From: Myxococcaceae bacterium | GTDB taxonomy: Bacteria > Myxococcota > UBA727 > JABDBI01 | DNA length: 64,000 nucleotides | Reading direction: 5' to 3' | Assembly: GCA_016000045.1 (NCBI GenBank) | Contig: JAECQY010000001.1 | Coordinates: 169,194 to 233,193 of the forward strand | Shown: positions 1 through 64,000 of the stretch, piece by piece | Layout of the letters: the number at the start of each line of letters is the position of its first letter | Position numbering within the stretch: position 1 is the first letter of the stretch | Notes under the pieces: generated by a model | Told to the model about the DNA's origin: nothing | Databases searched by the model: none | Seen by the model: the letters and a program-made list of their open reading frames with translations, nothing else | Made by a program: the position numbers and the translations under genes

Positions 1-504
1 CCCAACACATTCATCTCTCCTATCCCAACAAAGAAGTTTCCGAGACCCTGTTGGAATTTGGCTCCTCTCCTGACAGGCAAAGACTCTATAGCTCCTTGGC
101 AAATACTGGCTGAAGATCTGAAAGGCGCTTTGAGCGCCAACAACTTGGATGATTTTTGTTCTCGCCTCAAACCTTTCTTTGCCGATATCCCCTACGATTT
201 GCCTATTCCCTTAGAACGCTATTACCAAACTGTGTTCTACATGCTGCTCAAATTTATGGGAGCCGAGATTATGACCGAAGAAAGAACCAATATGGGTCGA
301 ATCGACGCGGTTCTCCAGACGCCTACGCACACCTACGTGGTGGAGCTCAAAATGGGCCGATCTGCTCAGGAAGCCTTGCAGCAAATCCGGCAAAAACAAT
401 ACGCTCAAAAATACCAACTCTCAGGCAAATTGGTTACGGCATTAGGGCTAGCATTCGATCCACAAACTAAAAACATTGTAGATCAAGCCTGGCAAGTGCT
501 GTAG
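1..504 (+). CDS. C-terminal fragment (5' end outside the window) of an AAA-ATPase-like family protein; PD-(D/E)XK nuclease domain (PDDEXK_9-like)
   Basis: The reading frame is open from base 1. Motif GRIDAVLQTPTHTYVVELK fits the D...ExK core of PD-(D/E)XK nucleases. Two other members of the same family lie at 23.5-26.7 kb. Confidence 0.6.
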   Translation, partial: PNTFISPIPTKKFPRPCWNLAPLLTGKDSIAPWQILAEDLKGALSANNLDDFCSRLKPFFADIPYDLPIPLERYYQTVFYMLLKFMGAEIMTEERTNMGRIDAVLQTPTHTYVVELKMGRSAQEALQQIRQKQYAQKYQLSGKLVTALGLAFDPQTKNIVDQAWQVL

Positions 505-595
505 CGATTGGCGAAATCGGATGTTTCTGGATGGATCTCCCCTCTCCTGTTGGGAGAGGGTTCCTCGTATGAGAACAGCCCTCCTCGACGTTATC

Positions 596-1094
596 CAGCG
601 GCGCGTCTATTGCAACAGAAGCAGGCATCTGATTTCTTGAAACATACGACTTGGCGATTGCTGTATTTCAGACGACCCCGTGAGGGGTTCAGGTGCCACA
701 GCCCAGCCAGAGGAGGTTGCTGAAAGCAACAGACGCTGGGCTGGGTTGTTGGGGTTATTGGGATTATTTGGATTATGGGTTATCTAGGCCATTTAGGTTA
801 TCCCGACATTTGTTGGCTCGACCACATAGAGAATATGCTCACAAAGGGAGTTGTGATAAAAGCCACGATTGTTTGGACCGATTGGGTGAATCCATCCGAT
901 TGTCTGAATGAATTCGGTTGGTGAGTCCATCCGGTTGTTTCAACCCAGCCCAGCGTCTGTTGCTTTCAGCAACCTCCTCTGGCTGGGCTGTGGCACCTGA
1001 ACCCCTCACGGGGTTGTCTGAAATACAGCGATCGCCAAGTCGTATGTTTCAAGAAATCAGATGCCTGCTCCTGTTGGGAGAGACGCGCTGGGTG
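596..1094. repeat. Large imperfect inverted repeat. Core arms 621-745 and 944-1068 differ at about 2 of 125 positions; a ~197-bp spacer lies between them, with nested hairpins and short direct repeats.
   Basis: The reverse complement of 944-1068 is near-identical to 621-745. The spacer carries direct repeats ggtgaatccatccgattgt and ggtgagtccatccggttgt. There is no transposase ORF; the small ORFs 508-1133 are judged spurious. Confidence 0.7.
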
Positions 1095-1195
1095 ATTTCG
1101 CGATTGCCCTGCGCAAGATACCGGCCCTCTTGAATCCTTGTGAATACGTCGGTACATACCACAAGTCTCAAAATTTATACTGTTTGGAATCGAAA

Positions 1196-2656
1196 ATGAA
1201 ATTATTTCTTTGGGCAATAGTCGGAGTGAGTTGTTTGGGTAGGGCTGAGCCGAAGCCTAATTTTCCCTGTGATTTGCCAATGCTTCGATTCTCCCTTTCA
1301 TCTGTTTCGGAGCAAGCACTCCCAGAACCTGCGATTCCAGCGGTGGTGACCACGGTGACGCAAAATGGGGGTGCTGTATCTTCCGTTGTGAGCGCGATCA
1401 CGGCGGTTGGCCCGACTCAAGTTGCTCAGACGGCTCGCTCTGGATTAAGCCTGGATTTACTCGCTTGCGACGACGGCCTGCCCATGCAGGAAGGTCCGCT
1501 GGATTGGGCAGATAGCCCCACCCAGCTATCTTTGGGTGAGGGTTCGCTTCAGTACCATACTGGAGCTGTTCTGGGGAACTGGGTTTTGATGGTGGGAGCG
1601 GTGGGCGTATGGAGTGGGGTTGCTTACAAGCTAGGTCCTGAGGCGGCGCAGTTTCCCGGGAGTTTGATACTGCCGGCCCTGCTTTTGATAGTTCCCACCG
1701 TGACTTCTTCGTTCACGCTGGCGCGAGATGGGGACAAGTCTTTACAAACAGCCGGCTCGGTCTCGATCCTGGTATCGCTGGCCAGCATCGCTGCGGTTGG
1801 CGTCAAGGTATGCCCTCGGTTTTTTAAGGCGCGCTGGGAAGACTATGAGCATGAATGGGTCGATTTATCCAACGCGCAAAGAGGTTGGGTGGCACGGTAC
1901 GGCGAGTTGTTTGATACCTACGCCGCGGGCCGACAAGGCTATATCGTGGTTGAATTGTTGACTTCGGTAGGCGTGGGGACTCTTAAATCGTATCAGATTT
2001 TAGAACAAAACTGCCAGGAGTTGTTATGGGCAGGCATGGTTGTTTACGATGCTTATGCCATTTCGCAATTGGCTTTGCGTCCCAATCGCAATCGTCATGC
2101 TCAAATTTTTTACAGCGCCATCGCGACACTTCAAGCGACAGCCCTGACCTTGCAAGCCATTGTTTCCGTCTCCGCTTCCGAAGAAACACAAAGCAAAGTG
2201 AAAACCGTGACTCAATCGGTCGTGGTGGTGACAGAGTATATGATGATGATTAAGACCTTGTTTGACATGGGTTTGCGCGTCAAGAGTTGGTACGATCGAT
2301 ACTACCGGCTCCATTCGGTTTCACTTCCGAAGCAGTCTGCTGGGTTGTCCACCCCGCAGCAAAATACGCCGTTGGAGGAGATGCTATCGGTTGCTTTCGT
2401 ACCGCCTTCGCAAGATACGTTGGTGGGTGAAATGCTACCCCTTGCTTGTGTACCGCTTTCGCTGGACTCCTTGGAGCCTATTGTTCCAGAGGCTTTGTCT
2501 CCGAGCGCATCGGTGTCGGGCGAAGAAAATTTGAAAGCGACTTTAGTCAGCGACTTTGGTTTCTTGGTCGAACAGAGCTCTTCAGTGGCTCCTGTGCCCA
2601 AAAGTTTAAATGAGGTCATTGCCGAACTGATGCAACAGGAGAGTGATCTTGAATAA
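1196..2656 (+). CDS. Hypothetical membrane/secreted protein with N-terminal signal peptide and TM segments; Pro/Ser-rich C-terminus containing a ~45-bp internal tandem duplication
   Basis: Long ORF with signal-like start MKLFLWAIVGVSCLG. Hydrophobic segments are present. No family recognised. Its end overlaps the start of the downstream DUF1566 gene. Confidence 0.4.
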   Translation: MKLFLWAIVGVSCLGRAEPKPNFPCDLPMLRFSLSSVSEQALPEPAIPAVVTTVTQNGGAVSSVVSAITAVGPTQVAQTARSGLSLDLLACDDGLPMQEGPLDWADSPTQLSLGEGSLQYHTGAVLGNWVLMVGAVGVWSGVAYKLGPEAAQFPGSLILPALLLIVPTVTSSFTLARDGDKSLQTAGSVSILVSLASIAAVGVKVCPRFFKARWEDYEHEWVDLSNAQRGWVARYGELFDTYAAGRQGYIVVELLTSVGVGTLKSYQILEQNCQELLWAGMVVYDAYAISQLALRPNRNRHAQIFYSAIATLQATALTLQAIVSVSASEETQSKVKTVTQSVVVVTEYMMMIKTLFDMGLRVKSWYDRYYRLHSVSLPKQSAGLSTPQQNTPLEEMLSVAFVPPSQDTLVGEMLPLACVPLSLDSLEPIVPEALSPSASVSGEENLKATLVSDFGFLVEQSSSVAPVPKSLNEVIAELMQQESDLE

Positions 2657-4046
2657 ACAATGGCTGTTTTGTTTGTTGTGGTTGTCCCGTTTTGGGTTGG
2701 CTGGATATTTCAATGTGAGCGAAGTGCAGGACTCCATGGCGAATGAAGCGCTTTTTCAGCTGATTTCGAATCAGACCTGGACTGTGAACCAACAACAAGC
2801 ATTGATGTCGACGGGTCTTCGCGCTCTATTTCAATCGGTTTCGCCGCAAATCAAGTCGATGCCCGATTACACCGGGCAGTTTGTCGCAAATTGTTCGATT
2901 TTTCTGAATCTGCGCATCGAAGGAGTCGCTTGTGACGTGACGTCGGTCTCGACAGCGATGAAGCCGAGCGGTTATGATTTGAACTCGGCCCTTCGCTTGC
3001 CTCTGGAATACGCGACGCAGATCACACAAAGCGACATCATCTTGGTCAATCTTTACGCGGATTGGAGAGGTAAGACGACGGCTTACTCGGAGCAATATAC
3101 GCTTGGTCCATTTGCTCGAATGCGAACTTGTACGTCAACGCTCAGCGTGACGGATTCACCCGAAACCCCAAGCGGTTTGCTGAGTTCGAGTGAGAGCCTC
3201 GAAGAGTCTCAAACAGCCGCCCCGAGTGTGTCCAAACCCTTCAGTCTTAGTCCCAATGTTCTGGTTTCGGATTCTCACAGCATGAGTTCTACGAGTTCTG
3301 GCAGTAGTGCGTCGGTATCACTTTTGGTTTCTTCAAGCGCGAGTTCATCCGGCTGGTTCAGCGAGTCCAAAAGCCTGACCGAAGCCTTATCACTCAGCCA
3401 GAGTTCAAGTATTCAGGTTTCGGACTCTCGCAGCATGAGTTCTACGAGTTCTGGCAGCAGTGTATCAGCATCGCTTTGGGTTTCTTCAAGCGCGAGTTCG
3501 TCGGGTTGGTTCAGCGAGTCTCAAAGCTTGAGCGAAGCCTTATCACCGAGCCAAAGCTTCAGCAAAATCCTTTCGGGGACTTGTAGTCCGAGTGTGTGGG
3601 GCAGTTGCTTGGGCAATTCTACGGGTTTGGCTTATATTTGGTCTGGTAGTGCCATTTATTCAAACCCAACCAATCAAGCATCGCGTTATACGACCCCTGC
3701 GTCCGGGGTTGTAGGAGATAGTTTAACCGGTTTGCAGTGGGAGCAAGCCGCAAGTAGTAGCACGATGACTTGGAGTGCAGCAGGGACCTATTGTGCGGGC
3801 CGTACGACGGGTGGATTGAGCGGCTGGCGTTTGCCAAACGTGGATGAGCTTCAAACTTTAGTGGACTACACCACCTCCAGCCCAAGTATTAACTCGGCCG
3901 CATTTCCCAGTACACCGAGTAACTATTTTTGGACCTCGACCCTCTACCAACCGAACCCAACTTCCGCGTGGCTCGTCTATTTCTTTCGTGGCGACGTCGG
4001 CTTCAGTGATATGAGCAATAATGGCTTTGTCCGTTGCGCGCGTTGA
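2643..4046 (+). CDS. Secreted DUF1566 (Lcl C-terminal domain, C-type-lectin-like fold) protein with Ser-rich linker; candidate DGR variable protein 1
   Basis: C-terminal domain carries the WRLP..EL motif and the ...FWTST...VRCAR terminus typical of DUF1566. An N-terminal module is shared with the ORFs at 52139 and 54905. The gene lies 27 bp upstream of a DGR-type RT. Confidence 0.7.
   Translation: MILNKQWLFCLLWLSRFGLAGYFNVSEVQDSMANEALFQLISNQTWTVNQQQALMSTGLRALFQSVSPQIKSMPDYTGQFVANCSIFLNLRIEGVACDVTSVSTAMKPSGYDLNSALRLPLEYATQITQSDIILVNLYADWRGKTTAYSEQYTLGPFARMRTCTSTLSVTDSPETPSGLLSSSESLEESQTAAPSVSKPFSLSPNVLVSDSHSMSSTSSGSSASVSLLVSSSASSSGWFSESKSLTEALSLSQSSSIQVSDSRSMSSTSSGSSVSASLWVSSSASSSGWFSESQSLSEALSPSQSFSKILSGTCSPSVWGSCLGNSTGLAYIWSGSAIYSNPTNQASRYTTPASGVVGDSLTGLQWEQAASSSTMTWSAAGTYCAGRTTGGLSGWRLPNVDELQTLVDYTTSSPSINSAAFPSTPSNYFWTSTLYQPNPTSAWLVYFFRGDVGFSDMSNNGFVRCAR
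3264..3570 (+). repeat. Tandem duplication, 2 x 153 bp (51 aa), encoding a Ser-rich linker inside the DUF1566 gene
   Basis: Two near-identical units start with gtttcggaytctcrcagcatgagttctacgagttctggcag. In protein they read SMSSTSSGSS...SSSGWFSES. Confidence 0.75.
3921..4046 (+). other. Candidate DGR variable region VR-A (3' end of the DUF1566 gene)
   Basis: Compared with the paralogous segment 5951-6076, differences fall in codon positions 1-2 with the third base kept in 15 of 18 differing codons. Upstream of the block, differences between the two genes are ordinary synonymous drift. Confidence 0.55.
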
Positions 4047-4073
4047 GGATGGGAGAATGAACAGGATGGGACT

Positions 4074-5621
4074 GTGAAAAAAGGTTGGCCAACTTGGGAA
4101 AGCGTCGATCGAGCTGCGGCTGCTTGCGCCAAGCGCAAGCGAAGCAGACCCGATGCGATTGTTTTTCGGGCCCGCTACACAGAAGAGGTGCTGGACTTGT
4201 GCCAGCGCATTCGATCGGGAGAATACCGGCCCTCCTCGGGGACGGTTTTCGTGACCGATCGCCCAAAGACTCGTGAAATACACGCCTCTCATTATCGAGA
4301 TCGAGTGGTTCACCACCTGCTCCATGACCTGATTGAACCGCACTTTGAACAATCGTTTATTAAAGATTCGTACGCTTGTCGTAAAGGCAAAGGTTCTCAT
4401 GCTGCGGTAGAAGCCTTGCAAAAACACATGCAGCGAGCGACCTGTTATGGCAAAATACGTGCTTATGCCCTGCATCTCGATATTAGAAGTTTTTTCTTCT
4501 CCATTCATAAACCCACCTTGCTGGCTATTTTGGAGTCGAAGCAATGGTTTCGTGAGCAGGCGGAATTGCGGCATTTGACCACTTTGGTGATCAATCACCC
4601 CACTGCGCTGCATGCGAAGCCCTTGGGGCCACCAAGCTCGTTTGAACGAATTCCTCCGTTGAAGCGGCTTGGAGCTTTGGGGGAGGATCGAGGACTCCCC
4701 ATCGGCAATCTGACCAGCCAGTTGTTTGCGAATATCTACTTGGATGTCTTGGACCAGATGATCAAGCGTACTTTAGGGGCTCAATATTACGTCCGGTATT
4801 CAGATGATCTGGTCTTGTTGCACCGCGATGCGGATCAGCTCGCGAGCTGGAAGCAACAAATCATCGAGTTTTTGCAGCAAAGGCTAAAACTGGAGACGCA
4901 TGAGAAAGCGCCAATTCATCCGGTGAGCGAAGGTGTCGATTTTGTCGGGTATGTCATTCGTCCTGCTTACAAATTGTGCCGTGCACGCGTGATTCGGCAC
5001 GCTCACCAACGTATTACCGAGCTCGAAAAACCGCTACACCCTGAAGAACGAGAAGGTTATCAGTTCTGGCGAGTACGTCACAAGGACATCGAGGCTTTGC
5101 GTGCTTGTTGGGCAAGTTATGCGGGTCATTTGAAACATGCCAGTGCTTATCGAGTGGCTCAAAAGTTGCTCAAGCGGCACCCTATCTCTCAATTCTATTT
5201 GCGCTTTGAGATTGCGAAGCATGGAATTTCTGTGGCTCGGCGATTTGCTTTGCCTAAGATTGAGTCTTGTTGGAATCACCAAATCCATTCGTTGCATCAG
5301 AGCGTCTCGAAACCAGCGCTCCGATCGGCAGAGGGTTCTGCGGTGTTGTTGGTTCAAGTGGGTCGTTATGCCGAGTGTCCTTTGCAGAAGGATGCAGAGC
5401 GTTTGGAACTTCGTCGGGGCTTACCGTGGCGTCGCTTGCCTGAGATCATCGACCGAGCGGTTCAAAAGGGTCTGAAAGTGGCAGTGGCTGTTGAGTTTAA
5501 AAAATGCACAGGGCGTATTAGAGCTCGTTATTTGGCGTACTGGGTAGAACCCGTGGCGCGGCCGGTACTGCTTTCTGAAGGTTCTCCCAAGGCTGTGCAG
5601 TTGGAATTCGGGTTTTCATGA
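4074..5621 (+). CDS. Reverse transcriptase, diversity-generating retroelement (DGR) type
   Basis: RT motifs are present in order: RPKTREI, RDRVVHHLL, YACRKGKGSHAAV, LHLDIRSFF, LPIGNLTSQLFANIYLD (the IGxxxSQ substitution typical of DGR RTs), YVRYSDDLVLL and GVDFVGYVI. There is a ~200-aa C-terminal extension. The stop overlaps the next start (ATGA). Confidence 0.85.
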   Translation: MKKGWPTWESVDRAAAACAKRKRSRPDAIVFRARYTEEVLDLCQRIRSGEYRPSSGTVFVTDRPKTREIHASHYRDRVVHHLLHDLIEPHFEQSFIKDSYACRKGKGSHAAVEALQKHMQRATCYGKIRAYALHLDIRSFFFSIHKPTLLAILESKQWFREQAELRHLTTLVINHPTALHAKPLGPPSSFERIPPLKRLGALGEDRGLPIGNLTSQLFANIYLDVLDQMIKRTLGAQYYVRYSDDLVLLHRDADQLASWKQQIIEFLQQRLKLETHEKAPIHPVSEGVDFVGYVIRPAYKLCRARVIRHAHQRITELEKPLHPEEREGYQFWRVRHKDIEALRACWASYAGHLKHASAYRVAQKLLKRHPISQFYLRFEIAKHGISVARRFALPKIESCWNHQIHSLHQSVSKPALRSAEGSAVLLVQVGRYAECPLQKDAERLELRRGLPWRRLPEIIDRAVQKGLKVAVAVEFKKCTGRIRARYLAYWVEPVARPVLLSEGSPKAVQLEFGFS

Positions 5622-6076
5622 AATTTGCACTAGGTTGCCGAATCGCTTTACTCTTGAATATTGGCTTGCTCGCTTGGCCCTTGCTGGCCATTTGTCGTTA
5701 TACCAATGAAAATGGAGCAGCTCTGACCCCGAGTGATCAGACCGTTCGAGACAGCGTGACAGGGCTAGTCTGGCAAAGAACTCAAGCTGCTTCGACCATG
5801 TCTCAAACGTCTGCAGCCAGTTACTGCGCGTCTTTGAATCTCAATGGCTTTTCATTCCGTTTACCGACGGTTCGTGAATTGTCCAGCCTCGTGGACTTCA
5901 ATACCTCCAGTCCCAGCATTGACTCAACGGCTTTTCCGGGAACCTCTTCTAACTATTTTTGGACCTCGACTACTTACCAACCGATCCCAACTTACGCGTG
6001 GGTCGTCGATTTCTATGGTGGCTTCGTCGACTTCAATGCTATGGGCGGTGATAACTCTGTCCGTTGCGCGCGCTGA
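5618..6076 (+). CDS. Small secreted/lipoprotein-like protein consisting of a single DUF1566 domain; candidate DGR variable protein 2
   Basis: Signal peptide MKFALGCRIALLLNIGLLAWPLLAIC, then a DUF1566 domain (FRLPTVRELSSL...FWTST...VRCAR). The start is translationally coupled to the RT stop. Confidence 0.65.
   Translation: MKFALGCRIALLLNIGLLAWPLLAICRYTNENGAALTPSDQTVRDSVTGLVWQRTQAASTMSQTSAASYCASLNLNGFSFRLPTVRELSSLVDFNTSSPSIDSTAFPGTSSNYFWTSTTYQPIPTYAWVVDFYGGFVDFNAMGGDNSVRCAR
5951..6076 (+). other. Candidate DGR variable region VR-B
   Basis: See VR-A. It shares the invariant flanks aactatttttggacctcgac and gtccgttgcgcgcgYtgaggatggga. Confidence 0.5.
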
Positions 6077-6185
6077 GGATGGGATGTTGACCCTTTGCCT
6101 CTTCGACCTTTTAAAAAGGAAACGGAAGACAAGGGGGGCGAGACAAGCTCATGATGGACGATACTCTCTGCCAATCGCTTGTCGT

Positions 6186-7142
6186 TTAAGGCAATTGAGC
6201 CGGGTCAATTAATCCAGCTTCGAGCTGCTCAATTTGCTCTCGCGGTAACTCGGTGGCGGTTGCGATAACAGACTTATCGAGCCCCAACTTTAAGAGTTTC
6301 ACCGCTGTTTCTACCTTGGCCTCTGCTTTGCCTTTCTCCAATCCGATAGCTTTGCCTCTTTCGAGTCCGACGGCCTCTCCTTCTGCTTGCCCCTGCGCCC
6401 GTCCTTTTGCTTCAGCGCAGAGATAGTAGTCTTGTTCTGAGACGCTTTGTTTGAGGTAGCGCCAATACTCGTTGCGTTCGGCATCGGTCATCTTGAGGAC
6501 TTGAAGGCGTTCAGCCACTTTGTCCATGCCTTTGGACTGAAAGTCTGCTCGGATTTGTTCGTTTTTGGCCATGTAAAGCCACTCATCGATTTCGCTTTGC
6601 ACTTCATCGTTAAATTTTGGAATGCAAATGAAAAAATATTCTGGAAACACATTGTAGATATCCAAGTTTTTCGAAGCGCGAGTGGACAGATGCAGCGATA
6701 CCGGGTTTTGGGTGTCTATTTCATGAATAATCGTTTGCCCAAAGGCCAAGGCGTGGTTCATCTGAGGGACTTCAAAATACAACAAGCTGATGTGAAAGAC
6801 TTTCTTAATCTGGGTAAAATCTTGACCTAACTCGAGACTGTCGATGATTCTGCGGGAAGTGTTAAAACAGGCTTTATGAGCAAAGTGGGTGGTATAAGAA
6901 CGTTCAATCTCAACCATGTATTTGACACCATTGGCGTCTTCTACCACCAAGTCTGCGATGCTTCGTTTTTGATTTTTGGCTTCTTTCTGGCTTTCTGGAT
7001 CGATTAAGGCCTTAATCTTAACGGGTGGGTAACCCTCGGTGGCTAAAAGAGCGGATAAGAAACTTTCAATAATGTCATAATCGGCCTGGTTTTTGAGCAG
7101 GTACTTAATGGCATAATCGAAACTGACTAAGGGCTTCTCCAT
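6186..7142 (-). CDS. Rpn/PDDEXK_2-family PD-(D/E)XK nuclease (recombination-promoting nuclease / putative transposase family)
   Basis: Motif DLVVEDANGVKYMVEIE fits the nuclease core. The C-terminal charged repeat region (AEAKGRAQGQAEGEA...) is typical of this family. Confidence 0.55.
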   Translation of the reverse strand: MEKPLVSFDYAIKYLLKNQADYDIIESFLSALLATEGYPPVKIKALIDPESQKEAKNQKRSIADLVVEDANGVKYMVEIERSYTTHFAHKACFNTSRRIIDSLELGQDFTQIKKVFHISLLYFEVPQMNHALAFGQTIIHEIDTQNPVSLHLSTRASKNLDIYNVFPEYFFICIPKFNDEVQSEIDEWLYMAKNEQIRADFQSKGMDKVAERLQVLKMTDAERNEYWRYLKQSVSEQDYYLCAEAKGRAQGQAEGEAVGLERGKAIGLEKGKAEAKVETAVKLLKLGLDKSVIATATELPREQIEQLEAGLIDPAQLP

Positions 7143-7204
7143 AGGTACTGTATAGCATATTCCGGGATTGAACTCAAGATGAGGAGCTTTTGTGAAACCC
7201 AGGC

Positions 7205-9982
7205 CTAGCCGTTTTTTAAGCGATTGAGGCTGTCGGAGATCTGGCCTTCGCGTTCTGCTAAGAGCGACTGCTGTTTGCGATATTGCTCTAGAATCTCGAC
7301 TGGCGCTTTCGCAATAAAGCCTGGGCTTTGAAGCCGCTGTTCGAGACCTTTTCGCTCTTGAGTGATTTTCTCAAGCTCTTTTTGAAGCCGACGGGTTTCG
7401 GTCGCTAAATCGAGCAAGCCTTCCAGGGGAAGCACGATATCGTAGAGGCCATTCGTGTGAGTGGCCGCAAAGCGAGGAGTCGTGTAGTCTTGCCTTGTTC
7501 GGAAATCGACCGAATCCAAAAGAGCCAAGCGAAGCAGAGCTTCTTTTTGCTCGGCCAAGAAGTCCAAGTCGGCTGATTGCTCTGCTAGAATCACGGCTGA
7601 AAGACGCTTTTGAGCGGGCAAGTTCGATTCTTGTCTGGCGTTTCGAATCATGCCAATGACTTCTTGCAATTGAGCAAAGCTTTTTTCAGCCGCTGGGTCG
7701 AGATAAGCTCGATTGGCAACCGGAAATGAGGCAAAAGAACAAGTCCCTTCGGTGCCAGGCAAATGAGACCAAATTTCTTCGGAGACAAAGGGACAAAAAG
7801 GGTGCAAGAGCCGGACGCTGGTGGAGACCAGCTCAACCAAGATCGAACGAACGGCGGGAGAATCCATGCGAATCTTCGCAAGCTCGATGTACCAGTCGCA
7901 GACCTCGGTCCAGAAGAATTGATAAAGCGCATCGGAAGCGACGCTGAATTCGTAATGAGACAGGCTTTTGTCCACTTGCTCGATGACCTGTTGAAGGCGC
8001 GATAAAATAAAACGGTCTTCCAGCATGAAGAGCTCTTGGACTTGCGTGAGGGGCAGAATCGGCTCTGGGCCGATGCGCATGAGCACAAAGCGGGTGGCGT
8101 TCCAGACTTTATTCAAAAAGGCTCGATACCCAGAAACTCGAGGAATGGCGAGTTTGACATCTTGGCCTTGGCCCGACAGCATCGCCAGGCTAAGACGTAG
8201 ACCGTCTGCACCGGAGGCAGGAATTCCGTCTGGGTAATCTTTTTTAAGGCCTTCTAAAACGTGATTGAGCATTTTAGGAGGAACCGGGTAATTTTTGGTT
8301 TTGACCAACAAGTCTTCCAGAGAAATCCCTTCGATGACATCGATGGGGTCGATGGCATTGCCCAGAGATTTCGACATTTTTCGGCCGTGAGCGTCTCGTA
8401 CCATGGCATGCAAATAGATATCCCGAAACGGAACTTGCCCCATAAAATGCAAGCCAAACATCATCATGCGGGCCACCCAAAAGAAAAGAATGTCAAACCC
8501 CGTTTCCAGCACGCTGGTGGGGTAGAAGGTTTTCAGGTCGCTGGTTTCATGAGGCCAACCGAGTGTTGAGAACGGCCACAAAGCGGAAGAAAACCACGTA
8601 TCCAAGACGTCTTCTTCTTGGCGATAGCGCTCTGGGCCAAATTTTTTGACGAGATCCTCACGGCTCGCGACGGAAATTTCACGCATTTCAGCATCGCTTA
8701 AGGAGTTCAAATCTCGATCCCCAAGCTTTTGCAGGTCGTAATAGACCGGAATGGGGTGTCCCCACCAAAGTTGACGCGAAATGCACCAATCTTGGATGTT
8801 CAAGAGAAAATGGTCGTAGGTTTTTTTCCAGCTTGCAGGCAAAATCCGAGTTTCGCCATTCTCAACCGCTTGATAGGCTTTTTGAGCCATCGAGTCCATG
8901 CGAATAAAGTATTGTTTGCTGAGCATGGGCTCAATATCTTCCCCAGAACGTGAGGATACCGAGACTTTGTGTTCGATGCTTTGAGCCCCTCGAACAAGAC
9001 CCAACGCTTCTAAATCTTTTTTAATTTGGCTGCGCGCTTCTTGCCGAGTGAGGCCTTGGTAGGAACCTCCTTGATGGTTCACCTTGCCGTCTCGTGTGAA
9101 AATCGATATTTCCGCTAAACCATGGCGTTTCCCTGCGGCGTAGTCGTTTGGATCGTGCGCAGGCGTCATTTTGACCGCTCCGGTTCCAAAATCCACGTCA
9201 ACCAGAGTGTCCGCGATGATCGGAATCACGCGGGATTCGAAAAACGGATGCCTGACCTGACGGCCTTGCAAATGTTTGTATCGAGGGTCGTCTGGATGAA
9301 CCGCAATGGCGGTGTCGCCCAGCATGGTTTCGGGTCGGGTGGTTGCGACAACGATTTCTTCTTCGAGGCCGATGATTGGATAGGCAAAATGGAACAGCTC
9401 TCCTGTGCGGGCCACGTGCTCGACTTCTTCGTCGCTGAGCGCTGTCTGAGAACCCGGATCCCAGTTCACCAGGCGCTCTCCTCGGTAGATGAGGCCCTCG
9501 TCCCAAAGTCGCACAAAGGCTTCGTTAACGGCTTCGCAGAGTTCGGGATCCAGCGTGAATTTATGCCGGTTCCAATCCGCGGAAGCCCCCAACTGCTTCA
9601 TTTGGTGAACAATGGTTTTGCCGTTTTGGTCAACCCATTGCCAAATTTTTTTCACAAATTCAGGACGACCGATTTCGTGGCGGGTTTTGCCTTCTTGTTT
9701 GAAGACTTCGCGCTCAACGACCGTTTGCGTCGCGATGCCCGCATGATCGGTTCCTGGGAGCCAAAGGGTCTTTCGCCCTTTCATGCGATGATAACGTACC
9801 AAAATATCTTGCAGTGTCACGAAAAGCGCATGCCCATTGTGAAGAACGCCTGTCACGTTGGGAGGCGGCATCATGACGGTGTAAGGCACACCGGTTTTTT
9901 CATCGGGTGAAAAGAAACCGGGCTTGTCAAAGAGTGCGCGCCATTTTAGCTCAAGGGTCTTTGCGTCGTATTTCGGATCCAT
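7205..9982 (-). CDS. valS: Valyl-tRNA synthetase
   Basis: HIGH-like PPPNVTGVLHNGHAL and KMSKS motifs are present. Length is 925 aa with a C-terminal coiled coil. Confidence 0.95.
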   Translation of the reverse strand: MDPKYDAKTLELKWRALFDKPGFFSPDEKTGVPYTVMMPPPNVTGVLHNGHALFVTLQDILVRYHRMKGRKTLWLPGTDHAGIATQTVVEREVFKQEGKTRHEIGRPEFVKKIWQWVDQNGKTIVHQMKQLGASADWNRHKFTLDPELCEAVNEAFVRLWDEGLIYRGERLVNWDPGSQTALSDEEVEHVARTGELFHFAYPIIGLEEEIVVATTRPETMLGDTAIAVHPDDPRYKHLQGRQVRHPFFESRVIPIIADTLVDVDFGTGAVKMTPAHDPNDYAAGKRHGLAEISIFTRDGKVNHQGGSYQGLTRQEARSQIKKDLEALGLVRGAQSIEHKVSVSSRSGEDIEPMLSKQYFIRMDSMAQKAYQAVENGETRILPASWKKTYDHFLLNIQDWCISRQLWWGHPIPVYYDLQKLGDRDLNSLSDAEMREISVASREDLVKKFGPERYRQEEDVLDTWFSSALWPFSTLGWPHETSDLKTFYPTSVLETGFDILFFWVARMMMFGLHFMGQVPFRDIYLHAMVRDAHGRKMSKSLGNAIDPIDVIEGISLEDLLVKTKNYPVPPKMLNHVLEGLKKDYPDGIPASGADGLRLSLAMLSGQGQDVKLAIPRVSGYRAFLNKVWNATRFVLMRIGPEPILPLTQVQELFMLEDRFILSRLQQVIEQVDKSLSHYEFSVASDALYQFFWTEVCDWYIELAKIRMDSPAVRSILVELVSTSVRLLHPFCPFVSEEIWSHLPGTEGTCSFASFPVANRAYLDPAAEKSFAQLQEVIGMIRNARQESNLPAQKRLSAVILAEQSADLDFLAEQKEALLRLALLDSVDFRTRQDYTTPRFAATHTNGLYDIVLPLEGLLDLATETRRLQKELEKITQERKGLEQRLQSPGFIAKAPVEILEQYRKQQSLLAEREGQISDSLNRLKNG

Positions 9983-10022
9983 GGGGTCTTTAAGATAGCA
10001 CGCTCAGCTTAGGAGGAAAGAC

Positions 10023-10556
10023 ATGTTTCGAGTTCCGGGTAGACTTCTGGCTTTCATGTTCATCGCGCTATCCAGCATGGCGGAAAAATTCGAACTTTCA
10101 GAAGGCAGCATGAGCGCTGGCGGGCAGGCCATGCTGAACTATTCAAGTCCGGATATCAGCGACTGGAATGCCGATTATTTGAATTTAGGAGTGGCCGTAA
10201 ACGGGGGCTTTTTCTTTTTGAAGAATTTGGCTGGGGTGGTCGATGCACAACTGACGGGCCAAATTTCCGATAGAATGGAATCCAAGCGGCGCTATCAATT
10301 TGCAACCGGAATCTGGTATGCTGTGGATACGAAGAGCAACTATTACCCCTATGTTCAGCTGCTGGGGTACGTTTCGAACGTCGCCAGTGGCTGGTCTGCT
10401 GGACTGATGCCTTCACTTGGATTATTGGTAGGGCTCTCTGCGCAGCTGGCGCTCGATTTTGGGTTTATCTCTCGGATCGATTTTGCGATTTCGCGGGAAG
10501 GGTCGACGGCCCTTGAGTTGGGAACTGGTTTTGTCGGGATTCGAGCGTTTTTCTAG
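10023..10556 (+). CDS. Putative small outer-membrane beta-barrel protein
   Basis: Signal peptide, alternating hydrophobic residues, and a C-terminal ...GIRAFF ending in an aromatic residue. Confidence 0.4.
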   Translation: MFRVPGRLLAFMFIALSSMAEKFELSEGSMSAGGQAMLNYSSPDISDWNADYLNLGVAVNGGFFFLKNLAGVVDAQLTGQISDRMESKRRYQFATGIWYAVDTKSNYYPYVQLLGYVSNVASGWSAGLMPSLGLLVGLSAQLALDFGFISRIDFAISREGSTALELGTGFVGIRAFF

Positions 10557-10569
10557 AGGAGTTGCATAC

Positions 10570-11211
10570 ATGGTACTCAGAGGCTTTATTTGGCTGCTGC
10601 CCGCAGCGTTGGCGGTTGCGCAAGACAAGCGTGTGCAGCCTTTCACGGAGCCGCCCAAAATAGATTGGACGACCGAGCAAAAATCAAAACTTGAAAAAGG
10701 CGAACTCGTCTTCATCGAACGGCAAGAAGACCGGCCTGGTTCACGGTATTATCGAGAGGGAAGTGCGGGCTTTCGGCTGGATGCGAGCTTTGAGCGGGTT
10801 TGGAAAGTGCTCGGCGATTTTGAAAAATACCCGGATTGGGCGTATAAAATCGCATCGGCTGAAGACTATGAACCCGCGCAGAAGAAAGACGGCCACCGGT
10901 ATTTGGAGTTTAAGGCAGCGGTGGTTGGAAAGAAGTATTACGTCGATCACGACCTTTCGAACCAAGAAAAGGGTTGGATTGTTTGGCAAACCGATCACGC
11001 GAAAGCCAATGATTGTGTGTTGGATACAGCGGGAGTGTGGCGCTTAGAACCGGTCAAAAATACGCTTGAAAAAACGGATGTGTTCTATTCGGGAAAAGTG
11101 GTCTTAAACAAGCTTTGTGCCAAGGGGTTTCTGGGGATGGGTGGCTTCAATGGCCAAGATATGGCGAAGCAGATGCATCAAGAGCTGAAGAAGCGCGTAT
11201 CGTCCAAATGA
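10570..11211 (+). CDS. SRPBCC (START/polyketide-cyclase-like) family protein
   Basis: Motif RVWKVLGDFEKYPDW. A paralog follows immediately with a 4-nt overlap. Confidence 0.45.
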   Translation: MVLRGFIWLLPAALAVAQDKRVQPFTEPPKIDWTTEQKSKLEKGELVFIERQEDRPGSRYYREGSAGFRLDASFERVWKVLGDFEKYPDWAYKIASAEDYEPAQKKDGHRYLEFKAAVVGKKYYVDHDLSNQEKGWIVWQTDHAKANDCVLDTAGVWRLEPVKNTLEKTDVFYSGKVVLNKLCAKGFLGMGGFNGQDMAKQMHQELKKRVSSK

Positions 11212-11885
11212 TGGCTCAAAAAAGCCTACGGAATCTGATCTGGGTTGGCTTTGGGTGGATCGCGTCCTTTGGGCTTTGGGCGGAATTGAAACCGTACGAA
11301 GCAGAACCGCCGGATATCGTCCTCACCGCCCCACAGCAAGCAAATATGGCAGCGGGGAAGCTGGTCTATGTGATGGATCATACGCTGGGCCAGCTCAAAG
11401 AAGTGGCGATCGCTTTTCGAGTGAAAGCGTCTCCTGAGAAAGTTTGGCGTGTTTTGAGTGACTTTGGTCAGTATCCCCAATGGTCGTACCGTGTTGGAAG
11501 TGCGGTGGGACAATTTTTGGGGAATGATCACTGGTTGGTCGACTTTACAACCCATCTCAAGCAACACTATTATCTCGTTCACCATGTTCCCATGAAAGAT
11601 TGGCTGAGCTGGCATACCGATCATTCTCAATTGAACGATTGCGTGTTGGATACGGTTGGATTTTGGCGCGTGAAAGCGGTCGAGGGTTTCGATCATCTTT
11701 CCGATGTATTTTGGTACGGGAGGATGCGTTTCAGCAGACTGTGTGCGAACGGAATTTTTGAAATCGGAGGATTTGATGCGCGCAGCATGGGGCAGATCAT
11801 TTACAAAAACCTTCGTTTGCAGGCAGAGTCTCTGTTGATTTCTGGCCCTGATCCTAAGCACACCGTTTTGCCGATCGAGCCATAA
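11208..11885 (+). CDS. SRPBCC family protein (tandem paralog)
   Basis: KVWRVLSDFGQYPQWSY. About 35% identical to the upstream ORF with the same domain layout. Confidence 0.45.
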   Translation: MMAQKSLRNLIWVGFGWIASFGLWAELKPYEAEPPDIVLTAPQQANMAAGKLVYVMDHTLGQLKEVAIAFRVKASPEKVWRVLSDFGQYPQWSYRVGSAVGQFLGNDHWLVDFTTHLKQHYYLVHHVPMKDWLSWHTDHSQLNDCVLDTVGFWRVKAVEGFDHLSDVFWYGRMRFSRLCANGIFEIGGFDARSMGQIIYKNLRLQAESLLISGPDPKHTVLPIEP

Positions 11886-12088
11886 CTTGCTACGTTGGCT
11901 GCGCGCCTCTTCGAAATCGTAGATGTCAGGTAACTGCATAAAGAATAGAAGTGTAGCACACGAGGCTGTAGCTCAAATTATCCAAACGTAGGAGATAGCA
12001 AGCTTGAATGAGTGCCGAAGGCGATAGCTGCTTTCGGCCTGAACTAGAAAGCGATTTCATTCTTTGGGTGGATCATGTTTTGATTTTC

Positions 12089-12180
12089 TTAGCAATAAGC
12101 TCCAAAGTTTACGAAAGTAATTTAGAAGCTCATTTATTACAGTGCGTCTAAACGCCATAATTTATTTTGGCGGGCATCGC
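12089..12180. repeat. Intergenic repeat family A, copy 1 (~92 nt)
   Basis: About 85% identical to 57477-57570: gcaataagctccaaagtttacgRaagtaatt...gcgtctaaacgccataatttattttgRcggg. Confidence 0.6.
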
Positions 12181-12376
12181 TGTTGAACCCGGACAATTTC
12201 TTGACTGGTTATCTAAAGAAGAGTAGAGATTTTATCAGATTGTTGACGTTGCTAAAAAAACCAGTTTTTCTAATTCTCGATCTGGATAAAATCTAGTCCT
12301 ATAGTGGGGTAGATTACGATTTTTCCAACAGAATCAAAAGCTGTTTTATATTTCCTAGGGGAAGGTGAGGTGTCAT

Positions 12377-13969
12377 ATGGTTATTCTATTTATTCTTCTG
12401 TTCTGTCTTTCTCCTCTGGCTGAAGCTCAGCTTTGGACCCTTCAAAATGCAAATCAGCCCTATGTATGGTGTGATTCTTACAAGAATCATCGTTGGGATG
12501 ATTGGTCTTGGTCTACCTCTGATCCCGAGGAAGACAAATGCCGCTCTCGTCTCTGGAAATTGAAGGTGGAAAATTTCGGGGCCTCTAACAACCCTTGTTT
12601 TAAGGAAATATGGGGATTGCTGGAGCCTCAGTCTGGGACCGTGTCTTTTGTCAATGTGTCCATGGCCTATATTCAAGACATGTCTATTGCTAAAAGGCTT
12701 GTTGCCTTGGCTGGAAATGGCGCAAAGATTTTTGTGCAGCAAAATGCGAAACCAGAGCAAAACAGTGACGGACAAGATAACTTCTGCGCTATTAAGGTTC
12801 GAGAATTTTTTAAATCGAATGAAGGAATCCCCAACTTCAGTTGGGCTCTTAAAAATCTTGGTGAGTACAACCTATATCACCCCAAAATTCTTCAGGTGAC
12901 CCATGTTGATGAAGGAGGCGTTCAGCAGCATTTTCTGCTCCAGGGGTCGTATAATTTTAACCCTGCGGCTTGGAAAAGCAATGTGGAGGTGATTACGATT
13001 CTTAAAAATTCTGGAAACCCACCCCTGAACCCTCTTCTTGAGCAACCATCTGAGACTTTAGGAGAGTGGACGGTGCTTCATCCTTTGTTGGATTGTCTTC
13101 CTCAGAATGTCCGGCCCTTGGCATGGAATGATCTTCATAGTGCAGCCTCTTACCCGCCAGGTAACGCTGTATCGCCTGGTTACAAAAATAATCGCTGTTT
13201 TAGAATGATATATAACTTGTTAAATCCAGAAGATAAAACACATATTTCTGTAGAAGTGAAAACAGGATATTTCGAAGACAAAAAGCTCGCTCAAATGCTA
13301 AAAACACTTATTGACCAGGGGGTTTCCGTTTCTGTAGAGGCGGATCAATCGAAAATATCAGGCATTGATTCGGAAGCGATTCGAACAGAAATCAATGAGC
13401 TAAACGCGAAAAAAAAGAACCCGGATGATCCGAAGTTAAAACGCTTGATTTCTGAACTCAAAAAAATTGATGCAATTCAATACATCAAGACTTTGTTGGG
13501 TGAAAATGCTACATTCTACGATAAATTTCCTTCGGGTGGCATTTACCACCCTAAATATATGAAGGTTATGTTTGAGAAAAAGGAAGCCGATGAAAAGACA
13601 TACGTTTATACCTACATCATCGTAGGGTCTTATAACTTTACAGTGGCTGCGTGGCGATTGAACCAAGAGTCTATGACGGTTCTCCTGAAGAAGGAAGAAA
13701 AGAAGAAGCAAGAAAAACCTGCTGTATTGTCAGAAGCCCTGGCTGCCACCGATGCAAAGAAACTAGAGGCAGAATTCGAAAAACTAGAGATTCCATCGTT
13801 TTCTCAAGGCGTCGTTTCTGGACGACAGAGTACTCGGTCCTTGGATAAGAGTTCTCAGTTGGAGGATGTTGATTCCTTTCTGCCAATGCCGATGGGCACA
13901 GGAATTATCGGAGAGCAGCAAAAACTTGGGGGTCTTCTAGAATTTCTTGCCTCGAATAGAATGCTATGA
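12377..13969 (+). CDS. Secreted phospholipase-D-superfamily (HKD motif) protein
   Basis: Signal peptide MVILFILLFCLSPLAEA. Two HKD-like motifs: HPKILQVTHVDEGG...GSYNFN and HPKYMKVM...VGSYNFT. The gene sits in an AT-rich, low-GC islet. Confidence 0.5.
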   Translation: MVILFILLFCLSPLAEAQLWTLQNANQPYVWCDSYKNHRWDDWSWSTSDPEEDKCRSRLWKLKVENFGASNNPCFKEIWGLLEPQSGTVSFVNVSMAYIQDMSIAKRLVALAGNGAKIFVQQNAKPEQNSDGQDNFCAIKVREFFKSNEGIPNFSWALKNLGEYNLYHPKILQVTHVDEGGVQQHFLLQGSYNFNPAAWKSNVEVITILKNSGNPPLNPLLEQPSETLGEWTVLHPLLDCLPQNVRPLAWNDLHSAASYPPGNAVSPGYKNNRCFRMIYNLLNPEDKTHISVEVKTGYFEDKKLAQMLKTLIDQGVSVSVEADQSKISGIDSEAIRTEINELNAKKKNPDDPKLKRLISELKKIDAIQYIKTLLGENATFYDKFPSGGIYHPKYMKVMFEKKEADEKTYVYTYIIVGSYNFTVAAWRLNQESMTVLLKKEEKKKQEKPAVLSEALAATDAKKLEAEFEKLEIPSFSQGVVSGRQSTRSLDKSSQLEDVDSFLPMPMGTGIIGEQQKLGGLLEFLASNRML

Positions 13970-14646
13970 GTCCCGGCATGCTTTCTGGTGGGCTTGTAGG
14001 CAGGGCTGTAATGAGTGGGACTCCAAATTACCTTCGTGAACTTTCACGGGGGTAGTTCGCTCTCATGTGTCGGGTGTCACCCAACGTTATTGCTTCCTAA
14101 ATCAAGTGCGCCTCTAAATTACTTTCTTTTACTCCAAGTGAAATATTCACGACGAAGCTCTAAAATACGCATTCTGTTTCCGAATAGCTAGGATTTTAAT
14201 CTCCTTGAATTAGTAGCTCTAACGGGTGATCGAGCATCCAAACGCCTAAAATTCTGATAAGCCGTGTGAAAAGTTCGCGTCAATCAATTCAAGAACCCCT
14301 CAGGTCTTCTAAAAAAAGCTCCATCTGATGTTCGTCTTTGAGGCTTTCAAAACGGGCTGCAGGGGGGTAAGATACTACGTGTCCTTCGTGCGTGTTGAGC
14401 CAGGCAATCGGATCGCTGACTCGAACAAGCGATTACCGAGCAGGATGTTCTCATGGTCTAAGATCACTTCTTTTTTGTCGATCGGGGAATGGATTGCTTC
14501 GTTGGCTACGCCGACGATGTTCTAGTTAGACAGAAGTCTCATGAGCCCACTACCGGACCCGGCTTTTCACGAAATCCTGCAATGTAAAATTGCAGGATTT
14601 TGCAGGATTAATGAAGCGTGATATTTTTCAGATGATCAGCGCGCTT

Positions 14647-16206
14647 CTATTTCTTGAGTTTTTTCAAGAAGATTGCTTGAATCAAGGAGGCTTCTTCCAT
14701 TCTAGAGAAAAGGGTTGCAGCCGCATAAAACCCAATGCTTGAAGTCAGAGCGAGGCCCAATATAGCGCTATTTTTGAGCGTGGGGCCTTCTTGCCAGCTT
14801 CCCCAAGAACAAATGCCGTAGGCGATGGCTCCCATGAAGGCAGACAAAATCATTTGTTGAAGCATGGATCGAATGAGTACTCGCCCGCCTAAGAGTCCGA
14901 TTTTGCGTTTGAGAAAGAACGCAAGTAAGAAAGCTTGAATAAAACTCGACAACGTGAGCGAGCCGGCGAGCCCCACCACTTCATAAGGCATTAATAAAAC
15001 TCCAAGGGCGAAGTTGACCAGCAGAACGACCGTTGCCACCAAGACGGGAGTACGCATGTCTTGAAGCGCGTAAAACGCTTGAACGGTTGTGCGGCAGAAA
15101 GCAACGGTAATAAGTCCGGGCGCAAAAGCGATGGTTGCCCAAGCGGTCAGCTCAGTGGCCTGCCAATCGTAAGCTCCGTGAAAGAAAAGCACGGAAACAA
15201 TCGGAAGGCCGATCGTGGTTAAACCGATCGAGGCTGGAATCGTAATAAAATTCGTGAGCCGAGTGGAGAAATTCCAGGTCTGAAGGAGCTTGGCATGATC
15301 CTGGGATTGTTCGCTCATGGCAGGCAGTGTGGCGGTTGCAATCGAGATGGCAAAGATTCCCAAAGCCAGCTGCATGATTCGATCCGCCGTGCTGTAGCAA
15401 GTGATCTGACCTTCGGGCAGATAGCTTCCCAGCTGCCGTAAGACCATGAGGTTGATTTGGTAGATGGCGACCCCAAAAACCGAAGGGAGAAGCATGCGGA
15501 GTAATTTTTCCAAAGGCTTGGAGTGAAACTGAAACGAAGGTTTCAACAGCAAACCGTAACGCGCTAAGGTCGGCAATTGAGCTGCTAACTGCAAAATGCC
15601 GCCTAGAATCACTCCTAAAGCCAGCGAGTAGATCGGCTGCTGGAAGGCTGTATAAAAGTAGATTGAACATCCCACCATGGAAACATTTAAAAGAACGGGT
15701 GAGAAAGCAGGGGTGCTGAAGTGCTTGTGGGAATTCAGAGCGCCCATGGCAAGAGCGACGAAGCTAATAAAGAACACGTAGACAAACATCCAGCGCGTGA
15801 GTGAAGTCGCTAATTCGAGCTGGCCTGCATGCTTCGCGAAGCCACTGGCAAAGGCGTAAACCCAATAAGAGGCCCCTAAAATACCCACCAGGACTAAAAG
15901 GGTTAACGTGATCAGCAAGAGCCCCAACACCGAACGATAGAACTTCTTGGCTTCTTCCAAGCCATCGGTACGCAAGACTTCGGTGTAAACGGGTATAAAC
16001 GCGACCGTCAGGGCTCCCTCGGCTACAAACCGACGAAGTGTGTTGGGAATTGTGAAGGCAATATTGAAGGCGTCCATGACCGCATTGGCGCCGAAGAGGT
16101 GAGCGGTGACCATGTCGCGTATCAGGCCTGCGAAACGCGAAAGCGTGGTGAAGAATGCCACCACGCCCGCGTTTTTGGTCAATTCAGAGTGAGAGATTGG
16201 ACTCAA
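14647..16206 (-). CDS. murJ: Lipid II flippase MurJ
   Basis: MviN/MurJ N-terminal signature: RFAGLIRDMVTAHLFGANAVMDAFNIAF...ALTVAFIP. Polytopic, 519 aa. Confidence 0.9.
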   Translation of the reverse strand: MSPISHSELTKNAGVVAFFTTLSRFAGLIRDMVTAHLFGANAVMDAFNIAFTIPNTLRRFVAEGALTVAFIPVYTEVLRTDGLEEAKKFYRSVLGLLLITLTLLVLVGILGASYWVYAFASGFAKHAGQLELATSLTRWMFVYVFFISFVALAMGALNSHKHFSTPAFSPVLLNVSMVGCSIYFYTAFQQPIYSLALGVILGGILQLAAQLPTLARYGLLLKPSFQFHSKPLEKLLRMLLPSVFGVAIYQINLMVLRQLGSYLPEGQITCYSTADRIMQLALGIFAISIATATLPAMSEQSQDHAKLLQTWNFSTRLTNFITIPASIGLTTIGLPIVSVLFFHGAYDWQATELTAWATIAFAPGLITVAFCRTTVQAFYALQDMRTPVLVATVVLLVNFALGVLLMPYEVVGLAGSLTLSSFIQAFLLAFFLKRKIGLLGGRVLIRSMLQQMILSAFMGAIAYGICSWGSWQEGPTLKNSAILGLALTSSIGFYAAATLFSRMEEASLIQAIFLKKLKK

Positions 16207-16210
16207 GAGA

Positions 16211-17920
16211 TTATTCGCCCGAAACGTTAAATCCCTTTAAAGCATCTCCCAAAGTTCCCATTCCACCCTTGCTGATTTTCGCCACAGAGCTGTTTTGCTG
16301 GGACAAGTAGCTTCGATAATCGAATCCTTTTTCGGCTTTTCGGATGGCTTTCATCGATAAGCCAATTTTGCGATCTTCGGAATCAATATCGATGATCATG
16401 ACCTCGACCTCATCGCCCGGTTTCACGAATTCATGCGGATTTTGGATGTGTTCATCCGAGAATTCCGACACGTGGCAAAGCCCATCGATGCCGGGTTCAA
16501 TCTCGATAAACGCACCGAAATCGGTCACCTTAGAGACCAGGCCCTTCACACGGGCACCGCGAGGATACACGTGCGGAATGCGACCCCAAGGATCTTCGTG
16601 AAGCTGCTTAATTCCCAAAGAGAAGCGTTCATTGTCTACGTCAATATTGAGCACCACCGCTTCGACCTCGTCCCCTTTTTGGAAAACTTCGGATGGATGC
16701 TTCACGCGATGTGTCCAGGAAAGATCGCTGATGTGTACCAAGCCATCGATTCCATCTTCAATGCCGATAAAGATACCGAAGTCGGTGAGATTTCGGATTT
16801 GTCCTCGGATAACAGTTCCAACCGGGTATTTGTTTTCCAACAAGGTCCAAGGGTTGGGTTCGATTTGTTTGATTCCCAGCGAAATGCGCTTGTTGGTTTG
16901 ATCGATATCCAGCACCATCGCGTTCACTTCATCCCCAATGTTCAAGACCTTGGAGGGATGTTTGACGCGTTTGGTCCAGGACATTTCCGAAACGTGGATC
17001 AAGCCCTCAATGCCTGGCTTTAGCTCAACAAATGCCCCGTAATCGGTGAGCGATACGACCTTGCCTTTCACCTGAGTCCCAACCAAGAACTCCTGAGGAG
17101 CTCCCAGCCAAGGATCTTCTTGAATTTGTTTCATCCCCAAAGAGACACGTTCGTGCTCTGGGTCGTACTTGAGTACTTTGACGCGGACTGGGCTTCCTAC
17201 TTGAAAAAGCTCGGATGGATTCTGGATGCGTCCCCAGCTCATATCGGTGACGTGTAGCAAGCCATCAACACCGCCTAAGTCCACAAAGGCGCCGTAATCG
17301 GTCATGTTCTTGATGGTTCCGTCTAAAATGGCGCCTTCTGCCAAGAATTGCAGCGTGCTTCCACGTTTTTCTTCTCGTTCTCGTTCCAACAAAGATCGTC
17401 GGCTAAGAACAATATTGCCGCGCTTCTTGTTGAATTTAATGACTTTGAACTGGAAGCGCTCGCCGATCATCTTGTCCAGATTTCGAATGGGCCGTAAATC
17501 AACTTGGCTTCCGGGCAAGAAGGCTCGCACGCCAATGTCTACCTGAAGGCCGCCTTTGACTCGTCCGGTGACAGTGCCTTCCACGATTTCGTCTCGTTCA
17601 CAGGCGAGTGAAATTTCATCCCAAACCTTCACGCGATCGGCTTTGTCTTTGCTTAAAATGAGGTGACCGGATTCGTCTTCGCGCGACTCCACCATGACGT
17701 CAACTTTGTCTCCAACTTGAATTTGGATTTCGCCGTTAACGGAAGGGAACTCGGAGGCAGCGATCAAGCCTTCGGACTTATAGCCAATGTCTACAGACAC
17801 AAAATCACGGCCCACGGACAGAACGGTGGCCGATACAATTTCGCCTTCTAAGACTTCATCACGGGCATAACTTTCATTCAACAAATCTTCAAACGATAGG
17901 GTTTCTTCTTGGGTTCTCAC
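16211..17920 (-). CDS. rpsA: 30S ribosomal protein S1
   Basis: Six S1 domains; 569 aa. Confidence 0.95.
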   Translation of the reverse strand: MRTQEETLSFEDLLNESYARDEVLEGEIVSATVLSVGRDFVSVDIGYKSEGLIAASEFPSVNGEIQIQVGDKVDVMVESREDESGHLILSKDKADRVKVWDEISLACERDEIVEGTVTGRVKGGLQVDIGVRAFLPGSQVDLRPIRNLDKMIGERFQFKVIKFNKKRGNIVLSRRSLLEREREEKRGSTLQFLAEGAILDGTIKNMTDYGAFVDLGGVDGLLHVTDMSWGRIQNPSELFQVGSPVRVKVLKYDPEHERVSLGMKQIQEDPWLGAPQEFLVGTQVKGKVVSLTDYGAFVELKPGIEGLIHVSEMSWTKRVKHPSKVLNIGDEVNAMVLDIDQTNKRISLGIKQIEPNPWTLLENKYPVGTVIRGQIRNLTDFGIFIGIEDGIDGLVHISDLSWTHRVKHPSEVFQKGDEVEAVVLNIDVDNERFSLGIKQLHEDPWGRIPHVYPRGARVKGLVSKVTDFGAFIEIEPGIDGLCHVSEFSDEHIQNPHEFVKPGDEVEVMIIDIDSEDRKIGLSMKAIRKAEKGFDYRSYLSQQNSSVAKISKGGMGTLGDALKGFNVSGE

Positions 17921-18012
17921 TCAATTTCCTTTAAGATGACCTAACTGAAACGCCTCTTAAAGGAGCGCTCAATTCGTCATGAACGGGTTTCGTACCACGT
18001 TCTTATGCTATT

Positions 18013-18945
18013 ATGAAAACGAAAACAAGACGATTGTTACAGCCGCTTTGGAACGCTTTTGAGCGTTCTTTGGGAGCTGCCCCCGTTCTCTTGTGCGTGA
18101 GTGGAGGGGCAGATTCCAGAGCGCTTTTGGAGTCGATCGCTCTGTGGCCCAAGCGGCACGCTGGGATTGGCGTGATATCGATTGATCATCGCGTTCGTTC
18201 CGAAAGTTTGGCGGAGTCCGAATACATCAAGGCTCGAGCGCGTGCTTTGGGATTTGATGCGGATTGTTTCTCGATTCCACGGACTGAGCGTTTCAACGAA
18301 GCCGTGCTTCGCCAAGAACGCTACAGAGTCATTTGGAAAGAAGCCGAGCGCTTAGGAATCCAATCGATTGCGCTGGCGCATACCCAGGATGATTTGGCCG
18401 AAGGAATGCTGATGGACTTGATGGGCGTTGGAGGGGGCGCAGAGGGCTCAGCGATGCCTGAAATAGCACAACAGGATCGCGGCCGAGTTTTACGCCCTCT
18501 GCTGCGTTTTTCGCGATCTTACCTGATCGCGGTTTTGACGGAGCTGGATCAATTAGACTACTTCGAGGATCCGACCAATGATGAACCTGTTGCAAACCGC
18601 GTAAAAGTTCGGGAATTTTTAAAAATTCATCCTTACCCGTCTAAGCGTTTGGCGAAATTATCTGAGCGTCGACGATTGGAAAACGAAGCTTTGGATCATT
18701 GGGCTTTGGATTTGATCCAGGAGCGCTCGGCCAAGACCGTGACGATTCGCAATGAACCAAGGATTCCGATGGCCGTTCGAATTCGAAGCGTGAAGCGGGC
18801 ACTTCAGCTCCTGATGGAAGGACAAGACTTTCGAAGCAGCCTGCCCGTGATCGAGCAAGCGATTAGCAAAGAAAAAGGACACTTTGATCTACCGGGTGTT
18901 TGCCTTCAACTGAGCCCAGGAACCGTTTTTATCGAGCGCAAATAA
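18013..18945 (+). CDS. tilS: tRNA(Ile)-lysidine synthetase
   Basis: PP-loop motif SGGADS in CVSGGADSRALL. Short-form TilS. Confidence 0.7.
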   Translation: MKTKTRRLLQPLWNAFERSLGAAPVLLCVSGGADSRALLESIALWPKRHAGIGVISIDHRVRSESLAESEYIKARARALGFDADCFSIPRTERFNEAVLRQERYRVIWKEAERLGIQSIALAHTQDDLAEGMLMDLMGVGGGAEGSAMPEIAQQDRGRVLRPLLRFSRSYLIAVLTELDQLDYFEDPTNDEPVANRVKVREFLKIHPYPSKRLAKLSERRRLENEALDHWALDLIQERSAKTVTIRNEPRIPMAVRIRSVKRALQLLMEGQDFRSSLPVIEQAISKEKGHFDLPGVCLQLSPGTVFIERK

Positions 18946-18986
18946 AGTGCTGAAAGAACAGGAAATTGTGTTATAGAAGGGGTCTT

Positions 18987-20342
18987 ATGATGAATCGTTT
19001 GGTAAGCTTGTTTAAGATTCCAGAGCTTCGAGTTCGGATGCTTTACACTTTGGGGATGCTTGCGGTCTATCGGATTGGGATTTTTGTCACCACCCCCGGT
19101 GTTGACCGAACCGCGACCAAAGCCTATCTGCGCGCTCAAGAGTCGAGTGGCGGCGGATTTTTAAGTTTGTTTAACTTTTTTTCGGGCGGTGCGCTTGAAA
19201 ATGCCAGTATTTTTGCCCTAGGAATCATGCCCTACATCACGTCCTCGATTATTATGACCATGATGGCGGTCGTATTGCCTGCGGTTGAGCGCATGCAGAA
19301 AGAGGGGGAGCAGGGTCGTCGAAAAATCAATCAGTACACCCGTTATGGCACGATTTTGATCTCTGTTGTGCAAGGCGTCATGATTGCCCAGTCTTTTAAA
19401 AGCAACGGCGTGGTAAACCCCGATTGGGCCTATGCTTTTGGTGGATTTGGATTTATTTTGATCACCGTCATCACTTTAACGGCTGGAACGGCCTTCATTA
19501 TGTGGGTGGGTGAGCGAATTACGGAGCGAGGGATTGGAAACGGAATCTCACTGATTATTTTCGCTGGGATCGTCGCGCGTTTGCCGCAGGCAATCTATGC
19601 AACCTTTCTAGGGGTTAAGAACCAGACTTACCAGCCTTCTGAAATGTTGTTGCTGGGCTTGGTGATGTTGGCTTCATTGGCTGCGATTGTGTTCATGGAA
19701 AAGGGTCAACGTCGCATACCGATACAGTATGCCAAGCGCGTGGTTGGCAATCGTCAGTATGGAGGGCAAGCCACTCACCTTCCTCTTAAAATTAATGTGG
19801 CAGGTGTGATTCCTCCCATTTTTGCGAATACAGTTTTGATGTTTCCCATGACGGTGGCTTCCTTCTTGCAAACAGGCTGGCTGCAGTCGGTTCAGCAGTG
19901 GCTGATGCCCGGCGGTTGGCACCATGAAACCTTGTTTGTTCTCATGATTATCTTTTTCGCTTACTTTTATACAGCCGTTCAGTTTAATCCGGTGGATGTT
20001 GCCGATAACATGAGAAAATCCGGGGGCTTCATTCCGGGTATTCGCCCCGGCAAGCCAACGTCGGACTTTATTGATTTTGTGCTCAGCCGATTGACCTTCT
20101 CTGGGGCCTTGTATTTATCCGCTGTTTGCATCATGCCGATCGCGACTCAACAACTGACCTCGAATCAAACCCCTTTCTATTTTGGAGGGACTGGTTTGTT
20201 AATTGTCGTGAGCGTTGCTTTGGAAACAGTTCAACAAATCGATGGCCATTTTATCGGCAAGCAATACGAAGGCATGACCGGTGCAGATGTCTCGCAAGGT
20301 CCGGTACGTATCCGGGCGCGTGTCGAAGAGAGCCTTGCGTGA
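18987..20342 (+). CDS. secY: Preprotein translocase subunit SecY
   Basis: The N-terminus FKIPELRVRMLYTLGMLAVYRIG and ten TM segments match SecY. Confidence 0.95.
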   Translation: MMNRLVSLFKIPELRVRMLYTLGMLAVYRIGIFVTTPGVDRTATKAYLRAQESSGGGFLSLFNFFSGGALENASIFALGIMPYITSSIIMTMMAVVLPAVERMQKEGEQGRRKINQYTRYGTILISVVQGVMIAQSFKSNGVVNPDWAYAFGGFGFILITVITLTAGTAFIMWVGERITERGIGNGISLIIFAGIVARLPQAIYATFLGVKNQTYQPSEMLLLGLVMLASLAAIVFMEKGQRRIPIQYAKRVVGNRQYGGQATHLPLKINVAGVIPPIFANTVLMFPMTVASFLQTGWLQSVQQWLMPGGWHHETLFVLMIIFFAYFYTAVQFNPVDVADNMRKSGGFIPGIRPGKPTSDFIDFVLSRLTFSGALYLSAVCIMPIATQQLTSNQTPFYFGGTGLLIVVSVALETVQQIDGHFIGKQYEGMTGADVSQGPVRIRARVEESLA

Positions 20343-20887
20343 GACTGGTTCTATTGGGAGCTCCGGGGTCTGGGAAGGGCACTCAGGCTGCGAAGCTTGT
20401 TCAGCGTTTCGGGCTCCGCCACGTGAGCACAGGCGATATCTTTCGAAAGGCAATTTCGGATCGAAGTTCCCTGGGCTGTGAAGCAAAGCGTTATCTCGAC
20501 GAGGGTTTGCTGGTTCCGGATTCGATTGTTTTGGGAATGATTGGAAGTATTTTGGATGAGCTTTTCAGTACGAGAGGTTTTATTTTAGATGGCTTTCCTC
20601 GAACGGTGGCCCAAGCTGAGCAGCTGGATCACGTCTTAGCGAATCAAAAACAGCCTTTGGACGCGGTCGTGGATTTAAAAGTAGCCGATGAGGTTCTTTT
20701 TAAACGATTGCTGGCTCGAAAGCGCGGGGATGATACGGAAGAAACGATCCGAGTTCGTCTCAAAACCTTTCGTGAACAAACCGAACCCCTTCGACATTAT
20801 TACGCGTTGAGGAATCGTTTAAAAGCAGTCGAGGGTGCTCGATCGGTGGAAGAAGTCTTTGAGTCGATCGTAGAACATCTCTCTTGA
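20339..20887 (+). CDS. adk: Adenylate kinase (short form)
   Basis: P-loop GAPGSGKGTQ. GTG start overlaps the secY stop. Standard secY-adk linkage. Confidence 0.9.
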   Translation: MRLVLLGAPGSGKGTQAAKLVQRFGLRHVSTGDIFRKAISDRSSLGCEAKRYLDEGLLVPDSIVLGMIGSILDELFSTRGFILDGFPRTVAQAEQLDHVLANQKQPLDAVVDLKVADEVLFKRLLARKRGDDTEETIRVRLKTFREQTEPLRHYYALRNRLKAVEGARSVEEVFESIVEHLS

Positions 20888-20924
20888 AACTTGTGCTCAA
20901 CCTGATACCGTGAAGCCTTGCGTT

Positions 20925-21009
20925 GCGAGCGTGGCGGAACTGGTAGACGCGCTGGATTTAGGTTCCAGTGGAGCAATCCGTGGGGGTTCGATTCCCTCCG
21001 CTCGCACCA
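20925..21009 (+). tRNA. tRNA-Leu (anticodon UAG), long variable arm, CCA encoded
   Basis: Acceptor stem GCGAGCG/CGCTCGC. Anticodon loop TTTAGGT. Variable arm and T-arm GGTTCGATTCC. Confidence 0.85.
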
Positions 21010-21010
21010 T

Positions 21011-22159
21011 ATGCATTGTAAATTGGAAGAAGTGTCAACGGTTGTCCGTAAGTTGTCTTTTGTTGTGCCTCAGGAGCGGGTCAATACCTATTTTGATCGA
21101 GCCTCTCAACGTGTGAATCAAAAGGTTCGGGTAAAAGGCTATCGGCCGGGCAAAGCCCCCAAAGCTTTGGTGGAACGATTTTATGGATCAGAAGTTCAGC
21201 AAAGCGCTGTTGAGAAGTTGGTGGCTGATTTTGTTTCTGAAGCGCTTCGTCAAAATTCGATTCGGCCGATTAGCAAGCCAAAAGTGAATGCAGAAAAGCC
21301 CTTGGTGGTGAATGAAGATTTCGCTTTTACGGCTGAAGTTGAGATTATGCCGGAAGTCGTTTTAAATAAATGGGAAGATCTGGAAATTGTGTTGCCGGTT
21401 CGATCTGAAATCGACGATCTGGCGATTGCGGAAGAACTAGAGCGGCTTCGGACACGAGCTGCTACCTTTGAAGCCATTGAAGAGCGTCAGGTCGTGGAAG
21501 CGGGGGATTACGTCGATTTCGTATTCGAAGAAAAGTGCGAAGATCACGATCACTCGGATCATGACCATAAGCCTCAAAAACGTTTTATCCAACTTGGTAC
21601 AAAGCTGTTTTACCCAGAAAAACCCGAATACGAACAGGCTTTGATCGGAGCGACGGTCGGCCAACCGGTCGAAGTTGGGGCGATGAAGATGACGGTTGAA
21701 ATCATCAAACGTTGCCTAAAACCCGAGCTGGATGATGAGTTTGCCAAGGACCTCTCGGAAGAATTTGAGACCTTAGACGATCTCAAGGCCGATGTTCGCG
21801 AAAAGCTGATCGAAAACCGAGCCACTCAATTAGCAAACGACCGTCAAGAATCGGCGATTCATGCCTTAATCGAGCAAAATCCAGTTGAAGTTCCAGAAAG
21901 TCTTGTCTTGGAGCAGGCTCAGCATATGGCCGCGAATAATTTGGCTCGTTTTCCGAAAGAGATGGCTTTGCAGATGTGGAAAATGTATGGAGCTAGCTTG
22001 ATTGAATCTGCCAAGCCTCATGCCGCTCGCTTGCTCAAGGCGAATTTGATCATCGATGAAATCGCAAAAACTCAAGGTTTAGAGCGCGATGAAAAAAATG
22101 CGAACGAATATTTTGAAAAGATAGTCAATTTGGTTTTAGAACGTGCGCGTTTATCTTGA
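21011..22159 (+). CDS. tig: Trigger factor
   Basis: N-terminus EVSTVVRKLSFVVPQERVNTYFD matches trigger factor. The exact start is uncertain. Confidence 0.8.
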   Translation: MHCKLEEVSTVVRKLSFVVPQERVNTYFDRASQRVNQKVRVKGYRPGKAPKALVERFYGSEVQQSAVEKLVADFVSEALRQNSIRPISKPKVNAEKPLVVNEDFAFTAEVEIMPEVVLNKWEDLEIVLPVRSEIDDLAIAEELERLRTRAATFEAIEERQVVEAGDYVDFVFEEKCEDHDHSDHDHKPQKRFIQLGTKLFYPEKPEYEQALIGATVGQPVEVGAMKMTVEIIKRCLKPELDDEFAKDLSEEFETLDDLKADVREKLIENRATQLANDRQESAIHALIEQNPVEVPESLVLEQAQHMAANNLARFPKEMALQMWKMYGASLIESAKPHAARLLKANLIIDEIAKTQGLERDEKNANEYFEKIVNLVLERARLS

Positions 22160-23480
22160 AACCTTTGGCTGTCAAATGAACATCTTGGATAGCGAGCTGA
22201 TCCGCAATCAGCTCTTATCCAGAGGTCATGAGTTTGTTTCCGATTCGGGCCAGGCGAACGTGGTTCTTTACAATACCTGCTCGGTCCGGGATTTGAGCGA
22301 GCAAAAAGTATTGTCTCGACTCGGGGTCTTAAAAGAACGTAAGGACGCCGGCGAAGATCTAACCGTTGGGCTTCTTGGTTGTATGGCGGAGCGGGCTCAT
22401 ACCGATGTTCTGGAACGCAATCCTCATATCGATTTAATGGTCGGCCCCAGTCGATTGGGTGAACTGGCCGGTCTTTTGGAGAAAGTTCGAGCAGAAAAGA
22501 TCGGTCGCGAAATTGCGCTGTCGAATTTTCGATCCCGAAAAGGCAAAAGCATCGAATTTGAAGCGATGGACAGTCTGGAAGCTTTGGATGCTGCTCGGTT
22601 GAGTGGGCTGAAAGCAGAAAAGAGTCAGGCTTATATTCGCATTACGCGGGGTTGCAATAAATTTTGTTCGTTCTGTGTGGTTCCTCGTACCCGAGGTCCT
22701 GAAGTGCATCGAAGCCTCGAGTCCATTTTGGTGGAAGCGAAGCATCTGGTGGATGCTGGTGTGATTGAAATCACGCTGTTGGGTCAAACGATCAATCATT
22801 ATCCGGAATTCGCAAAGCTGCTTCGAGAAATTCACGATCAAAACCCAAACCTAAAGCGGCTTCGTTTCTTAACCAGCCACCCCAGAGATTTTACCGACGA
22901 GGCATTGGATGTCATGGCTTCGTCGGAGCGTATTTGCCAATACCTTCATATTCCTGCGCAATCCGGCAGTGACTCCGTTTTGAAGCGTATGAATCGAGGC
23001 TATACGCGGGCTCAATACATGAATCTCATTGAGCGTGCACGGATTCGAATGCCTCATATCAGCATTGTTGGAGATATGATCGTTGGATTTCCCGGTGAGA
23101 CAGAAGAAGATTTTGAAGCGTCTTTGAGCTTGATTCGCCAAGTCCGTTATCAAAATATTTTCGTCTTTAAATATTCGCCAAGACCTGGGACGGTGGCTGA
23201 TCGCCAAGAAAAGGACGATGTGCCGGTTTTGATTAAAAAAGAACGAAATAATCGAATGCTAGCCGTGCAAAAGGAAGTCGCACTCGAAGATCACCGACGC
23301 GTCATTGGAAAGCGTGTTCGGGTCTTGGTAGAAGGGCCTGCGAAAATCGGTTCTAAGCTTCTGGCTCGAACCGAAGGCGATCAGATTGTTTTGTTTGATG
23401 GACCAGATTCTTTAATTGGTCATTTGGTGGATGTGGAAATCCAAGAGGCTTCGGCTCTCACTCTCATGGGAGCCTTGTAA
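22143..23480 (+). CDS. miaB: Radical-SAM methylthiotransferase, MiaB/RimO family
   Basis: ETFGCQMN N-terminal signature, radical-SAM motif CNKFCSFC, and a C-terminal TRAM-like region. Confidence 0.75.
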   Translation: MRVYLETFGCQMNILDSELIRNQLLSRGHEFVSDSGQANVVLYNTCSVRDLSEQKVLSRLGVLKERKDAGEDLTVGLLGCMAERAHTDVLERNPHIDLMVGPSRLGELAGLLEKVRAEKIGREIALSNFRSRKGKSIEFEAMDSLEALDAARLSGLKAEKSQAYIRITRGCNKFCSFCVVPRTRGPEVHRSLESILVEAKHLVDAGVIEITLLGQTINHYPEFAKLLREIHDQNPNLKRLRFLTSHPRDFTDEALDVMASSERICQYLHIPAQSGSDSVLKRMNRGYTRAQYMNLIERARIRMPHISIVGDMIVGFPGETEEDFEASLSLIRQVRYQNIFVFKYSPRPGTVADRQEKDDVPVLIKKERNNRMLAVQKEVALEDHRRVIGKRVRVLVEGPAKIGSKLLARTEGDQIVLFDGPDSLIGHLVDVEIQEASALTLMGAL

Positions 23481-23481
23481 G

Positions 23482-24522
23482 CTAGTCACGAGAAGTATGG
23501 CTGAGAATGTCGATGGTCTCTTTCAAGCGATAGACAACGGGTTCCGTGCTTAGTTTGGGGATCTTTTTCAATTCCTCTTCCTCAGCGCCCATATCTTTGG
23601 CCTGTTGTTCCGTCAGACCGCAATAAGCCTTGTGCGGAGAATCAACGGAAATTCGAGAGACGATTCCCAAGGGTTTAAGCATTTTGTAGCGATCCTCTCC
23701 CCCTGCAAAGACAACACGGTAGACAGAACGGTTGTCTTTCAAAGCGACTTCAAAAAATCGGGTGAGAAAAGCAGCGACATCGGTTCCAACGAAATCATCC
23801 GATGCGTCGGAAGCAGGATTGTCGTAATCATCCAACAAAACGATTACTTCACGTGAATTCGCTACTTGTCCGTAGTGCCTTTCGAGCAGCCCCGTTAAAA
23901 ACACGAAGTCCATGCCGGCTTGTTCGGCAGAGCGGTTGACCAAATTTTGAGCAATCTCTTGATATTTTTTGCGATCTTCTGTCGGAATTTTAGTGCTGCT
24001 GTCCAGCGCCATCTTGAAGTTCCTGAACAAATCGTGGATCTTGCCAGAAAAACTAAGCTGAAAACCTGCAAAAGAAGCGCGATCGATATTCCTGAACGAT
24101 AGATCAATGACGGGATGCTTGCCAAACTCTCGTCCCGGGTCATGCTGCTCCGCCCCTACATTCAAAGAAGCAAACAGAACCTTTTTATCTCGAGAGTTTT
24201 CAGGATCGTAATAGGCTTTGAGCATGCTCAACATCGCGGTTTTGCCCGATTGAGAAGGGCAGGAGATGAGCATAAACGCGCTTCGGCTTTTATCGATGGT
24301 TGAAACGAGTCCCGAACGATCGGAAAAAGCGCCTTCCCGAATCAGGGATTCAAAACGGCTCTTTCCCCACACAGGTTTAACAAAACCCGTGCTTGCAATC
24401 GCAGACGGTGCGAGTGCAAACCAAAACGCTATCGTCGAAAAGCTAGGTGCATACATTTGTAAAAACCATTCCAAAAAATAGATCTCATTCCAAGATTTCG
24501 AACCCGAATGTATCATGCGCAA
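23482..24522 (-). CDS. AAA-ATPase-like family (PF09820-like) protein, N-terminal domain only; signal-peptide-like N-terminus
   Basis: Motifs IDKSRSAFMLISCPSQSGKTAMLSMLKAYY and VIVLLDDYDNP. Probable start is MYAPSFSTIAFWFALAPSAIAS, near 24456. Confidence 0.5.
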   Translation of the reverse strand: MRMIHSGSKSWNEIYFLEWFLQMYAPSFSTIAFWFALAPSAIASTGFVKPVWGKSRFESLIREGAFSDRSGLVSTIDKSRSAFMLISCPSQSGKTAMLSMLKAYYDPENSRDKKVLFASLNVGAEQHDPGREFGKHPVIDLSFRNIDRASFAGFQLSFSGKIHDLFRNFKMALDSSTKIPTEDRKKYQEIAQNLVNRSAEQAGMDFVFLTGLLERHYGQVANSREVIVLLDDYDNPASDASDDFVGTDVAAFLTRFFEVALKDNRSVYRVVFAGGEDRYKMLKPLGIVSRISVDSPHKAYCGLTEQQAKDMGAEEEELKKIPKLSTEPVVYRLKETIDILSHTSRD

Positions 24523-24558
24523 GAATCAGGTGCAACAAAAAAGGATCGCCGCAGAGGG

Positions 24559-26661
24559 TCACAGATCGGCATTTTTCCTGCTTTCAGAGCCGCACAATGA
24601 AAAAGAAATTGCCCTCATAGAAATGTATGGCATATCCAATGGCTTAAAATGAATTTGAGAGATTAATGGATGATTCTGGCAGGCATTGAGTGTGACATAA
24701 GATTCGGGATTGTAACGCAAATACTTTTCAAACTGAATCAGATTCGAAAACTTTTCTGGCTTCGAAATATCAACACTATCGGTCTGGGTGACACAGTGAA
24801 TGATGATCCCGCCTGTCAGCCCAGCCACCGTAGCGATTAACTTCGAGTAGGCCAGCATAAATGGGCTTAACTTTTCCTTATTCCATTGAAGGATTCCTTC
24901 GAATACAGCCACTGCAGCGGCTGCGATGACCGTCTTGCCCGCTACATTCACGGTGTCCATCGACGGAATCGAGAAACAAGAGGGCTGCATCGAATCAATT
25001 CGCAATCTTTTGCTGTTCCCGGAACGACCCTGGCCGCCTAAGAATTCAAAGTCATCTCTTCCAAGGTTTTCCCGTGCAAGGAGAGCTTCTTGCTCAGGGA
25101 AACGTTTGGCTACCAGATCGTAGACGGCTTTGTTTTTGGCAAGGCTAGCAATATGGAGCCAGTTAAAGTTCCAACGGCCGTCAAATTTGGGAGCGTCTAT
25201 TTTCAATAGAAGCGATTGTAATTCATCCACTTTCTCTTCAGCGATCAAGGAAAAAACGAGCTCAATTTCTCGGATGATGCGTTCGCTGCCGAGATTTTTG
25301 GATTCCAGCCAGCGTCTGAAAAAGTTTGTGAAGGCCGTATGCACTTCCCGGTTTGGAATTTTCAGTGCCGGTAATTGGGTTTCGGAAGGATCTGGAATCT
25401 CGGATGAGGTTTCGAAGGTCAGATACCCTGTGTAAAATAGCAATGACCAGAGTGCTTCGTCCGATTGTTCGATATCCGCTAAGAGTAAATTTGTTCGAAT
25501 TGGCTTAAAGACCGCGTTGCCGGCTCGAAGTGTTTCCAGTTCATTTTGAATGGATTCGCTCAAAATAGCTCGATCAATCATATCGGTACTTCCGGTGTCT
25601 ACCCAGTAAGGCTCTAGCCTGCCCTCGGCCAAAAAGTTGGCAATCGACCAAGGGTTGTAAAGTTTTACACGATTGATTTGATAGCCATTGTACCACTCTC
25701 TGACTTCGTCCAAACGATTCTCTAAACCAGCTTGTTTGAGCAGCTTCTGCGTTTCCGGTTCTGTAAATCCGTAATGAGTGGCATAGCGTCCATTAATAAG
25801 ATTGGCTTCGACGAAGTTGTTGATACCCGAGAAAAGATTTGCTTTGGCAAAACGGAGAATGCCTGTGAAAACCCCTTGCTCCAGGTGAGGGTTATCTTTT
25901 AGCGCTGGGCCTAGAATATCTCTCATGAACTCCAGGGCTTCTTCCGCGTAGTGCTTGTGGAACGCATGGTTGATCGGCGTATCGTACTCATCCACCAAAA
26001 TGATGACCTTCTTTCCCGTGTGAGCATGAAGAAACTGGCTCAGAACCAGCAGAGAGTCCGATGCGTCGATGGAGCGAATGATATTTTGGTCGTAAACCCC
26101 GGTCGCGCACTGGCTGAATGTTTTGAGCAAAGCGGCATACTGTTCTGCTCGCAGCCCGTGATTGTTAAGAGCCGGACTTTCCATTAAGTAAGAGTGCCTA
26201 GCGTATTCGTGATACAAGGTTCGAATCAGCTTGTACTTCATTTGAAAGAAATCTTCTCCGCGGATATCTTTGAGTGTCATGAAGATAACCGGGTATTTTC
26301 CTTGATACTTATCGACAAATGTCAGCTTCGTGCCTGGGACCATCCGTGAGCCAATGGTGAGTTCACTAAACAGTTGCCTGTAAAGATTGGTGGATAAGGC
26401 ATTTCCATTTCGATCCACACCGATTTCAAAGAAATACTTCAGCATGCTCAGGTTGGTTGTTTTTCCCCATCTTCGAGGACGTGTGATCAGAGTCACCAGT
26501 TGGTTTGACTTGATCAAATCTTCGATGAATAGGGTTTTATCGATTGGAGCGACACTTCCGGAGTGCAGGGCGATAAAGTCGCCGCTGCCAGTAACCGGCG
26601 CTTCGGCCAATGTGGTGAGTCCAAAAAACGCGAAAATGAGTGAACACAGTAGCTTTGTCAT
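24559..26661 (-). CDS. AAA-ATPase-like family protein with C-terminal extension; predicted signal peptide
   Basis: Motifs [11 protein letters not shown]...[21 protein letters not shown] and [13 protein letters not shown]. Signal peptide [21 protein letters not shown]. There is a ~200-aa C-terminal region of unknown function. Confidence 0.55.
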
Positions 26662-26769
26662 ACAGTTATCCAGCGATTCGATAGTGATTGCGCTCGATAT
26701 AGCCTGCAAGCACGGATAGCACAAGAAGATCATATTGCCAGATCCCTTAAATATTCTATAAACGGTCCA

Positions 26770-27267
26770 ATGACATCCAAGAATAAGAAAGCGCGTATCA
26801 AGACCAATTTGGGAGAACTCGTTCTAGAGTTGTTTGCAGATAAAGCTCCGAAGACGGTTGAGAACTTTGTGAAGCTAGCGGAAGAAGGTTTTTACAACGG
26901 GACAATCTTCCATCGAGTGATTCCCGATTTTATGATTCAGGGCGGTTGCCCAGAAGGCTCTGGCCGAGGAGGTCCAGGTTATCGTTTCGCCGATGAGTTT
27001 CACCCCGAACTTCGACACGATAGCGCTGGAATACTGTCCATGGCGAATGCAGGTCCCAATACCAACGGTTCGCAATTCTTCATCACAGAAGCCGCCACGC
27101 CCTATTTGGATAACCGTCATGCTGTGTTTGGGCGAGTCATTGAAAATCTCGAGTTGGTTTCTCAAATCGCTCGAGTGAAACGCGATCGCCATGACAAGCC
27201 TTTAGAAGACATTGTTGTGCAAGAAATCGCGATCGATTTGACATTGATCGAAAAGCTCGATAAGTGA
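26770..27267 (+). CDS. Peptidyl-prolyl cis-trans isomerase, cyclophilin type
   Basis: Motif [16 protein letters not shown]. Confidence 0.9.
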
Positions 27268-27294
27268 GTCCAGTCTTTTTAAGGAGTTTTTTCC

Positions 27295-27483
27295 ATGGCA
27301 GTCCCTTATGGTCGTAAATCCAGAACCCGCAGCCGCATCCAACGCGCGGCAAACATGCGCTATACAGCCAAAGGCCATAGCGTCTGCTCTCATTGCGGTG
27401 AGCCCAAACTAGCGCATCACATTTGCAACAAATGCGGTCAGTACGCAGGCCGACAAGTTTTTGAAATTCAAACCGAAAACTAA
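27295..27483 (+). CDS. rpmF: 50S ribosomal protein L32
   Basis: MAVPYGRKSRTRSRIQRA...CSHCGEPKLAHHICNKCGQY: zinc ribbon. Confidence 0.8.
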   Translation: MAVPYGRKSRTRSRIQRAANMRYTAKGHSVCSHCGEPKLAHHICNKCGQYAGRQVFEIQTEN

Positions 27484-27502
27484 GATCTAAGCCAAAAACA
27501 AA

Positions 27503-27548
27503 ACCAACAATAACCTTGCTAAGCAGAAGGTTTTGTTGGTTTTTTTTA
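27503..27548. terminator. Bidirectional Rho-independent terminator between convergent rpmF and rplI
   Basis: Hairpin aaaaccaacaataacctt-gctaagcag-aaggttttgttggtttt, with an A-run on one side and a T-run on the other. Confidence 0.7.
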
Positions 27549-27608
27549 TTAAAAAAGCCTCCAAAGTCGGATAAAAGACTCTGGAGGCTGTGGGAGAGAT
27601 CGAAAAAA

Positions 27609-28079
27609 CTAGGCTGTGGCTTCTGCTTCGGGTACAACCACAAGGTTGATCAGGGCTTTCACATCTCCTTCGAGACGAAGTTCGATGGAATGAAGTCCAA
27701 CAGACTTGATCGGTTGTTCAAGCTTGATATCTCGATGCGAGATGTTGTGATTTTGAGAGGCAAGCGCTTTCTCAATATCTCGAGTTCCAATGGAACCGAA
27801 CAACTTGCCCTGTTCGCCAACCTTGACAGAAATCGTCAACTGAGTTTGATTGAGTTTTTGAGCGAGGTCTTGTGAATGTGCTTTACGTTTTTGACGTTGA
27901 TGCTCAATCAAGCGCTTCTGGTGGTCGAACTGCCTGACGCGCTTTTCTGAAACCGGAAGAGCCAGAGATTGGGGGAATAAAAAATTTCGTGCGTAGCCTG
28001 GACGAACCTTAACAACGTCTCCTAAACGTCCCAGGTTCAAAACATCTCGAGCTAAAATAACATTTACGTTGGCAGCCAT
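27609..28079 (-). CDS. rplI: 50S ribosomal protein L9
   Basis: NVILARDVLNLGRLGDVVKVRPGYARNFLFP. Confidence 0.9.
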   Translation of the reverse strand: MAANVNVILARDVLNLGRLGDVVKVRPGYARNFLFPQSLALPVSEKRVRQFDHQKRLIEHQRQKRKAHSQDLAQKLNQTQLTISVKVGEQGKLFGSIGTRDIEKALASQNHNISHRDIKLEQPIKSVGLHSIELRLEGDVKALINLVVVPEAEATA

Positions 28080-28081
28080 GA

Positions 28082-28519
28082 TTAATACTCCTGCATCTCG
28101 TCGAAATTGCCGTCCATCACGCCTTCATCAAAACGATCAAAATCGGAGGCAAACTTTTGAGGTTCTTTGCGTTCTCGAACAACGACGACTTCAAATTGAT
28201 CGGCTTGTTCTTCTCGGCTGGCTGGGTCGACATCTTTGGCCAGCAAGACGCTTTGTCGCAAAATAATCGATTCATCGATAGCAAGGCTACGTTCGTATTC
28301 CGCCACAAGGCCTGGATTGCCCAGATAGCGATGGTGCACATAAACCCCACGCTGATGGTTACCGCGTTCCCAGGCAAGTTTGCGGCGTCCCCAGCAATCT
28401 GCTTTAATATTTTTGCCGCCTTCTCGTGTGACCAAGTCTTTCATCTTGATCATGAATTCTTTGACCCCAAGGTCTGTGACTTCAGGGTTCAATACGTAGA
28501 TGCTTTCATATTCGCGCAT
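28082..28519 (-). CDS. rpsF: 30S ribosomal protein S6
   Basis: MREYESIYVLNPEV...WGRRKLAW. Directly abuts rplI with no rpsR or ssb between. Confidence 0.85.
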   Translation of the reverse strand: MREYESIYVLNPEVTDLGVKEFMIKMKDLVTREGGKNIKADCWGRRKLAWERGNHQRGVYVHHRYLGNPGLVAEYERSLAIDESIILRQSVLLAKDVDPASREEQADQFEVVVVRERKEPQKFASDFDRFDEGVMDGNFDEMQEY

Positions 28520-28646
28520 AAACGCGACTTAGAGCACGGTTATAGGTAACTAGCAAGTGGGATCCTCCCGTGAACAAGGAGTCTATGGTCCCAAATATTG
28601 TTGTTCGAGACTTGAGTCCCATAGGTACCAGTGCTATGCAGTTTGG

Positions 28647-30320
28647 ATGGCACGATCGGTCTTTGGATTATTGGACGAGGCTGCAACTCATTTTCCCAAT
28701 CGAACAGCCTTGAAGTACAAAGAGAAGGACGTTTGGAAGGAGCTTAATTGGCGTGAAGTGCGCGATCGGGCCTGCGCGGTTGCTTCTCAATTAATTGAAC
28801 GAGGGATCCAAAGTGGTGATCGAGTCGTGATCTTATCTCAGACCCGCTTTGAGTGGGCGATTGCTGACTTGGGGATTTTGGCTGCTGGGGGATGTACGGT
28901 TCCCATCTATCATTCCAACATCGCATCCGATGTGGCTTATATTGCTCAGGATTGCGATGCTCGATTGGCCATTGTGGAAAACAGTCTTCAAGCTGCCAAG
29001 CTTCCCCATCTCCAACAAATTCGAATCGATGACTTGAATCCAACCATCACTCAAGAAAAAGAAATCCGAAAGCGAGTTGCGGCAACGAAAGAAAGCGATT
29101 GGGCAACCATTATCTACACTTCAGGTACCACTGGCAATCCCAAAGGCGCTTGTTTGACACACAGCAACCTTCTGTATGAGGCAGAAGCGATCGAAGAGAT
29201 TGAACTCCTTTCTTCTTCGGATGTTCAGTTGATTTTCCTTCCTTTGGCGCATGTCTTTGCGAGAGTGATGGAAATCGCTTGGCTCAAGACCGCGCATGTT
29301 TTGTGTTTTGCCGAAAGCGTGGAAGCCGTTGTCAGCAACATGAAAGAGATTCAGCCCACCTTCATGGCGGCTGTTCCACGAGTCTATGAGAAAGTCTACG
29401 CTCGAGTCCTGGTGAAAGCACGTTCGGGGCGTTATTTAAAGCGTCAAATTGCGAATTGGGCCTTCGAGAAACAGAAAAAACCACAGGGTTTAGCCTGGTT
29501 GCTTGCCCGTTACCTTGTCTTTTCCAAGATTGAACAGGGCTTTCAGGAGATGTTTGGGAAGCGGCTGCGATTTTTTATTTCGGGCGGAGCGCCATTGAAC
29601 CCAGAGATAGGAGCTTTTTTTAAGGACGCAGGCGTTCAAATTTTAGAGGGTTGGGGCTTGACCGAAACAGCGGCTGCAACGTGTGTCAATCGGCCGCAGC
29701 AAAATCGCATGGGAACAGTCGGTCAACCTTTGCCTAGAACAGAGCTTCGCATTGCAGAAGACGGAGAGGTCGAGGTTCGTGGACCTGGAGTGTTCCAGCA
29801 ATATTGGAATTTACCCCAGCAGACTGCGGAGGCTTTCAAAGATGGCTGGTTTAAAACCGGTGATATGGGTGTGATTGACCCAGAAGGGTTTTTGCGGATC
29901 ACGGGTCGCAAGAAAGACATCATTATCACAGCGGGTGGTAAAAAGATTGCGCCTCAAAAGCTTGAAAATGCACTGAAAGCAGCCACAAGCTTGATCTCTC
30001 AAGTTTTGGTGTTTGGGGATCAAAAACCTTATTTGATCGGTTTATTGACCTTGGATGCTCAAGTCGTTGAAGGGTTTGCGAAGCGCAAGGGATTCTCTGG
30101 GAACTTCGAAGAGCTGATCGGACATCCGGAAGTGCTGAGGCGAATCGAGCAAGCGATCAAGCGGGTCAACCAAGGTTTATCTTCCTTCGAGCAAATCAAA
30201 AAGTTTCAAATATTGCCGCAAGACTTTTTAGTTGGAGAAGAACTAACACCGACACTTAAAGTCAAGCGGGGGTACTGCGTTCAAAAATTTCGAACGCATA
30301 TTGAAAGGCTTTACCGTTAG
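28647..30320 (+). CDS. AMP-dependent synthetase/ligase (long-chain fatty-acid-CoA ligase-like)
   Basis: AMP-binding motif IYTSGTTGNPKG and the GWFKTGD region. Confidence 0.8.
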   Translation: MARSVFGLLDEAATHFPNRTALKYKEKDVWKELNWREVRDRACAVASQLIERGIQSGDRVVILSQTRFEWAIADLGILAAGGCTVPIYHSNIASDVAYIAQDCDARLAIVENSLQAAKLPHLQQIRIDDLNPTITQEKEIRKRVAATKESDWATIIYTSGTTGNPKGACLTHSNLLYEAEAIEEIELLSSSDVQLIFLPLAHVFARVMEIAWLKTAHVLCFAESVEAVVSNMKEIQPTFMAAVPRVYEKVYARVLVKARSGRYLKRQIANWAFEKQKKPQGLAWLLARYLVFSKIEQGFQEMFGKRLRFFISGGAPLNPEIGAFFKDAGVQILEGWGLTETAAATCVNRPQQNRMGTVGQPLPRTELRIAEDGEVEVRGPGVFQQYWNLPQQTAEAFKDGWFKTGDMGVIDPEGFLRITGRKKDIIITAGGKKIAPQKLENALKAATSLISQVLVFGDQKPYLIGLLTLDAQVVEGFAKRKGFSGNFEELIGHPEVLRRIEQAIKRVNQGLSSFEQIKKFQILPQDFLVGEELTPTLKVKRGYCVQKFRTHIERLYR

Positions 30321-31563
30321 CGCAGGGTTAGGATTTTGGCGCGATACAAGATTCCGCCGATGGCAAGCCCTGTAAACATCGGAGCAATCGCTAAAAAACG
30401 TTCCCCATGGCTTGTGCCTAAATCGAGCCAACAGCAAGCAAACAGAATCGCACAGGATCCAAATCCCAAAGTCATCAAAGCGACTTGAAAATGATGTTTG
30501 AGTTTCCAATTTTCGCGCCAAACCGCCACTACGGTGAGTGTGTAGGCCGAACCGACTCCCAGAACCGTAAAAGCAAAAATGGTGCGTAATTCAGAGGTAA
30601 AACAAAGCAGACACCAAACAATGAAACCGTGTAACAGCATCGCCATGGGTTGGCTCATTCCGGAGATTCGTGCGATATTGGTGATATTGCCTAGGGAGAC
30701 TCCGAACAAACTGTTGGAGAAACTCAGGAGTATGGCTGAGCTGATGCCAACTCCTAAGGCGAAAGTAAGCTCCTGAGACCCGCCGAGGTAGCTTGGAAAA
30801 GCCATGGCGCCCTCCGCGGCGAGCGAATCAACTCCCATGATCTGGAGCAGGCCAAAGTTAAACACGGTGTACAGGAGTGCAGTGATGAAAAAAGCGGTCA
30901 GAACAACTTTACCAACCGATTCAGGCCCATCTTTCAGTAAATGAGTCAATGAGCAGCAAGCCTCGAACCCCAAATAGCCGAAGATGACGGTTGGAATCGT
31001 TGCCGGAAGAGAAGCCGTTAAGCTCAAGGGATAGCTTAAGTCCGACTTGTAGAAAAAAGCAGTGAGAGCCACTACAATCAGCAAAGGAATCAATTTGAGC
31101 AAAGTGGCACCCGCTTGAATGCGGCTAACCAGCCCTAAGGGCATGAGGTTGAGCAATGAAAACAGAGTCAGAATCATGGCGTGGGTCATCGAAGGATGTT
31201 CGGAGGCAAAAGAGAAGCCCAATTGTTGAGCAAGCCCCGTTTGCAGGAGCACGGTCATGGCAGAAGCCGTTCCCATCATGTAGCCCAGCAAAAACATCCA
31301 TTGTGCCACAAATCCGAAAACAGGACTGATTCCCTGAGCGCAATAGTGATAAAAGCCGCCCTCGCCTGGAAAGAGGACTGGCGCACGAGCAACTGCCCAG
31401 ACAATGGGGAACATCAAAACAGCTGCGAGTAGCCAAGAAGCAAAACTGAGGCTTCCCGCAAGCGCTGCCATGCTTTGTGGACCGGCGAAGATCCCACCTC
31501 CTACGATGATATTGATGCTCATCAAGACGGCAGTCCAAAAAGGGATTTTCTGTTGTAAGCTCA
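30317..31563 (-). CDS. Amino-acid permease (APC superfamily)
   Basis: Twelve TM segments. N-terminus INIIVGGGIFAGP. Confidence 0.65.
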
Positions 31564-31748
31564 TGGGGGCCTCAATAGGGCTTGGGATTCGATGCGTCAA
31601 CACCGAGTGTTGGTTGGATTGGCTCTGATTGGGCCCATACCCTTATTGACAATGTGCCTTCGCACTGAAAGAGTGCTCCACGCAAAAGACCCAGGCAAAG
31701 CGGCAATGAGGCTGCGTTTCGGGTGTCCTCACAAAAGGTGAAAATAAT

Positions 31749-32012
31749 ATGGCTCTTCGTCCAAAACAAGAAATCGTTTCGCAATTTGCTCAGCATCCCA
31801 GTGATACAGGCTCACCAGAAGTCCAGGCTGCTCTGCTGACCGATCGGATTAATCATTTAACCGAACACTTTAAAATACATTCTCACGATCACCACTCCAG
31901 ACGCGGATTGCTTAAAATGGTTTCTCAGCGTCGCAGCTTGGTGAAATACTTGAACAAACTCGATCATGGTCGCTACAAGAAGCTCATTGCCGCTCTTGGA
32001 CTGCGTAAGTAA
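31749..32012 (+). CDS. rpsO: 30S ribosomal protein S15
   Basis: [23 protein letters not shown]; 87 aa. Confidence 0.95.
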
Positions 32013-32024
32013 AAATAAGTATTT

Positions 32025-34151
32025 ATGGATCACAACAGCAAAAAACATTTTCAGGTTAGTGTTCAAATTGGCGACGTTCCCATGGTTTTTGAAATGGGCA
32101 AAGTGGCTAAACAAGCCTCAGGAGCCGTATGGGTCCGTTGGGGCGAATCCGTGGTTTTGGTGACGGCTTGTGCGAGCGATCAGCCTCGCGAAGGAATCGA
32201 TTTCTTTCCGCTGACTTGCGAGTACATTGAGAAAGCCTACGCGGCAGGTCGAATACCGGGAGGTTTTTTTAAGCGCGAAACCAAACCGCGCGATGCTGAG
32301 ATTTTGAATGCACGCATCATCGACCGTTCCCTTCGGCCTTTGTTCCCCGAAGGGTTTCGCAACGATGTGCAAATCATCGCTACGGTGATGTCCCACGATG
32401 GGCAACACAGTACCGATGTCATGGCTCTGTGTGGAGCTTCGATGGCTTTGCATGTGAGCAACTTGCCCTTTGCCCTTTCTTCGGGTCCGATTGCTGGAGT
32501 GCGGGTTGGCCGAATTGCTGGGAAACTGGTTGCGAATCCAACGGTTGCGCAAATGGCTCAAAGCGATATCGACATGATGGTTGCTTCTTCGCAAGATGCC
32601 ATTGTGATGGTCGAAGGAGGCGCTCACCAGGTTTCAGAGTTGGATTTAATTGATGCTTTGTTTTTTGCTCAATCCGAAGGCATGAAAGTGATCAGCGCTT
32701 GTCAAGAGATGCGCTCTGAAATGGGTGTGCCGAAACTTAATCTTGAGGCTCCGCAAAGGAAAGAGGAGCTCTTTGCGCGTGTCGAAGCGCTGGCTTCGCA
32801 CGAAGGGCTTGCTCAGGCGCTTCAGATTCATGAAAAGCAAAATCGTTACGGCAGGATGGATGAAATCAAAGCAACTGTTTTGGCGGCTTTCTCAGAAGAA
32901 GAATCCAGCACAGTAGCCCGTTATTTCTCAGAACTCAAAGCGCGTTTGATGCGCTTTAGCGTCCTAGACACCCAGACGCGAATCGATGGCCGTCGATTTG
33001 ATCAAATTAGGCCTATCTGCGCGGAAGTCGGTATTTTGCCTCGTGCACACGGGTCTGCCTTGTTCACGCGAGGGGAAACGCAAGCGGTTGTCACGGCGAC
33101 TCTTGGCACACAGGATGACGAGCAAAAAACAGATACCCTTTTAGGGGAAGCTTCTAAGAAGTTTATGCTTCACTATAATTTCCCGCCCTTTTCGGTGGGG
33201 GAAGCAAGGCCCTTGCGAGGAACCTCTCGTCGCGAGATTGGGCATGGTGCTTTGGCTGAGCGAGCCGTTGAGAAAATGGTTGAGCAGGGCGATGATTTTC
33301 CTTACACGATTCGAATCGTTTCAGAGATTACAGAGTCGAATGGGTCTTCATCGATGGCCTCGGTTTGCGGAGCCACTCTTTCGATGTGGGATGCTGGAAT
33401 TAAGCTGAAAGCTCCTGTGGCTGGTATTGCGATGGGCTTGATTCAAGAAGGTGATCGAGTCGCTGTTTTAAGTGATATCTTAGGCGATGAAGATCATCTG
33501 GGAGATATGGATTTTAAAATCTGCGGGACCGAGCATGGGGTGACGGCCATTCAGATGGACATTAAGATTGATGGTCTTTCCAAAGAGGTCTTAACTCAAG
33601 CCTTGGAGCAAGCGCGTCAAGGTCGATTGCATATCCTTGCCGAGATGAAGAAGGGCCTTTCCCAATCGCGAGCAGAACTCTCTGTGTACGCACCGCGTAT
33701 TACGACGCTTCGTGTACACCCTGATAAGATTCGAGATGTGATTGGACCCGGTGGTCGAGTGATTCGTGACATTGTTGCTCGTTCGGGTGCTAAAATTGAG
33801 ATTACCGACGACGGTATTGTAAAAATTGCAGCGGTGGGCTCCGAAAGTCTTCGAAAAGCGATTCGTATCATTGAGGATTTAACGAAAGAAGCTGAGATAG
33901 GCGTTGTATACCGAGGTCTTGTTAAACGCATTGTCGATTTTGGAGCCTTTGTTGAGCTCTTTCCCGGAACGGAAGGACTCTGCCATGTGTCTGAATTGGC
34001 TGAAAACCGAGTGAACCAAATTAGCGATGTTTTACAAGAAGGAGACGAAGTCAACATCGTCGTCTTGAGCATCGACCGAGAAGGCAAAATCCGCCTCAGT
34101 CGAAAACGCGCGTTAGGTAAGGAACCCGGTGAAAAAGTCAGTCTTTCTTAG
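32025..34151 (+). CDS. pnp: Polynucleotide phosphorylase
   Basis: Two RNase-PH domains, a KH domain and a C-terminal S1 domain. Standard rpsO-pnp linkage. Confidence 0.95.
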   Translation: MDHNSKKHFQVSVQIGDVPMVFEMGKVAKQASGAVWVRWGESVVLVTACASDQPREGIDFFPLTCEYIEKAYAAGRIPGGFFKRETKPRDAEILNARIIDRSLRPLFPEGFRNDVQIIATVMSHDGQHSTDVMALCGASMALHVSNLPFALSSGPIAGVRVGRIAGKLVANPTVAQMAQSDIDMMVASSQDAIVMVEGGAHQVSELDLIDALFFAQSEGMKVISACQEMRSEMGVPKLNLEAPQRKEELFARVEALASHEGLAQALQIHEKQNRYGRMDEIKATVLAAFSEEESSTVARYFSELKARLMRFSVLDTQTRIDGRRFDQIRPICAEVGILPRAHGSALFTRGETQAVVTATLGTQDDEQKTDTLLGEASKKFMLHYNFPPFSVGEARPLRGTSRREIGHGALAERAVEKMVEQGDDFPYTIRIVSEITESNGSSSMASVCGATLSMWDAGIKLKAPVAGIAMGLIQEGDRVAVLSDILGDEDHLGDMDFKICGTEHGVTAIQMDIKIDGLSKEVLTQALEQARQGRLHILAEMKKGLSQSRAELSVYAPRITTLRVHPDKIRDVIGPGGRVIRDIVARSGAKIEITDDGIVKIAAVGSESLRKAIRIIEDLTKEAEIGVVYRGLVKRIVDFGAFVELFPGTEGLCHVSELAENRVNQISDVLQEGDEVNIVVLSIDREGKIRLSRKRALGKEPGEKVSLS

Positions 34152-36870
34152 TGTTGTATTTTTAAGTTGCCAAATATTAGCGTTGCAACCTCTTTCTGCA
34201 ACGGAGCGTCCAGATTTCAAATTGATCGTGACGGGAGGTCTTTTAGGCCTTCAGAGTGGTCGAGAAGGTTTCTGGAGTTCGCCTTTGTTTCGGCTTGGAC
34301 CAGAAGCTGCGTTAACGATTCAAGATGCAACGGTTCAAGCTTATTCCTTTGGCGATACGGTTTTTTTTTCTGAGCATTCGATTGATTTGGAGAAGCTTTT
34401 GGTTGCCGCTAGACCCTCTGCAACCCGATCGATTCAAGGTTTGATCGCTGCGCAACTTTATGGTGTGGCGTTAACGGATGGAGGTTTAAGCTCTGCCGAT
34501 TCGGATGCTTTCAGCCGTGAGCTTGGAGCCACTCAGACACGCTTTCAGGTACAACCTGTTCCGATCTTGGGCCAAGTGGTATTCGCTGTCGATTTATCGT
34601 TGAATCAATCGGGTGTTCAATGGCCATCTAGAGTGAAAGAGTTCTCGCGCGTGGATGGAGTGCTGGCGGTTCAAAAGAAAGCAGGCAGAAGCTATTATTT
34701 CTTTCCCAGAAGTTTTCAATCTACCCAGCGAACCTTTGAATTTGTGGATCGATTTTTGAAGAATGGGAACGGCATTCCGACTCGTTATGTGGATTTGGGA
34801 AATGCTCTGACGAATAGCGAGCATGAAACACTGGATTCCGCCATCGAAATGAGCCGTTTGATCATGGCGCGAGATCCGGCTGCGTTGGCTTTGGGGCGTT
34901 ATGATCTAAACGTGCTGATGGGCTTGCCTGAGAAGTCTGCCTACATTGGCGCTTTTACGGGGACAGGAGCTCCTTCGGGCGATCGAAAAGTTCGAATTGG
35001 GGATCAAGATATTCGATTCTTGGCCTTGGGTCATTTGTCGGACGTGGCTGCTGGATTTTTAAAAAAGGATTGGCGTTCCATTTCCATTGCGGAATCGATT
35101 GCGCGTGTCAAATTGACCGATCCAGATTTAGTCGTTGGCCTGAGTGAGAATAGCCTCTCTGCGGCCCAAGCGATTGAATACCCTGCGCTTGATTTGGTGC
35201 TGTCTCTGGCAAACGTTCGAGGAGGAGTCCTTCCAACCGAAGATGATATCCATCTCCGCGGCAATGAACAGCTTGGAATGCGCAGTGTAGCACCTTTGGT
35301 TCGCGTGGCTTCTTCGGATGTGACGGAAGTCTCCGTTTGGCTGAGCAAGCCGGGTCAAATCCGTCGCGTGTTGGTGAAGCGTCATCCAATCGTGGATGGA
35401 GTTGCGAGCCGAAAGAGCTTTGATCAGCCAGTTTTGGCTAAGAAAAACTGGAAACAAAAAGATTTTGAGAATCTGCTCGGAAATGTGCTGCTGAATGCTT
35501 ATCCAGATTCGGAATTGGTGATCGTCGAGAAACGAGCTGCACCCACAGCCATCGATGCAGCCTTGCCAATGCCGCTGGCTGAGAAGCTGATTGCTCCCCA
35601 TGGTCGAAGCATCAAGATTAAATTGGGCGGATACTTCCTGAAGAAAATTCTGACGGCGATCAAGAAAGATCAGTTTGAGTTGAATGTGCTTGTGGTGAAC
35701 ACCCTGAAAAGGCCGGTGTCTTCCACCGAAGTCTATCAACTGGTGGTCAGCGAGCGCGTCCTTGCTGCGATCAGCCATTTTGTCGCTCGCGAGAATCTCT
35801 TTGCAAGTACCAGCAATCCATCTCAATCTTTGCAAGTGGCGATGCAAGAAAGCAATCGCGAAGCGCATAAAATTTTCTTTCAGATCCGAAAGAGAGAAAG
35901 TCGCGAAACTCAGTCGATCGATGAACGGACTCGCCTGCTAGAAGCGGCACCCAGCATGCGAGAGCTGGTACGGGTTGGTATTCTAGATTTTGCTTGGACC
36001 GAAAAACGCCCGGAACGCTCGGTCTTGTTGTTTGAAATCAGCGATTTGGATCTGGGTTTGAAACTTAATAGCGTGAACACGACTCTGCTTCATTGGCAAG
36101 AAGAGGGGAAGGCCAATAGTCAAATAGCCTTTGATGAAAACAGGTTTTGGGATTCAAATTATTTGAATTATCTGTTCAACGTCAAGAGCGGGCTTTCTTA
36201 CTTAAGTCCCAAAGTGGAAGCGAGTCTCACGGGAAGCGTCAAGTTTTACCAATCCAACGCAGACAAACCGAATGCGAAAACAATGAAAGAAGTACAAGGG
36301 GCCAGACCGGGGAAAGATTCGGTCAAACTCGAAGCCGAAGTTCGAGTCCCGGTGCCTGTTTACGTATCGCCTCTGTTCAAGCTTGCCTACGAAACCCAGT
36401 TGTGGCCGAATGCGCTCTTGACGAAAATCGATCCCCAATATTGGCCTCGCCGAGTTCACGATATGCGACTTTTTTTGGGGCTTTCTCGAAGGCCTGCAAT
36501 GAGCTTCGAACTGTTCCGAGCTGGAGCGCTTCTGGCTTATGATTTTAGCCGGGATAGGCCTGCTCAGTCCTTTGGATTGGGTTTTGAGCTTGGGGGAGGG
36601 TACCGTTATAATTGGCGCTATTTTGGCTTCAAAGTTGACTCCAGTTTTCGAAAGTTGTTTTCGATGGTGAGTGACCCGGCTCCGGGAAGGATGAGTATGA
36701 TTTGGTTGACCGATGCCAGCATCAGTGTGCCGATTGTGCACGGCTTCAGTGTTTCGGCGATGAGCAATCTAAATATTGGTGAGCGCATGGATATGCCCTG
36801 GAAGTTTGGTGTCGGCCTTGTTTTTGGGTTTGCGCTGTCTTATGGCGCCCAGTTCAAATGGTTGCTGTAG
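34129..36870 (+). CDS. Large hypothetical secreted protein (913 aa), possible outer-membrane C-terminal domain
   Basis: Signal peptide. C-terminal ...GAQFKWLL. No family recognised. Confidence 0.35.
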   Translation: MKKSVFLSVVFLSCQILALQPLSATERPDFKLIVTGGLLGLQSGREGFWSSPLFRLGPEAALTIQDATVQAYSFGDTVFFSEHSIDLEKLLVAARPSATRSIQGLIAAQLYGVALTDGGLSSADSDAFSRELGATQTRFQVQPVPILGQVVFAVDLSLNQSGVQWPSRVKEFSRVDGVLAVQKKAGRSYYFFPRSFQSTQRTFEFVDRFLKNGNGIPTRYVDLGNALTNSEHETLDSAIEMSRLIMARDPAALALGRYDLNVLMGLPEKSAYIGAFTGTGAPSGDRKVRIGDQDIRFLALGHLSDVAAGFLKKDWRSISIAESIARVKLTDPDLVVGLSENSLSAAQAIEYPALDLVLSLANVRGGVLPTEDDIHLRGNEQLGMRSVAPLVRVASSDVTEVSVWLSKPGQIRRVLVKRHPIVDGVASRKSFDQPVLAKKNWKQKDFENLLGNVLLNAYPDSELVIVEKRAAPTAIDAALPMPLAEKLIAPHGRSIKIKLGGYFLKKILTAIKKDQFELNVLVVNTLKRPVSSTEVYQLVVSERVLAAISHFVARENLFASTSNPSQSLQVAMQESNREAHKIFFQIRKRESRETQSIDERTRLLEAAPSMRELVRVGILDFAWTEKRPERSVLLFEISDLDLGLKLNSVNTTLLHWQEEGKANSQIAFDENRFWDSNYLNYLFNVKSGLSYLSPKVEASLTGSVKFYQSNADKPNAKTMKEVQGARPGKDSVKLEAEVRVPVPVYVSPLFKLAYETQLWPNALLTKIDPQYWPRRVHDMRLFLGLSRRPAMSFELFRAGALLAYDFSRDRPAQSFGLGFELGGGYRYNWRYFGFKVDSSFRKLFSMVSDPAPGRMSMIWLTDASISVPIVHGFSVSAMSNLNIGERMDMPWKFGVGLVFGFALSYGAQFKWLL

Positions 36871-37226
36871 AAGAGCGAGAACTGTTTTTGGAATGGGTTC
36901 GGAATCTTGAGCGAGTGTCGCCAAAGCCAGAACCCGAGCTGGCCCCTGTGCGGAAAGCCTTGCGTCGCAAGAAACCGCTTCCCTACGAAGCCCGCATTGA
37001 TCTGCATGGCATGACGGTGGAGCAAGCGTCGTACCGGATTCGAGCTTTTATCGGAGCTTGTCAGGCCAAAAAACTCCGACGTATTTTGGTTATACACGGT
37101 AAAGGCAGCGGTATTTTACGCGATGAGATTCGCATGCTCTTAGGTGGCCTGTCTTCCGTGAAAGAAGTTCAAGAAGCGCCACCTCGATTGGGAGGCGAAG
37201 GCGCTGTCTTAATTGCGGTCGAATAG
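36858..37226 (+). CDS. Smr-domain protein
   Basis: IDLHGMTVEQA...VIHGKGSGILR. Confidence 0.75.
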   Translation: MVAVEERELFLEWVRNLERVSPKPEPELAPVRKALRRKKPLPYEARIDLHGMTVEQASYRIRAFIGACQAKKLRRILVIHGKGSGILRDEIRMLLGGLSSVKEVQEAPPRLGGEGAVLIAVE

Positions 37227-37234
37227 GCGGGACT

Positions 37235-38128
37235 TTATCGGCAAGTCAGAGTATTCAGATCGCACGAACTCCCTAAGCAGCTATTATGGTTACTGACGGT
37301 GCAGGGTGTGTTGGCTTTGCCCTCCATCACCATGGCTCCAAGCACGCAATCGAATAACAGCCCATTGTCTGCTGCTCGCTCGCCCGTTTCAGGATTTACA
37401 CAAGGATCAACGAACTGACACCAGGAATCGGGAGCTTGGTTGTAAATGTCGGGTTTATTGCAGGTGCTTTGGTTGACGCAGATGGATCCAAAATTGATTA
37501 AACCCGAACTGCCGCAGTGGGTGTATCGATTCGCTCCTAAATCAAAGCGTTCAACGATTGGCGTGAGAGCAATGTAAGGGTCAGAGCCTTGTAAAGAACC
37601 GGTAGCCCAACGAAAAGCAGCGCCAGTGCTGCCTGCGTCACAGTCCTCGGCCGGAAGCGTGTTGGCATCGTAAACCCCATCGTCTAGTTCGGTGGCCTGG
37701 TCTAAATTCTGATATCCACAAATGCCATTGCCGGTGGAGCTAACCAGCAAACCGGTTGTTTGGTGTCTATGCTCTTGGTTGTTAAAAACGATGGGGCTAA
37801 CTCCCAGCTGAAATTGATAATTCCACACCGGCTGATTGCCGAAACGAGTATAACCATATTCCTGGTTGCCGTCCAAATTGAGAACCGTGGCGTAGACTTG
37901 CTCATAGTCGTTTGTGCTGTGTAGCCGGACGCATCGCTGTGTATTCCCGGCATCTGCTAAACACAGATCAACCGGATCTTCTGCACTGCTGGGTACCTTG
38001 ACGCATTTAAGGCCAGGAGTTGGCGCGAGCGCATCGTATAGGCAATAAGGGTGCAAACCGTAGTTGTATGCGGCGATCAGAACGCTTGGGTTGAGAGCAA
38101 GGGTTGTAATCCAGAGCAGAATTTTCAT
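37235..38128 (-). CDS. Cys-rich secreted hypothetical protein
   Basis: Signal peptide, many Cys residues, no recognisable family. Confidence 0.35.
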   Translation of the reverse strand: MKILLWITTLALNPSVLIAAYNYGLHPYCLYDALAPTPGLKCVKVPSSAEDPVDLCLADAGNTQRCVRLHSTNDYEQVYATVLNLDGNQEYGYTRFGNQPVWNYQFQLGVSPIVFNNQEHRHQTTGLLVSSTGNGICGYQNLDQATELDDGVYDANTLPAEDCDAGSTGAAFRWATGSLQGSDPYIALTPIVERFDLGANRYTHCGSSGLINFGSICVNQSTCNKPDIYNQAPDSWCQFVDPCVNPETGERAADNGLLFDCVLGAMVMEGKANTPCTVSNHNSCLGSSCDLNTLTCR

Positions 38129-38406
38129 TTTTTATCTCCAAATAGTTTCTCAATGATATCATTTTTAATTATTTGTCTTGGAAAAATTTTAAATGAATAT
38201 AGAAATAAATACGATGAACTCTGTGAGATGCAGCCGCAGCGATTCCTGGCAAAATAAGTTATGGCGTTTAGACAACCGTTTAGCTTCGGAGACTTGGGAG
38301 CCAAAAGAATACGACTGCGATCGTCCTGTCCAAAGCTGCGAGGGCTTACACCTTGTTTGAATCGACTAACAATTTCTACCCAAGTCTAAAAAACTCGCGA
38401 GTCATT

Positions 38407-38435
38407 TTGACAGTGGTCAAAAAAATTTGTAATAT
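38407..38435 (+). promoter_or_regulatory. Near-consensus sigma70-type promoter (TTGACA - 17 bp - TAATAT), oriented antisense to the ppk1 3' end
   Basis: Exact -35 hexamer, 17-nt spacer, -10 TAATAT. No convincing downstream gene; ORF 38442-38669 is rejected. Confidence 0.3.
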
Positions 38436-38480
38436 GAGAGCATGCAGGGACGCTACCACTATTTGCGTCTGCATCCGCTT

Positions 38481-40520
38481 TCATTGGCAGAATTGCGGTC
38501 GGATTCCCAAAGCACCTTGATGGAGCTGCTCCGGTTCGGAGACCGGCGCAACAAGCGCTCTGTACGCATCCAGCAGCCGATTTTGCGCGCCTGTCGAGCC
38601 CTTGATCAGATCGCTAGCGATGTAAGTTCCGTCTTCTTGAAGTTCAAAGCGAAATCGGCTTTCTTCTAAATAAATTTCGAAAGTCTCTTTTAAAATTCGA
38701 GCTTTCAATTCCGGAGACTCGATCGGCCAGGCTATTTCCACACGTTGTACCAAGTTTCGAGACATCCAATCGGCGCTCGATAGAAATAACTCGGACTGGC
38801 CGTTATTTTCGAAGTAGAAAACGCGACTGTGTTCTAAGAATCGTCCCAAGACGGAATAAATTTTTAAATTGGGTCCGGGTTTTAAACAGCAAATTCCTCG
38901 AACAGTCAACTCAATCGACACGCCAGCCTCCGCTGCATGATGAAGAGCGTGCATCATATCGTGGTCTGCCAGCGCATTGAGTTTGGCTTTGATGCCGGCT
39001 TTCAGGCCATTTTTCGCGTTGATCCTTTCGCGTTCAATTTTCTCCAGCAAACCCGATTTCAGAGAAAACGGCGCCTCCAGACACTTTTGCAAAGGACCTC
39101 GTTTCGAGAGACCTGTTAACTGCAAAAAGATTTGATGAACATCCTCGCAAATTTGTGCGTGGGTGGTGAAGAAGCTGTAATCAACGTACAGCTTCCCGGT
39201 CTTGGGGTGGTAATTGCCTGTGCCCAGGTGGACGTAGCGCCGCAAACGACCCTTTTCCCTTCGAACCACCAACAGCATCTTGGCATGTGTCTTATAACCG
39301 ACAATGCCATAGACGACGTGGGCTCCCGCTTCTTGAAGTCGGCTGGCGAGTTGAATGTTGGCTTCTTCGTCGAAACGGGCTCGCAGCTCAATCACGACGG
39401 TTACTTCTTTGCCGGCATTCGCTGCTTCAACCAAATGATCCACAATCACAGAATCTGAACCGGTCCGATAAAGGGTTTGCTTGATCACCAACACATGCGG
39501 ATCGCGTGCCGCTTGTTTTAAAAAATCGCAAACCGAAGCAAACGATTCGAAAGGGTGCAAGAGTGCCCTATCTGCCTTTTTTAAGCTTTGAAAGGTGATT
39601 GAAACGGGTTGAGCGATCAAGGCTGGAAACTTGAGATCGGGCCGGTCAACCCAATCGTAAAGAGCCGTCAGCCGAACGAGATTGACGGGTCCTTTGATGC
39701 GGTAGATATCTTCTTCTTGGAGCTCAAAGTGGTTGGATAGAAACTGAACCAAACGATCCGGGCAGCTTTCTTCAATTTCCAATCGAACCGCGTTCCCGTA
39801 TCGCCTCGAGGTCAGCTCACCTTCTAAGCTCTGTAAGAGGTCATCCGCTTCTTCTTCATCCACCGACAGATTGCTGTTGCGAGTCACTCGAAACTGGTAC
39901 GAATTCACGACCTTTAGATGGGGAAAGAGAGCGGACATGTGAGCGCGAATCATCTGCTCCAGGGACACGATCTCCTTCCCTTCGCCGCCGATCTGCACCA
40001 AGCGCGGCAAGGATTTGGGAGCCGGAACCACCGCCATCTCCAGTCTGCGCCCAAATGCATCTTGGCCTTTGAGCGAAACAATAAAATTGAGGCTTTTGTT
40101 GGCAAGCAAGGGAAACGGGTGTGCTGGATCAAGACCAATGGGGCTTAAGACGGGCAGCAGCTGGGTTTGAAAGAAAGACTTGAGCCAGGCACGCTGCTTG
40201 GGGTTCCAATCCGATTTGTTTTTCAGCTGAATCTGCTCGGACTTGAGTGCTGGGAGCAATTCTTGGTTCAAAATCTCGTACTGCTCTAAGACTAATTGAC
40301 GCGTTTGGGCTACGAGCTCTTCCAACAAAGGATTCGGAAGCAACTTGTTTCGAATTTTTTCTTTTAAGCTCGCCATGCGAATCTCAAAAAATTCATCCAG
40401 ATTGTTGCTGCAAATGCAAAGGTATCGAAGCCTCTCTAAAAGAGGCAGGCTTCGATCCTTTGCTAAGGACAAAACTCGAAACTGAAAAAGTAAGGCGCTC
40501 AGATCACGATCGCAGTGCAT
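38481..40520 (-). CDS. ppk: Polyphosphate kinase 1
   Basis: PPK1 domains including the PLD-like C-terminal motifs (THAKMLLVVRRE...). Confidence 0.9.
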   Translation of the reverse strand: MHCDRDLSALLFQFRVLSLAKDRSLPLLERLRYLCICSNNLDEFFEIRMASLKEKIRNKLLPNPLLEELVAQTRQLVLEQYEILNQELLPALKSEQIQLKNKSDWNPKQRAWLKSFFQTQLLPVLSPIGLDPAHPFPLLANKSLNFIVSLKGQDAFGRRLEMAVVPAPKSLPRLVQIGGEGKEIVSLEQMIRAHMSALFPHLKVVNSYQFRVTRNSNLSVDEEEADDLLQSLEGELTSRRYGNAVRLEIEESCPDRLVQFLSNHFELQEEDIYRIKGPVNLVRLTALYDWVDRPDLKFPALIAQPVSITFQSLKKADRALLHPFESFASVCDFLKQAARDPHVLVIKQTLYRTGSDSVIVDHLVEAANAGKEVTVVIELRARFDEEANIQLASRLQEAGAHVVYGIVGYKTHAKMLLVVRREKGRLRRYVHLGTGNYHPKTGKLYVDYSFFTTHAQICEDVHQIFLQLTGLSKRGPLQKCLEAPFSLKSGLLEKIERERINAKNGLKAGIKAKLNALADHDMMHALHHAAEAGVSIELTVRGICCLKPGPNLKIYSVLGRFLEHSRVFYFENNGQSELFLSSADWMSRNLVQRVEIAWPIESPELKARILKETFEIYLEESRFRFELQEDGTYIASDLIKGSTGAQNRLLDAYRALVAPVSEPEQLHQGALGIRPQFCQ

Positions 40521-40531
40521 GCCTCATGATA

Positions 40532-41947
40532 TTAGTGCGAACGATTAGATTTGGCTCGATTTCCGAAACGCGGATTGCTTTTGTTGAAGAAACGTTTGCC
40601 TCGTGAGCGTTCCGGTTTTTCGGATTCGGATTTTGAAAGACGCTCTGGATTTAAGCCAATCTTTTCTGGACCCGCGATGGGCATTTGGCTTAAGTAAAGC
40701 GATAAAAGCTTCAGCAGCGTTTCTTCCAGGTTGGACTTATCTTCCAGTTTCTCTAAAAACAGACGTGCTTCTTTGGAAGTGGGTTGGGCTTCCAGCTTCG
40801 TCACCAGTTCTGACAACCGACCTTGTTTGACTTCTTGCAAGCTCGGTACGAATTTCATGGCAATGCGACTGCCCGTGCATTGTTCAATTTGGCGCACACG
40901 GCCTGCTTCCTTCGGAACCACCAAACTCAAGGAAACACCGCTTTTGCCTGCACGAGCGGTTCGTCCGATTCGATGAACGTAGGTCTCGCTGGAGCCTGGA
41001 AGATGGTAGTTAAAAACATGAGAGACGTCGGTAATATTCAGTCCTCTAGCGGCCACATCGGTTGCAATCAAAACTTGAATGCGTCCTTCTCGAAACGCCG
41101 CAGTCACGCGTTCGCGCTGCCGTTGCTCGATATCACCGTGCAAAGCCGCCGAAGCGTGTCCGTCTGAGACCAAACTTTGTTGCAGGGCGTCCACATCGGC
41201 TTTTGTTCGGCAAAACACGATCGATTTAAAGGGTCGATAGGCATCGATCAATCGAACCAGAGCGTCTTCTCTTTCGGATTCTTCAATCAAAAATGCGAGC
41301 TGCTCAATGTTTTGATTGGTGATTTCTTTGCCAGAGTTGGTGGTGACCACTTCGGGGTTATTTAAAATCTTTTTCGCCAGCTTTTGAATCAAAGAGGGCA
41401 TGGTTGCCGAAAAAAGCAAGGTCTGGCGCTCTTTGGGAATGTGTTCGAAGATGGCTTGGATATCTTCTAAGAAACCCATGTCGAGCATTTCATCTGCTTC
41501 ATCCAAGACGACCATCGTGGGTTTTAGTTTGGGAATGCGTCGGCTATTCATCAAATCCAACAAGCGACCCGGTGTGGCTACAATCACATGCGCTCCTTGT
41601 TTGACGGAGTCAATTTGACGTGCGTAAGAACTTCCACCGTAAATGGGTACACATCGGATTCCTTGAGTCCGACCGAATCGCTGAATTTCTTCGCACACTT
41701 GCGTGCAGAGCTCTCGAGTTGGCGTCAAAACCAGCAATTGAGTGGAGGAAGAATGGGGATCGATTTTTTCAAGCGCTGGTAAACCAAAGGCAGCGGTCTT
41801 GCCGGTTCCTGTTTTGGCTTGGCCGATGAGATCGCGACCGGCCATGACCAAAGGGATGGCTTGTTCCTGGATCGGGCTGGGTTTTTCAAAGCCTGCTCGT
41901 GCGATCGCTTTTAAAAGGGTTTCTGAGAATCCGAAAGTATTAAACAT
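40532..41947 (-). CDS. DEAD-box ATP-dependent RNA helicase
   Basis: Q-motif FEKPSPIQ, Walker A AKTGTGKT, DEAD and SAT motifs, and an RG-rich C-terminus. Confidence 0.9.
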   Translation of the reverse strand: MFNTFGFSETLLKAIARAGFEKPSPIQEQAIPLVMAGRDLIGQAKTGTGKTAAFGLPALEKIDPHSSSTQLLVLTPTRELCTQVCEEIQRFGRTQGIRCVPIYGGSSYARQIDSVKQGAHVIVATPGRLLDLMNSRRIPKLKPTMVVLDEADEMLDMGFLEDIQAIFEHIPKERQTLLFSATMPSLIQKLAKKILNNPEVVTTNSGKEITNQNIEQLAFLIEESEREDALVRLIDAYRPFKSIVFCRTKADVDALQQSLVSDGHASAALHGDIEQRQRERVTAAFREGRIQVLIATDVAARGLNITDVSHVFNYHLPGSSETYVHRIGRTARAGKSGVSLSLVVPKEAGRVRQIEQCTGSRIAMKFVPSLQEVKQGRLSELVTKLEAQPTSKEARLFLEKLEDKSNLEETLLKLLSLYLSQMPIAGPEKIGLNPERLSKSESEKPERSRGKRFFNKSNPRFGNRAKSNRSH

Positions 41948-43121
41948 TTTTTTGCTCCGTTAAAATGACATCCAAAATACGATTGGCAACCGCATTCTTA
42001 TCTTGCTTTTCCAGAGCGCACACAAGCCCAGCTCGATTGTAAATCGATACTTCATTCAAATTCGAGCCGATACCAAAATCTTCCTGACCGATGCGATTGG
42101 CACAAATCAGATCACAATTCTTGCCACGCAACTTTTCTTGCGCGTAGCCTTCCAAACTCGAACTTTCGGCTGCAAAACCAACCAAAAAAGGTCGATTCGT
42201 TTGATGCCCCAGAGTTTTCAAGATATCTGAATTTGGAATCAATGCTAGGGAGTATTTTTCAGATAGATTCTTTTTAATCTTTTGGGCCGAATAAACTGCG
42301 GGTCCATAATCCGCCACCGCCGCGCATAGGATGGCGATTTGGCACTGATTGCTGAGGGCCAAAACCCTTTCTTGCATGCTGCTGGCATTTTCAACGGGGT
42401 AGGCTTCTAGAGATTTAGGGACTGGGATGGACAAGGGGCCGTGCACCAACTTGACCAGGGCTCCTCGCATGGCAAGCGCGCGTGCTAAAGCAATACCCAT
42501 TTTTCCCGAGGAGCGATTGCTGAGAAAACGAACCGGATCGATCGGCTCAAGGGTGGGGCCTGCCGTTACCAGCACGGTCAAACCCAAGTAGTCTTGAGGG
42601 GAAAATGCGGATGCAATCGCTTCATGAATTCGATCGAACTCCGCCAAACGCCCAAGCCCTTCGGCTCCAGAAGCGAGAAAACCTCGCTCTGGTTCAACTA
42701 TGTAAACGCCTCGTTCTTGCAGGATTCGGAGGTTTGATTGAGTGGCTGGGTGCCTCCACATGTTGGATTCCATGGCGGGTGCAACGATCACCGGTCCCGT
42801 GAAAGACAGATAGGTTTGTAGCAAAGGCTCATCGGCTAAGCCCTGTGCCATTTTGGCAATGGTATTGGCGCTTGCGGGAGCCACGAGAAGCAAATCGGCT
42901 TCAGCTGCAAGTTTCACGTGATTGAGCGGGTGGGTTGAGCATTCACATCCCCAATTCCCAAGAATCTGCAAGGTGCGTTCGCTGACGAATTCGCGAGCCG
43001 CTTTCGTCGCCATCGCTGTCGCGAAAGCCCCTTTTTTCTGAAGGCTTCGCATCAATTCAGGCGCTTTGTAAGCAGCGATGCTTCCTGTAACGCCAAGCAA
43101 AATTTTTTTGTTTTGAAACAT
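41940..43121 (-). CDS. coaBC: Bifunctional phosphopantothenoylcysteine decarboxylase / phosphopantothenate-cysteine ligase
   Basis: Flavoprotein N-terminus [15 protein letters not shown] plus the DFP C-terminal domain. Start trimmed to M36 of the listed ORF. Confidence 0.8.
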
Positions 43122-43194
43122 AAGAATCGGATCCGAGCATACTAAAGTCCAATCGAAGCGAACAGTCCCTGTGAACTGTGTTATGTCAAACACC

Positions 43195-43779
43195 ATGTTC
43201 AGCACAAACCCGATAGAGCAATTCAAAAGCTGGTTTCATGAAGCAGAGCAAGCGGGGGTTTTGGTTCCCGAAGGCATGACTTTGGCGACGGTAGACGAAG
43301 ATGGAATTCCGGACGCTCGTGTTGTCTTGCTCAAAGAGGTCCGAGAAGAAAGCTTTGTTTTTTTTACGAATTATTTGAGCTCGAAAGGGCGGCAGATTCA
43401 TGTTCATTCACAGGCTGCCCTGGTTTTTTGGTGGGCCTCGATGGAGAAGCAAATCCGAGTTCGGGGCTCGCTCTTCAAAATAGAGCCTGCACAATCCGAC
43501 GCTTATTTTAAAACTCGGCCAAGGGGTTCTCAGCTCAGTGTTTGGGCTTCGCATCAAAGTGAGATTTTACTGGAACGCTCAATTTTGGAAAAGAGCGTTC
43601 AAAGCTATGCTCGTCGCTTTGAAGGTAAAGAGGTTCCGAGACCTCCGCATTGGGGAGGCTATGCCTTGAAACCCAACTCATTGGAGTTCTGGCAAGGGCA
43701 AGAAAGCCGGTTGCATGACCGGTTTCGTTACTGTCGAAACTCTGCGGGATCTTGGGCCGTGAATCGTTTGTTTCCTTAA
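43195..43779 (+). CDS. pdxH: Pyridoxamine 5'-phosphate oxidase
   Basis: ARVVLLKEV...FVFFTNYLSSKG...ALVFWW...IRVRG. Confidence 0.85.
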   Translation: MFSTNPIEQFKSWFHEAEQAGVLVPEGMTLATVDEDGIPDARVVLLKEVREESFVFFTNYLSSKGRQIHVHSQAALVFWWASMEKQIRVRGSLFKIEPAQSDAYFKTRPRGSQLSVWASHQSEILLERSILEKSVQSYARRFEGKEVPRPPHWGGYALKPNSLEFWQGQESRLHDRFRYCRNSAGSWAVNRLFP

Positions 43780-43806
43780 AAGAATTCTCCAAAGGCTATT
43801 TAATTC

Positions 43807-44202
43807 TTGAACGCATCGGTTGATAAAGGCTGGATGGAATGGTTTTGGATGTTTCTGATTGGGATTGTTGCTGGAGTTTGCTCGGGCATTTTCGGCGTCG
43901 GCGGAGGAGTGATCCTGGTCCCAAGTCTGGTTTTTGTATTGCGCTATTCCCAGATGATGGCTACGGGCACTTCCTTGGTCGCTCTTTTGCTGCCGGTTGG
44001 CTTTTTGGGAGTGCTTGAGTATTACAAAGCGGGCAAAATCACGGGCGAAAACATTCGACTTGGGCTTTTGATCTCGGCTGGTATGTTTATCGGGGCCTAT
44101 CTCGGGGTTCGTTGGGCGATTCACTTGCCCATCAAGATTTTGACCAAAGCATTTGCGATTCTCTTATTTGCGATTGGAACCAAGTTGCTTTTGAGCAATT
44201 AG
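43807..44202 (+). CDS. TSUP (TauE/SafE-like) half-size membrane protein
   Basis: GVGGGVILVP motif; four TM segments. Confidence 0.45.
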   Translation: MNASVDKGWMEWFWMFLIGIVAGVCSGIFGVGGGVILVPSLVFVLRYSQMMATGTSLVALLLPVGFLGVLEYYKAGKITGENIRLGLLISAGMFIGAYLGVRWAIHLPIKILTKAFAILLFAIGTKLLLSN

Positions 44203-44251
44203 TTTCTGGGAACAGTTGTGCTTCGCTTTGGCTTGAAGTATAGGTAGCCTT

Positions 44252-44500
44252 ATGCTCGCTTTCATGATTACCCTCCAAGTTATTGTCGCGATCTTTATGA
44301 TTGGAGTTGTGCTGCTCCAGCCCGGAAACAAAGGCGGAGCGAGCGCAGCGTTAGGTGGGGCAGGTTCGGATACTGCTTTCGGTGGACGCGGTGCGAACAC
44401 CCTGCTGGCAAAAATCACGTTTGCAGCGGCGGCGGTATTCATGATCACCAACATTCTTTTGTCTCTCATGTCGACTCCTGCTGCTTCTGTGCTTGATTAA
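44252..44500 (+). CDS. secG: Preprotein translocase subunit SecG
   Basis: Two TM segments. LQPGNKGGASAALGGAGSDTAFG. Confidence 0.8.
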   Translation: MLAFMITLQVIVAIFMIGVVLLQPGNKGGASAALGGAGSDTAFGGRGANTLLAKITFAAAAVFMITNILLSLMSTPAASVLD

Positions 44501-45284
44501 TAGCATGCCGATTCGCTTGCCGAGTGTTTCAAAGAGCCAGGTCGAAGTTTCGAATTGGCAGGTAGGCAACGCTGATTTTTTGAACGAGCTGGGTTCTTGG
44601 CCCAACAAGGCCGCTGAGGTTTTGTCTGAGCTATTGAAAGCAAGATTCTCAATCGATTTTAAACAAGGCTCAGCCGTTCAGGCCTTCGAACCAGTCGGTC
44701 AGGTGATTCCGATTTCATGGCCTGTGCGGAACATCACCTTCTTTTTGGAGCTTGAGACCGAATTCGCGCAATGCTGTGCTTATCGTGCGATTGATCGATT
44801 CGAAACACCTGTCGGCTTAGACCCGGAACTGTCTGCTTTAGAACAAGGAATTCTAGATTATTTGCTCTCGAAAGTGAGCCAAGCCTTGGGCGAATCGATG
44901 GTTGTGGCGCATTCGGCCAGGCCGATCGATGCAGCGATGGTGGCTGTTGTGTGTGAAATGAAGTGTGAAGATCGAAAGTCTTTCGCTCGAATTTGGATTC
45001 CTCAGGCGTTTTTTGCTGTAATTCCTGAAACAGAGGCCTTGGAAAGAGGCAAAGCCATTTGTCATTTAGCCAAAACTCAACTGGTGATTGAGCTGGGTTC
45101 GATTTCGATTTCTGGCAAAGAATACATCGATTTAGAAATCGGTGATATTTTAGTGTTGGAAGAGCTTTCGCTGGAAAATGTGCAAGGTCGATGTGCTGAT
45201 TTGCCCATTCAGCTCACCGCCAGTGTGCAAAAAAACGCGGACGTACAAAACTACTCACTGACGCTTAGGAGGGTTCATGGCTGA
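44493..45284 (+). CDS. SpoA-domain protein (FliM/FliY/SctQ-like C-ring component)
   Basis: C-terminal LVIELGSISISGKEYIDLEIGDILVLEEL matches the SpoA/FliN fold. N-terminus is unassigned. Confidence 0.4.
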   Translation: MINSMPIRLPSVSKSQVEVSNWQVGNADFLNELGSWPNKAAEVLSELLKARFSIDFKQGSAVQAFEPVGQVIPISWPVRNITFFLELETEFAQCCAYRAIDRFETPVGLDPELSALEQGILDYLLSKVSQALGESMVVAHSARPIDAAMVAVVCEMKCEDRKSFARIWIPQAFFAVIPETEALERGKAICHLAKTQLVIELGSISISGKEYIDLEIGDILVLEELSLENVQGRCADLPIQLTASVQKNADVQNYSLTLRRVHG

Positions 45285-45516
45285 AAATAAGGTTGAAAAT
45301 TTATCTGTTCAAGTGACGATTGAGCTGGCTCGAAAGTGGATGACTTTTCAACAAATCGGTGAACTCAAAGCAGGTCAAACGCTTGAGCTGGCTCAGAAAA
45401 TAAGCGATCCGGTTCAGTTGATGGTCGCAGGACAGCTGATGGGTCAAGGAGAATTGGTCGAAATTGAAGGCCAGCTCGGCGTGAAGATCTTGTCGCTCCT
45501 GGAACCCAGGAGTTAA
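45277..45516 (+). CDS. fliN: FliN-like (SpoA domain) flagellar motor switch / T3SS C-ring protein
   Basis: VQVTIELARKWMTFQQIGELKAGQTLEL...GQLMGQGELVEIEGQLGVKI. Confidence 0.65.
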   Translation: MAENKVENLSVQVTIELARKWMTFQQIGELKAGQTLELAQKISDPVQLMVAGQLMGQGELVEIEGQLGVKILSLLEPRS

Positions 45517-45517
45517 C

Positions 45518-45775
45518 GTGGAGCTCTTGTGGGGATTTTTGCAAGTCGCAGCAATGCTGGCGGCGGTGCTGGCTCTGGCTTACTTGTTGCTCAACAAAGG
45601 CCTGGGGAAGATGCTTTTGAAGAATCAAGGCTCTCAGGAGTTGCTTTTGCGAGAGCGCCTGTATTTAGAGCCAAAGAAATCTCTTTACTTGGTTGAAGTG
45701 CGGGGCCGTGAATTTGTTCTCGCATCGGGAGAAGGAACCCTGTCGATCGTCTGTGAGCTATCCAAAGTCGATTAG
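45518..45775 (+). CDS. FliO-like small membrane protein
   Basis: Single TM segment; position between fliN and fliP. Confidence 0.35.
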   Translation: MELLWGFLQVAAMLAAVLALAYLLLNKGLGKMLLKNQGSQELLLRERLYLEPKKSLYLVEVRGREFVLASGEGTLSIVCELSKVD

Positions 45776-45813
45776 CGGATTAAAGCATCGAGTCTTTTGT
45801 GTTTTAGTGGAAC

Positions 45814-46593
45814 ATGCGTTCCTGTATTTGGAAGTCTCTGACTCTCACGATTGGGTTTTCACAGAATCTGTGGGCTCAATCCATCCATCTGAATGAGGTC
45901 AGCAGCCTTGCGTCTGGAGCGGGAATTGCTTCGAAGCCTTTGTTGCTGATGATGGGCTTGGTGGCTCTGTCGCTGTTGCCTTTTGTGGGGATGATGGTGA
46001 CCAGCTTTGTGAAAATGGCAGTCGTGTTGTCCATTACGCGACAGGCCATTGGGATGCAGCAAGCGCCTCCCAACACGGTGATCACAGGGCTTTCTATTCT
46101 ATTGACGGTCTATGTGATGCACCCGGTGGGGCTTGATGTTTATCGAAAATCCGAGCGCTACATGAACTATCGAAGCAGCGAATTTTTCGACAAAGCCAAC
46201 GTGGATATGCTTTTGAAAGCGGTTCAAGTGTCCGAAGAACCCATAAAGCACTTTCTTAAAACGCAAGCATCCGAAAAAAATCTTCAAATGTTCTATCGAA
46301 TCGCTCAGAAGATTCGCAAAGCGGAAGACAGACCCTCTTTGTCCATGAACGATTACATCATCTTAGTGCCCGCTTTTGTGATTACAGAGCTGACCAAGGC
46401 CTTTCAAATAGGGTTCATGATCTTTCTGCCGTTTATGGTGATCGATATGGCTGTGTCGAATATTCTGATGGCGTTAGGCATGCAGATGCTGGCGCCTACG
46501 ATGATCAGTCTTCCTTTTAAACTGCTGCTGTTTGTGATGGTGGATGGTTGGCACCTGATTAGCAAAGGCCTTGTGTTAGGTTATCCGCTATGA
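45814..46593 (+). CDS. fliP: Flagellar/T3SS export apparatus protein FliP (SctR family)
   Basis: FVGMMVTSFVKMAVVLSITRQAIGMQQAPPNTVI. Confidence 0.85.
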   Translation: MRSCIWKSLTLTIGFSQNLWAQSIHLNEVSSLASGAGIASKPLLLMMGLVALSLLPFVGMMVTSFVKMAVVLSITRQAIGMQQAPPNTVITGLSILLTVYVMHPVGLDVYRKSERYMNYRSSEFFDKANVDMLLKAVQVSEEPIKHFLKTQASEKNLQMFYRIAQKIRKAEDRPSLSMNDYIILVPAFVITELTKAFQIGFMIFLPFMVIDMAVSNILMALGMQMLAPTMISLPFKLLLFVMVDGWHLISKGLVLGYPL

Positions 46594-46865
46594 ACGTCGC
46601 GGCCTACGTGGCTCAAATGACGAATGAAGCGATTTTGCTGACCATTTTAATTTCAGCTCCATCGATTGTTGCCAGCCTGGTCATTGGCTTGGCAGTGGCT
46701 CTCTTTTCCGCGGTCACTCAAATTCAGGAACAAACCCTAAGCTTTGCCCCTAAAATGGTCTTTGTGTACGTCGCCATGGCGGTCTCAGGGAGTTGGATCG
46801 GCGGCTTGATGATTCGCTTTGCGACAAAATGCCTGAGTGAATTTGCGAATATGCCCTTGGGTTAA
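46590..46865 (+). CDS. fliQ: Flagellar/T3SS export apparatus protein FliQ (SctS family)
   Basis: 91 aa with two TM segments; FliQ family pattern. Confidence 0.8.
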   Translation: MNVAAYVAQMTNEAILLTILISAPSIVASLVIGLAVALFSAVTQIQEQTLSFAPKMVFVYVAMAVSGSWIGGLMIRFATKCLSEFANMPLG

Positions 46866-46868
46866 TCG

Positions 46869-47642
46869 ATGCCAGAACTCCTGCTGCTTGCACTCATTGC
46901 CACACGGATGATGATCTTGGTGACTTGGGTCCCGTTTTTAGGCTCAAAGAATGCTCCAGGGTCGGTTCAAATCGGAATGGCGATTCTGTTGGCTATTTTA
47001 TTTTGGCCGCTCGCTGTTTCTCAGATGCAGGGCGAATTGCCCAGCACTTGGCTGCCTTTTACGATGTTATTGCTGAAAGAAGCGTTTGTTGGCTTTGTCA
47101 TCGGATTTGTAGTGACCCAGATTTTCGATGCTGCTGAGATGGCAGGGCAGATCATGGATACAGTTCGAGGGACCAACCAAATCCAGTTAATGGTTCCAGA
47201 GTTAGCAGAACGCAGTTCTCCTTTAGGGGATCTGAATTATCAGCTGGCTCTTATCCTTTTCTTGGCCTGTGGATTGCAGGAGGTTTTTTTTGATGGGTTG
47301 GTCGAGAGTTTTTATTTGCTGCCTGTGAATCGGTTTCCCCCATTCTCCAGTGGCATTGGGCCTTTCTTCGAAGAGTTTACGCTGCTTTTGGGAGGCGTAT
47401 TTCAGATAGCCGTATCGCTTTCATTGCCGGTCGTGGCAGTTTGTTTGATCACCAACCTGGCCTTCGGTCTGATCAACCGCATGGCTCCTCAAATTAATGC
47501 GTATTTCTTGGCGATGCCAGCCACTGCGGTAGGGGGGCTTTCGATGATGTTCTTGGCTCTTTTCATGACTCTGAGGAAGTTGGAAGCCGACTCCGTGCAG
47601 CTTCTGGAGCAATTTCTGAAGACGATTGCTTTGCTGGGTTAG
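46869..47642 (+). CDS. fliR: Flagellar/T3SS export apparatus protein FliR (SctT family)
   Basis: Polytopic protein following fliQ; FliR-like. Confidence 0.75.
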   Translation: MPELLLLALIATRMMILVTWVPFLGSKNAPGSVQIGMAILLAILFWPLAVSQMQGELPSTWLPFTMLLLKEAFVGFVIGFVVTQIFDAAEMAGQIMDTVRGTNQIQLMVPELAERSSPLGDLNYQLALILFLACGLQEVFFDGLVESFYLLPVNRFPPFSSGIGPFFEEFTLLLGGVFQIAVSLSLPVVAVCLITNLAFGLINRMAPQINAYFLAMPATAVGGLSMMFLALFMTLRKLEADSVQLLEQFLKTIALLG

Positions 47643-48777
47643 TGGGCAGAATCGATTTTCGGGCGAACTTTCCATCGAGCCGTCCCGTGAGGATACCGCC
47701 TCCTAGAAGGACATCGCCATCGTATGCAACGGCTGCTTGTCCAAGTGCTATCGCATGAGCCGGCTCGAAAAATTCGAAGACCAACTCACCATTGGGATCG
47801 ATCGACCAATGGGCGCGCTGCGGCTCGTGCCTCGAACGAATTTGCACCCACACTTCCTTGGGCCAATCAGCGGTTGGCACGATGGCTTTGATGGGGCTTG
47901 CACTCACCTTGGAACAAGCTAACGCAGACTTCGGTCCCAGCGTCACGATTTGTTCGGTTGGATCCAGGTCTACGACATAGCTTCGCTCGCCAAGCCCGAT
48001 CCCGATTCCACGACGTTGGCCAATGGTAAAGTGATGAATGCCGGAGTGATTTTGAATGTGTTGACCATCCGATCGACGCATTTCTCCTGTGGGCATGGGT
48101 CCGGAGGCATTTTCAACCACCTTGGCATGGTCTCCGTCGGGAACAAAGCAGATTTCGTGGCTATCGGGTTTGTCGTGAACTTTGAGGCCCATTTTCTGGG
48201 CCAGTGCCCGAACTTGGGGTTTAGGAAGATCGGCTAAAGGCAGGTGAAGGTGCTGAATGACTTCCGGATCGGTGCCGTAGAGATAATAGGTTTGGTCTCG
48301 GGAACGATCCAGCGGACGGGATAAAGTTTTATGGCCCTGATAGGTCACGATTTTAGCGTAGTGACCGGTGGCTAGCGAGGCTCCTAAGGCTTTGGCTGTT
48401 TGGTAGAGATCGCCGAACTTGACTTCGTGATTGCAAGCGAGGCAAGGAATGGGGGTCTGCCCGGATCGATAAGCTTTTACAAAGGGTTCAAAAACGATTT
48501 CTTTGAAGCGCTCGCGGGAGTCGATGGCGTAGAATGGGATCTGAAGTCGATCGCAAATCTGCCGTGCATCCGTCATGTCGTCGATTGAGCAACATCGACC
48601 TTCACGCTTCTCAAGAGAGCCATGATCGTCAGGAGCTAAACGAAGCGATACACCAATAACCTCATGACCTTGCTCTTTTAAAAGCAACGCAGCAACCGAG
48701 GAATCAACTCCTCCCGAAAGTGCAACAACGATTTTCACAGTGTCTTGCAGGATAAGCTGTTCTTTCAGACTAGGCAA
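47563..48777 (-). CDS. mnmA: tRNA-specific 2-thiouridylase MnmA
   Basis: PP-loop VVALSGGVDSSVAA. Its 3' end overlaps the fliR 3' end (convergent). Confidence 0.85.
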   Translation of the reverse strand: MPSLKEQLILQDTVKIVVALSGGVDSSVAALLLKEQGHEVIGVSLRLAPDDHGSLEKREGRCCSIDDMTDARQICDRLQIPFYAIDSRERFKEIVFEPFVKAYRSGQTPIPCLACNHEVKFGDLYQTAKALGASLATGHYAKIVTYQGHKTLSRPLDRSRDQTYYLYGTDPEVIQHLHLPLADLPKPQVRALAQKMGLKVHDKPDSHEICFVPDGDHAKVVENASGPMPTGEMRRSDGQHIQNHSGIHHFTIGQRRGIGIGLGERSYVVDLDPTEQIVTLGPKSALACSKVSASPIKAIVPTADWPKEVWVQIRSRHEPQRAHWSIDPNGELVFEFFEPAHAIALGQAAVAYDGDVLLGGGILTGRLDGKFARKSILPTNPAKQSSSEIAPEAARSRLPTSSES

Positions 48778-48817
48778 TCGGAGACCTGAATGTTAGTGGA
48801 TTTAAAAGGAGTCTGAA

Positions 48818-49345
48818 ATGCGTATTTTTGTCTTAGGAACCCTGTTGTTGTCTTGGGTCTTGCAGGCGGAGCAAAAAATTGGAGTCGTAGACCTCGAGAG
48901 AGCAATCAATGAAGTGGAAGAGGGGAAAGAGGCGAAAACCAAGCTCCAAGGCGAATTCAAAAAAAAGCAGGATCTTTTAGATAAAAGACAGAACAAGTTA
49001 AAGAAGCTGCAAGACCAAATTCAAACTCAAGCGATCACACTGACAGAAGAAGCACGGCAACAAAAAGCCATGGAGTTTCAACAAGAAGTCGCGGAGGCAC
49101 AGCAGCTCTACGCAACCATGCAACAAGATATGGTCAAGCGTCAGCAGGAAGTCATGGGCACCATTCTGAAAAAAATGAACCCAATTGTCGAAGATATCGC
49201 CAAAAAAGAGGGCTATACCCTCATTTTAAACAAAAGCGAGGCAACCGTCCTTTATATCCAACCTGGATTGGATCTGACCCATACGGTGACCGAGCGTTAT
49301 AACGGGCTTCATCCTTTATCCGTTTCCAAGCCTAAAAAGAAATGA
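48818..49345 (+). CDS. skp: Periplasmic chaperone Skp/OmpH family
   Basis: Signal peptide plus a coiled coil rich in Lys, Gln and Glu. Confidence 0.7.
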   Translation: MRIFVLGTLLLSWVLQAEQKIGVVDLERAINEVEEGKEAKTKLQGEFKKKQDLLDKRQNKLKKLQDQIQTQAITLTEEARQQKAMEFQQEVAEAQQLYATMQQDMVKRQQEVMGTILKKMNPIVEDIAKKEGYTLILNKSEATVLYIQPGLDLTHTVTERYNGLHPLSVSKPKKK

Positions 49346-50539
49346 AGGCTCTCTCAACAACATCAGCGTGAACGCTTTCGTGAGGAGTAACGCGACTGAA
49401 CAAAAGACAATCAACGCGGTCTGTCTCGGTTGATGATGCTTGATGAGTTCATGACGGGTTGGTTTGCAGAACATGAAAGCGGCCAAGCGAGCGATCGGGG
49501 TCATCGCTAGCACGATCGCTGCGATGGATAAGGCGATGAACCAAATCTTCGATTCTGCGAGAGCTTTCTGGGTGAAAGCCTCGTAGAATGAAAATCCTAC
49601 TGTAAAGGGAAGACCGCCAATGGAACTGAGAATGGACAACCAGGCAAAGGAGATCCACGGGTGCTTTTGTCCTGCTCCTGCCAAATCTTCCCAATTTTTA
49701 TCCGATTGTCGCCGATGTTTCCAGAAATGCAGGCCCATAATGGCTCCTGGGACTGAGAACGCAATTTGCAAGTAGAAGATGGGCAGCATGTGAGGGGCAT
49801 GGAGCGCGGTTAAAATCAATATTCCGCTTTGCGTGGTGAGCAAGAAAGAAACAAGCCGATCGATACGCGTTTGATCCAGAGCCGCAAAAGCAGGTAAGAT
49901 GAGCGATGCAAACCCAAATGCGGTTAATGGAATCGTCAAGCGCGGGTCTGTTTTGTTGGCACAAAGGACTTGCAGCAAAGGCCCTCCCGAGATTAAAGAA
50001 CCCGCAAAAAAGTGGATGCTGGCGAATGAGGGAGCGCCGTCGAGCGTGTCTACGAAGCGCAAGACAAATGGAGAAGCTCCAATCCAAAATAGCGCAGCCA
50101 TCAAGAGGGAAATCTCTAAAAATCCATCGCTTTGCTTCGTGAGTTCTGAAAATTGCAAGGAATAGCCGTGCTGAGTAGCCCAAGCCAGAATGAAAGAGAG
50201 AAAGCAAAACTGAGAAAGCGATAGGAAGCTTAGTTTGATGGCGATTTCAGCAACTCGTTTGCCGTGATTGCGAAAATAAGTGAGCCCGATCCAGGCAATA
50301 TTCAGAACCGAACCCATGCAGGTAAAAGACAAAAGATCGCTGGCTTGGCAAAGCTTAAAGAGTAAGAGCTGCGCCAAACCCAGTAGAAAGTAGGGTTCAA
50401 AGCTCTGAAATTGCGCGTTTCGCAGACTGACGGCTGTCGTTATCAGCGTGAGGATTCCCAAAATGCTCAAAGCGCAGAGCAAGATCGAATGGTTCCATTG
50501 TGAGCTTAAGGTAAAAAATTCGATTAAAAACGATGAGAT
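49316..50539 (-). CDS. Complex-I subunit N/M-like or MnhD-like proton-antiporter membrane subunit
   Basis: Polytopic protein. GLPFTVGFSFYEAF resembles the antiporter family. Start taken at MISSFL, which overlaps the stop of the upstream gene by 1 nt. Confidence 0.45.
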   Translation of the reverse strand: MSSFLIEFFTLSSQWNHSILLCALSILGILTLITTAVSLRNAQFQSFEPYFLLGLAQLLLFKLCQASDLLSFTCMGSVLNIAWIGLTYFRNHGKRVAEIAIKLSFLSLSQFCFLSFILAWATQHGYSLQFSELTKQSDGFLEISLLMAALFWIGASPFVLRFVDTLDGAPSFASIHFFAGSLISGGPLLQVLCANKTDPRLTIPLTAFGFASLILPAFAALDQTRIDRLVSFLLTTQSGILILTALHAPHMLPIFYLQIAFSVPGAIMGLHFWKHRRQSDKNWEDLAGAGQKHPWISFAWLSILSSIGGLPFTVGFSFYEAFTQKALAESKIWFIALSIAAIVLAMTPIARLAAFMFCKPTRHELIKHHQPRQTALIVFCSVALLLTKAFTLMLLREPSFLFRLGNG

Positions 50540-51192
50540 CATAGGAGAAAAGCCAGCGTAAAAAGCAAGATAGCAAGGACGGAGTTGTGAACCAGCGAGA
50601 TCCATTTTCGGGTTGCGAACACGAGCCCCAGGCAAAGATTTAAAAGCGATAGCAGCGTTAAGCAAAGACCTAGAAGCGTTTTACTGGGCTGATGGGTTGT
50701 TAGAATCAGAAAAGCGTAAGCGGGGCTTTGCATCATAAAAAGGTAAACAAATCGCTCTTGCCTACTTTGGGTGGAGAGAGAATGAATGAAGGCCAAGATG
50801 CAAGAAAAGCCAACGAGCCATTGGAGCAATTCGGGGTGAGGGCATGGGGACGGGACTTGCATAAGCCAGGCGAGTCCAACGGGAGTCATGGTTGCGAAAG
50901 TCAAAACTTGAATCGAAGTAGGGCATTCAAAGAGTAAGCTTCGAACGTGCGGAGCTGCCAAAATAAACCACATGCGTGCCAGAGCAGGCAAGAGAATGAT
51001 CCAGTACGCCCATGAAGTACGAGCGAAATAGGCAAAATAGGCACAGAGATCAATCACGAGAAAATAGATGAACGCTTCGTAAGAGATGCTGACTTTGTAG
51101 AGCCCGCCGCGCATGGCAATGACGAAAAGCAAAATACTGATATGCACGAAGGCAAATCCGCAGAGCAAAGAGAAAGGTTCAAGCTCGGACAT
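50539..51192 (-). CDS. Polytopic membrane protein of unknown function (part of the same membrane module)
   Basis: 217 aa; multiple TM segments. Confidence 0.3.
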   Translation of the reverse strand: MSELEPFSLLCGFAFVHISILLFVIAMRGGLYKVSISYEAFIYFLVIDLCAYFAYFARTSWAYWIILLPALARMWFILAAPHVRSLLFECPTSIQVLTFATMTPVGLAWLMQVPSPCPHPELLQWLVGFSCILAFIHSLSTQSRQERFVYLFMMQSPAYAFLILTTHQPSKTLLGLCLTLLSLLNLCLGLVFATRKWISLVHNSVLAILLFTLAFLL

Positions 51193-51337
51193 AGTATAGA
51201 GTCCATAGAACGAAGCTTAGCAGGGCCCAGAAAAGAGATTTTTGAGCATTGGCATCGAAAAAGGGGCGTAGTGCCGCTCGCGCGATCGAAAAGAGCATAT
51301 TCGGGATCGTGATCCAAATCAGGTAAAGAGCGTTCAC

Positions 51338-51598
51338 TCAGTTTCCATATTCCTTGATTTCGTCCATGTGAAGAGTCCCATGATGGCGCCAAAGAAATGT
51401 GATTAAAACTCCAAACAGCGTGATCTGTAAACCGAAGACAATCGACAAGAGCCAGGCGATATCCAGAGCCTTGTTCTCCGTTAAAATGCAAGCGATTCCA
51501 GCAAAAGTAAGCATGAAAGCCAATGCAATTGCGAATAGATTTCTTCGAACCAAGAGCCCAAGCAGGCCTAACAGGATAAGACTGATTTCAACGAACAT
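51338..51598 (-). CDS. NuoK/MnhC-like small membrane subunit
   Basis: LLGLLGLLVRRNLFAIALAFMLTFAGIA is similar to the NuoK/MnhC signature. Confidence 0.45.
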   Translation of the reverse strand: MFVEISLILLGLLGLLVRRNLFAIALAFMLTFAGIACILTENKALDIAWLLSIVFGLQITLFGVLITFLWRHHGTLHMDEIKEYGN

Positions 51599-52007
51599 GG
51601 TGACGTGAGAACAGAAAGGCGACGGTGAAAGTTGCCAAAATAGCTACGGGTAGGATCCAAGTCAGATTGGAGAAAGACGGAACGGAGTAGGTGGGCAGCG
51701 AAGTGCTTGCGAAATCCAGATGCCTCATTTCCCAGGCGGCAAAAAGCAGAGTCAGAGCGCGCAGAAATTTCCCCAGCCGGAACCGTCTTTTTCTGAATCT
51801 CTGAGGGTCATCCGGAATGAGCCAAGACACTCCCAATAGAAAAGCGGCAGGAAAGATCAAAAGTGGTTGTCCAACCAATGGCATGATCAGGAGGATAAAA
51901 GCTACGCTGTAGAGCGAGCTCTTGACGAGGGTTACGAGAAAACTCAGCAAGAGAATCAACCCATGAAGGTCGGGGAATGGTAAATCGGTCATGGCAGGCG
52001 CAATCAT
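51588..52007 (-). CDS. MnhB-like membrane protein
   Basis: 139 aa; TM segments; position upstream of the MnhC-like gene. Confidence 0.3.
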   Translation of the reverse strand: MIAPAMTDLPFPDLHGLILLLSFLVTLVKSSLYSVAFILLIMPLVGQPLLIFPAAFLLGVSWLIPDDPQRFRKRRFRLGKFLRALTLLFAAWEMRHLDFASTSLPTYSVPSFSNLTWILPVAILATFTVAFLFSRHHVR

Positions 52008-52138
52008 AGCTTTAAATTTTCATGTTTCGCAAATCCTATTGGAGACCAGTGGCCAGCAAGGATAGCCCTAACGCATATTCTCGATGAGTCTTGCCTCCAC
52101 CGTAAAGTCTTTTCTCGGTTCCTATCCTGCGGTAGTCA

Positions 52139-54502
52139 TTGCGAATGGCGATTAAGAAAAATCTAAAAACCCAAGCACGGTGCTTTAGGCAAGCAAAGCT
52201 GCTGGTATTCTTAATTTGGGGACAAACCGCTGTTGCTGCCTGGCTTAATCAAAGCCAGGTAACGAATGCCGTGGCGAATCAGGCACTAACCCAGCTTGTT
52301 TCGAACCAGACATTGCCTGCCGCCCAGCAAAAACAATGGTTCTCGACCGGATTGAAGGCCTTGTTTGCCGAGCTAACTCCGGCGATTCAAGCGATGCCAG
52401 ATTATACGGGCCAGTTTGTAGCCAATTGTTCCATTTTCATGAACACTCACATCGAGCAGGTTTTGTGCGAGATCAACTCCACGACTGCTTTGGTGAGACC
52501 CGAGAGTTGCGGACAGAGTTCCTTACTTCCTTTGGAATATGAGCATCAAATTACCGAAAGCGCGATTTTGCTGGTGAGTTTTTACGCTGATTGGACGCGT
52601 AAGACGTCGTTATCCTCCGAATCTTATGCCGTTCGTTTGTTCGATCGGATGCCAACGTGCACCGCGTCTGCGAGCGTTTCAGAGACAGGGCCAATACTCA
52701 GCCAAACCTTGAGCCCTACTGAGTCTACCTCTTTGAATTTTACGATAAGCCCAAGTGCTCCTGTGGTTTGGAACCCCGAGTGGGCAAATTGGCAGATAAC
52801 GACCGGTGTCTATCAAGACAACGCCAATCAAACGGGCCGCTACCTTGAATCGGTTCCAGGAGTTATCACGGATCAAATGACGGGTTTGCAGTGGCAAAAA
52901 GTAGGGAGTGCGCCTGCGGGTAATTGGACGGCTGCGCAGGCCTATTGCGCTAATTTGTTTGAGTCTGGGTTTGGGGATTGGCGTTTGCCCGCGCACGTGG
53001 AACTTCAGACTTTGGTGGATTATACGATGGATTGCGCTGGTCCCAGCGTGGATCTGAATTTTTTCCCAGGCGCTCAAACCAGCAGTTACTATTGGTCCTC
53101 GGACGCTTTACAGGGTTACCCTGGCAGTGCTTGGTGGGTGAGCTACGGTAGTAGTGGTGCCTATTACGCAGGCCTCGTTTGCAGCCAGGGTTATGGTGCT
53201 TGTTCTTCAGTGCCTGCGAGCGGCTTTGCCCGTTGTGTGCGACCCTCGTTGGCAGATCGAGAGATAGATCGTTACACCTTTAATAGCACGCAGGTTCTGG
53301 ACACCGTAACGGGCTTGATTTGGCAGCGAACGGTTTCTGGAACTTATAACTGGGGTGCAGCGCAGGCTTATTGTGCGGGTTTGAATCTGGACGGTTTGAT
53401 CTGGCGTCTTCCGAATGTTAAAGAGTTATCGACGCTTCTGGATGTTCGCATAGCATCTCCGGGTCCGACGATCAATACGACGGCTTTTCCGAGTACACCT
53501 CAGGCTGGGTTTTGGACATCAACGCCTTGTTCGTGTGCGTCTTCATCCGTCGCGTGGCTGGTCGATTTCATCTATGGTTCTGTGTCCTACACTGGCATGG
53601 GCACTTTTGACTATGTTCGTTGTGTGCGCTCTCCTCAGGTTTACAATCCCGAGTGGGCGAATTGGCAAGTGACAACGGGCGTCTATCGAGACAACGCTAA
53701 TCAAACGGGCCGCTACCTTGAATCGGTTCCAGGAGTTATCACGGATCAAATGACGGGTTTGCAGTGGCAGAAAGTAGTGAGTGCGCCTGCTGGCAATTGG
53801 ACGGCTGCGCAAGCCTATTGTGCTAATTTGTTTGAGTCTGGGTTTGGAGACTGGCGCTTGCCCACGCACGTAGAACTTCAGACTTTGGTGGATTATACGA
53901 TCAGTTGCACTGGTCCCAGCGTGGATCAGGATTTTTTCCCAGGTACTCAAACCAGCAGTTACTATTGGTCCTCCGACGCTTTGCAGGGTTACCCTGGAAG
54001 TGCTTGGTGGGTGAGTTACGGCACCGGTGCCTATTACGCGGGCCTTGTTTGCAGCCAGGGCTATGGCGTCGCTTGTCCTTCGGTGCCCGCGAGCGGTTTT
54101 GCCCGTTGTGTGCGACCTTCGTCGGCAGAACGAGAGGAGGATCGTTATGCCTTCAACAGCACCCAGGTGCTGGACACCGTGACGGGCTTAATTTGGCAAC
54201 GGATGGTTTCCGGAACTTACAGCTGGAGTGCAGCGCAGGCTTATTGTACGGGTTTAAATCTGGACGGTTTGAGCTGGCGCCTTCCGAATGTCAAAGAGCT
54301 ATCGACGCTTCTGGATGTTCGCATGGCATCTCCGGGTCCGACGATCAATACGACGGCTTTTCCGAGTACACCGCAGGGCGGCTTTTGGACATCAACGCTT
54401 TATACGTGTTCCTCATCCAACGCCTGGGCGGTCTTTTTCGATAATGGCTACGTCGCCTTCAATGATATGAGCTCTTCTTACTGTGTCCGTTGCGCGCGTT
54501 GA
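52139..54502 (+). CDS. Large secreted protein with shared N-terminal module and four DUF1566 domains in two ~874-bp tandem units; candidate multi-VR DGR target
   Basis: Four WRLP..EL motifs. Units 52763-53636 and 53637-54502 are near-identical except at the tips of domains 2 and 4 (FWTST...VRCVR/VRCAR). Confidence 0.65.
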   Translation: MRMAIKKNLKTQARCFRQAKLLVFLIWGQTAVAAWLNQSQVTNAVANQALTQLVSNQTLPAAQQKQWFSTGLKALFAELTPAIQAMPDYTGQFVANCSIFMNTHIEQVLCEINSTTALVRPESCGQSSLLPLEYEHQITESAILLVSFYADWTRKTSLSSESYAVRLFDRMPTCTASASVSETGPILSQTLSPTESTSLNFTISPSAPVVWNPEWANWQITTGVYQDNANQTGRYLESVPGVITDQMTGLQWQKVGSAPAGNWTAAQAYCANLFESGFGDWRLPAHVELQTLVDYTMDCAGPSVDLNFFPGAQTSSYYWSSDALQGYPGSAWWVSYGSSGAYYAGLVCSQGYGACSSVPASGFARCVRPSLADREIDRYTFNSTQVLDTVTGLIWQRTVSGTYNWGAAQAYCAGLNLDGLIWRLPNVKELSTLLDVRIASPGPTINTTAFPSTPQAGFWTSTPCSCASSSVAWLVDFIYGSVSYTGMGTFDYVRCVRSPQVYNPEWANWQVTTGVYRDNANQTGRYLESVPGVITDQMTGLQWQKVVSAPAGNWTAAQAYCANLFESGFGDWRLPTHVELQTLVDYTISCTGPSVDQDFFPGTQTSSYYWSSDALQGYPGSAWWVSYGTGAYYAGLVCSQGYGVACPSVPASGFARCVRPSSAEREEDRYAFNSTQVLDTVTGLIWQRMVSGTYSWSAAQAYCTGLNLDGLSWRLPNVKELSTLLDVRMASPGPTINTTAFPSTPQGGFWTSTLYTCSSSNAWAVFFDNGYVAFNDMSSSYCVRCAR

Positions 54503-54540
54503 GGATGGGATGTTGATCCTTTGACTTTTGACCTTTTAAT

Positions 54541-54607
54541 AAAGAAAATGGAAGGCAGTAGGGCCCGAAATAGGCACTGGCTCGTTAGCTTCTGGGAAAG
54601 ATACGTT
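54541..54607. repeat. Intergenic repeat family B, copy 1 (~67 nt), downstream of a DUF1566 gene
   Basis: aaagaaaaYggaaggcagYagggYYcgaaataggcWctg...agcttSTgggaaagatacgtt. Second copy at 57570-57636; partial match at 6106-6125. Confidence 0.55.
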
Positions 54608-54807
54608 GCATGAAGTTCTTGAGGAAGACATCGCTGCTGTAGATGTCAAGTCGTTTCTTGGTAAGCGCTGGTCCTTGATGGGAGCGCAATTTCGTGCGAG
54701 TCATAGGATGAAATAGTGGTTGTCGCGTTTAGGGAGAGCACTTAGAGTGTATCGAGAGAATTGCTTCCGATTTGAGCGTTCGTTTGTATCCTTGCCTGCG
54801 TCGGGGT

Positions 54808-54817
54808 GGGGGGGGGG
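54808..54817. repeat. Homopolymeric G10 tract (preceded by GGGGT) ~87 bp upstream of DUF1566 gene 54905
   Basis: Direct read: tcggggtgggggggggg. Candidate slipped-strand phase-variation site in a promoter/5' UTR. Confidence 0.5.
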
Positions 54818-54904
54818 TAAATATAGTCATTTTAACTGTTTCATATTTGAATTTAATAATATATACTTGATTCAACTTCGCCCCCATGAGAAGGGGTGTG
54901 AACG

Positions 54905-57445
54905 ATGAATCGGTATTTGTGCTCCTGGCTGTTATTGCTGTCTTTACCGGTTCAAGCGGGTTTTGTGCTTCGAGAAGGCTTCTCCGAAGTTCTGAGTCAA
55001 CAGTTTTCAAATCTGACGCAGCTTAAGAATCAAACGAGCTCTTTATCCAAAGAGCTTGTGACACAAAATGCCATGAGGGGATTATGGTCTCTCATTGGGC
55101 CTCATCTTCAAGCCTTACCGGGTTGTTGTAAGAAGCCTTTTAGCTCAAATTGCTCTGTGTTTTTCGATGCCGAAATTGATGAGGTTGTGTGTGATGCGCA
55201 ATTTGAAGAGGTTCAAGCAATTTCGACATCTTGCGAAGCCGAGCAACGGTTTCCAGTGGGTTATTTGGCGCAGTTACACAAGAGCAATATTCTCCAGACG
55301 CGCATTGTCGTGGGTCTGGCGCCTGTGCAACATCCGCAGGTGATGTATTGGTTGTATGATAAATTGCCACCGACGCTTTCACAATCTGTGACACAATCAA
55401 ATTCCATGAGTGGCCGCAACACTCAAACCGGCACAGATTCCGCAAGCCCGATGAATAGCACCACGGATTCTGTTGGCCCAACGAGTAGTTTTACAGAGAG
55501 TTTATTGTCGAGCAGGAGCGTGTCGTTTAGCTCAACTGCCACTGAATCATTGACTCCAAGCCATTCGGTTGCAACAGAATCGGCTAATCTGTCGCATTCT
55601 TTGAGTGGGAGCACTGTTCCGTGCACGAGCGAGAGCTTGTCTCATTCTCAAACTTTGAGTTCTACCCAGTACCCATCGTTCAGTTCAAGCCTGAGTCCCA
55701 GTGCTCCCGTGGTTTGGAACCCTGAGTGGGCGGATTGGCAAGTGACAACGGGTGTTTATCGAGATAATGCCAATCAAACGGGCCGCTATTTTGAATCCGT
55801 TCCGGGGGTTATCACGGATCAGATGACGGGTTTGCAGTGGCAAAAGGTAGGGAGTGCATCTGCGGGCAATTGGATTGCTGCCCAGGCCTATTGCACAGAT
55901 TTGTTTGAGTCTGGGTTTGGAGACTGGCGTTTGCCCACGCACGTGGAACTTCAGACCTTGGTGGATTATACGATCAGTTGCGCTGGGCCCAGTGTGGATC
56001 TGGGTTTTTTCCCAGGCACGCAAACCAGCAGTTACTATTGGTCCTCCGACGCTTTGCAGGGTTACCCTGGGAGTGCTTGGTGGGTAAGTTACGGCAGCGG
56101 TGCTTATTACGCGGGTCTCGTTTGCAGTCAGGGCTATAGCGGTTGTTCTTCAGCGCCTGCGAGCGGCTTTGCCCGTTGTGTGCGATCCTCATCGGCGGTT
56201 CGAGAGGTGAATCGTTATGCCTTTAATAGCACCCAGGTACTGGACACGGTGACGGGCTTGATTTGGCAACGAACGGTTTCCGGAACTTACAACTGGGGTG
56301 CGGCGCAAGCTTATTGTGCGGGTTTGAATCTGGATGGTTTGAGCTGGCGCCTTCCGAATGTCAAAGAATTATCGACGCTTCTGGATGTTCGTGTGGCATA
56401 CCCGGGTCCAACGATCAATACGACGGTTTTTCCGAGTACACCGCAGAGCGGCTTTTGGACCTCAACGCCTTATTCGTGTGTGTCTTCATCTAACGCGTGG
56501 TTGGTTGGTTTTGACTGTGGTTACGTCATCTTCAATGGTTTGAGCCCTGCTGGCTATGTTCGTTGTGTGCGCTCTCCTCAGGTTTACAATCCCGAGTGGG
56601 CAAATTGGCAAGTGACAACCGGTGTCTATCAAGACAGCGCCAATCAAACGGGCCGCTACCTTGAATCGGTTCCAGGAGTTATCACGGATCAAATGACGGG
56701 TTTGCAGTGGCAAAAAGTAGAAAGTGCGCCTGCAGGCAATTGGACGGCTGCGCAGGCTTATTGTGCTAATTTGTTTGAGTCTGGGTTTGGAGACTGGCGT
56801 TTGCCCACGCACGTGGAACTTCAGACCTTGGCGGATTATACGATCAGTTGCGCTGGGCCGAGTGTGGATCCGGACTTTTTCCCAGGCACTCAAACCAGCA
56901 GTTACTATTGGTCCTCAGACGCTTTGCAGGGTTACCCTGGCAGTGCCTGGTGGGTGAGTTATGGGAGCGGTGCCTATTACGCAGGCCTCGTTTGCAGCCA
57001 GGGTTATGGTGGTTGTACTTCAGTGCCTGCGAGCGGCTTTACGCGTTGTGTGCGACCCTCGTCGGCGGTTCGAGAGGTAGATCGTTATACCTTTAATAGC
57101 ACACAAGTTCTGGACACCGTAACGGGCTTGATCTGGCAACGAACGGTTTCAGGGAATTACAACTGGGGTGCAGCGCAAGCTTATTGTGCGGGTTTAAACC
57201 TCGACGGTTTGAGCTGGCGTCTTCCCAATGTCAAAGAATTGTCAACGCTTCTGGATGTTCACGTGGCATACCCGGGTCCGACTATCAACACGACGGTTTT
57301 TCCAGGCACGCCTCAGGCCTGGTTTTGGACATCAACGCCTTATTCGTGCGCGTCCCCGTCCGGTGCGTGGGGCGTGGATTTCGGTAATGGCGGCGTCTTC
57401 ACGGTTAGCATCAGCAATACTTACTATGTTCGGTGCGTGCGTTGA
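54905..57445 (+). CDS. Large secreted protein with Ser/Thr-rich linker and four DUF1566 domains in two ~867-bp tandem units; candidate multi-VR DGR target
   Basis: Signal peptide MNRYLCSWLLLLSLPVQAG. Units about 55718-56584 and 56585-57445. Hypervariable tips on domains 2 and 4. Confidence 0.65.
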   Translation: MNRYLCSWLLLLSLPVQAGFVLREGFSEVLSQQFSNLTQLKNQTSSLSKELVTQNAMRGLWSLIGPHLQALPGCCKKPFSSNCSVFFDAEIDEVVCDAQFEEVQAISTSCEAEQRFPVGYLAQLHKSNILQTRIVVGLAPVQHPQVMYWLYDKLPPTLSQSVTQSNSMSGRNTQTGTDSASPMNSTTDSVGPTSSFTESLLSSRSVSFSSTATESLTPSHSVATESANLSHSLSGSTVPCTSESLSHSQTLSSTQYPSFSSSLSPSAPVVWNPEWADWQVTTGVYRDNANQTGRYFESVPGVITDQMTGLQWQKVGSASAGNWIAAQAYCTDLFESGFGDWRLPTHVELQTLVDYTISCAGPSVDLGFFPGTQTSSYYWSSDALQGYPGSAWWVSYGSGAYYAGLVCSQGYSGCSSAPASGFARCVRSSSAVREVNRYAFNSTQVLDTVTGLIWQRTVSGTYNWGAAQAYCAGLNLDGLSWRLPNVKELSTLLDVRVAYPGPTINTTVFPSTPQSGFWTSTPYSCVSSSNAWLVGFDCGYVIFNGLSPAGYVRCVRSPQVYNPEWANWQVTTGVYQDSANQTGRYLESVPGVITDQMTGLQWQKVESAPAGNWTAAQAYCANLFESGFGDWRLPTHVELQTLADYTISCAGPSVDPDFFPGTQTSSYYWSSDALQGYPGSAWWVSYGSGAYYAGLVCSQGYGGCTSVPASGFTRCVRPSSAVREVDRYTFNSTQVLDTVTGLIWQRTVSGNYNWGAAQAYCAGLNLDGLSWRLPNVKELSTLLDVHVAYPGPTINTTVFPGTPQAWFWTSTPYSCASPSGAWGVDFGNGGVFTVSISNTYYVRCVR

Positions 57446-57476
57446 AGACGGGATTTTTACTTTTTATTTTTATAAA

Positions 57477-57570
57477 ATTGGCAATAAGCTCCAAAGTTTA
57501 CGGAAGTAATTGAGAACCCAATTCATGACAGCGCGTCTAAACGCCATAATTTATTTTGACGGGAACCGAA
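57477..57570. repeat. Intergenic repeat family A, copy 2
   Basis: See 12089-12180. Confidence 0.6.
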
Positions 57571-57636
57571 AAGAAAACGGAAGGCAGCAGGGTTCGAAAT
57601 AGGCTCTGAGGCGGCAGCTTGTGGGAAAGATACGTT
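57570..57636. repeat. Intergenic repeat family B, copy 2
   Basis: See 54541-54607. Confidence 0.55.
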
Positions 57637-57843
57637 TAAGTCAGCTTGCCATAGGTCGATAGAGGTGCTGAACCAAACTCACAGCTAGCGGTTCAGGCGA
57701 TGCTATTTTTTAGGGATCTAAGGTCCGTCTCTTCTCAAGTACCCTCAATTGGTCAAAATGAGGTATCAAAAAATCTGTTGTTCTTCTTGGATAACTTGCG
57801 AGTGGATTGGCAATTTTTGCTGTTCAAGGTATAAGAAGGAAAT

Positions 57844-58908
57844 ATGGGACTATTTGCGGGCATTCTTCTCTTGTGCGCCTTGGTAATCATTCATGAGCTG
57901 GGGCATTTTTTGGTAGCGAAGTGGTTTGGTGTGAAGGTCGAGACCTTTTCCGTTGGATTTGGTCCCAAATTAATCAAGCGACGTTGGAGAGATACGGAAT
58001 ACTGTCTTAGCCTGATTCCTTTGGGCGGATACGTCAAAATGTTGGGTGAAACCCAGGATGAAGAGCTGTCTCCTGAGGACCAGGCGAGAAGTTTCCTAGG
58101 TCAAGTTCTATGGAAGAAGTCGCTGATTGCTTTCGCTGGGCCCTTTTTCAATCTTGTGTTGCCGATCATTCTATTTTTTGCGATCGGCATTGGAACTCAA
58201 CAAATTCCTCGGCCAATTATCGGGATAATCTCGCCCGAACACGCAGCAGAGCGATCCGGACTTTTGCCAGGCGATGAAGTCAAATCGATCAATCAACAAC
58301 CGATTCAAAGCTTTTTGGAGATGGTTCAGATCGTTTCGGCGCATCCAGAACAGAGCTTGTTGTTCGAAGTAGAACGTGCTGGAGGGCGGATTCAGTTAGA
58401 GGTTGTTCCAGAACGTGAACCGAATCCGAACCGACTGAAGAAAAACGAATCAATTGGAAGGATAGGAGCTCAATTGGCGGAACCGATTGCCTATCGTTCG
58501 GTTTTTGTCGGTCCTTGGAAGGCCGCGCAGAATGCGGTTCAATCCACCTATGTTTTAGTAGAAATGACGGTGCAGTCGTTGTGGATGTTGATGAAACTGG
58601 AAGTCCCGGCCAAGGAATTGGGAGGGCCTTTGATGATTATGAATGCGGCAAGCCAGGCAGCAGACCAAGGCTGGAAGTATTATTTGCAACTCATGGCATT
58701 GATTAGCGTGAATCTGGGTTTGCTCAATCTGCTTCCGATCCCGGTTTTAGACGGAGGGTATTTGGTTTTGTTTGGGCTCGAAGCGATTTTGCGTAAACCG
58801 ATCTCTCCGACTCTCAGGCAAAGAGCCATGCAATTGGGCCTTGCTCTGTTGCTGAGCCTGATGGCTCTCGCTTTGTTTAACGACATTTCCCGAATCTTTT
58901 ATGGGTGA
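57844..58908 (+). CDS. rseP: Site-2 zinc metalloprotease RseP
   Basis: HELGHFLVAKWFGV motif (HExxH), a PDZ domain and TM segments. Confidence 0.9.
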   Translation: MGLFAGILLLCALVIIHELGHFLVAKWFGVKVETFSVGFGPKLIKRRWRDTEYCLSLIPLGGYVKMLGETQDEELSPEDQARSFLGQVLWKKSLIAFAGPFFNLVLPIILFFAIGIGTQQIPRPIIGIISPEHAAERSGLLPGDEVKSINQQPIQSFLEMVQIVSAHPEQSLLFEVERAGGRIQLEVVPEREPNPNRLKKNESIGRIGAQLAEPIAYRSVFVGPWKAAQNAVQSTYVLVEMTVQSLWMLMKLEVPAKELGGPLMIMNAASQAADQGWKYYLQLMALISVNLGLLNLLPIPVLDGGYLVLFGLEAILRKPISPTLRQRAMQLGLALLLSLMALALFNDISRIFYG

Positions 58909-59203
58909 TCTTTTTGGGTATACCATACCCTGGAGATCAAAACTCAGTAGGCTATAACGGTTCTCATGCAAGGGAGGCTTGCGATGGAATCGTTGAATCC
59001 GAAAAGTTTTTGCATCTACTTTTTGATCGTTGCTTTGTTGACTCTGATGGAAGAAAAATCAGATTCGCTTCGAAATCGAGTAACGATGAACTGTCTTTCT
59101 TTCTGTGTACCTTACGGTCGATCCATTTGCAGTGCGGCCTGTTTAGGCGCTTACTCGCTTGATCGCAGCATTGCGATGGCCTCTCGGTATGTGAAAGAAG
59201 CCG

Positions 59204-60022
59204 CTAAAGATAACCGGCTAGCTCTAATTGCTCGCATCGCTCAATGAGTTCGACTTTCGAGTCGCAGCTCAATTTGCTCTTAAGAGACTCGATGCGATGT
59301 TCAATCGAACGCTTCGAACGAAATACTCTGGAACCAATCTGAGCCGGTGTGTAACCTTTTTTGGTCAAGCGCAATACTTCTTGCTCTCCTGAACTCAAGT
59401 TATCGGCAAATTCAAACCCAAGGTCTTTGAGAATGAGAGCCCGGATTTGGCTATCTGGGTCAAGCCCTAAGATACGATTTTCGTAGAAGGTATCGCCTAA
59501 AATACTGGGCAGGTGCAAGGCGCTTTCTCGCAAGAAGTCAAACATCCGAGAATGCGACTTGAGAAACCAGTTGAGAAAGAGCTTGAGTTCGCCGACGTGA
59601 TTTAAAATAAAGCGGGCCTGGGTGTCGGTGGCATTGTCTGAGTGAAATCCGAATTCATCCACCGCAGTTTCCGATTTTTGGGAGATTTGGAAAAATAAGT
59701 TGAACTCAGATTGTTCGAAAAAACGGCGGGTCTCTTCCATTTGAACTAAGAATGGATTCTCTCTCGTAATTTCTATTTTTAGCTCGCTTTTTCGGTATCT
59801 TGGATGGCAATAGTAGACGTGCTTTAAATGAAAATCTTGATCGCCCAGGAATCGTATCACGTCGGTATTGTCGTCGTAGAGGAAAAAATTTCCATCGTTC
59901 GTGATTCGGTAGTAGTAGAAGTTATTGAAATTGAAGCGCTCCAAGATGATTTTAGCGCATCTTCGTACGGACTCCCAATGAGTTTCAGTGGCTAGTACCG
60001 TTGGCTCAAAAAATAAGTTCAT
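59204..60022 (-). CDS. LuxR-family transcriptional regulator
   Basis: C-terminal GerE/LuxR helix-turn-helix: LSSGEQEVLRLTKKGYTPAQIGSRVFRSKRSIEHRIESLKSKL. Confidence 0.6.
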   Translation of the reverse strand: MNLFFEPTVLATETHWESVRRCAKIILERFNFNNFYYYRITNDGNFFLYDDNTDVIRFLGDQDFHLKHVYYCHPRYRKSELKIEITRENPFLVQMEETRRFFEQSEFNLFFQISQKSETAVDEFGFHSDNATDTQARFILNHVGELKLFLNWFLKSHSRMFDFLRESALHLPSILGDTFYENRILGLDPDSQIRALILKDLGFEFADNLSSGEQEVLRLTKKGYTPAQIGSRVFRSKRSIEHRIESLKSKLSCDSKVELIERCEQLELAGYL

Positions 60023-60208
60023 TGTGAAACCGCAATGAAGGGTCTTTATTCCTGATTCAAACGAGTGGCAAGCCACTGATTGGCAAAAAAAGGAATCTCT
60101 TTCTATGGTTCAAGGAGAGGCGCAAGGTTTCGTGAGGAGAGCTCTATCGCTTTACTCGAATTTCAATTAGTGTCATAATGGTTTTTTTCGAAAGAGAGGA
60201 TTTTTGCG

Positions 60209-60505
60209 ATGTCCGAACTGTTTGGTCAAAGTGGTGCCGATGGCGGTGGGATTGTTTCCATGTTGTTCATGTTTGGCGGCATGTTTGCGATTATGTATTT
60301 TATCTTGATCCGTCCTCAGCAAAAACAGCAAAAGAAACATCAGGAGCTGATTGCCTCGCTCAAAAAAGGCGACGAAGTGGTCCTGAACAGTGGTATCTGC
60401 GGGCGCATTTTTTCAGTAGAAGACAAATACCTTGTTTTAGAGCTCATGGACAAAAACAAGGTGAAAGTCCTCAAGCACGCTGTACAAGGCTTAATGGCCG
60501 CCTAA
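60209..60505 (+). CDS. yajC: Preprotein translocase subunit YajC
   Basis: MLFMFGGMFAIMYFILIRPQQKQQKKHQELIASLKKGDEVV. Confidence 0.9.
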   Translation: MSELFGQSGADGGGIVSMLFMFGGMFAIMYFILIRPQQKQQKKHQELIASLKKGDEVVLNSGICGRIFSVEDKYLVLELMDKNKVKVLKHAVQGLMAA

Positions 60506-60525
60506 CCTGAGGTATTGGATTCTAT

Positions 60526-62277
60526 ATGTTTGAAAGTTGGAAAACACGGCTTCTTTTTTCGGGGATTTTGTTGGGAAGTGCGATTTATTTGCTCATACCC
60601 ACTTTGGTCTATTTTCGTTTAGATGAATCGCAGCTGAGAGAAGTTCGACGCGATAAACACGCTTTTGCCAAAATGTTGCCGGCTTGGAGTATCGATACGC
60701 ACATCGTGCCCGGACTCGATTTGCAAGGTGGTGTTCACATGGTCTTGGGGGTGGATGTCGAGAAAGCTCTGAAAGACCGGGCCGCTCGAACTGCGGAGAG
60801 GCTAAAAGATTATGCGAAAGAACAAAAGATGGCTTTCTCAGATATCAGTGCAGAACTATTGGGAACCTTTGCGAGTACTTCGGAGCGTGACACCTTCACT
60901 GAATTCGTTTCGAAAAAGTTTCAAGAGCTCCGACTGGTTTCTCAGACGGACGCCCAAGCCCAGTTCGAATTGGATCCGACTTTAGTCTCGTCCGTTCGAC
61001 GGGATGCGGTGGATCAGACCATCAACACCATTCGAACGCGTATCGACAAGATGGGGGTCACAGAACCCAGTATTTCCAAACGTGGAAGCGATAAAATCCA
61101 AATTCAGCTCCCGGGATTTGATAATCCAGAAGAAGCCAAAAGTTTGATCGGTCGTACCGCTCAGCTCGAATTTCAGATGGTCGATGATAAGACAGAATTC
61201 TTGAAAGAGCTCAAAGACCTGCCTGAAGGTGTGCAGATGATCACAAGCTCTTATGGGCGCCCGAATGGAAGCCAAGGCAAAGATATCTTTTTGCAGTTTC
61301 CTGAGGAGAAGCTAGAAAGCGTCAAAAGCTATTTAAAAGGCAAAATCCCAGCAGAAAACGTGATCAAGTTTGGTTCTTTAGGACCCAGTTACCTGAGGAC
61401 TTACACGCTTGACCGCAAAGTTGCCTTGACCGGTGAGGAATTGATCGATGCGCAAGTTTCTCAAGCTGGAGAGATGGATTCGAGACCGGCTGTCTCGATG
61501 ACCTTTAGTGCAGGGGGAGCGCGCGTATTTGATGAACTTTCAGGATCCAACATTGGTAACCGAATGGCCATTGTTCTGGAAGAACGAGTCGATAGTGCGC
61601 CGGTGTTTAATACACGAATCCCGAGTGGGAGAGCCAGCATTACCCTGGGAGGAGGGCGAACGCATGAGGAAACATTGAAAGATGCGAATCAGCTGACTCT
61701 GGTCCTCAAATCCGGCGCTTTACCAGCCCCCGTCACTTTCCGAGAAGAACGAAGCGTGGGTCCTTCGTTGGGGGCAGATTCGATTCAAAAAGGCCAGATG
61801 GCGTTTTTAGTTGGCAGCGTACTCGTGATTTTACTCATGATTTTCTATTATCGAATCTCTGGATTTTTCTCGGTCGTAGCGGTTATCTACAACTTAATCC
61901 TAATGCTGGCGGCTTTGGCTTGGCTGGGAGCTACCGTCACACTTCCAGGGATCGCGGGTCTTCTGCTCACCTTTGGCATTGCGGTAGACGCCAACGTGAT
62001 CATTAACGAGCGCATTCGAGAAGAACTCAGGCGTGGAAAAATGCCACGAGAGGCGGTTGCGACCGGCTATCGCTCTGCATTTACAGCGGTATTTGACTCC
62101 CATGTGACCTCTTTTATTGCAGGTCTGGTTCTGTGGGAATTTGGAACGGGTCCCGTTCAGAATTTTGCCACCATGTTGATCATTGGGACTGTCCTATCGA
62201 TTTTCACAGCCGTTTTTATTACTCGAATTTTCTTTGACATGGTCACCGCGAACAATCCGAAGGAGCTGTCCATATGA
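60526..62277 (+). CDS. secD: Protein translocase subunit SecD
   Basis: Domain architecture and the yajC-secD-secF order. Confidence 0.95.
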   Translation: MFESWKTRLLFSGILLGSAIYLLIPTLVYFRLDESQLREVRRDKHAFAKMLPAWSIDTHIVPGLDLQGGVHMVLGVDVEKALKDRAARTAERLKDYAKEQKMAFSDISAELLGTFASTSERDTFTEFVSKKFQELRLVSQTDAQAQFELDPTLVSSVRRDAVDQTINTIRTRIDKMGVTEPSISKRGSDKIQIQLPGFDNPEEAKSLIGRTAQLEFQMVDDKTEFLKELKDLPEGVQMITSSYGRPNGSQGKDIFLQFPEEKLESVKSYLKGKIPAENVIKFGSLGPSYLRTYTLDRKVALTGEELIDAQVSQAGEMDSRPAVSMTFSAGGARVFDELSGSNIGNRMAIVLEERVDSAPVFNTRIPSGRASITLGGGRTHEETLKDANQLTLVLKSGALPAPVTFREERSVGPSLGADSIQKGQMAFLVGSVLVILLMIFYYRISGFFSVVAVIYNLILMLAALAWLGATVTLPGIAGLLLTFGIAVDANVIINERIREELRRGKMPREAVATGYRSAFTAVFDSHVTSFIAGLVLWEFGTGPVQNFATMLIIGTVLSIFTAVFITRIFFDMVTANNPKELSI

Positions 62278-63500
62278 ACCACCGAATGTTTCGTTTTTTT
62301 GATCCGAAAACGGAAGTTAATTTCATTCGCTTTTTTCGGGCTTCTTTGCTGATTGCCGCTCTAGTTCCGATTATTGCTATCGCTGGGGTTTGGACCACAG
62401 GTCTTAACTGGGGTATCGACTTCAGTGGTGGCATGGAGATGCAGGTCCAATTTTCCAAGCCGGTTCATGCAGACGAAATACGAAAAGTTTTGGAAGAACT
62501 TGGTTACGGTAAAAATCAGGTCCAAGCTTATGGGGCCAAAGACAGCTATGAAATGCTGATTCGCGTGGAGCGTATGGATACGTTCTCAGAAGACGATGTT
62601 AAGCGCATAGAAAATTTGTTGGTGGGGCAACTGAATTCGGCAAGTGTCCAGGCTCATCCCAATAGCCAGGATCGGCTTTTAATCCGGTTGCCATCGGCGA
62701 ATGATCAAAAGGCGCAAGAAGAGAAGTTGACAGCCATTCTTGCCGCTCACAGTGGATTTCGCACCCGCTCGATCCTGCATGAGGATTCTCAAAACAATTG
62801 GGTTGAATACAACGTGCTGTTCATGGGCGTATCCGACAAAGTGGCTGAAGCTTTGACGGCTGCCTTTGGTAAAGTAGAAGTGCGCCGGGTAGAGTTTGTG
62901 GATAGCCAGGTGTCAAAGCAGCTTCGAACCGATGGGGCCTTGGCGGTTTTTTACGCGATTTTGGCGATTTTGATTTACATTGCCATTCGCTTTGATTTGT
63001 TTTTTGCTCCGGGTGCGGTGGTATGCCTGATTCAGGATACCTTCGGCGCATTTCTCGTTTTTGTTTTAGGACGCTACGAGTTTGACTTGCCATCGGTTGC
63101 TGCCCTCTTAACCGTGGTTGGGGTGTCCATTAACAATACGATTGTGGTGTACGATCGGATTCGAGAGACGCTTCCCCCAGGAGATCGTTCTAAACTAGCT
63201 GAAAATACCATTCGCGATTGTGTGAACAAGGCTATTAATGACACGATGAGCCGAACGATTAACACATCGCTGACGGTGCTGTTTTCTTCGATCTCGCTTT
63301 GGATTTTTGCAGGCGGAGTGATTAAGAGCTTCGCAGCCGTTTTGACCATTGGCTTGGGCTTAGGAGCGTTCTCATCTACCTTGGCGGCACCTGCAACCTA
63401 TTTGTGGATGGTTCATTATCTTGGCAGACGAGAAGGGCTTAACCGAGACGAAGGTCCCAAAGGCTATACACGCGAAGAAAAAGCTCGCGGAGTGGTGTAA
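62274..63500 (+). CDS. secF: Protein translocase subunit SecF
   Basis: Overlaps the secD stop. SecF-type TM core, with a longer than usual periplasmic domain. Confidence 0.9.
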   Translation: MNHRMFRFFDPKTEVNFIRFFRASLLIAALVPIIAIAGVWTTGLNWGIDFSGGMEMQVQFSKPVHADEIRKVLEELGYGKNQVQAYGAKDSYEMLIRVERMDTFSEDDVKRIENLLVGQLNSASVQAHPNSQDRLLIRLPSANDQKAQEEKLTAILAAHSGFRTRSILHEDSQNNWVEYNVLFMGVSDKVAEALTAAFGKVEVRRVEFVDSQVSKQLRTDGALAVFYAILAILIYIAIRFDLFFAPGAVVCLIQDTFGAFLVFVLGRYEFDLPSVAALLTVVGVSINNTIVVYDRIRETLPPGDRSKLAENTIRDCVNKAINDTMSRTINTSLTVLFSSISLWIFAGGVIKSFAAVLTIGLGLGAFSSTLAAPATYLWMVHYLGRREGLNRDEGPKGYTREEKARGVV

Positions 63501-63539
63501 TATTAGACCTAATGCCTATGATGGCTGAAGGCGGATGCG

Positions 63540-64000
63540 TTGGCCGGGAATTCATTTGGACAAAATTTTCGGGTGACCACGTTTGGGGAATCTCATGGGC
63601 CTGGGATTGGGGTTGTGATCGATGGCTGCCCCGCGGGGACCGAGATTGTCATCTCAGAAATACAGGCCCAGCTCAATCGCCGTAGGCCGGGACAGTCCTC
63701 AATCACCACAACTCGTCAGGAAGCGGATGAAGTTGAAATCCTATCGGGTGTCTACCTGGGTCGGGCGACAGGAGCACCCATTGCAGCGTGGATTCGAAAT
63801 ACGAACCAAAGACCTGAAGATTATCAGGCGCTTGAAAATACGTATCGACCCTCCCACGCTGATTACACATATCAAGCCAAATACGGCCACCGGGATCCGC
63901 GTGGAGGAGGGCGTTCTTCCGCTCGGGAAACGGCTGCTCGTGTTGTAGCGGGAGCCATTGCGCAAAAAATCTTGAGCTCGATCGGGATTGAGGTGTTGGC
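63540..64000 (+). CDS. aroC: Chorismate synthase (N-terminal part; 3' end outside the window)
   Basis: (M)[32 protein letters not shown]. Probable TTG start at 63540. Confidence 0.85.

Follow-up and report, generated by a model that had tools for sequence, protein, structure and literature searches.

How does a locus come to hold an apparently good DGR reverse transcriptase (RT) and diversified variable repeats (VRs), and yet no template? The question is raised by 64 kb of DNA from a Myxococcaceae bacterium, analysed at its full length and called the window below. Three explanations were offered in the initial annotation: a template repeat (TR) that had been overlooked, a degenerate DGR that had lost its TR, or a TR at a remote site. 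The element is a DGR of which the RT and the variable protein tips survive, and from which the TR, the leader RNA and the avd gene are gone (Table 1). It is probably of the Avd plus RT-MutS-like type, with Lcl_C/DUF1566 surface proteins as targets; its template (TR1) would have been lost in a deletion by recombination between TR1 and the first variable repeat (VR-A), which would have left VR-A, VR-B and VR-C frozen.

Table 1. Features of the window, numbered from its first nucleotide.
Feature	Position	Strand	Basis
Gene A, 465-aa Lcl_C/DUF1566 surface-protein paralog, upstream DGR target	2649..4046	+	Pfam Lcl_C at aa 355-467, E 1.4e-31
VR-A body, diversified variable repeat, now where relatives have the TR	3921..4028	+	codon-position bias
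IMH-like block (T)GTCCGTTGCGCGCGTTGAGGATGGGA, putative crossover zone of the deletion	4028..4054	+	common to VR-A, VR-B and VR-C
TR-type 3' flank, which is the RT leader, GGGAGAATGAACAGGATGGGACT, then the RT GTG start	4052..4073	+	alignment A1
RT1, reverse transcriptase of the DGR clade (515 aa), apparently intact	4074..5621	+	Pfam RVT_1, motifs, structure match
Putative MutS-domain-I-like (MSL) C-terminal domain of RT1	5271..5558	+	full-length alignment with Pfam MutS_I-matching homologs
Gene B, small 152-aa Lcl_C target with N-terminal signal-like segment	5618..6076	+	Pfam Lcl_C, E 9e-30
VR-B: body 5951-6058, IMH 6059-6084, VR-type T-rich flank (ATGTTGACCCTTTGCCTCTTCGACCTTTT)	5951..6130	+	
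Gene C, 785 aa, four Lcl_C domains, remote DGR-1 target	52145..54502	+	Pfam; accession MBH2005939.1
VR-C, chimeric	54425..54550	+	IMH at 54485, flank alignment
Gene D, 846 aa, four Lcl_C domains, apparent remote target of DGR-2	54905..57445	+	Pfam; accessions MBH2005940.1, MBH1989488.1
VR-D, DGR-2-type IMH (GTTCGGTGCGTGCGTTGAAGACGGGA)	57350..57453	+	alignment to TR2

RT1 is a DGR-clade RT. Its best solved relative is a 328-aa chain named 'Reverse transcriptase' (8ub7, E 7e-35), which we take to be bRT of the Bordetella phage, while group II intron RTs match it at 6e-11 or worse. It contains IGNLTSQ, equivalent to the (I/L)GxxxSQ motif 4, and YSDD, equivalent to YxDD, and it retains all 59 columns that are invariant in 25 homologs. 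Loci homologous to its own hold bona fide TR/VR pairs. The first description, of an intact-looking DGR RT, applies to the RT gene only; the rest of the cassette has no TR, avd or leader RNA. The 3' extension of the RT gene that was mentioned at the same time is present, but it probably encodes a conserved MutS-domain-I-like protein domain, offers no place for a TR and gave no match in the adenine-tolerant scan described below. Two homologs that align with RT1 over their full length match Pfam MutS_I (P0046, E 1.5e-9; P0068, E 2.8e-7); with RT1 alone the match is below significance. The extension is common to the whole clade of RT1, and RTs with MutS_I-like extensions have been reported (Wu et al., 2018; PMC5758913).

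Two VR-like copies had been recognized at the outset, and both were confirmed (3861-4054 and 5891-6084, 78% identical). They are coding C-termini, as stated then, being the in-frame ends of two Lcl_C/DUF1566 proteins. They are not the only ones, since two more VRs lie at 54377-54510 in gene C and at about 57350-57448 in gene D. The Pfam Lcl_C matches extend to the last residue of all four proteins; the VRs stand at the 3' ends of target genes, in a DUF1566-type domain, with an IMH-like block after them. No Bordetella-like hairpin was found after the IMH (z-scores at least 0). The N-terminal part of gene A is 39% identical to gene C (E 8e-41), which makes them paralogs, and the ATG of gene B overlaps the stop codon of RT1. 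A 26-nt IMH-like block is common to VR-A, VR-B and VR-C, and the motif GTCCGTTGCGCGCG is found at 4029, 6059 and 54485 and nowhere else.

The differences between copies A and B are not restricted to adenines, again as first noted. Among 23 mismatches in 134 nt, copy A has an A at 7 and copy B at 7, which eliminated either as the TR of the other. By codon position (first, second, third) they number 9, 11 and 3 in the VR and 5, 3 and 11 in the 20 codons upstream (Fisher p = 0.003). VR-A contains 4 AAY codons, compared with 10 in the inferred TR1. In VR-C only the 3' ~86 nt are of TR1 type, followed by the IMH and the same VR-type flank as in VR-B. Its last 80 nt differ from A and B at 15-16 sites, which are mostly first or second codon positions; in its first 54 nt there are 26-27 mismatches, few of them at A. 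VR-A, VR-B and VR-C bear the codon-position signature of past A-mutagenesis, a signature that speaks of past activity only.

The absence of a TR from the whole window, on both strands, was borne out by four independent searches, which covered 64 kb of a 249-kb contig from an incomplete MAG; a second copy of TR1 may lie elsewhere. An ungapped scan of both strands with 134-nt and 60-nt probes from the four VRs, in which any A in the subject was scored as a match, returned only the VRs themselves from the whole window. The best match outside the VRs, in an A-rich Skp/OmpH-like ORF, was compatible at 94/134 positions and identical at 46/134. A blastn-based TR/VR detector, set to at least 5 mismatches with at least 80% of them at A of one copy, gave 0 pairs in the window and a pair in 56 of 85 other loci scanned, though it overlooks some true pairs, e.g. 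that of L006. The scan and the detector exclude a TR overlooked in the window, and within the window there is no TR-VR pair with A-restricted mismatches for VR-A, VR-B or VR-C. An Avd profile run against the window translated in all six frames gave no match (best E 0.26), compared with 1e-65 to 1e-72 for controls in relatives. For the structured RNA located 5' of the TR in relatives there was likewise no match in the window, either with an nhmmer profile (best E 0.56) or with a covariance model, R1, run with filters off (best 8.5 bits, E 0.64).

Other candidates were rejected. The A-rich region near 48.9 kb is a Skp/OmpH-like ORF (48818-49345), incompatible with a TR at 40/134 positions. Genes C and D also have internal Lcl_C domains (53507-53640 and 56450-56583), which are not VRs, having about 30 non-A mismatches each and neither a stop codon nor an IMH.

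The cassettes of those close relatives examined that retain upstream sequence are laid out in the order target (VR), avd, leader RNA, TR and RT, in several cases followed by a small target gene. The order target (VR)-avd-TR-RT is found in L002, L004 and L006, and also in L003, where the upstream VR is represented on the contig by its last 25 nt only. The contig of L090 starts inside an AAY-rich TR directly before the RT, with avd and the target beyond the contig edge. A small target gene after the RT, like gene B, is also present in L003 and L006. The RTs of L002 (GCA_037134615.1), L090 and L003 are 62, 61 and 50% identical to RT1, respectively. Thirteen MutS-like-type relatives were checked; in 12 of them 0-47 nt separate the end of the TR from the RT start downstream. 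Decay is common, and internal deletions are seen in relatives too; in L086 avd and the leader RNA are kept and the RT is reduced to about 60 codons. In a survey of DGRs over half of the candidates were discarded as inactivated or incomplete (Wu et al., 2018; PMC5758913).

The leader RNA of the relatives is a structured RNA of ~165 nt directly 5' of the TR. Its structure has 40 pairs, with 91.9% of cells paired compared with 32-47% in slid controls, and compensatory changes at 27 of the pairs. Model R1 matched its training loci at 1e-24 to 1e-35 and six loci outside the training set (L025, L008, L010, L012, L007 and L015) at 2e-6 to 2.5e-3. No family in Rfam release 15 matched it. This covariation-supported RNA, a by-product of the analysis, is perhaps of more lasting use.

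In the window, the TR slot upstream of RT1 holds the diversified, in-frame 3' end of gene A, and VR-A is joined directly to a TR-type 3' flank (GGATGGGAGAATG...GTG). The homology of VR-A stops at 4054, and the RT starts at 4074. In alignment A1 the flank of VR-A clusters with TR flanks, those of L002, L003 and L004, and apart from the VR flanks. The same GATGGGAGAATG...GTG AAR AAA GCG TGG CC follows the AAY-rich TR in L002 and L090, and after GGATGGG the VR-A flank AGAATGAACAGGATGGGACT-GTG agrees with the TR flank of L002, the closest relative, at 14/20 positions (counted by eye) and with the same spacing to the GTG. Homology to the TR of L003 continues to 4064 for VR-A and ends at the end of the IMH for VR-B, VR-C and VR-D. 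VR-B and VR-C keep a VR-type flank, ATGTTGA..TTTG..TTCGACC, like the VRs of relatives. The longest exact block common to VR-A and the inferred TR1 is the 27 nt at 4028-4054; the variable codons nearest its 5' end (ggc ttt) are of VR type, and the flank after it is of TR type. With VR-A in the TR slot fused to a TR-type 3' flank, and with avd and the leader RNA gone, the second of the three original explanations, a degenerate DGR without a TR, is favoured.

Such a junction might have arisen in assembly or belong to a minority allele, with gene A-avd-TR1-RT1 retained in the dominant genome. VR/TR repeats are known to trouble metagenome assemblers, the Logan contigs of a second cassette in the sample stop inside VRs, and MAG 1 breaks inside the gene C repeats. 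That the junction is nevertheless genuine is argued by a Logan contig identical to window positions 1040-6963, and by the accessions of gene A (MBH2005893.1, MBH1988892.1), the RT and gene B, which are consecutive in two deposited MAG assemblies with different contig breaks. The order and sequence are the same in three assemblies, which agree 100% over VR-A and VR-B and may share source reads. The Logan assembler uses k = 31, and the block common to VR-A and TR1 is only 27 nt, so junction k-mers would have to exist in the reads. Among the Avd homologs looked up, no avd-bearing contig from SRR9332771 was found besides that of the second cassette. An artefact or a minority allele is accordingly improbable.

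The favoured deletion can be outlined from the sequence as follows. The ancestral layout would have been gene A(VR-A)-VR flank-avd-structured leader RNA-TR1-RT1-gene B(VR-B), still seen in relatives, with VR-A and TR1 as direct repeats separated by ~0.7 kb. They would have recombined, or undergone replication slippage, within the 27-nt IMH block, the longest stretch in which they are identical, with loss of ~0.7 kb that carried avd and the leader RNA together with the flank of VR-A and all of the adenine-rich body of the TR. In the remnant the diversified VR of gene A would be fused to the 3' flank of the TR, 19 nt upstream of the RT start codon, and VR-A, VR-B and VR-C would be left as records of past adenine mutagenesis. 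These three are probably now frozen, because RT1 would have no template RNA. Several points count against the deletion. VR-B and VR-C have the TR-type T within GGATGGG, where the VRs of relatives have C, and 27 identical nucleotides are short for RecA-type recombination. Furthermore, the RT1 ORF has not decayed and is still translationally coupled to gene B, from which it follows that the deletion would be recent or that RT1 is still in use. Nothing specific on VR-TR recombination deletions was found in the literature.

A rival reading is that DGR-1 remains active by means of a TR1 that lies elsewhere in the genome, beyond the window, alone or together with an avd of its own. Action in trans over a distance does exist in this system. 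VR-C is 48 kb from RT1, and VR-D matches a TR on another contig, that of L003, a complete cassette from the same sample, DGR-2, which probably belongs to the same genome. Look-ups of RT2 and Avd2 led to a 2.7-kb Logan contig and not to the 54-kb NCBI contig. Between TR2 (L003 616-714) and window positions 57350-57448 there are 17 mismatches, 16 of them at adenines of TR2 and none where VR-D has A. Gene D thus appears, from this pattern, to be diversified by DGR-2, and it is not a target of the lost TR of RT1. The idea of a remote TR raised at the outset therefore holds for gene D and fails for VR-A, VR-B and VR-C. TR2 was rejected as their template because it has 20-26 mismatches per copy at non-A positions.

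For TR1 itself a remote location is unlikely, even with an intact RT1 ORF. In the relatives checked the TR is within 47 nt upstream of the RT in all but one, and the corresponding slot in the window holds a TR 3' flank fused to a VR, which is the scar of a deletion and not the mark of a cassette that never had a TR there. Of the best 120 homologs of Avd, the only one attributed to this MAG is that of DGR-2; three more candidates are from other samples. TR2, the sole TR known in the sample, does not fit VR-A, VR-B or VR-C.

The hybrid of VR-A and TR flank might also have become a template, so that the 3' end of the gene A coding sequence would serve as a TR for RT1, either with no Avd or with the one encoded by DGR-2. 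It occupies the exact position of a TR and still has the 3' flank of the TR and the beginning of the RT gene, a region in which the priming spacer would presumably lie if the Bordetella system is a guide. About a quarter of curated DGRs have no avd (Wu et al., 2018; PMC5758913). Still, VR-B differs from VR-A at 16 non-A positions and VR-C at 10, so neither has been rewritten from VR-A. The hybrid has just 4 AAY codons, and it lacks the conserved leader RNA and avd, both of which are present in close relatives with upstream sequence available. This makes a hybrid template very improbable, and the wider proposition that a diversified target, the 3' end of gene A, has turned into a self-encoded template for other targets, without Avd or with that of DGR-2, is slightly more improbable still.

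A deletion of the template would explain the apparent paradox of a good DGR RT, diversified VRs and no template, and no new biology is needed. The layout of DGRs appears to have a route of decay built into it, in that the VR and the TR are direct repeats flanking avd. A single crossover in their sole long identical stretch, the IMH block, would remove avd, the leader RNA and the TR together, and leave the targets frozen in the state held at that time. For annotation, an RT with VR-like tips is not proof of an active DGR, and VRs in one region may belong to different cassettes, as with VR-A, VR-B and VR-C, assigned to the lost TR1, and VR-D, assigned to TR2 on another contig.

The Bordetella phage BPP-1 DGR (mtd-avd-TR-brt) resembles the window element in the clade of its RT and the (I/L)GxxxSQ motif, in VRs at the target C-terminus that finish 3' with a GC-rich IMH-like block, and in VR differences concentrated at the first two codon positions, as would be expected from a template with AAY codons. 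In contrast to BPP-1, the window has no TR or avd, its targets are Lcl_C/DUF1566 proteins and not Mtd, and its RT has a ~185-aa C-terminal extension that includes the putative MutS-I-like domain. It also has no stable hairpin after the IMH, a chromosomal context and several targets. The Legionella pneumophila DGR (LdtA; target category 'd', MSL architecture D, PMC5758913) shares the DUF1566/CLec2-type class of targets, which are surface-protein-like, and a MutS-like component, putative in the window and found with an Avd-type cassette in its relatives. There the MutS-like component is a separate gene, whereas in the window it is fused to the RT, as in three RTs described earlier (Wu et al., 2018; PMC5758913), and the window cassette is without avd and TR.

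The sister cassettes L002, L090, L003 and L006 have the same RT-MSL protein, Lcl_C targets and TR 3' flank, and L003 and L006 also have the small downstream target overlapping the RT stop. L002, L003 and L006 differ in that their upstream target and RT are separated by avd, the ~165-nt leader RNA and an AAY-rich TR, none of which the window has, and L090 differs in its visible TR. The avd-TR-RT architecture (type B1; Wu et al., 2018; PMC5758913) is absent, there being no avd in the six-frame translation of the window. With the inactivated or incomplete DGRs of that survey the window element shares a DGR-clade RT and the lack of a usable TR-VR pair; it differs from them in a lesion mapped to within 27 nt and an RT ORF that is intact, not truncated. 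It is an ordinary broken DGR with an unusually clear scar, and its decay is of a known kind.

RT1, the reverse transcriptase (RT) of the window's DGR cassette (DGR-1), looks intact, as the initial annotation had described it. It carries the motifs IGNLTSQ and YSDD, and in an alignment all 59 columns that are invariant across 25 homologs are kept. Its closest solved structure is chain 8ub7, a 328-aa 'Reverse transcriptase' (E = 7e-35), which we take to be the Bordetella phage bRT; group II intron RTs match at E = 6e-11 or worse. RT1 is a DGR RT. Its 3' extension is common to the entire RT1 clade and scores as Pfam MutS_I in more distant members (1.5e-9 in the homolog P0046, 2.8e-7 in P0068); the RT1 extension alone falls below significance. 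RTs with MutS_I-like extensions, and also MSL accessory genes, have been described (Wu et al., 2018; PMC5758913).

The window is part of a 249-kb contig, and the NCBI MAG to which this contig belongs is labelled 'Myxococcaceae bacterium'. The terminal ~190 nt of target genes A and B are direct repeats, 78% identical, with the end block GTCCGTTGCGCGCG(T/C)TGAGGATGGGA; the variable repeats (VRs) at the 3' ends of genes A to D are called VR-A to VR-D. The Ser-rich linker of gene A (3241-3546) holds an in-frame tandem repeat of two 153-nt copies, 84% identical, and a 531-aa ORF upstream of it has two in-frame 51-nt copies (2359-2460).

Positions of DGR genes in the window and of the leader RNA in related loci
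Feature	Sequence	Positions	Remarks
RT1	window	4074-5621	515 aa
Gene B	window	5618-6076	152 aa, Lcl_C/DUF1566; start overlaps RT1 stop
Gene A	window	2649-4046	465 aa, Lcl_C; ends 27 nt ahead of RT1
Gene C	window	52145-54502	48 kb off; ends in same block as genes A and B
Gene D	window	54905-57445	ends in diverged version of terminal block of genes A/B/C
Leader RNA	L002	1448-1612	
Leader RNA	L003	452-616	
Leader RNA	L004	9703-9867	
Leader RNA	L006	4145-4317	
Leader RNA	L089	475-640	
Leader RNA	L086	1623-1790	

No template repeat (TR) was found in the 64-kb window, in agreement with the initial annotation. When both strands were scanned without gaps and with A tolerated, using probes of 134 nt and 60 nt from four VRs, only the VRs came up, and a blastn-based detector of TR/VR pairs, which found a pair in 56 of 85 other loci scanned, found none here. 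The top non-VR match of the scan was spurious, an A-rich, Lys/Gln-rich Skp/OmpH-like ORF (48818-49345) within a region of strongly positive AT skew (up to 0.29; 48000-52000). The VR-like copies are, as first noted, coding C-termini with non-A differences: VR-A and VR-B differ at 23 positions, only 7 of them at A in either direction, and neither can be the template of the other. It is unlikely that a copy of the lost template, TR1, persists remotely, outside the 64 kb.

The accessory gene avd is also missing from the window (best E 0.26; controls 1e-65 to 1e-72). In relatives, the interval from the avd stop to the TR start contains a structured RNA of ~165 nt, which has 8 helices with 40 pairs in all. 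Pairing is found in 91.9% of cells (32-47% in slid controls) and compensatory changes in 27 of the 40 pairs (7-11 in slid controls), a value reached in 0 of 500 shuffles. At its 5' end the RNA has the conserved motif GGCGTGCC..CCCGTGCGG, and another, GCGCACAAGAG, stands some 25 nt ahead of the TR; weaker matches occur in L025, L008, L010, L012, L007 and L015. This leader RNA, which has no match in Rfam release 15 at E <= 1, probably belongs to the scaffold of the DGR template RNA. Searches with an nhmmer profile and with covariance model R1 locate it beside the TR in non-training loci; neither gave a match in the window (E 0.56 for the profile; 8.5 bits, E 0.64, for R1 with filters off).

The arrangement in relatives shows where a TR would be expected. 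In L002 (RT 62% identical) avd follows a target VR; about 150 nt further on comes an AAY-rich TR, and 21 nt separate that TR from the RT. L004 and L006 have the same order, as does L003, although its contig includes just the final 25 nt of the upstream VR. An additional small Lcl_C target, which overlaps the RT stop, is present in L003 and L006. The contig of L090 (RT 61%) begins within an AAY-rich TR, followed by AGATGGGAGAATG...GTG AAA AAA GCG TGG. The TR ends 0-47 nt ahead of the RT start in 12 of 13 MutS-like-type relatives checked. In P0068 and P0072 gene callers took the TR for an N-terminal extension of the RT, which explains their Lcl_C Pfam hit.

VR-A homology stops at 4054 and RT1 starts at 4074, which places VR-A exactly in the TR slot. 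Its 3' flank after GGATGGG, AGAATGAACAGGATGGGACT-GTG, matches the L002 TR flank, AGAATGTGAAGGAGGGGGGT-GTG, at 14 of 20 positions counted by eye, with identical spacing, and clusters with TR flanks in alignment A1. L003 TR homology reaches 10 nt deeper into the flank in VR-A than in other VRs; VR-B, VR-C and VR-D are followed by the T-rich flank of relatives' VRs. The variable part of VR-A closes with the codons ggc ttt, which are VR-type (relatives' TRs have aac tat). Thus VR sequence gives way to TR sequence somewhere within 4028-4054, a 27-nt block that is also the longest exact match of VR-A to inferred TR1. That this hybrid itself works as a template is very improbable.

So far as the sequences allow a judgement, assembly did not create this junction. 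Window 1040-6963 recurs without any change in a Logan contig, and two MAG assemblies, whose contigs break at different points, both give consecutive accessions to gene A, RT1 and gene B. Logan's assembler uses k = 31, longer than the shared 27-nt block. There is little likelihood, less than for a remote copy, that an intact allele survives as a minority.

The most likely history, we infer, is deletion by crossover or slippage between VR-A and TR1. These would originally have been direct repeats on either side of avd, and an event within the IMH, the conserved block at the VR 3' end, would have removed about 0.7 kb comprising the VR flank, avd, leader RNA and TR body. RT1 would be left without a template, so VR-A, VR-B and VR-C would now be frozen. 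Of three explanations offered at first, the second, a degenerate DGR that had lost its TR, is supported by the scar in the TR slot and the missing avd and leader RNA. Directly downstream of gene B, at 6186-7142 (-), lies a gene for an Rpn-family PD-(D/E)XK recombination-promoting nuclease/putative transposase (Pfam PDDEXK_2, E 3e-17; TIGR01784, E 1e-16); linking it to the deletion is pure speculation.

The VRs were evidently once diversified. Differences between VR-A and VR-B by codon position are 9, 11 and 3, compared with 5, 3 and 11 in the 20 codons immediately upstream (Fisher p = 0.003), and inferred TR1 would have 10 AAY codons. VR-C (54425-54510) is chimeric, with the TR1 pattern in its 3' ~86 nt, a 5' half like the gene C/D family, and an IMH and flank resembling VR-B. 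This would fit partial-length retrohoming into a remote target 48 kb from RT1. At the GGATGGG site (4047-4053 in VR-A, 6077-6083 in VR-B, 54503-54509 in VR-C), VR-B and VR-C carry the TR-type T; relatives have GGACGGG in VRs and GGATGGG in TRs, and VR-D has AGACGGG. DGR-1 may have no IMH/IMH* distinction, or cDNA transfer may have run beyond the site. Genes C and D (52139-57445) have four Lcl_C domains apiece, arranged as a duplicated pair, with stop codon and IMH only at the last. The internal domains (e.g., 53507-53640, 56450-56583), lacking both, were rejected as DGR targets.

A second cassette, DGR-2 (L003; 1-2706 of Logan contig SRR9332771_47513), comes from the same run as the window, SRR9332771. 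Its proteins (MBH2006909, MBH2006910, MBH2006912) are about 1,000 accessions past those of the window, so both are probably in the same MAG. It is complete, with avd, leader, TR2, RT2 (50% identical to RT1) and a small Lcl_C target, plus the tail of an upstream VR. TR2 differs from VR-D (57350-57448) at 17 positions, 16 of them TR2 adenines, which marks gene D as a remote target of DGR-2. TR2 cannot have been the template of VR-A, VR-B or VR-C, with 20-26 non-A mismatches per copy.

The VR 3' flanks have T-rich direct repeats of the TTGAC/TTCGAC/TTTTGA type (window 6085-6130, 54511-54550, 57454-57480; L002 1005-1050; L004 9250-9300), which may be the clade's target-recognition element or a mere terminator region. 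Unlike in Bordetella phage, no stable GC-rich hairpin was found in these flanks (z-scores at or above 0). L086 (1234-2479) and L087 (GCA_031415295.1) retain intact avd and leader RNA, but the sequence then passes straight into a remnant of an RT-MSL gene, only its final ~60 codons, and on to a small Lcl_C gene. The TR has been deleted together with the bulk of the RT, and internal deletion is evidently a decay route in relatives too. More than half of candidate DGRs were dropped as inactivated or incomplete in an earlier survey (Wu et al., 2018; PMC5758913). The element in the window is thus no new system but a degenerate DGR from a clade already known.

Follow-up and report, generated by a model that had tools for sequence, protein, structure and literature searches.

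DGR targets that do not adjoin their cassette and that carry DUF1566 lectin-like tips are already known, and therefore the locus described here does not alter what DGRs are. The Legionella pneumophila DGR target LdtA is of the DUF1566 or 'CLec2' type, category d (Wu et al., 2018, PMC5758913). Non-adjacent targets were found for 45 of 372 DGRs (PMC5758913), and the Treponema denticola DGR has multiple remote targets. Thiohalocapsa PB-PSB1 has a multi-DGR genome, in which the DGR7 locus contains an RT and no TR (bioRxiv 10.1101/2023.09.22.558884). IMH, hairpin and homology are the requirements described for a VR (PMC3240598), and the rule that a hairpin/cruciform lies downstream of the IMH was shown for phage-type DGRs (Guo et al., 2011, PMC3240598).

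Here, a 64-kb stretch of DNA (the window; all coordinates are on its + strand) was analyzed, which contains the neighbouring paralogs P1 and P2. It is considered likely that the C-terminal tips of P1 and P2 are wired to two DGRs, of which DGR1 is probably frozen, and that the internal tips of both proteins are fossil VRs. As in LdtA, the VR is located at the C-terminal end of a DUF1566-type lectin-like domain of a putative secreted or surface protein, the template codons are of the AAY type and the RT contains the IGNLTSQ motif. Unlike in LdtA, a constant CTLD stands in front of the variable domain, tandem duplication of this pair gives four domains per protein, the internal tips are non-templated and the linked DGR1 lacks avd and TR. 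With the T. denticola DGR the locus shares VRs that are tens of kb or more away from the RT, an ordinary chromosomal context and one TR serving in trans, but here each of the two neighbouring paralogs appears to be wired to a DGR of its own, and one of these DGRs lacks its TR. Several independent DGRs per genome, one RT locus without TR, MITE-like repeats at DGR loci and loci shaped by duplication and rearrangement are likewise found in Thiohalocapsa PB-PSB1; there, however, the VRs of the TR-less locus fit the TR of another DGR and the targets are putative antigen sensors, whereas here TR2 misfits the DGR1 VRs and the targets are putatively secreted multi-CTLD proteins. Adenine-specific information transfer from TR to VR, and VR and TR 3' ends with distinct IMH-type sequences (here TGAAGACGGG in VRs and TGAAGATGGG in TR2), are shared with the DGR of Bordetella phage BPP-1 (Mtd; PMC3240598). 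Unlike in BPP-1, the system is chromosomal, the lectin domain is DUF1566-type and not Mtd-type CLec, and no GC-rich hairpin/cruciform could be detected downstream of the VRs: DNA folds of the 70-nt flanks were no better than those of shuffled sequences (z between -0.9 and +1.5, with -0.9 to +0.2 at the VRs). The hairpin requirement of phage-type DGRs may not be universal.

P1 (52139-54502) is an ORF of 787 aa, identified by four Pfam Lcl_C domains and homology of its N-terminal module; the NCBI annotation (MBH2005939.1) places its start at 52145. Its tandem paralog P2 (54905-57445) is an ORF of 846 aa, also with four Lcl_C domains, and the P2 protein is identical in two MAGs (MBH1989488.1 and MBH2005940.1). 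P1 consists of a signal peptide, an N-terminal module, a short Ser/Thr linker and two units of one constant and one variable CTLD each; P2 contains a longer Ser/Thr-rich linker followed by two such units. The sequence-only reading, which had described two units of ∼870 bp per ORF with two DUF1566 domains each, was correct in this respect, since Pfam Lcl_C/DUF1566 was found four times in P1 and four times in P2, and the units could be delimited to 52766-53638 (P1u1), 53639-54499 (P1u2), 55712-56581 (P2u1) and 56582-57442 (P2u2). Conservation of the first domain in every unit, together with its Tyr/Ser/Gly-rich tip, was confirmed (dN/dS 0.08-0.17), and the tip of the second domain differs in all four copies, with an amino acid identity of 38-59% in the tips versus 89-90% in the body; the tip peptides quoted in that reading were also correct. 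The RT-adjacent target A (2643-4046) has the same kind of N-terminal module, to which that of P1 is 49% identical (E about 1e-45) and that of P2 only 28%.

A C-type-lectin fold, as had been predicted, is supported by an AF2 model of one unit (pLDDT 84, pTM 0.85), which in Foldseek searches resembled tandem CTLD receptors, the C-terminal domain of Legionella Lcl (8q4e) and Bdellovibrio Bd2740 (8oks). The Lcl domain and the Bd2740 fibre-tip domain each gave a single-domain structural match to each half-unit (probability 0.99-1.0, target TM-score 0.58-0.64, sequence identity 10-20%); a PDB sequence search with one unit as query gave zero matches. Both Pfam Lcl_C and the AF2 model thus place the VRs in a domain of C-type-lectin fold. 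P1 and P2 are putative secreted or surface ligand-binding proteins, encoded by tandem genes that arose from an ancient duplication. Their parts (signal peptide, N-terminal module, Ser/Thr linker and a unit of constant and variable CTLD) are those of the DGR targets of this lineage, with the CTLD unit duplicated in tandem in both.

The units had been called near-identical, which does not hold: the nucleotide identity of the unit bodies is 87.5-89.8% with a dS of 0.27-0.70, and the longest exact match between them measures 83 nt. With such an identity, a dS of 0.3-0.7 and a dN/dS of ∼0.1 (0.08-0.17), the ∼870-bp units are old paralogs and not an artefact. The suspicion that the repeats were produced by the assembly can be dismissed, and collapse of the 870-bp units was ruled out as well, because they diverge by 10-12%, have no exact run longer than 83 nt in common and agree with fragments from a sister MAG, whose assembly breaks inside the P1 repeated units.

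The differing tip codons had also been suggested to keep their third base. Across the four tips this is not the case, as third positions vary in 18 of 32 tip codons versus 107 of 251 body codons, and tip dS (0.41-0.85) is no lower than body dS; the third base is preserved only when each C-terminal tip is compared with its own TR lineage. The variation across the four tips would be expected if no DGR acted on the distal tips and, after the duplications, ordinary point mutations had accumulated in four binding-site loops while selection was diversifying or relaxed. The tip dN/dS of 0.56-0.84, which is below 1, fits this as well, and so do the two internal tips, which match no TR. As an explanation for the locus, this is possible but somewhat doubtful, and it is refuted at both C-terminal tips by the comparisons with templates and sister VRs.

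The C-terminal tip of P2 (P2u2, 57350-57448, with the VR at 57350-57442) matches TR2, which is located at locus L009 on another, 54-kb contig attributed to the same MAG. Over 99 nt, P2u2 and TR2 differ at 16 adenine sites and at one of 68 non-A sites, so that 16 of 17 mismatches are at template adenines. P2u2 is the sole site in the window that fits TR2, the next best one having 16 non-A mismatches, and ten other TR-bearing loci used as controls each gave at least nine non-A mismatches. The VR-type flank TGAAGACGGG is found in P2u2 and in the own VR of DGR2, versus TGAAGATGGGAGAA in TR2. This adenine-specific pairing, which is observed directly, is not what divergence by point mutation predicts, and the idea that P2u2 is a decayed VR was overturned by the TR2 match. 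DGR2 is complete, with the order Avd2-TR2-RT2-small target. Its protein MBH2006910.1 falls in the same accession block as this MAG, and the run from which its Logan contig derives (SRR9332771) is the same as well. That DGR2 and P2 belong to one genome is probable, on the grounds of MAG binning, accession block, common sample and the TR2/P2u2 match. The last tip of P2 would then have been written from TR2 and, judged by sequence, is putatively still open to diversification by DGR2.

DGR1 is located at 2.6-6.1 kb of the window. Its target A (2643-4046) is composed of the N-terminal module, a Ser-rich linker and one DUF1566 domain, with VR_A at about 3941-4043. RT1 (4074-5621), a DGR-type reverse transcriptase, is an intact ORF of 515 aa with an RVT_1 domain and the motifs LPIGNLTSQ and YSDD. 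It is followed by target B (5618-6076), a 152-aa protein with a single DUF1566 domain, which overlaps the RT stop by 4 nt and contains VR_B at about 5971-6073. RT1 is of the DGR clade and scores below the cut-offs of group II intron, retron and DRT models. Its identity to the RTs of the related loci L002, L008 and L009 is 62, 65 and 50%, respectively; L002 and L009 contain adenine-specific TR/VR pairs, and in L008 the TR only is found. The arrangement of an RT followed by a small target also occurs in L005, L007 and L009. VR_A and VR_B differ at 17 positions of the 78-nt core, 16 of which are codon positions 1-2, and neither can be the template for the other, as the mismatches are not adenine-specific.

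The C-terminal tip of P1 (P1u2, 54431-54516) agrees with these two sister VRs. The VR at 54431-54499 is followed by a stop codon and an IMH-like 3' end, which is shared with VR_B up to 54516, and flank homology continues to about 54545. No mismatches were present over 52 non-A sites of the TR1 lineage, defined as those invariant among VR_A, VR_B and P1u2. In the tip patch, third codon positions are identical to VR_A in 23 of 23 codons, versus 30 of 93 upstream (Fisher p=5.5e-10). The exact 14-mer GTCCGTTGCGCGCG is common to P1u2 and the RT-adjacent VRs, VR_B and P1u2 end in GGATGGGATGTTGA versus the TR-type GGATGGGAGAATGA, and a degenerate VR pattern matched only VR_A, VR_B and the P1u2 site within the window. 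The hypervariable (HV) codons of this lineage coincide with AAY codons in the TRs of relatives. Divergence by point mutation is refuted here too, as all 52 invariant non-A sites are identical to VR_A/VR_B, yet 16-17 of the 26 HV position-1/2 sites differ. TR1 was never seen, and therefore the assignment of P1u2 rests on its concordance with VR_A and VR_B; this concordance is observed directly and strongly suggests that P1u2 is a VR of the TR1 lineage. The last tip of P1 would thus have been written by TR1, the same template as for VR_A and VR_B, over a distance of about 49 kb.

Plain gene conversion from target B, without retrohoming, could also have placed this patch in P1, and the P1u2 flank beyond the IMH-like end, which is 80% identical to the VR_B flank, would fit, because a cDNA would not bring that flank along. 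Such conversion would however have copied the variable codons too, whereas P1u2 and VR_B differ at 16 of 26 HV position-1/2 sites and at only 2 of 39 other sites, which is the mark of separate mutagenic homing events that used a single template. The similarity of the flanks is what ordinary divergence between paralogs would leave, and probably goes back to the common ancestor of all targets. Gene conversion is therefore regarded as highly improbable.

An IMH-type 3' element distinct from the IMH* of the TR is, by sequence, present at P2u2, the own VR of DGR2, VR_B and P1u2, and within P1 and P2 only the C-terminal variable domain retains the cis features of a DGR VR, namely stop codon, IMH-like 3' end and flank. 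The proposal of DGR diversification at up to four extra sites can thus be upheld for the two C-terminal tips, via two different DGRs, and not for the two internal ones. A simple picture, in which all four are served by the RT ∼46 kb away, fails, as P2u2 fits the TR2 of a second DGR and the internal tips fit no TR.

The canonical site of avd and TR in DGR1 is empty. L002 and L008 have the order target-Avd-TR-RT, L005 and L007 the order target-Avd-TR-RT-small target, and bAvd is present in all of the relatives L002 and L004-L009. In the relatives, avd and TR span about 700 bp, at the site of the 27-bp gap between target A and RT1. At the deletion junction (4044-4073), VR_A runs at its end into a 3' flank of the TR type (GGATGGGAGAATGA...GTGAAAAAAG), and the sequence can be aligned with the junctions between TR and RT in L002 and L008. 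For none of the six tips was a TR revealed in the 64-kb window by BLAST or by an ungapped, adenine-forgiving scan of both strands, and searches of the window with 20-mer and 14-mer anchors matched only the VRs. No avd was found in the window by tblastn with the Avd of L002 (best E 1.1). The TR1/avd search covered 64 kb of the 249-kb contig plus fragments of the MAG. TR1 was not found in any fetched relative locus, and the degenerate VR/TR pattern gave no matches in JGI metagenomes. For sequence outside the window, a search with the RT yielded an identical Logan contig of 5.9 kb and nothing else, and RT1 relatives were found in no metagenome contigs and, among genome contigs, only in L002.

An assembler could have jumped from VR_A into the TR 3' flank, as VR and TR are identical over about 26-28 nt at the 3' end and the sister-MAG assembly did break within repeated units of P1. 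However, the junction of the MAG contig recurs in L001, an independent Logan contig (100% identity over 5924 bp), and a shared stretch of 26-28 nt is shorter than typical final k-mers. An avd homolog search also recovered none from this cassette and, for a second cassette, nothing from this MAG, although its word index limited its sensitivity and it missed Avd2, which was later revealed by an RT homolog search. An assembly artefact is therefore very unlikely. Most likely, avd and TR1 were lost when VR_A and TR1 underwent homologous recombination in the 3' ends that they have in common; this would have left VR_A fused to the TR 3' flank, 27 bp before RT1.

As DGR1 has lost avd and TR1, it is probably inactive now, and VR_A, VR_B and the P1u2 tip are probably frozen. 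Of the past or present diversification that had been suggested, P1u2 thus probably represents the past. The intact ORF of RT1 was unexpected and counts against a long-dead DGR1. Its 515 aa with catalytic motifs, and the near absence of drift at non-A sites of VR_A, VR_B and P1u2 (1-2 of 39), would also fit a DGR1 that is still active, with TR1, possibly together with avd, elsewhere in the genome or with Avd2 acting in trans, so that these three VRs would still be diversifying. Such an arrangement has precedents, since a TR-less locus is served by the TR of another DGR in Thiohalocapsa (DGR7/DGR9; bioRxiv 10.1101/2023.09.22.558884) and DGR components work in trans (PMC5758913). Against it, TR1 is absent from the window, all fetched loci and the JGI metagenomes, TR2 does not fit the DGR1 VRs (9-10 non-A mismatches), and VR_A, VR_B, P1u2 and P2 are identical in two MAG assemblies, which are consensus sequences and weakly informative on diversification. 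Continued activity of DGR1 is accordingly considered unlikely, and a frozen DGR1 is preferred. A surviving TR1 would be expected to be of the TTCAATAATGGCAACGTC... type, with adenines at the 13 HV codons.

The internal tips, with 26-codon cores at 53552-53629 (P1u1) and 56495-56572 (P2u1), are hypervariable and continue directly into the next unit (SPQVYNPEW in P1u1). Stop codon, IMH and flank are absent at both. Compared with TR2, the TR1 lineage and ten related TRs, neither tip gave a match: P1u1 has 13 non-A mismatches to TR2 and 10 of 52 to the TR1 lineage, P2u1 has 12 and 8 of 52, respectively, and at least 11 were counted to every other TR. The related RT loci L010-L012 (Logan, other samples) contained no TR for these remaining tips either. 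An AAY footprint is nevertheless visible, as amino acids vary at 12 of 13 AAY-type codons versus 2 of 13 other codons, and 37 of 39 AAY-type (HV) codons remain NNY (p about 9e-8), none of which encodes K, E, Q, M or W. This footprint speaks against point mutation and selection without any DGR, which is otherwise a plausible reading of the internal tips. Divergence at their HV codons exceeded the neutral level (K about 0.95-1.5 vs 0.22-0.46), for which simple decay does not account. The footprint is compatible with past DGR mutagenesis, and the tips could be relics or products of selection. In the history that we infer, the internal tips would descend from a VR via unit duplication, retaining the AAY-codon footprint, and having lost their 3' recognition elements they would now be in ordinary substitution, as fossil VRs that were perhaps refined by selection.

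As one reading, put forward tentatively and thought rather unlikely, unit duplication serves as an archive of DGR-evolved tips, combined with rewiring of paralogs between DGRs. A tip copied to an internal position may escape rewriting because stop codon, IMH and flank are lost, and the new C-terminal copy may keep diversifying. Neighbouring paralogs may also have switched from one DGR to another, to which the P1 tip points, since its 5' segment is common to the TR2 family and its 3' part to the TR1 family. In a radical variant, retrohoming may have diversified the internal tips at their present position, although they lack a terminal IMH. If the archive reading is true, the genome builds a small fixed repertoire of past specificities beside a live hypervariable one, and hypermutation would be linked to the growth of multi-domain adhesin/receptor families in Myxococcota.

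Under the favoured explanation of two DGRs and fossil internal VRs, one 5-kb locus would display three stages that DGR targets can go through: a VR whose cassette is intact (the P2 tip with TR2), a VR orphaned by the loss of avd and TR from its cassette, apparently by VR x TR recombination (the P1 tip), and former VRs fixed as internal domains after duplication. Such recombination would be a weakness inherent in elements that carry two nearly identical repeats next to each other. Of the five TR-concordant VRs identified, three would be missed or mis-assigned by DGR finders that rely on the TR, and when a template has been lost, its targets can be traced by concordance between sister VRs.

Downstream of P1, a conserved element of 67 nt was identified at 54541-54607, and a second copy with 84% identity is located downstream of P2 at 57570-57636. 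VR_B is also followed by a sequence similar to this element.

The tandem ORFs P1 (52139-54502; 787 aa) and P2 (54905-57445; 846 aa), read as two units each with two DUF1566 domains per unit, were borne out, and four Pfam Lcl_C/DUF1566 domains were found in each protein. Direct-repeat analysis and protein alignment placed the first and second units (u1 and u2) at 52766-53638 and 53639-54499 in P1 and at 55712-56581 and 56582-57442 in P2. As the sequence-only reading had described, each unit pairs two domains: the first bears a conserved Tyr/Ser/Gly-rich insertion, and the last ~35 residues of the second (the tip) differ in all four copies. Its description of the units as near-identical was overstated: nucleotide identity is 87.5-89.8% in the unit bodies and 59-71% in the tips, dS of the bodies is 0.27-0.70 with dN/dS of 0.08-0.17, and the longest exact run common to any two units is 83 nt. 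These comparisons indicate that the units are old paralogs under purifying selection. An assembly artefact, considered as their possible origin, is ruled out by the body divergence, dS and the short exact runs, and P1 was also recovered from a sister MAG, as two fragments whose sequence matches except for a single amino acid, C462Y. This residue (NCBI numbering; window ~53525-53527, just 5' of the P1u1 tip core) is Cys (TGT) in the window and Tyr in the sister MAG and in the other three units. The proposed N-terminal module in common with target A of the RT-adjacent element was also found (49% identity for P1, 28% for P2). Downstream of P1 (54541-54607) and P2 (57570-57636) lies a 67-nt conserved element with 84% identity, and a sequence resembling it also lies behind VR_B. 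It may represent an ancestral 3' element of these target genes or their terminator region.

The suggestion that the third base is kept across the four tips failed. Third positions vary in 18 of 32 tip codons versus 107 of 251 body codons, and tip dS (0.41-0.85) is not reduced. As third positions are as variable in the tips as in the bodies, the four tips are not undergoing homogenisation against one template.

DGR1, the RT-adjacent element at the window start, comprises target A (2643-4046), RT1 (4074-5621; LPIGNLTSQ and YSDD motifs) and target B (5618-6076), which overlaps the RT1 stop. The C-terminal tracts of targets A and B, the variable regions VR_A and VR_B, show 17 differences within a core of 78 nt. 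Codon positions 1-2 account for 16 of these, which looks like the pattern of two VRs derived from one AAY-rich template; that one templates the other was rejected on comparison of the two tracts. No template repeat (TR) could be identified on either strand of the 64-kb window, TR1 (the template of DGR1) was never observed, and avd is absent from the window. Among related DGR loci, the order is target-Avd-TR-RT in L002 (RT 62% identical to RT1; TR-to-VR mismatches at adenines in 21/23 and 23/26 cases) and target-Avd-TR-RT-small target in L005 and L007 (RT 45%), and in L008 (RT 65%) a VR flank is seen together with Avd, TR and RT. The gap between the target A stop and RT1 in the window is only 27 bp, and its bases (GGATGGGAGAATGA...GTGAAAAAAG) align with the TR-to-RT junction of L002 and L008. 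The VR-type flank present on VR_B and P1u2 is GGATGGGATGTTGA, followed by a T-rich segment. At 4044-4073, VR_A runs directly into a 3' flank of TR type, with the RT1 ORF still intact. An independent Logan contig carries the same VR_A/RT1 junction. The simplest reading of this layout would be a deletion of avd and template by recombination of VR_A with TR1 inside their identical ~26-nt 3' ends. Since the RT1 ORF is intact and VR_A, VR_B and P1u2 are nearly without drift, such a deletion would be recent, or the template persists elsewhere.

VR_A and VR_B both end in the 14-mer GTCCGTTGCGCGCG, which has one further copy in the window, at 54485-54498 in P1u2. Third codon positions of P1u2 and VR_A agree at 23/23 sites from 54431 to the stop and at 30/93 upstream in the same domain (Fisher p=5.5e-10). 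P1u2 has no mismatches at the 52 set-invariant non-A sites. Relative to VR_A and VR_B, it differs at 16-17 of the 26 position-1/2 sites of 13 codons, and at these 13 codons the L002 and L008 TRs read AAY (or ANY). A degenerate pattern in which only the non-variable bases were fixed matched exactly VR_A, VR_B and P1u2 in the window and nothing in shuffles, and the P1u2 and VR_B flanks are 80% identical. This strongly suggests that the P1 C-terminal tip is a member of the DGR1 lineage. Plain gene conversion cannot account for the patch, because it cannot give identity at constant sites and, at the same time, saturate the AAY sites. Independent events of mutagenic homing with a single template can yield this pattern.

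A search for RT homologs identified P0153 (MBH2006910.1), 50% identical to RT1, from the same NCBI accession block as the window proteins (MBH2005893-5940) and also present in the same-run Logan assembly (SRR9332771). Its locus L009 (1-2706; NCBI 54-kb contig), attributed to the same MAG, is a complete cassette, DGR2, with Avd2 (61-456), TR2 (~615-725), RT2 (731-2239) and a small DUF1566 target (2217-2702). The sole window match of TR2 (99 nt) is 57350-57448, where 1 of 68 non-A sites and 16 A sites are mismatched; the runner-up has 16 non-A mismatches. P2u2 and the VR of L009 have the VR-type flank TGAAGACGGG in common, and its TR2 counterpart is TGAAGATGGG. When the six window tips were compared with every fetched TR-bearing locus as a control, P2u2/TR2 alone stood out, all other pairs having at least 9 non-A mismatches. 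The P2 C-terminal tip is thus templated by TR2 of the second DGR. A decayed VR at P2u2 was rejected, as all but one of the mismatches in the TR2 pairing lie at adenines. None of the VRs is followed by a detectable hairpin.

The proposed DGR diversification at all four tips hence found support at P1u2 (DGR1 lineage) and P2u2 (DGR2), but not at the internal tips P1u1 (core 53552-53629) and P2u1 (56495-56572), which do not fit TR2 or the TR1 lineage (12-13 and 8-10/52 non-A mismatches, respectively). Both continue straight into the next unit (…VRCVR-SPQ-VYNPEW), with no stop, IMH or flank at their 3' ends; they thereby lack two of the three features that a recipient VR needs (PMC3240598). In the three tips not fitting TR1 (P1u1, P2u1 and P2u2), amino-acid variation was found at 12/13 AAY-type versus 2/13 other codons (p=2e-4). 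The AAY-type codons are still NNY in 37/39 cases (background 0.56; p about 9e-8), and K, E, Q, M and W are encoded by none of the 39. At positions 1 and 2 they have diverged (K about 0.95-1.5) more than the neutral four-fold sites of the bodies (0.22-0.46). By this codon pattern, the internal tips appear to carry the footprint of AAY mutagenesis, and they are best read as ex-VRs moved inward by unit duplication. Their later divergence may have come from homing at an early stage, recombination between the units, a third TR so far unseen, or positive selection.

The predicted C-type-lectin fold was supported by an AF2 model of one unit (pLDDT 84, pTM 0.85). Both domains match the tandem C-type-lectin receptors Endo180, DEC205 and mannose receptor, with single-domain matches to the Legionella Lcl C-terminal domain (8q4e) and the Bdellovibrio Bd2740 fibre-tip domain (8oks). 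P1 and P2 have hydrophobic, signal-peptide-like N-termini followed by Ser/Thr-rich linkers, and weak adhesin-type NCBIfam matches. Together this suggests that they are ligand-binding proteins, either secreted or at the surface.

The 46 kb between RT1 and P1 are core chromosome by family matches and sequence (ValRS, ribosomal protein S1, PNPase, polyphosphate kinase, MnmA), so P1 and P2 are chromosomal non-adjacent targets and not prophage genes. Among surveyed DGRs, 14% have DUF1566 'CLec2' VRs, for example Legionella LdtA, and non-adjacent targets occur in 45/372 DGRs (PMC5758913); Thiohalocapsa PB-PSB1 has a multi-DGR genome including a TR-less DGR locus (bioRxiv 10.1101/2023.09.22.558884). 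The P1/P2 system is therefore of a known type. Unusual here are adjacent paralogs wired to different DGRs, an RT1 and three VRs orphaned by what is most simply read as a VR x TR deletion, and non-templated ex-VRs as internal domains of P1 and P2.

Directly upstream of ORF 1061-2656 and DGR1 lies a 148-nt inverted repeat (601-748/941-1088; 96% complementary, 192-nt spacer), single-copy in the window, inside which the Logan contig ends. It could be MITE-like or an invertible segment; in Thiohalocapsa, MITE-like arrays are reported at the DGR loci. ORF 1061-2656 encodes a 531-aa multi-pass membrane protein without Pfam or NCBIfam match that adjoins the DGR targets, as does a multi-pass membrane protein in L002 (2815-4326), and it is a possible conserved accessory gene in this lineage of DGRs. 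PD-(D/E)XK-family genes on both sides of DGR1 (a PDDEXK_9 fragment and a PDDEXK_2 transposase-like gene; 58-504, 6186-7142) and an AAA-ATPase_like gene further on (24559-26733) hint that the surroundings are mobile or prone to rearrangement. The Ser-rich linker of target A contains a 153-bp tandem duplication (3241-3393/3394-3546; 84% identity). In L002, a Dit-like phage tail gene lies upstream, and in VR2 (5921-6044) a TGG-to-TGA change at a non-adenine site places an in-frame stop that cuts the target ORF short at 5953.

Follow-up and report, generated by a model that had tools for sequence, protein, structure and literature searches.

Most of the closest described systems lie in the promoters of genes for surface proteins. 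In Treponema pallidum, poly-G tracts of 7 to 11 G control outer-membrane-protein genes and vary in length within isolates, the tract of tp0126 lying between the −35 and −10 elements and that of tprL four nucleotides before the transcription start site (TSS) (PMC7864442). The same source summarises Neisseria meningitidis, in which a poly-G tract lies in the promoter spacer of porA and a poly-C tract over the −35 element of opc, tracts that alter −35/−10 spacing or overlap the −35 element (PMC7864442). In Helicobacter pylori, length changes in a T-tract upstream of the −35 element of sabA alter how upstream elements line up axially with the core promoter, and the resulting adhesin output is multiphasic (PMC4081817). 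The same species carries a variable run of G upstream of the coding sequence of tlpB, and the mechanism by which it acts requires both that the tract be transcribed and that a cognate small RNA, RepG, be present (PMC8295292).

The tract considered here was read directly from a 64-kb stretch of DNA (hereafter the window) and consists of GGGG at 54803-54806, a single T at 54807 and then exactly ten uninterrupted G at 54808-54817, all on the plus strand; positions 54800-54819 read gtc GGGG T GGGGGGGGGG ta. The preliminary description had placed the G10 correctly and had given the right distance, 87 nt (54818-54904), between it and the ATG at 54905 of ORF 54905-57445. The longer string that it quoted, ggggtgggggggggg, is also present, although the GGGG-T-G10 element (54803-54817) starts one base earlier than was given. 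The single T may have shortened a tract that was once longer. The coordinates of the features in its surroundings are collected in Table 1.

Table 1. Features around the G tract and elsewhere in the window, in window positions.
Feature	Position	Strand	Basis or details
Diversity-generating retroelement (DGR)-type reverse transcriptase, 515 aa	4074..5621	+	RVT_1 E = 8e-15; IGNLTSQ and YSDD motifs
Tandem paralogue ORF 52139 (785 aa from ATG 52145)	52145..54502	+	Four Lcl_C domains, Pfam E = 1.2e-102
Hypervariable tips, ORF 52139	53510-53628 and 54383-54502	+	Internal (end of domain 2) and terminal (end of domain 4)
Conserved post-gene element	54503..54607	+	Repeats at 6077-6131 (86%) and 57570-57636 (84%)
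AT-rich promoter-like stretch	54818..54879	+	Directly 3′ of the tract; contains both predicted sigma-70-like sites
Predicted promoter candidate 1, TTAACT-17-AATAAT	54832..54860	+	Consensus scan, 9/12 matches
Predicted promoter candidate 2, TTCATA-16-TATACT	54840..54867	+	Consensus scan, 9/12 matches
Predicted 5′-leader hairpin	54867..54913	+	RNA fold of 54866-54925
ORF 54905, 846 aa	54905..57445	+	Pfam PF07603 (Lcl_C/DUF1566), E = 4e-107, 4 stretches
Hypervariable tips, ORF 54905	56453-56571 and 57323-57445	+	Internal (end of domain 2) and terminal (end of domain 4)

Homopolymers of G or C become hypermutable at about eight or more uninterrupted residues, and the G10 has the repeat length of a simple-sequence contingency locus subject to slipped-strand phase variation. 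It is the sole G/C run of at least 7 in the window, which otherwise has three G6, no G7 to G9 and only C runs shorter than 6. About 35 kb from further contigs of this organism likewise lack any G/C run of at least 7. The number of such runs expected by chance was estimated with three null models. An independent-base (i.i.d.) null predicts about 0.075 G runs of at least 10 per window, a G10 or C10 was present in 5 of 100 dinucleotide-preserving shuffles, and the window's own decay of G/C run lengths, a factor of 0.16 per added base, leads to 0.0036 expected runs of at least 10. The chance expectation per window thus varies with the null model, from 0.004 to 0.06, and across the three the tract is a clear local outlier (p about 0.004-0.05 per window). 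The tract is a genuine exception in a genome where G/C runs are otherwise avoided. As a separate observation, G/C homopolymers are strongly depleted across the whole window, with about 20 runs of at least 6 estimated under the i.i.d. model and only the three G6 and one G10 seen, and A/T runs reach 8-9.

These estimates bear on the explanation that competes most directly with a regulatory one, namely that the G10 is mutable and has no regulatory role, having perhaps arisen as a side effect when recombination or duplication produced the tandem pair of Lcl_C genes. We regard this as a serious possibility, only a little less likely than the reading preferred below, and weigh it at several points. 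By the dinucleotide shuffles, a G10 or C10 is to be expected in about 5% of stretches of 64 kb, so a few such runs per genome would arise by chance, as an incidental tract requires. In contrast, the genome appears to purge G/C runs, with no runs of 7-9 and only 0.004 runs of at least 10 expected from its own decay, and since such runs are otherwise so strongly avoided, persistence of the G10 by drift alone is unlikely.

Only one further assembly of this organism is available, GCA_015999675.1, and its contig JAECQV010000018.1 carries the G10 with flanks identical to those of the window. The overlap of 10,067 nt contains a single difference, a synonymous one at 56758, and the tract is internal to both contigs with unique flanks. 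No polymorphism of tract length was seen between these two consensus sequences, which are too few to refute length variation, and which are perhaps not independent, as the protein accessions MBH1989488.1 and MBH2005940.1 suggest a single study. The shared G10 is also what an incidental tract would give.

Homopolymer lengths are error-prone, and the run could in principle be an artefact of assembly or sequencing, either dark-cycle poly-G or a homopolymer miscall. We consider this extremely unlikely, given that the tract lies inside its contigs between unique flanks and is the same in two assemblies with a single SNP between them elsewhere. MiSeq four-colour chemistry gives no dark-cycle poly-G. 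The run SRR9332771, which contains the organism (its contig L002 matches the window without a difference across 6,472 nt), is a MiSeq, and hence four-colour, data set (PMC7012980). The organism is also present in SRR12691405, as judged by matches to the paralogue P0015. Logan contigs assembled from two independent runs share their break points, which fall just outside Lcl_C genes: L002 starts at window position 57529, 84 nt past the stop codon of ORF 54905, and L086 and L087 start 299 nt before the start of P0015. These shared breaks are consistent with a repeat or with population heterogeneity at the Lcl_C loci.

The product of the gene downstream of the tract begins with a signal-peptide-like N-terminus and continues with a lineage-restricted N-domain, a linker rich in Ser and Thr, and four Lcl_C (DUF1566) domains; NCBI names it 'DUF1566 domain-containing protein [Myxococcaceae bacterium]'. 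From these features the product is predicted to be secreted or surface-exposed and to carry four lectin-like DUF1566 domains, in agreement with the earlier view that the gene encodes a surface protein. Variable expression is typical for ligand-binding surface proteins of this class. The tandem paralogue immediately upstream, ORF 52139, has the same four-domain body (repeat families D1/D2).

The two genes are separated by 402 nt, made up of a 105-nt repeated element followed by 297 nt of unique sequence (54608-54904) that holds the tract. The repeated element is non-coding, starts TGAGGATGGGATGTTGAYCCTTTG, follows the stop codons of Lcl_C genes and forms the 5′ quarter of the intergenic region, excluding the G tract; at ORF 54905 it is displaced about 125 nt downstream of the stop codon. 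It may be a DGR target-recognition element or a terminator-like element. The tract itself was considered as part of this element or of any other repeat and was rejected as such, 54608-54904 being unique in the window. It was likewise rejected as a DGR homing (IMH) element, since 300 nt separate it from the upstream variable tip and the shared 3′ element does not include it.

Several paralogous loci differ in their layout, in that the Lcl_C gene is overlapped by an upstream gene, which has no Pfam match where this was checked. The overlapping pairs are 2635-4050/4001-5711 on contig L085, 1061-2656/2643-4046 in the window and 118-303/300-3065 on Logan contig L086, and the upstream partner is a 471-aa or 531-aa protein or, on L086, only a called ORF of 61 aa. 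This suggests a conserved two-gene module at Lcl_C paralogues that is absent at ORF 54905. We would also like to note that P0009 (789 aa) and P0121 (811 aa; L089 4001-6436) are the same paralogue with N-termini annotated differently in the two metagenome-assembled genomes (MAGs) of this species, one annotation including a signal peptide that the other lacks; either the annotation or the 5′-end sequence differs.

To place the tract within its family, the upstream regions of seven other family genes (ORFs 1061/2643, 5618 and 52139, and P0004, P0015, P0007 and P0121) were compared, and none has a G/C tract, which makes the tract specific to ORF 54905 among the genes compared. By N-domain, the closest paralogues of ORF 54905 are P0003 (MBH2006195.1) and P0009, both in the window's own MAG, and P0003 is the closest when the signal peptide is considered as well. 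Searches with the full-length protein retrieved a family of paralogues from this species and, at greater distance, homologues from related MAGs. Searches with the N-domain alone returned no matches, a JGI metagenome scan for relatives of the N-domain found none, and a JGI metagenome scan with both flanks of the tract and a variable gap between them (CCTTGCCTGCGTC N8-30 TAAATATAGTCAT) gave 0 matches. A scan of species-representative genomes with the neighbouring M50 protease gave a top-ranked identity of 44%, with none above 50%. In the absence of a close relative in that scan there is no synteny to compare, and neither the flank-anchored DNA pattern, the N-domain query nor the genome scan found an orthologous locus. 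The distant M50 protease, together with a GC content of about 49%, also means that the placement implied by the NCBI label 'Myxococcaceae' is to be read loosely. The window additionally carries FliP/FliR/FliN-like genes and an OmpH gene, which had pointed to a chlamydial origin; this was rejected, as the names given by NCBI and the best matches indicate Myxococcota-like MAGs.

Contingency loci usually occur in sets, and no second tract of this kind was found in about 100 kb of this genome. The lack of a tract pattern across the family or genome, and the uniqueness of 54608-54904, which has no counterpart beside the paralogues, both favour an incidental origin.

Directly adjoining the tract is a block of about 60 nt with a GC content of 0.15-0.175 (40-nt windows within 54820-54879), against a window mean of about 0.49, so the AT-rich, promoter-like context reported in the preliminary description is borne out. 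A consensus promoter scan of 54300-55100 returned five sigma-70-like sites where 0.9 were expected, two of which overlap each other within the AT-rich stretch; these are consensus predictions in a lineage whose promoters are uncharacterised. With candidate 1 the inferred TSS would be at about 54867 and the G10 at about −59 to −50, and with candidate 2 the inferred TSS would be at about 54874 and the G10 at about −66 to −57. In either case 14-22 nt would lie between the tract and the candidate −35 hexamers downstream of it, with the tract outside the predicted −35/−10 spacer and outside the reading frame of ORF 54905. With these predicted promoters the classic spacer-length ON/OFF mechanism would not apply, which weakens the ON/OFF switching that had been proposed for the tract. 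Any effect of a tract upstream of the −35 element would need an upstream activator or an effect on DNA geometry. We therefore find a rheostat or activator phasing more plausible than a clean ON/OFF switch. No activator-type signs, i.e., inverted or direct repeats or palindromes, were found upstream of the tract.

Our preferred reading, to which we give a probability of roughly 40%, is that the G10, a slippage-prone repeat bordering the promoter on its upstream side, adjusts transcription of ORF 54905 through spacing and phase. The simple-sequence repeat would occupy about −50 to −66 of the predicted promoter. Replication slippage, to which we infer the tract to be prone in this organism, would add or remove a G, and each G would change both the spacing and the helical phase (about 34 degrees per base pair) of the upstream DNA with respect to the core promoter. 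The partner on the upstream side would be an activator site or the contacts made by the alpha subunit of RNA polymerase. The outcome would be graded, heritable and reversible changes in transcription, amounting to a rheostat or an activator-phasing switch.

Position cuts both ways here. An incidental tract could have been tolerated because it lies outside the core promoter, and upstream of the −35 element a length change is often without effect, as in the pyrG T-tract control, which was unaffected (PMC4081817). Nevertheless, the G10 exactly borders the AT-rich promoter block of a surface-protein gene. Of the phase-variation switch proposed earlier there remain a real and anomalous tract, of a length prone to slippage, and the AT-rich block beside it, set against a constant length in the two assemblies and the tract's being the only one of its kind. 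Overall, we regard the tract as a plausible promoter-proximal homopolymer contingency locus, and as a candidate only.

Measured against the systems described above, the G10 resembles the tracts of T. pallidum tprE/G/J, tprL and tp0126 in lying upstream of the gene for a predicted outer-membrane or surface protein. The T. pallidum tracts, however, lie inside the core promoter, are many per genome and have had their variation measured, whereas the tract here is a singleton upstream of the predicted −35 element, and variation was not observed between the two assemblies (PMC7864442). Like the tracts of porA and opc it is a G/C homopolymer at the promoter of a gene for a surface protein (PMC7864442), and by the predicted promoters it would neither alter −35/−10 spacing nor overlap a −35 element. 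With sabA it would share the placement of a homopolymer upstream of the −35 element, but in sabA the homopolymer consists of T/A, is embedded in A-box/UP-like DNA and reaches the −35 element itself, whereas the tract here is made of G and is followed by 14-22 nt of AT-rich DNA before the candidate −35 element, with no UP-like elements identified upstream (PMC4081817). By analogy, then, the tract would be closer to the sabA rheostat than to the spacer tracts of tp0126 or porA.

The likeness to tlpB, a G run upstream of a coding sequence with possible action at the RNA level, leads to a further alternative, in which the tract is part of a transcript, one that runs on from ORF 52139 or begins upstream of the tract, and acts in the leader. 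It could do so as the target of a C/U-rich small RNA, as with RepG and tlpB in H. pylori, or as a competitor of the GCCCCC / GAAGGGG hairpin in which the ribosome-binding site would be hidden. No intrinsic terminator was predicted on the plus strand in 54300-55100, including between the upstream paralogue and the tract, which speaks for this alternative and also means that read-through from the paralogue could bypass any promoter effect. The tract was itself examined as a terminator and rejected, as CCUUGCCU...GGGUGGGG can pair but is not followed by a T run, and the scan found no plus-strand terminator. In the predicted leader hairpin (−20.3 kcal/mol; z = −2.49 relative to 200 shuffled sequences), GCCCCC is paired to the Shine-Dalgarno region (GAAGGGGUG) and the AUG is base-paired as well; the C5 arm (54880-54884) is also a complement of the G run. 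The first base of this hairpin coincides with the inferred TSS of candidate 1, a point in favour of our preferred promoter-edge reading, and a longer fold (54790-54925) contains the same stem. Taken as a folding prediction, the pairing of the Shine-Dalgarno region and AUG suggests translational control or stabilisation of the 5′ end. In the minimum-energy fold of 54790-54925, however, the partners of the G run are the upstream CCUUGCCU and coding sequence, not the C5 arm (overall z = −1.9), and the 336-nt intergenic RNA shows no structure beyond that of shuffles (z = +0.7). The intergenic region also matched no Rfam family above sub-threshold noise, a search of the window giving only a tRNA elsewhere, and no cognate small RNA of the kind that acts on tlpB (RepG; PMC8295292) was identified. 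An RNA-level role for the tract is thus rather unlikely.

The G run also falls inside a small ORF, 54720-54908 (62 codons, TTG start), that is open only in the G10 register, so that tract length could gate translational coupling to ORF 54905 as a frameshift switch. The TGA of the small ORF overlaps the ATG of ORF 54905 (ATGA), and by inspection a G11 would lead to an immediate TAA and a G9 to a TGA at 54867-54869. Against this, the TTG start has no evident ribosome-binding site, the ORF crosses the AT-rich promoter block and was not called on the NCBI contig, its peptide has no recognisable features, and one of three frames being open for 62 codons is unremarkable. As such, we hold a frameshift switch to be highly improbable.

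Irrespective of length variation, GGGGTG10 could form a G-quadruplex or another non-B structure that modulates promoter opening or replication. With 14 G in 15 nt on the non-template strand beside an easily melted AT-rich block, the sequence is suited to this, and one more G would, by inspection, make a canonical G3-N-G3-N-G3-N-G3 motif possible. The G10 state, on the other hand, permits only two-tetrad arrangements, and there is no conservation evidence for such a structure. We consider it very unlikely to be the main role of the tract.

The gene controlled by the tract, if our preferred reading of a promoter-edge repeat holds, had also been described as belonging to a DGR family. A reverse transcriptase (RT) with a C-terminal extension of about 190 aa lies 50 kb upstream of ORF 54905, between the Lcl_C ORFs 2643-4046 and 5618-6076. 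Its best solved-structure match is 8ub7_A (328 aa, E = 7e-35), which bears only the depositor's name 'Reverse transcriptase' and which we take to be the DGR RT of a Bordetella phage. This match is far better than those to group II intron RTs (6e-11) or retron RTs, and the window thus holds an RT of the DGR clade, one of the features by which a DGR target gene is assigned. No recognisable avd-like accessory gene was found in the 64-kb window.

A second such feature is a variable region, and the DUF1566 tips vary mainly at codon positions 1 and 2. Three of the tips were tested for codon position, namely the internal tip of each protein and the terminal one of ORF 52139. Within the last 105 nt of the tip-bearing domains, 20/22 and 20/26 of the mismatches between paralogues fall at codon positions 1 and 2, whereas in the scaffold 27/39, 15/21, 26/37 and 40/76 of the mismatches fall at position 3. 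This is the pattern that would be expected from AAY-codon mutagenesis or from strong diversifying selection. Internal variable regions are unusual in DGR targets.

None of the six tip segments compared shows a template role, the fraction of mismatches involving A being 0.06-0.30, and an A-tolerant scan of both strands of the whole window, at 120-nt and 50-nt resolution, found no template repeat with A-specific mismatches; the DGR template could lie outside the window. The end of ORF 52139 matches the flank of ORF 5618 at 86% over 56 nt, and the 3′ flank of ORF 54905 (TGAAGACGGGATTTTTAC) has diverged farther from the RT-adjacent element than that of ORF 52139. At the head of the RT/Lcl_C cassette, an inverted repeat of 148 nt (601-748/941-1088, 96% complementary) encloses 192 nt and lies directly upstream of ORF 1061-2656, overlapping its start; the enclosed segment holds short GGGTTAT-like repeats and is unique in the window, and the whole could be an invertible segment or a cruciform.

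DUF1566 is a recognised class of DGR target, and targets that are not adjacent to the RT are known (PMC5758913). ORF 54905 resembles the DUF1566/CLec2 targets such as Legionella LdtA in its variable C-terminal tips, in the presence of a DGR-type RT in the same region and in lying apart from that RT; it differs in that the window has no A-to-N template repeat and no recognised avd-like gene, and in that each protein has both an internal and a terminal tip (PMC5758913). As such, the RT 50 kb away, the DUF1566 fold and the codon-position signature of the tips partly uphold the earlier DGR-family label, while the template repeat that would complete it was not found in the window. 'DGR-family protein' is a reasonable description of the fold and the pattern of variation, and current DGR targeting of ORF 54905 is unproven.

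At present the tract is a reasonable annotation flag for a possible phase-variable promoter and not a discovery; the kind of locus is already well known, and the tract would be a new instance of it. A full-text search for literature joining diversity-generating retroelements with homopolymeric phase variation, with relevance judged by title, returned nothing on topic. We regard it as improbable that, in this free-living, myxobacterium-like organism, two hypermutation systems are stacked on ORF 54905, a G-tract rheostat acting on amount and a trans-acting DGR 50 kb away acting on the two tips. If the tract does act as proposed, it would be a case of simple-sequence contingency regulation in an environmental, non-pathogenic and uncultured lineage. 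If both systems did act on this gene, variation in how much is made and in which specificity is displayed would be joined on one surface lectin, and the logic of contingency loci would extend beyond host-adapted pathogens and be coupled to retroelement-driven diversification.
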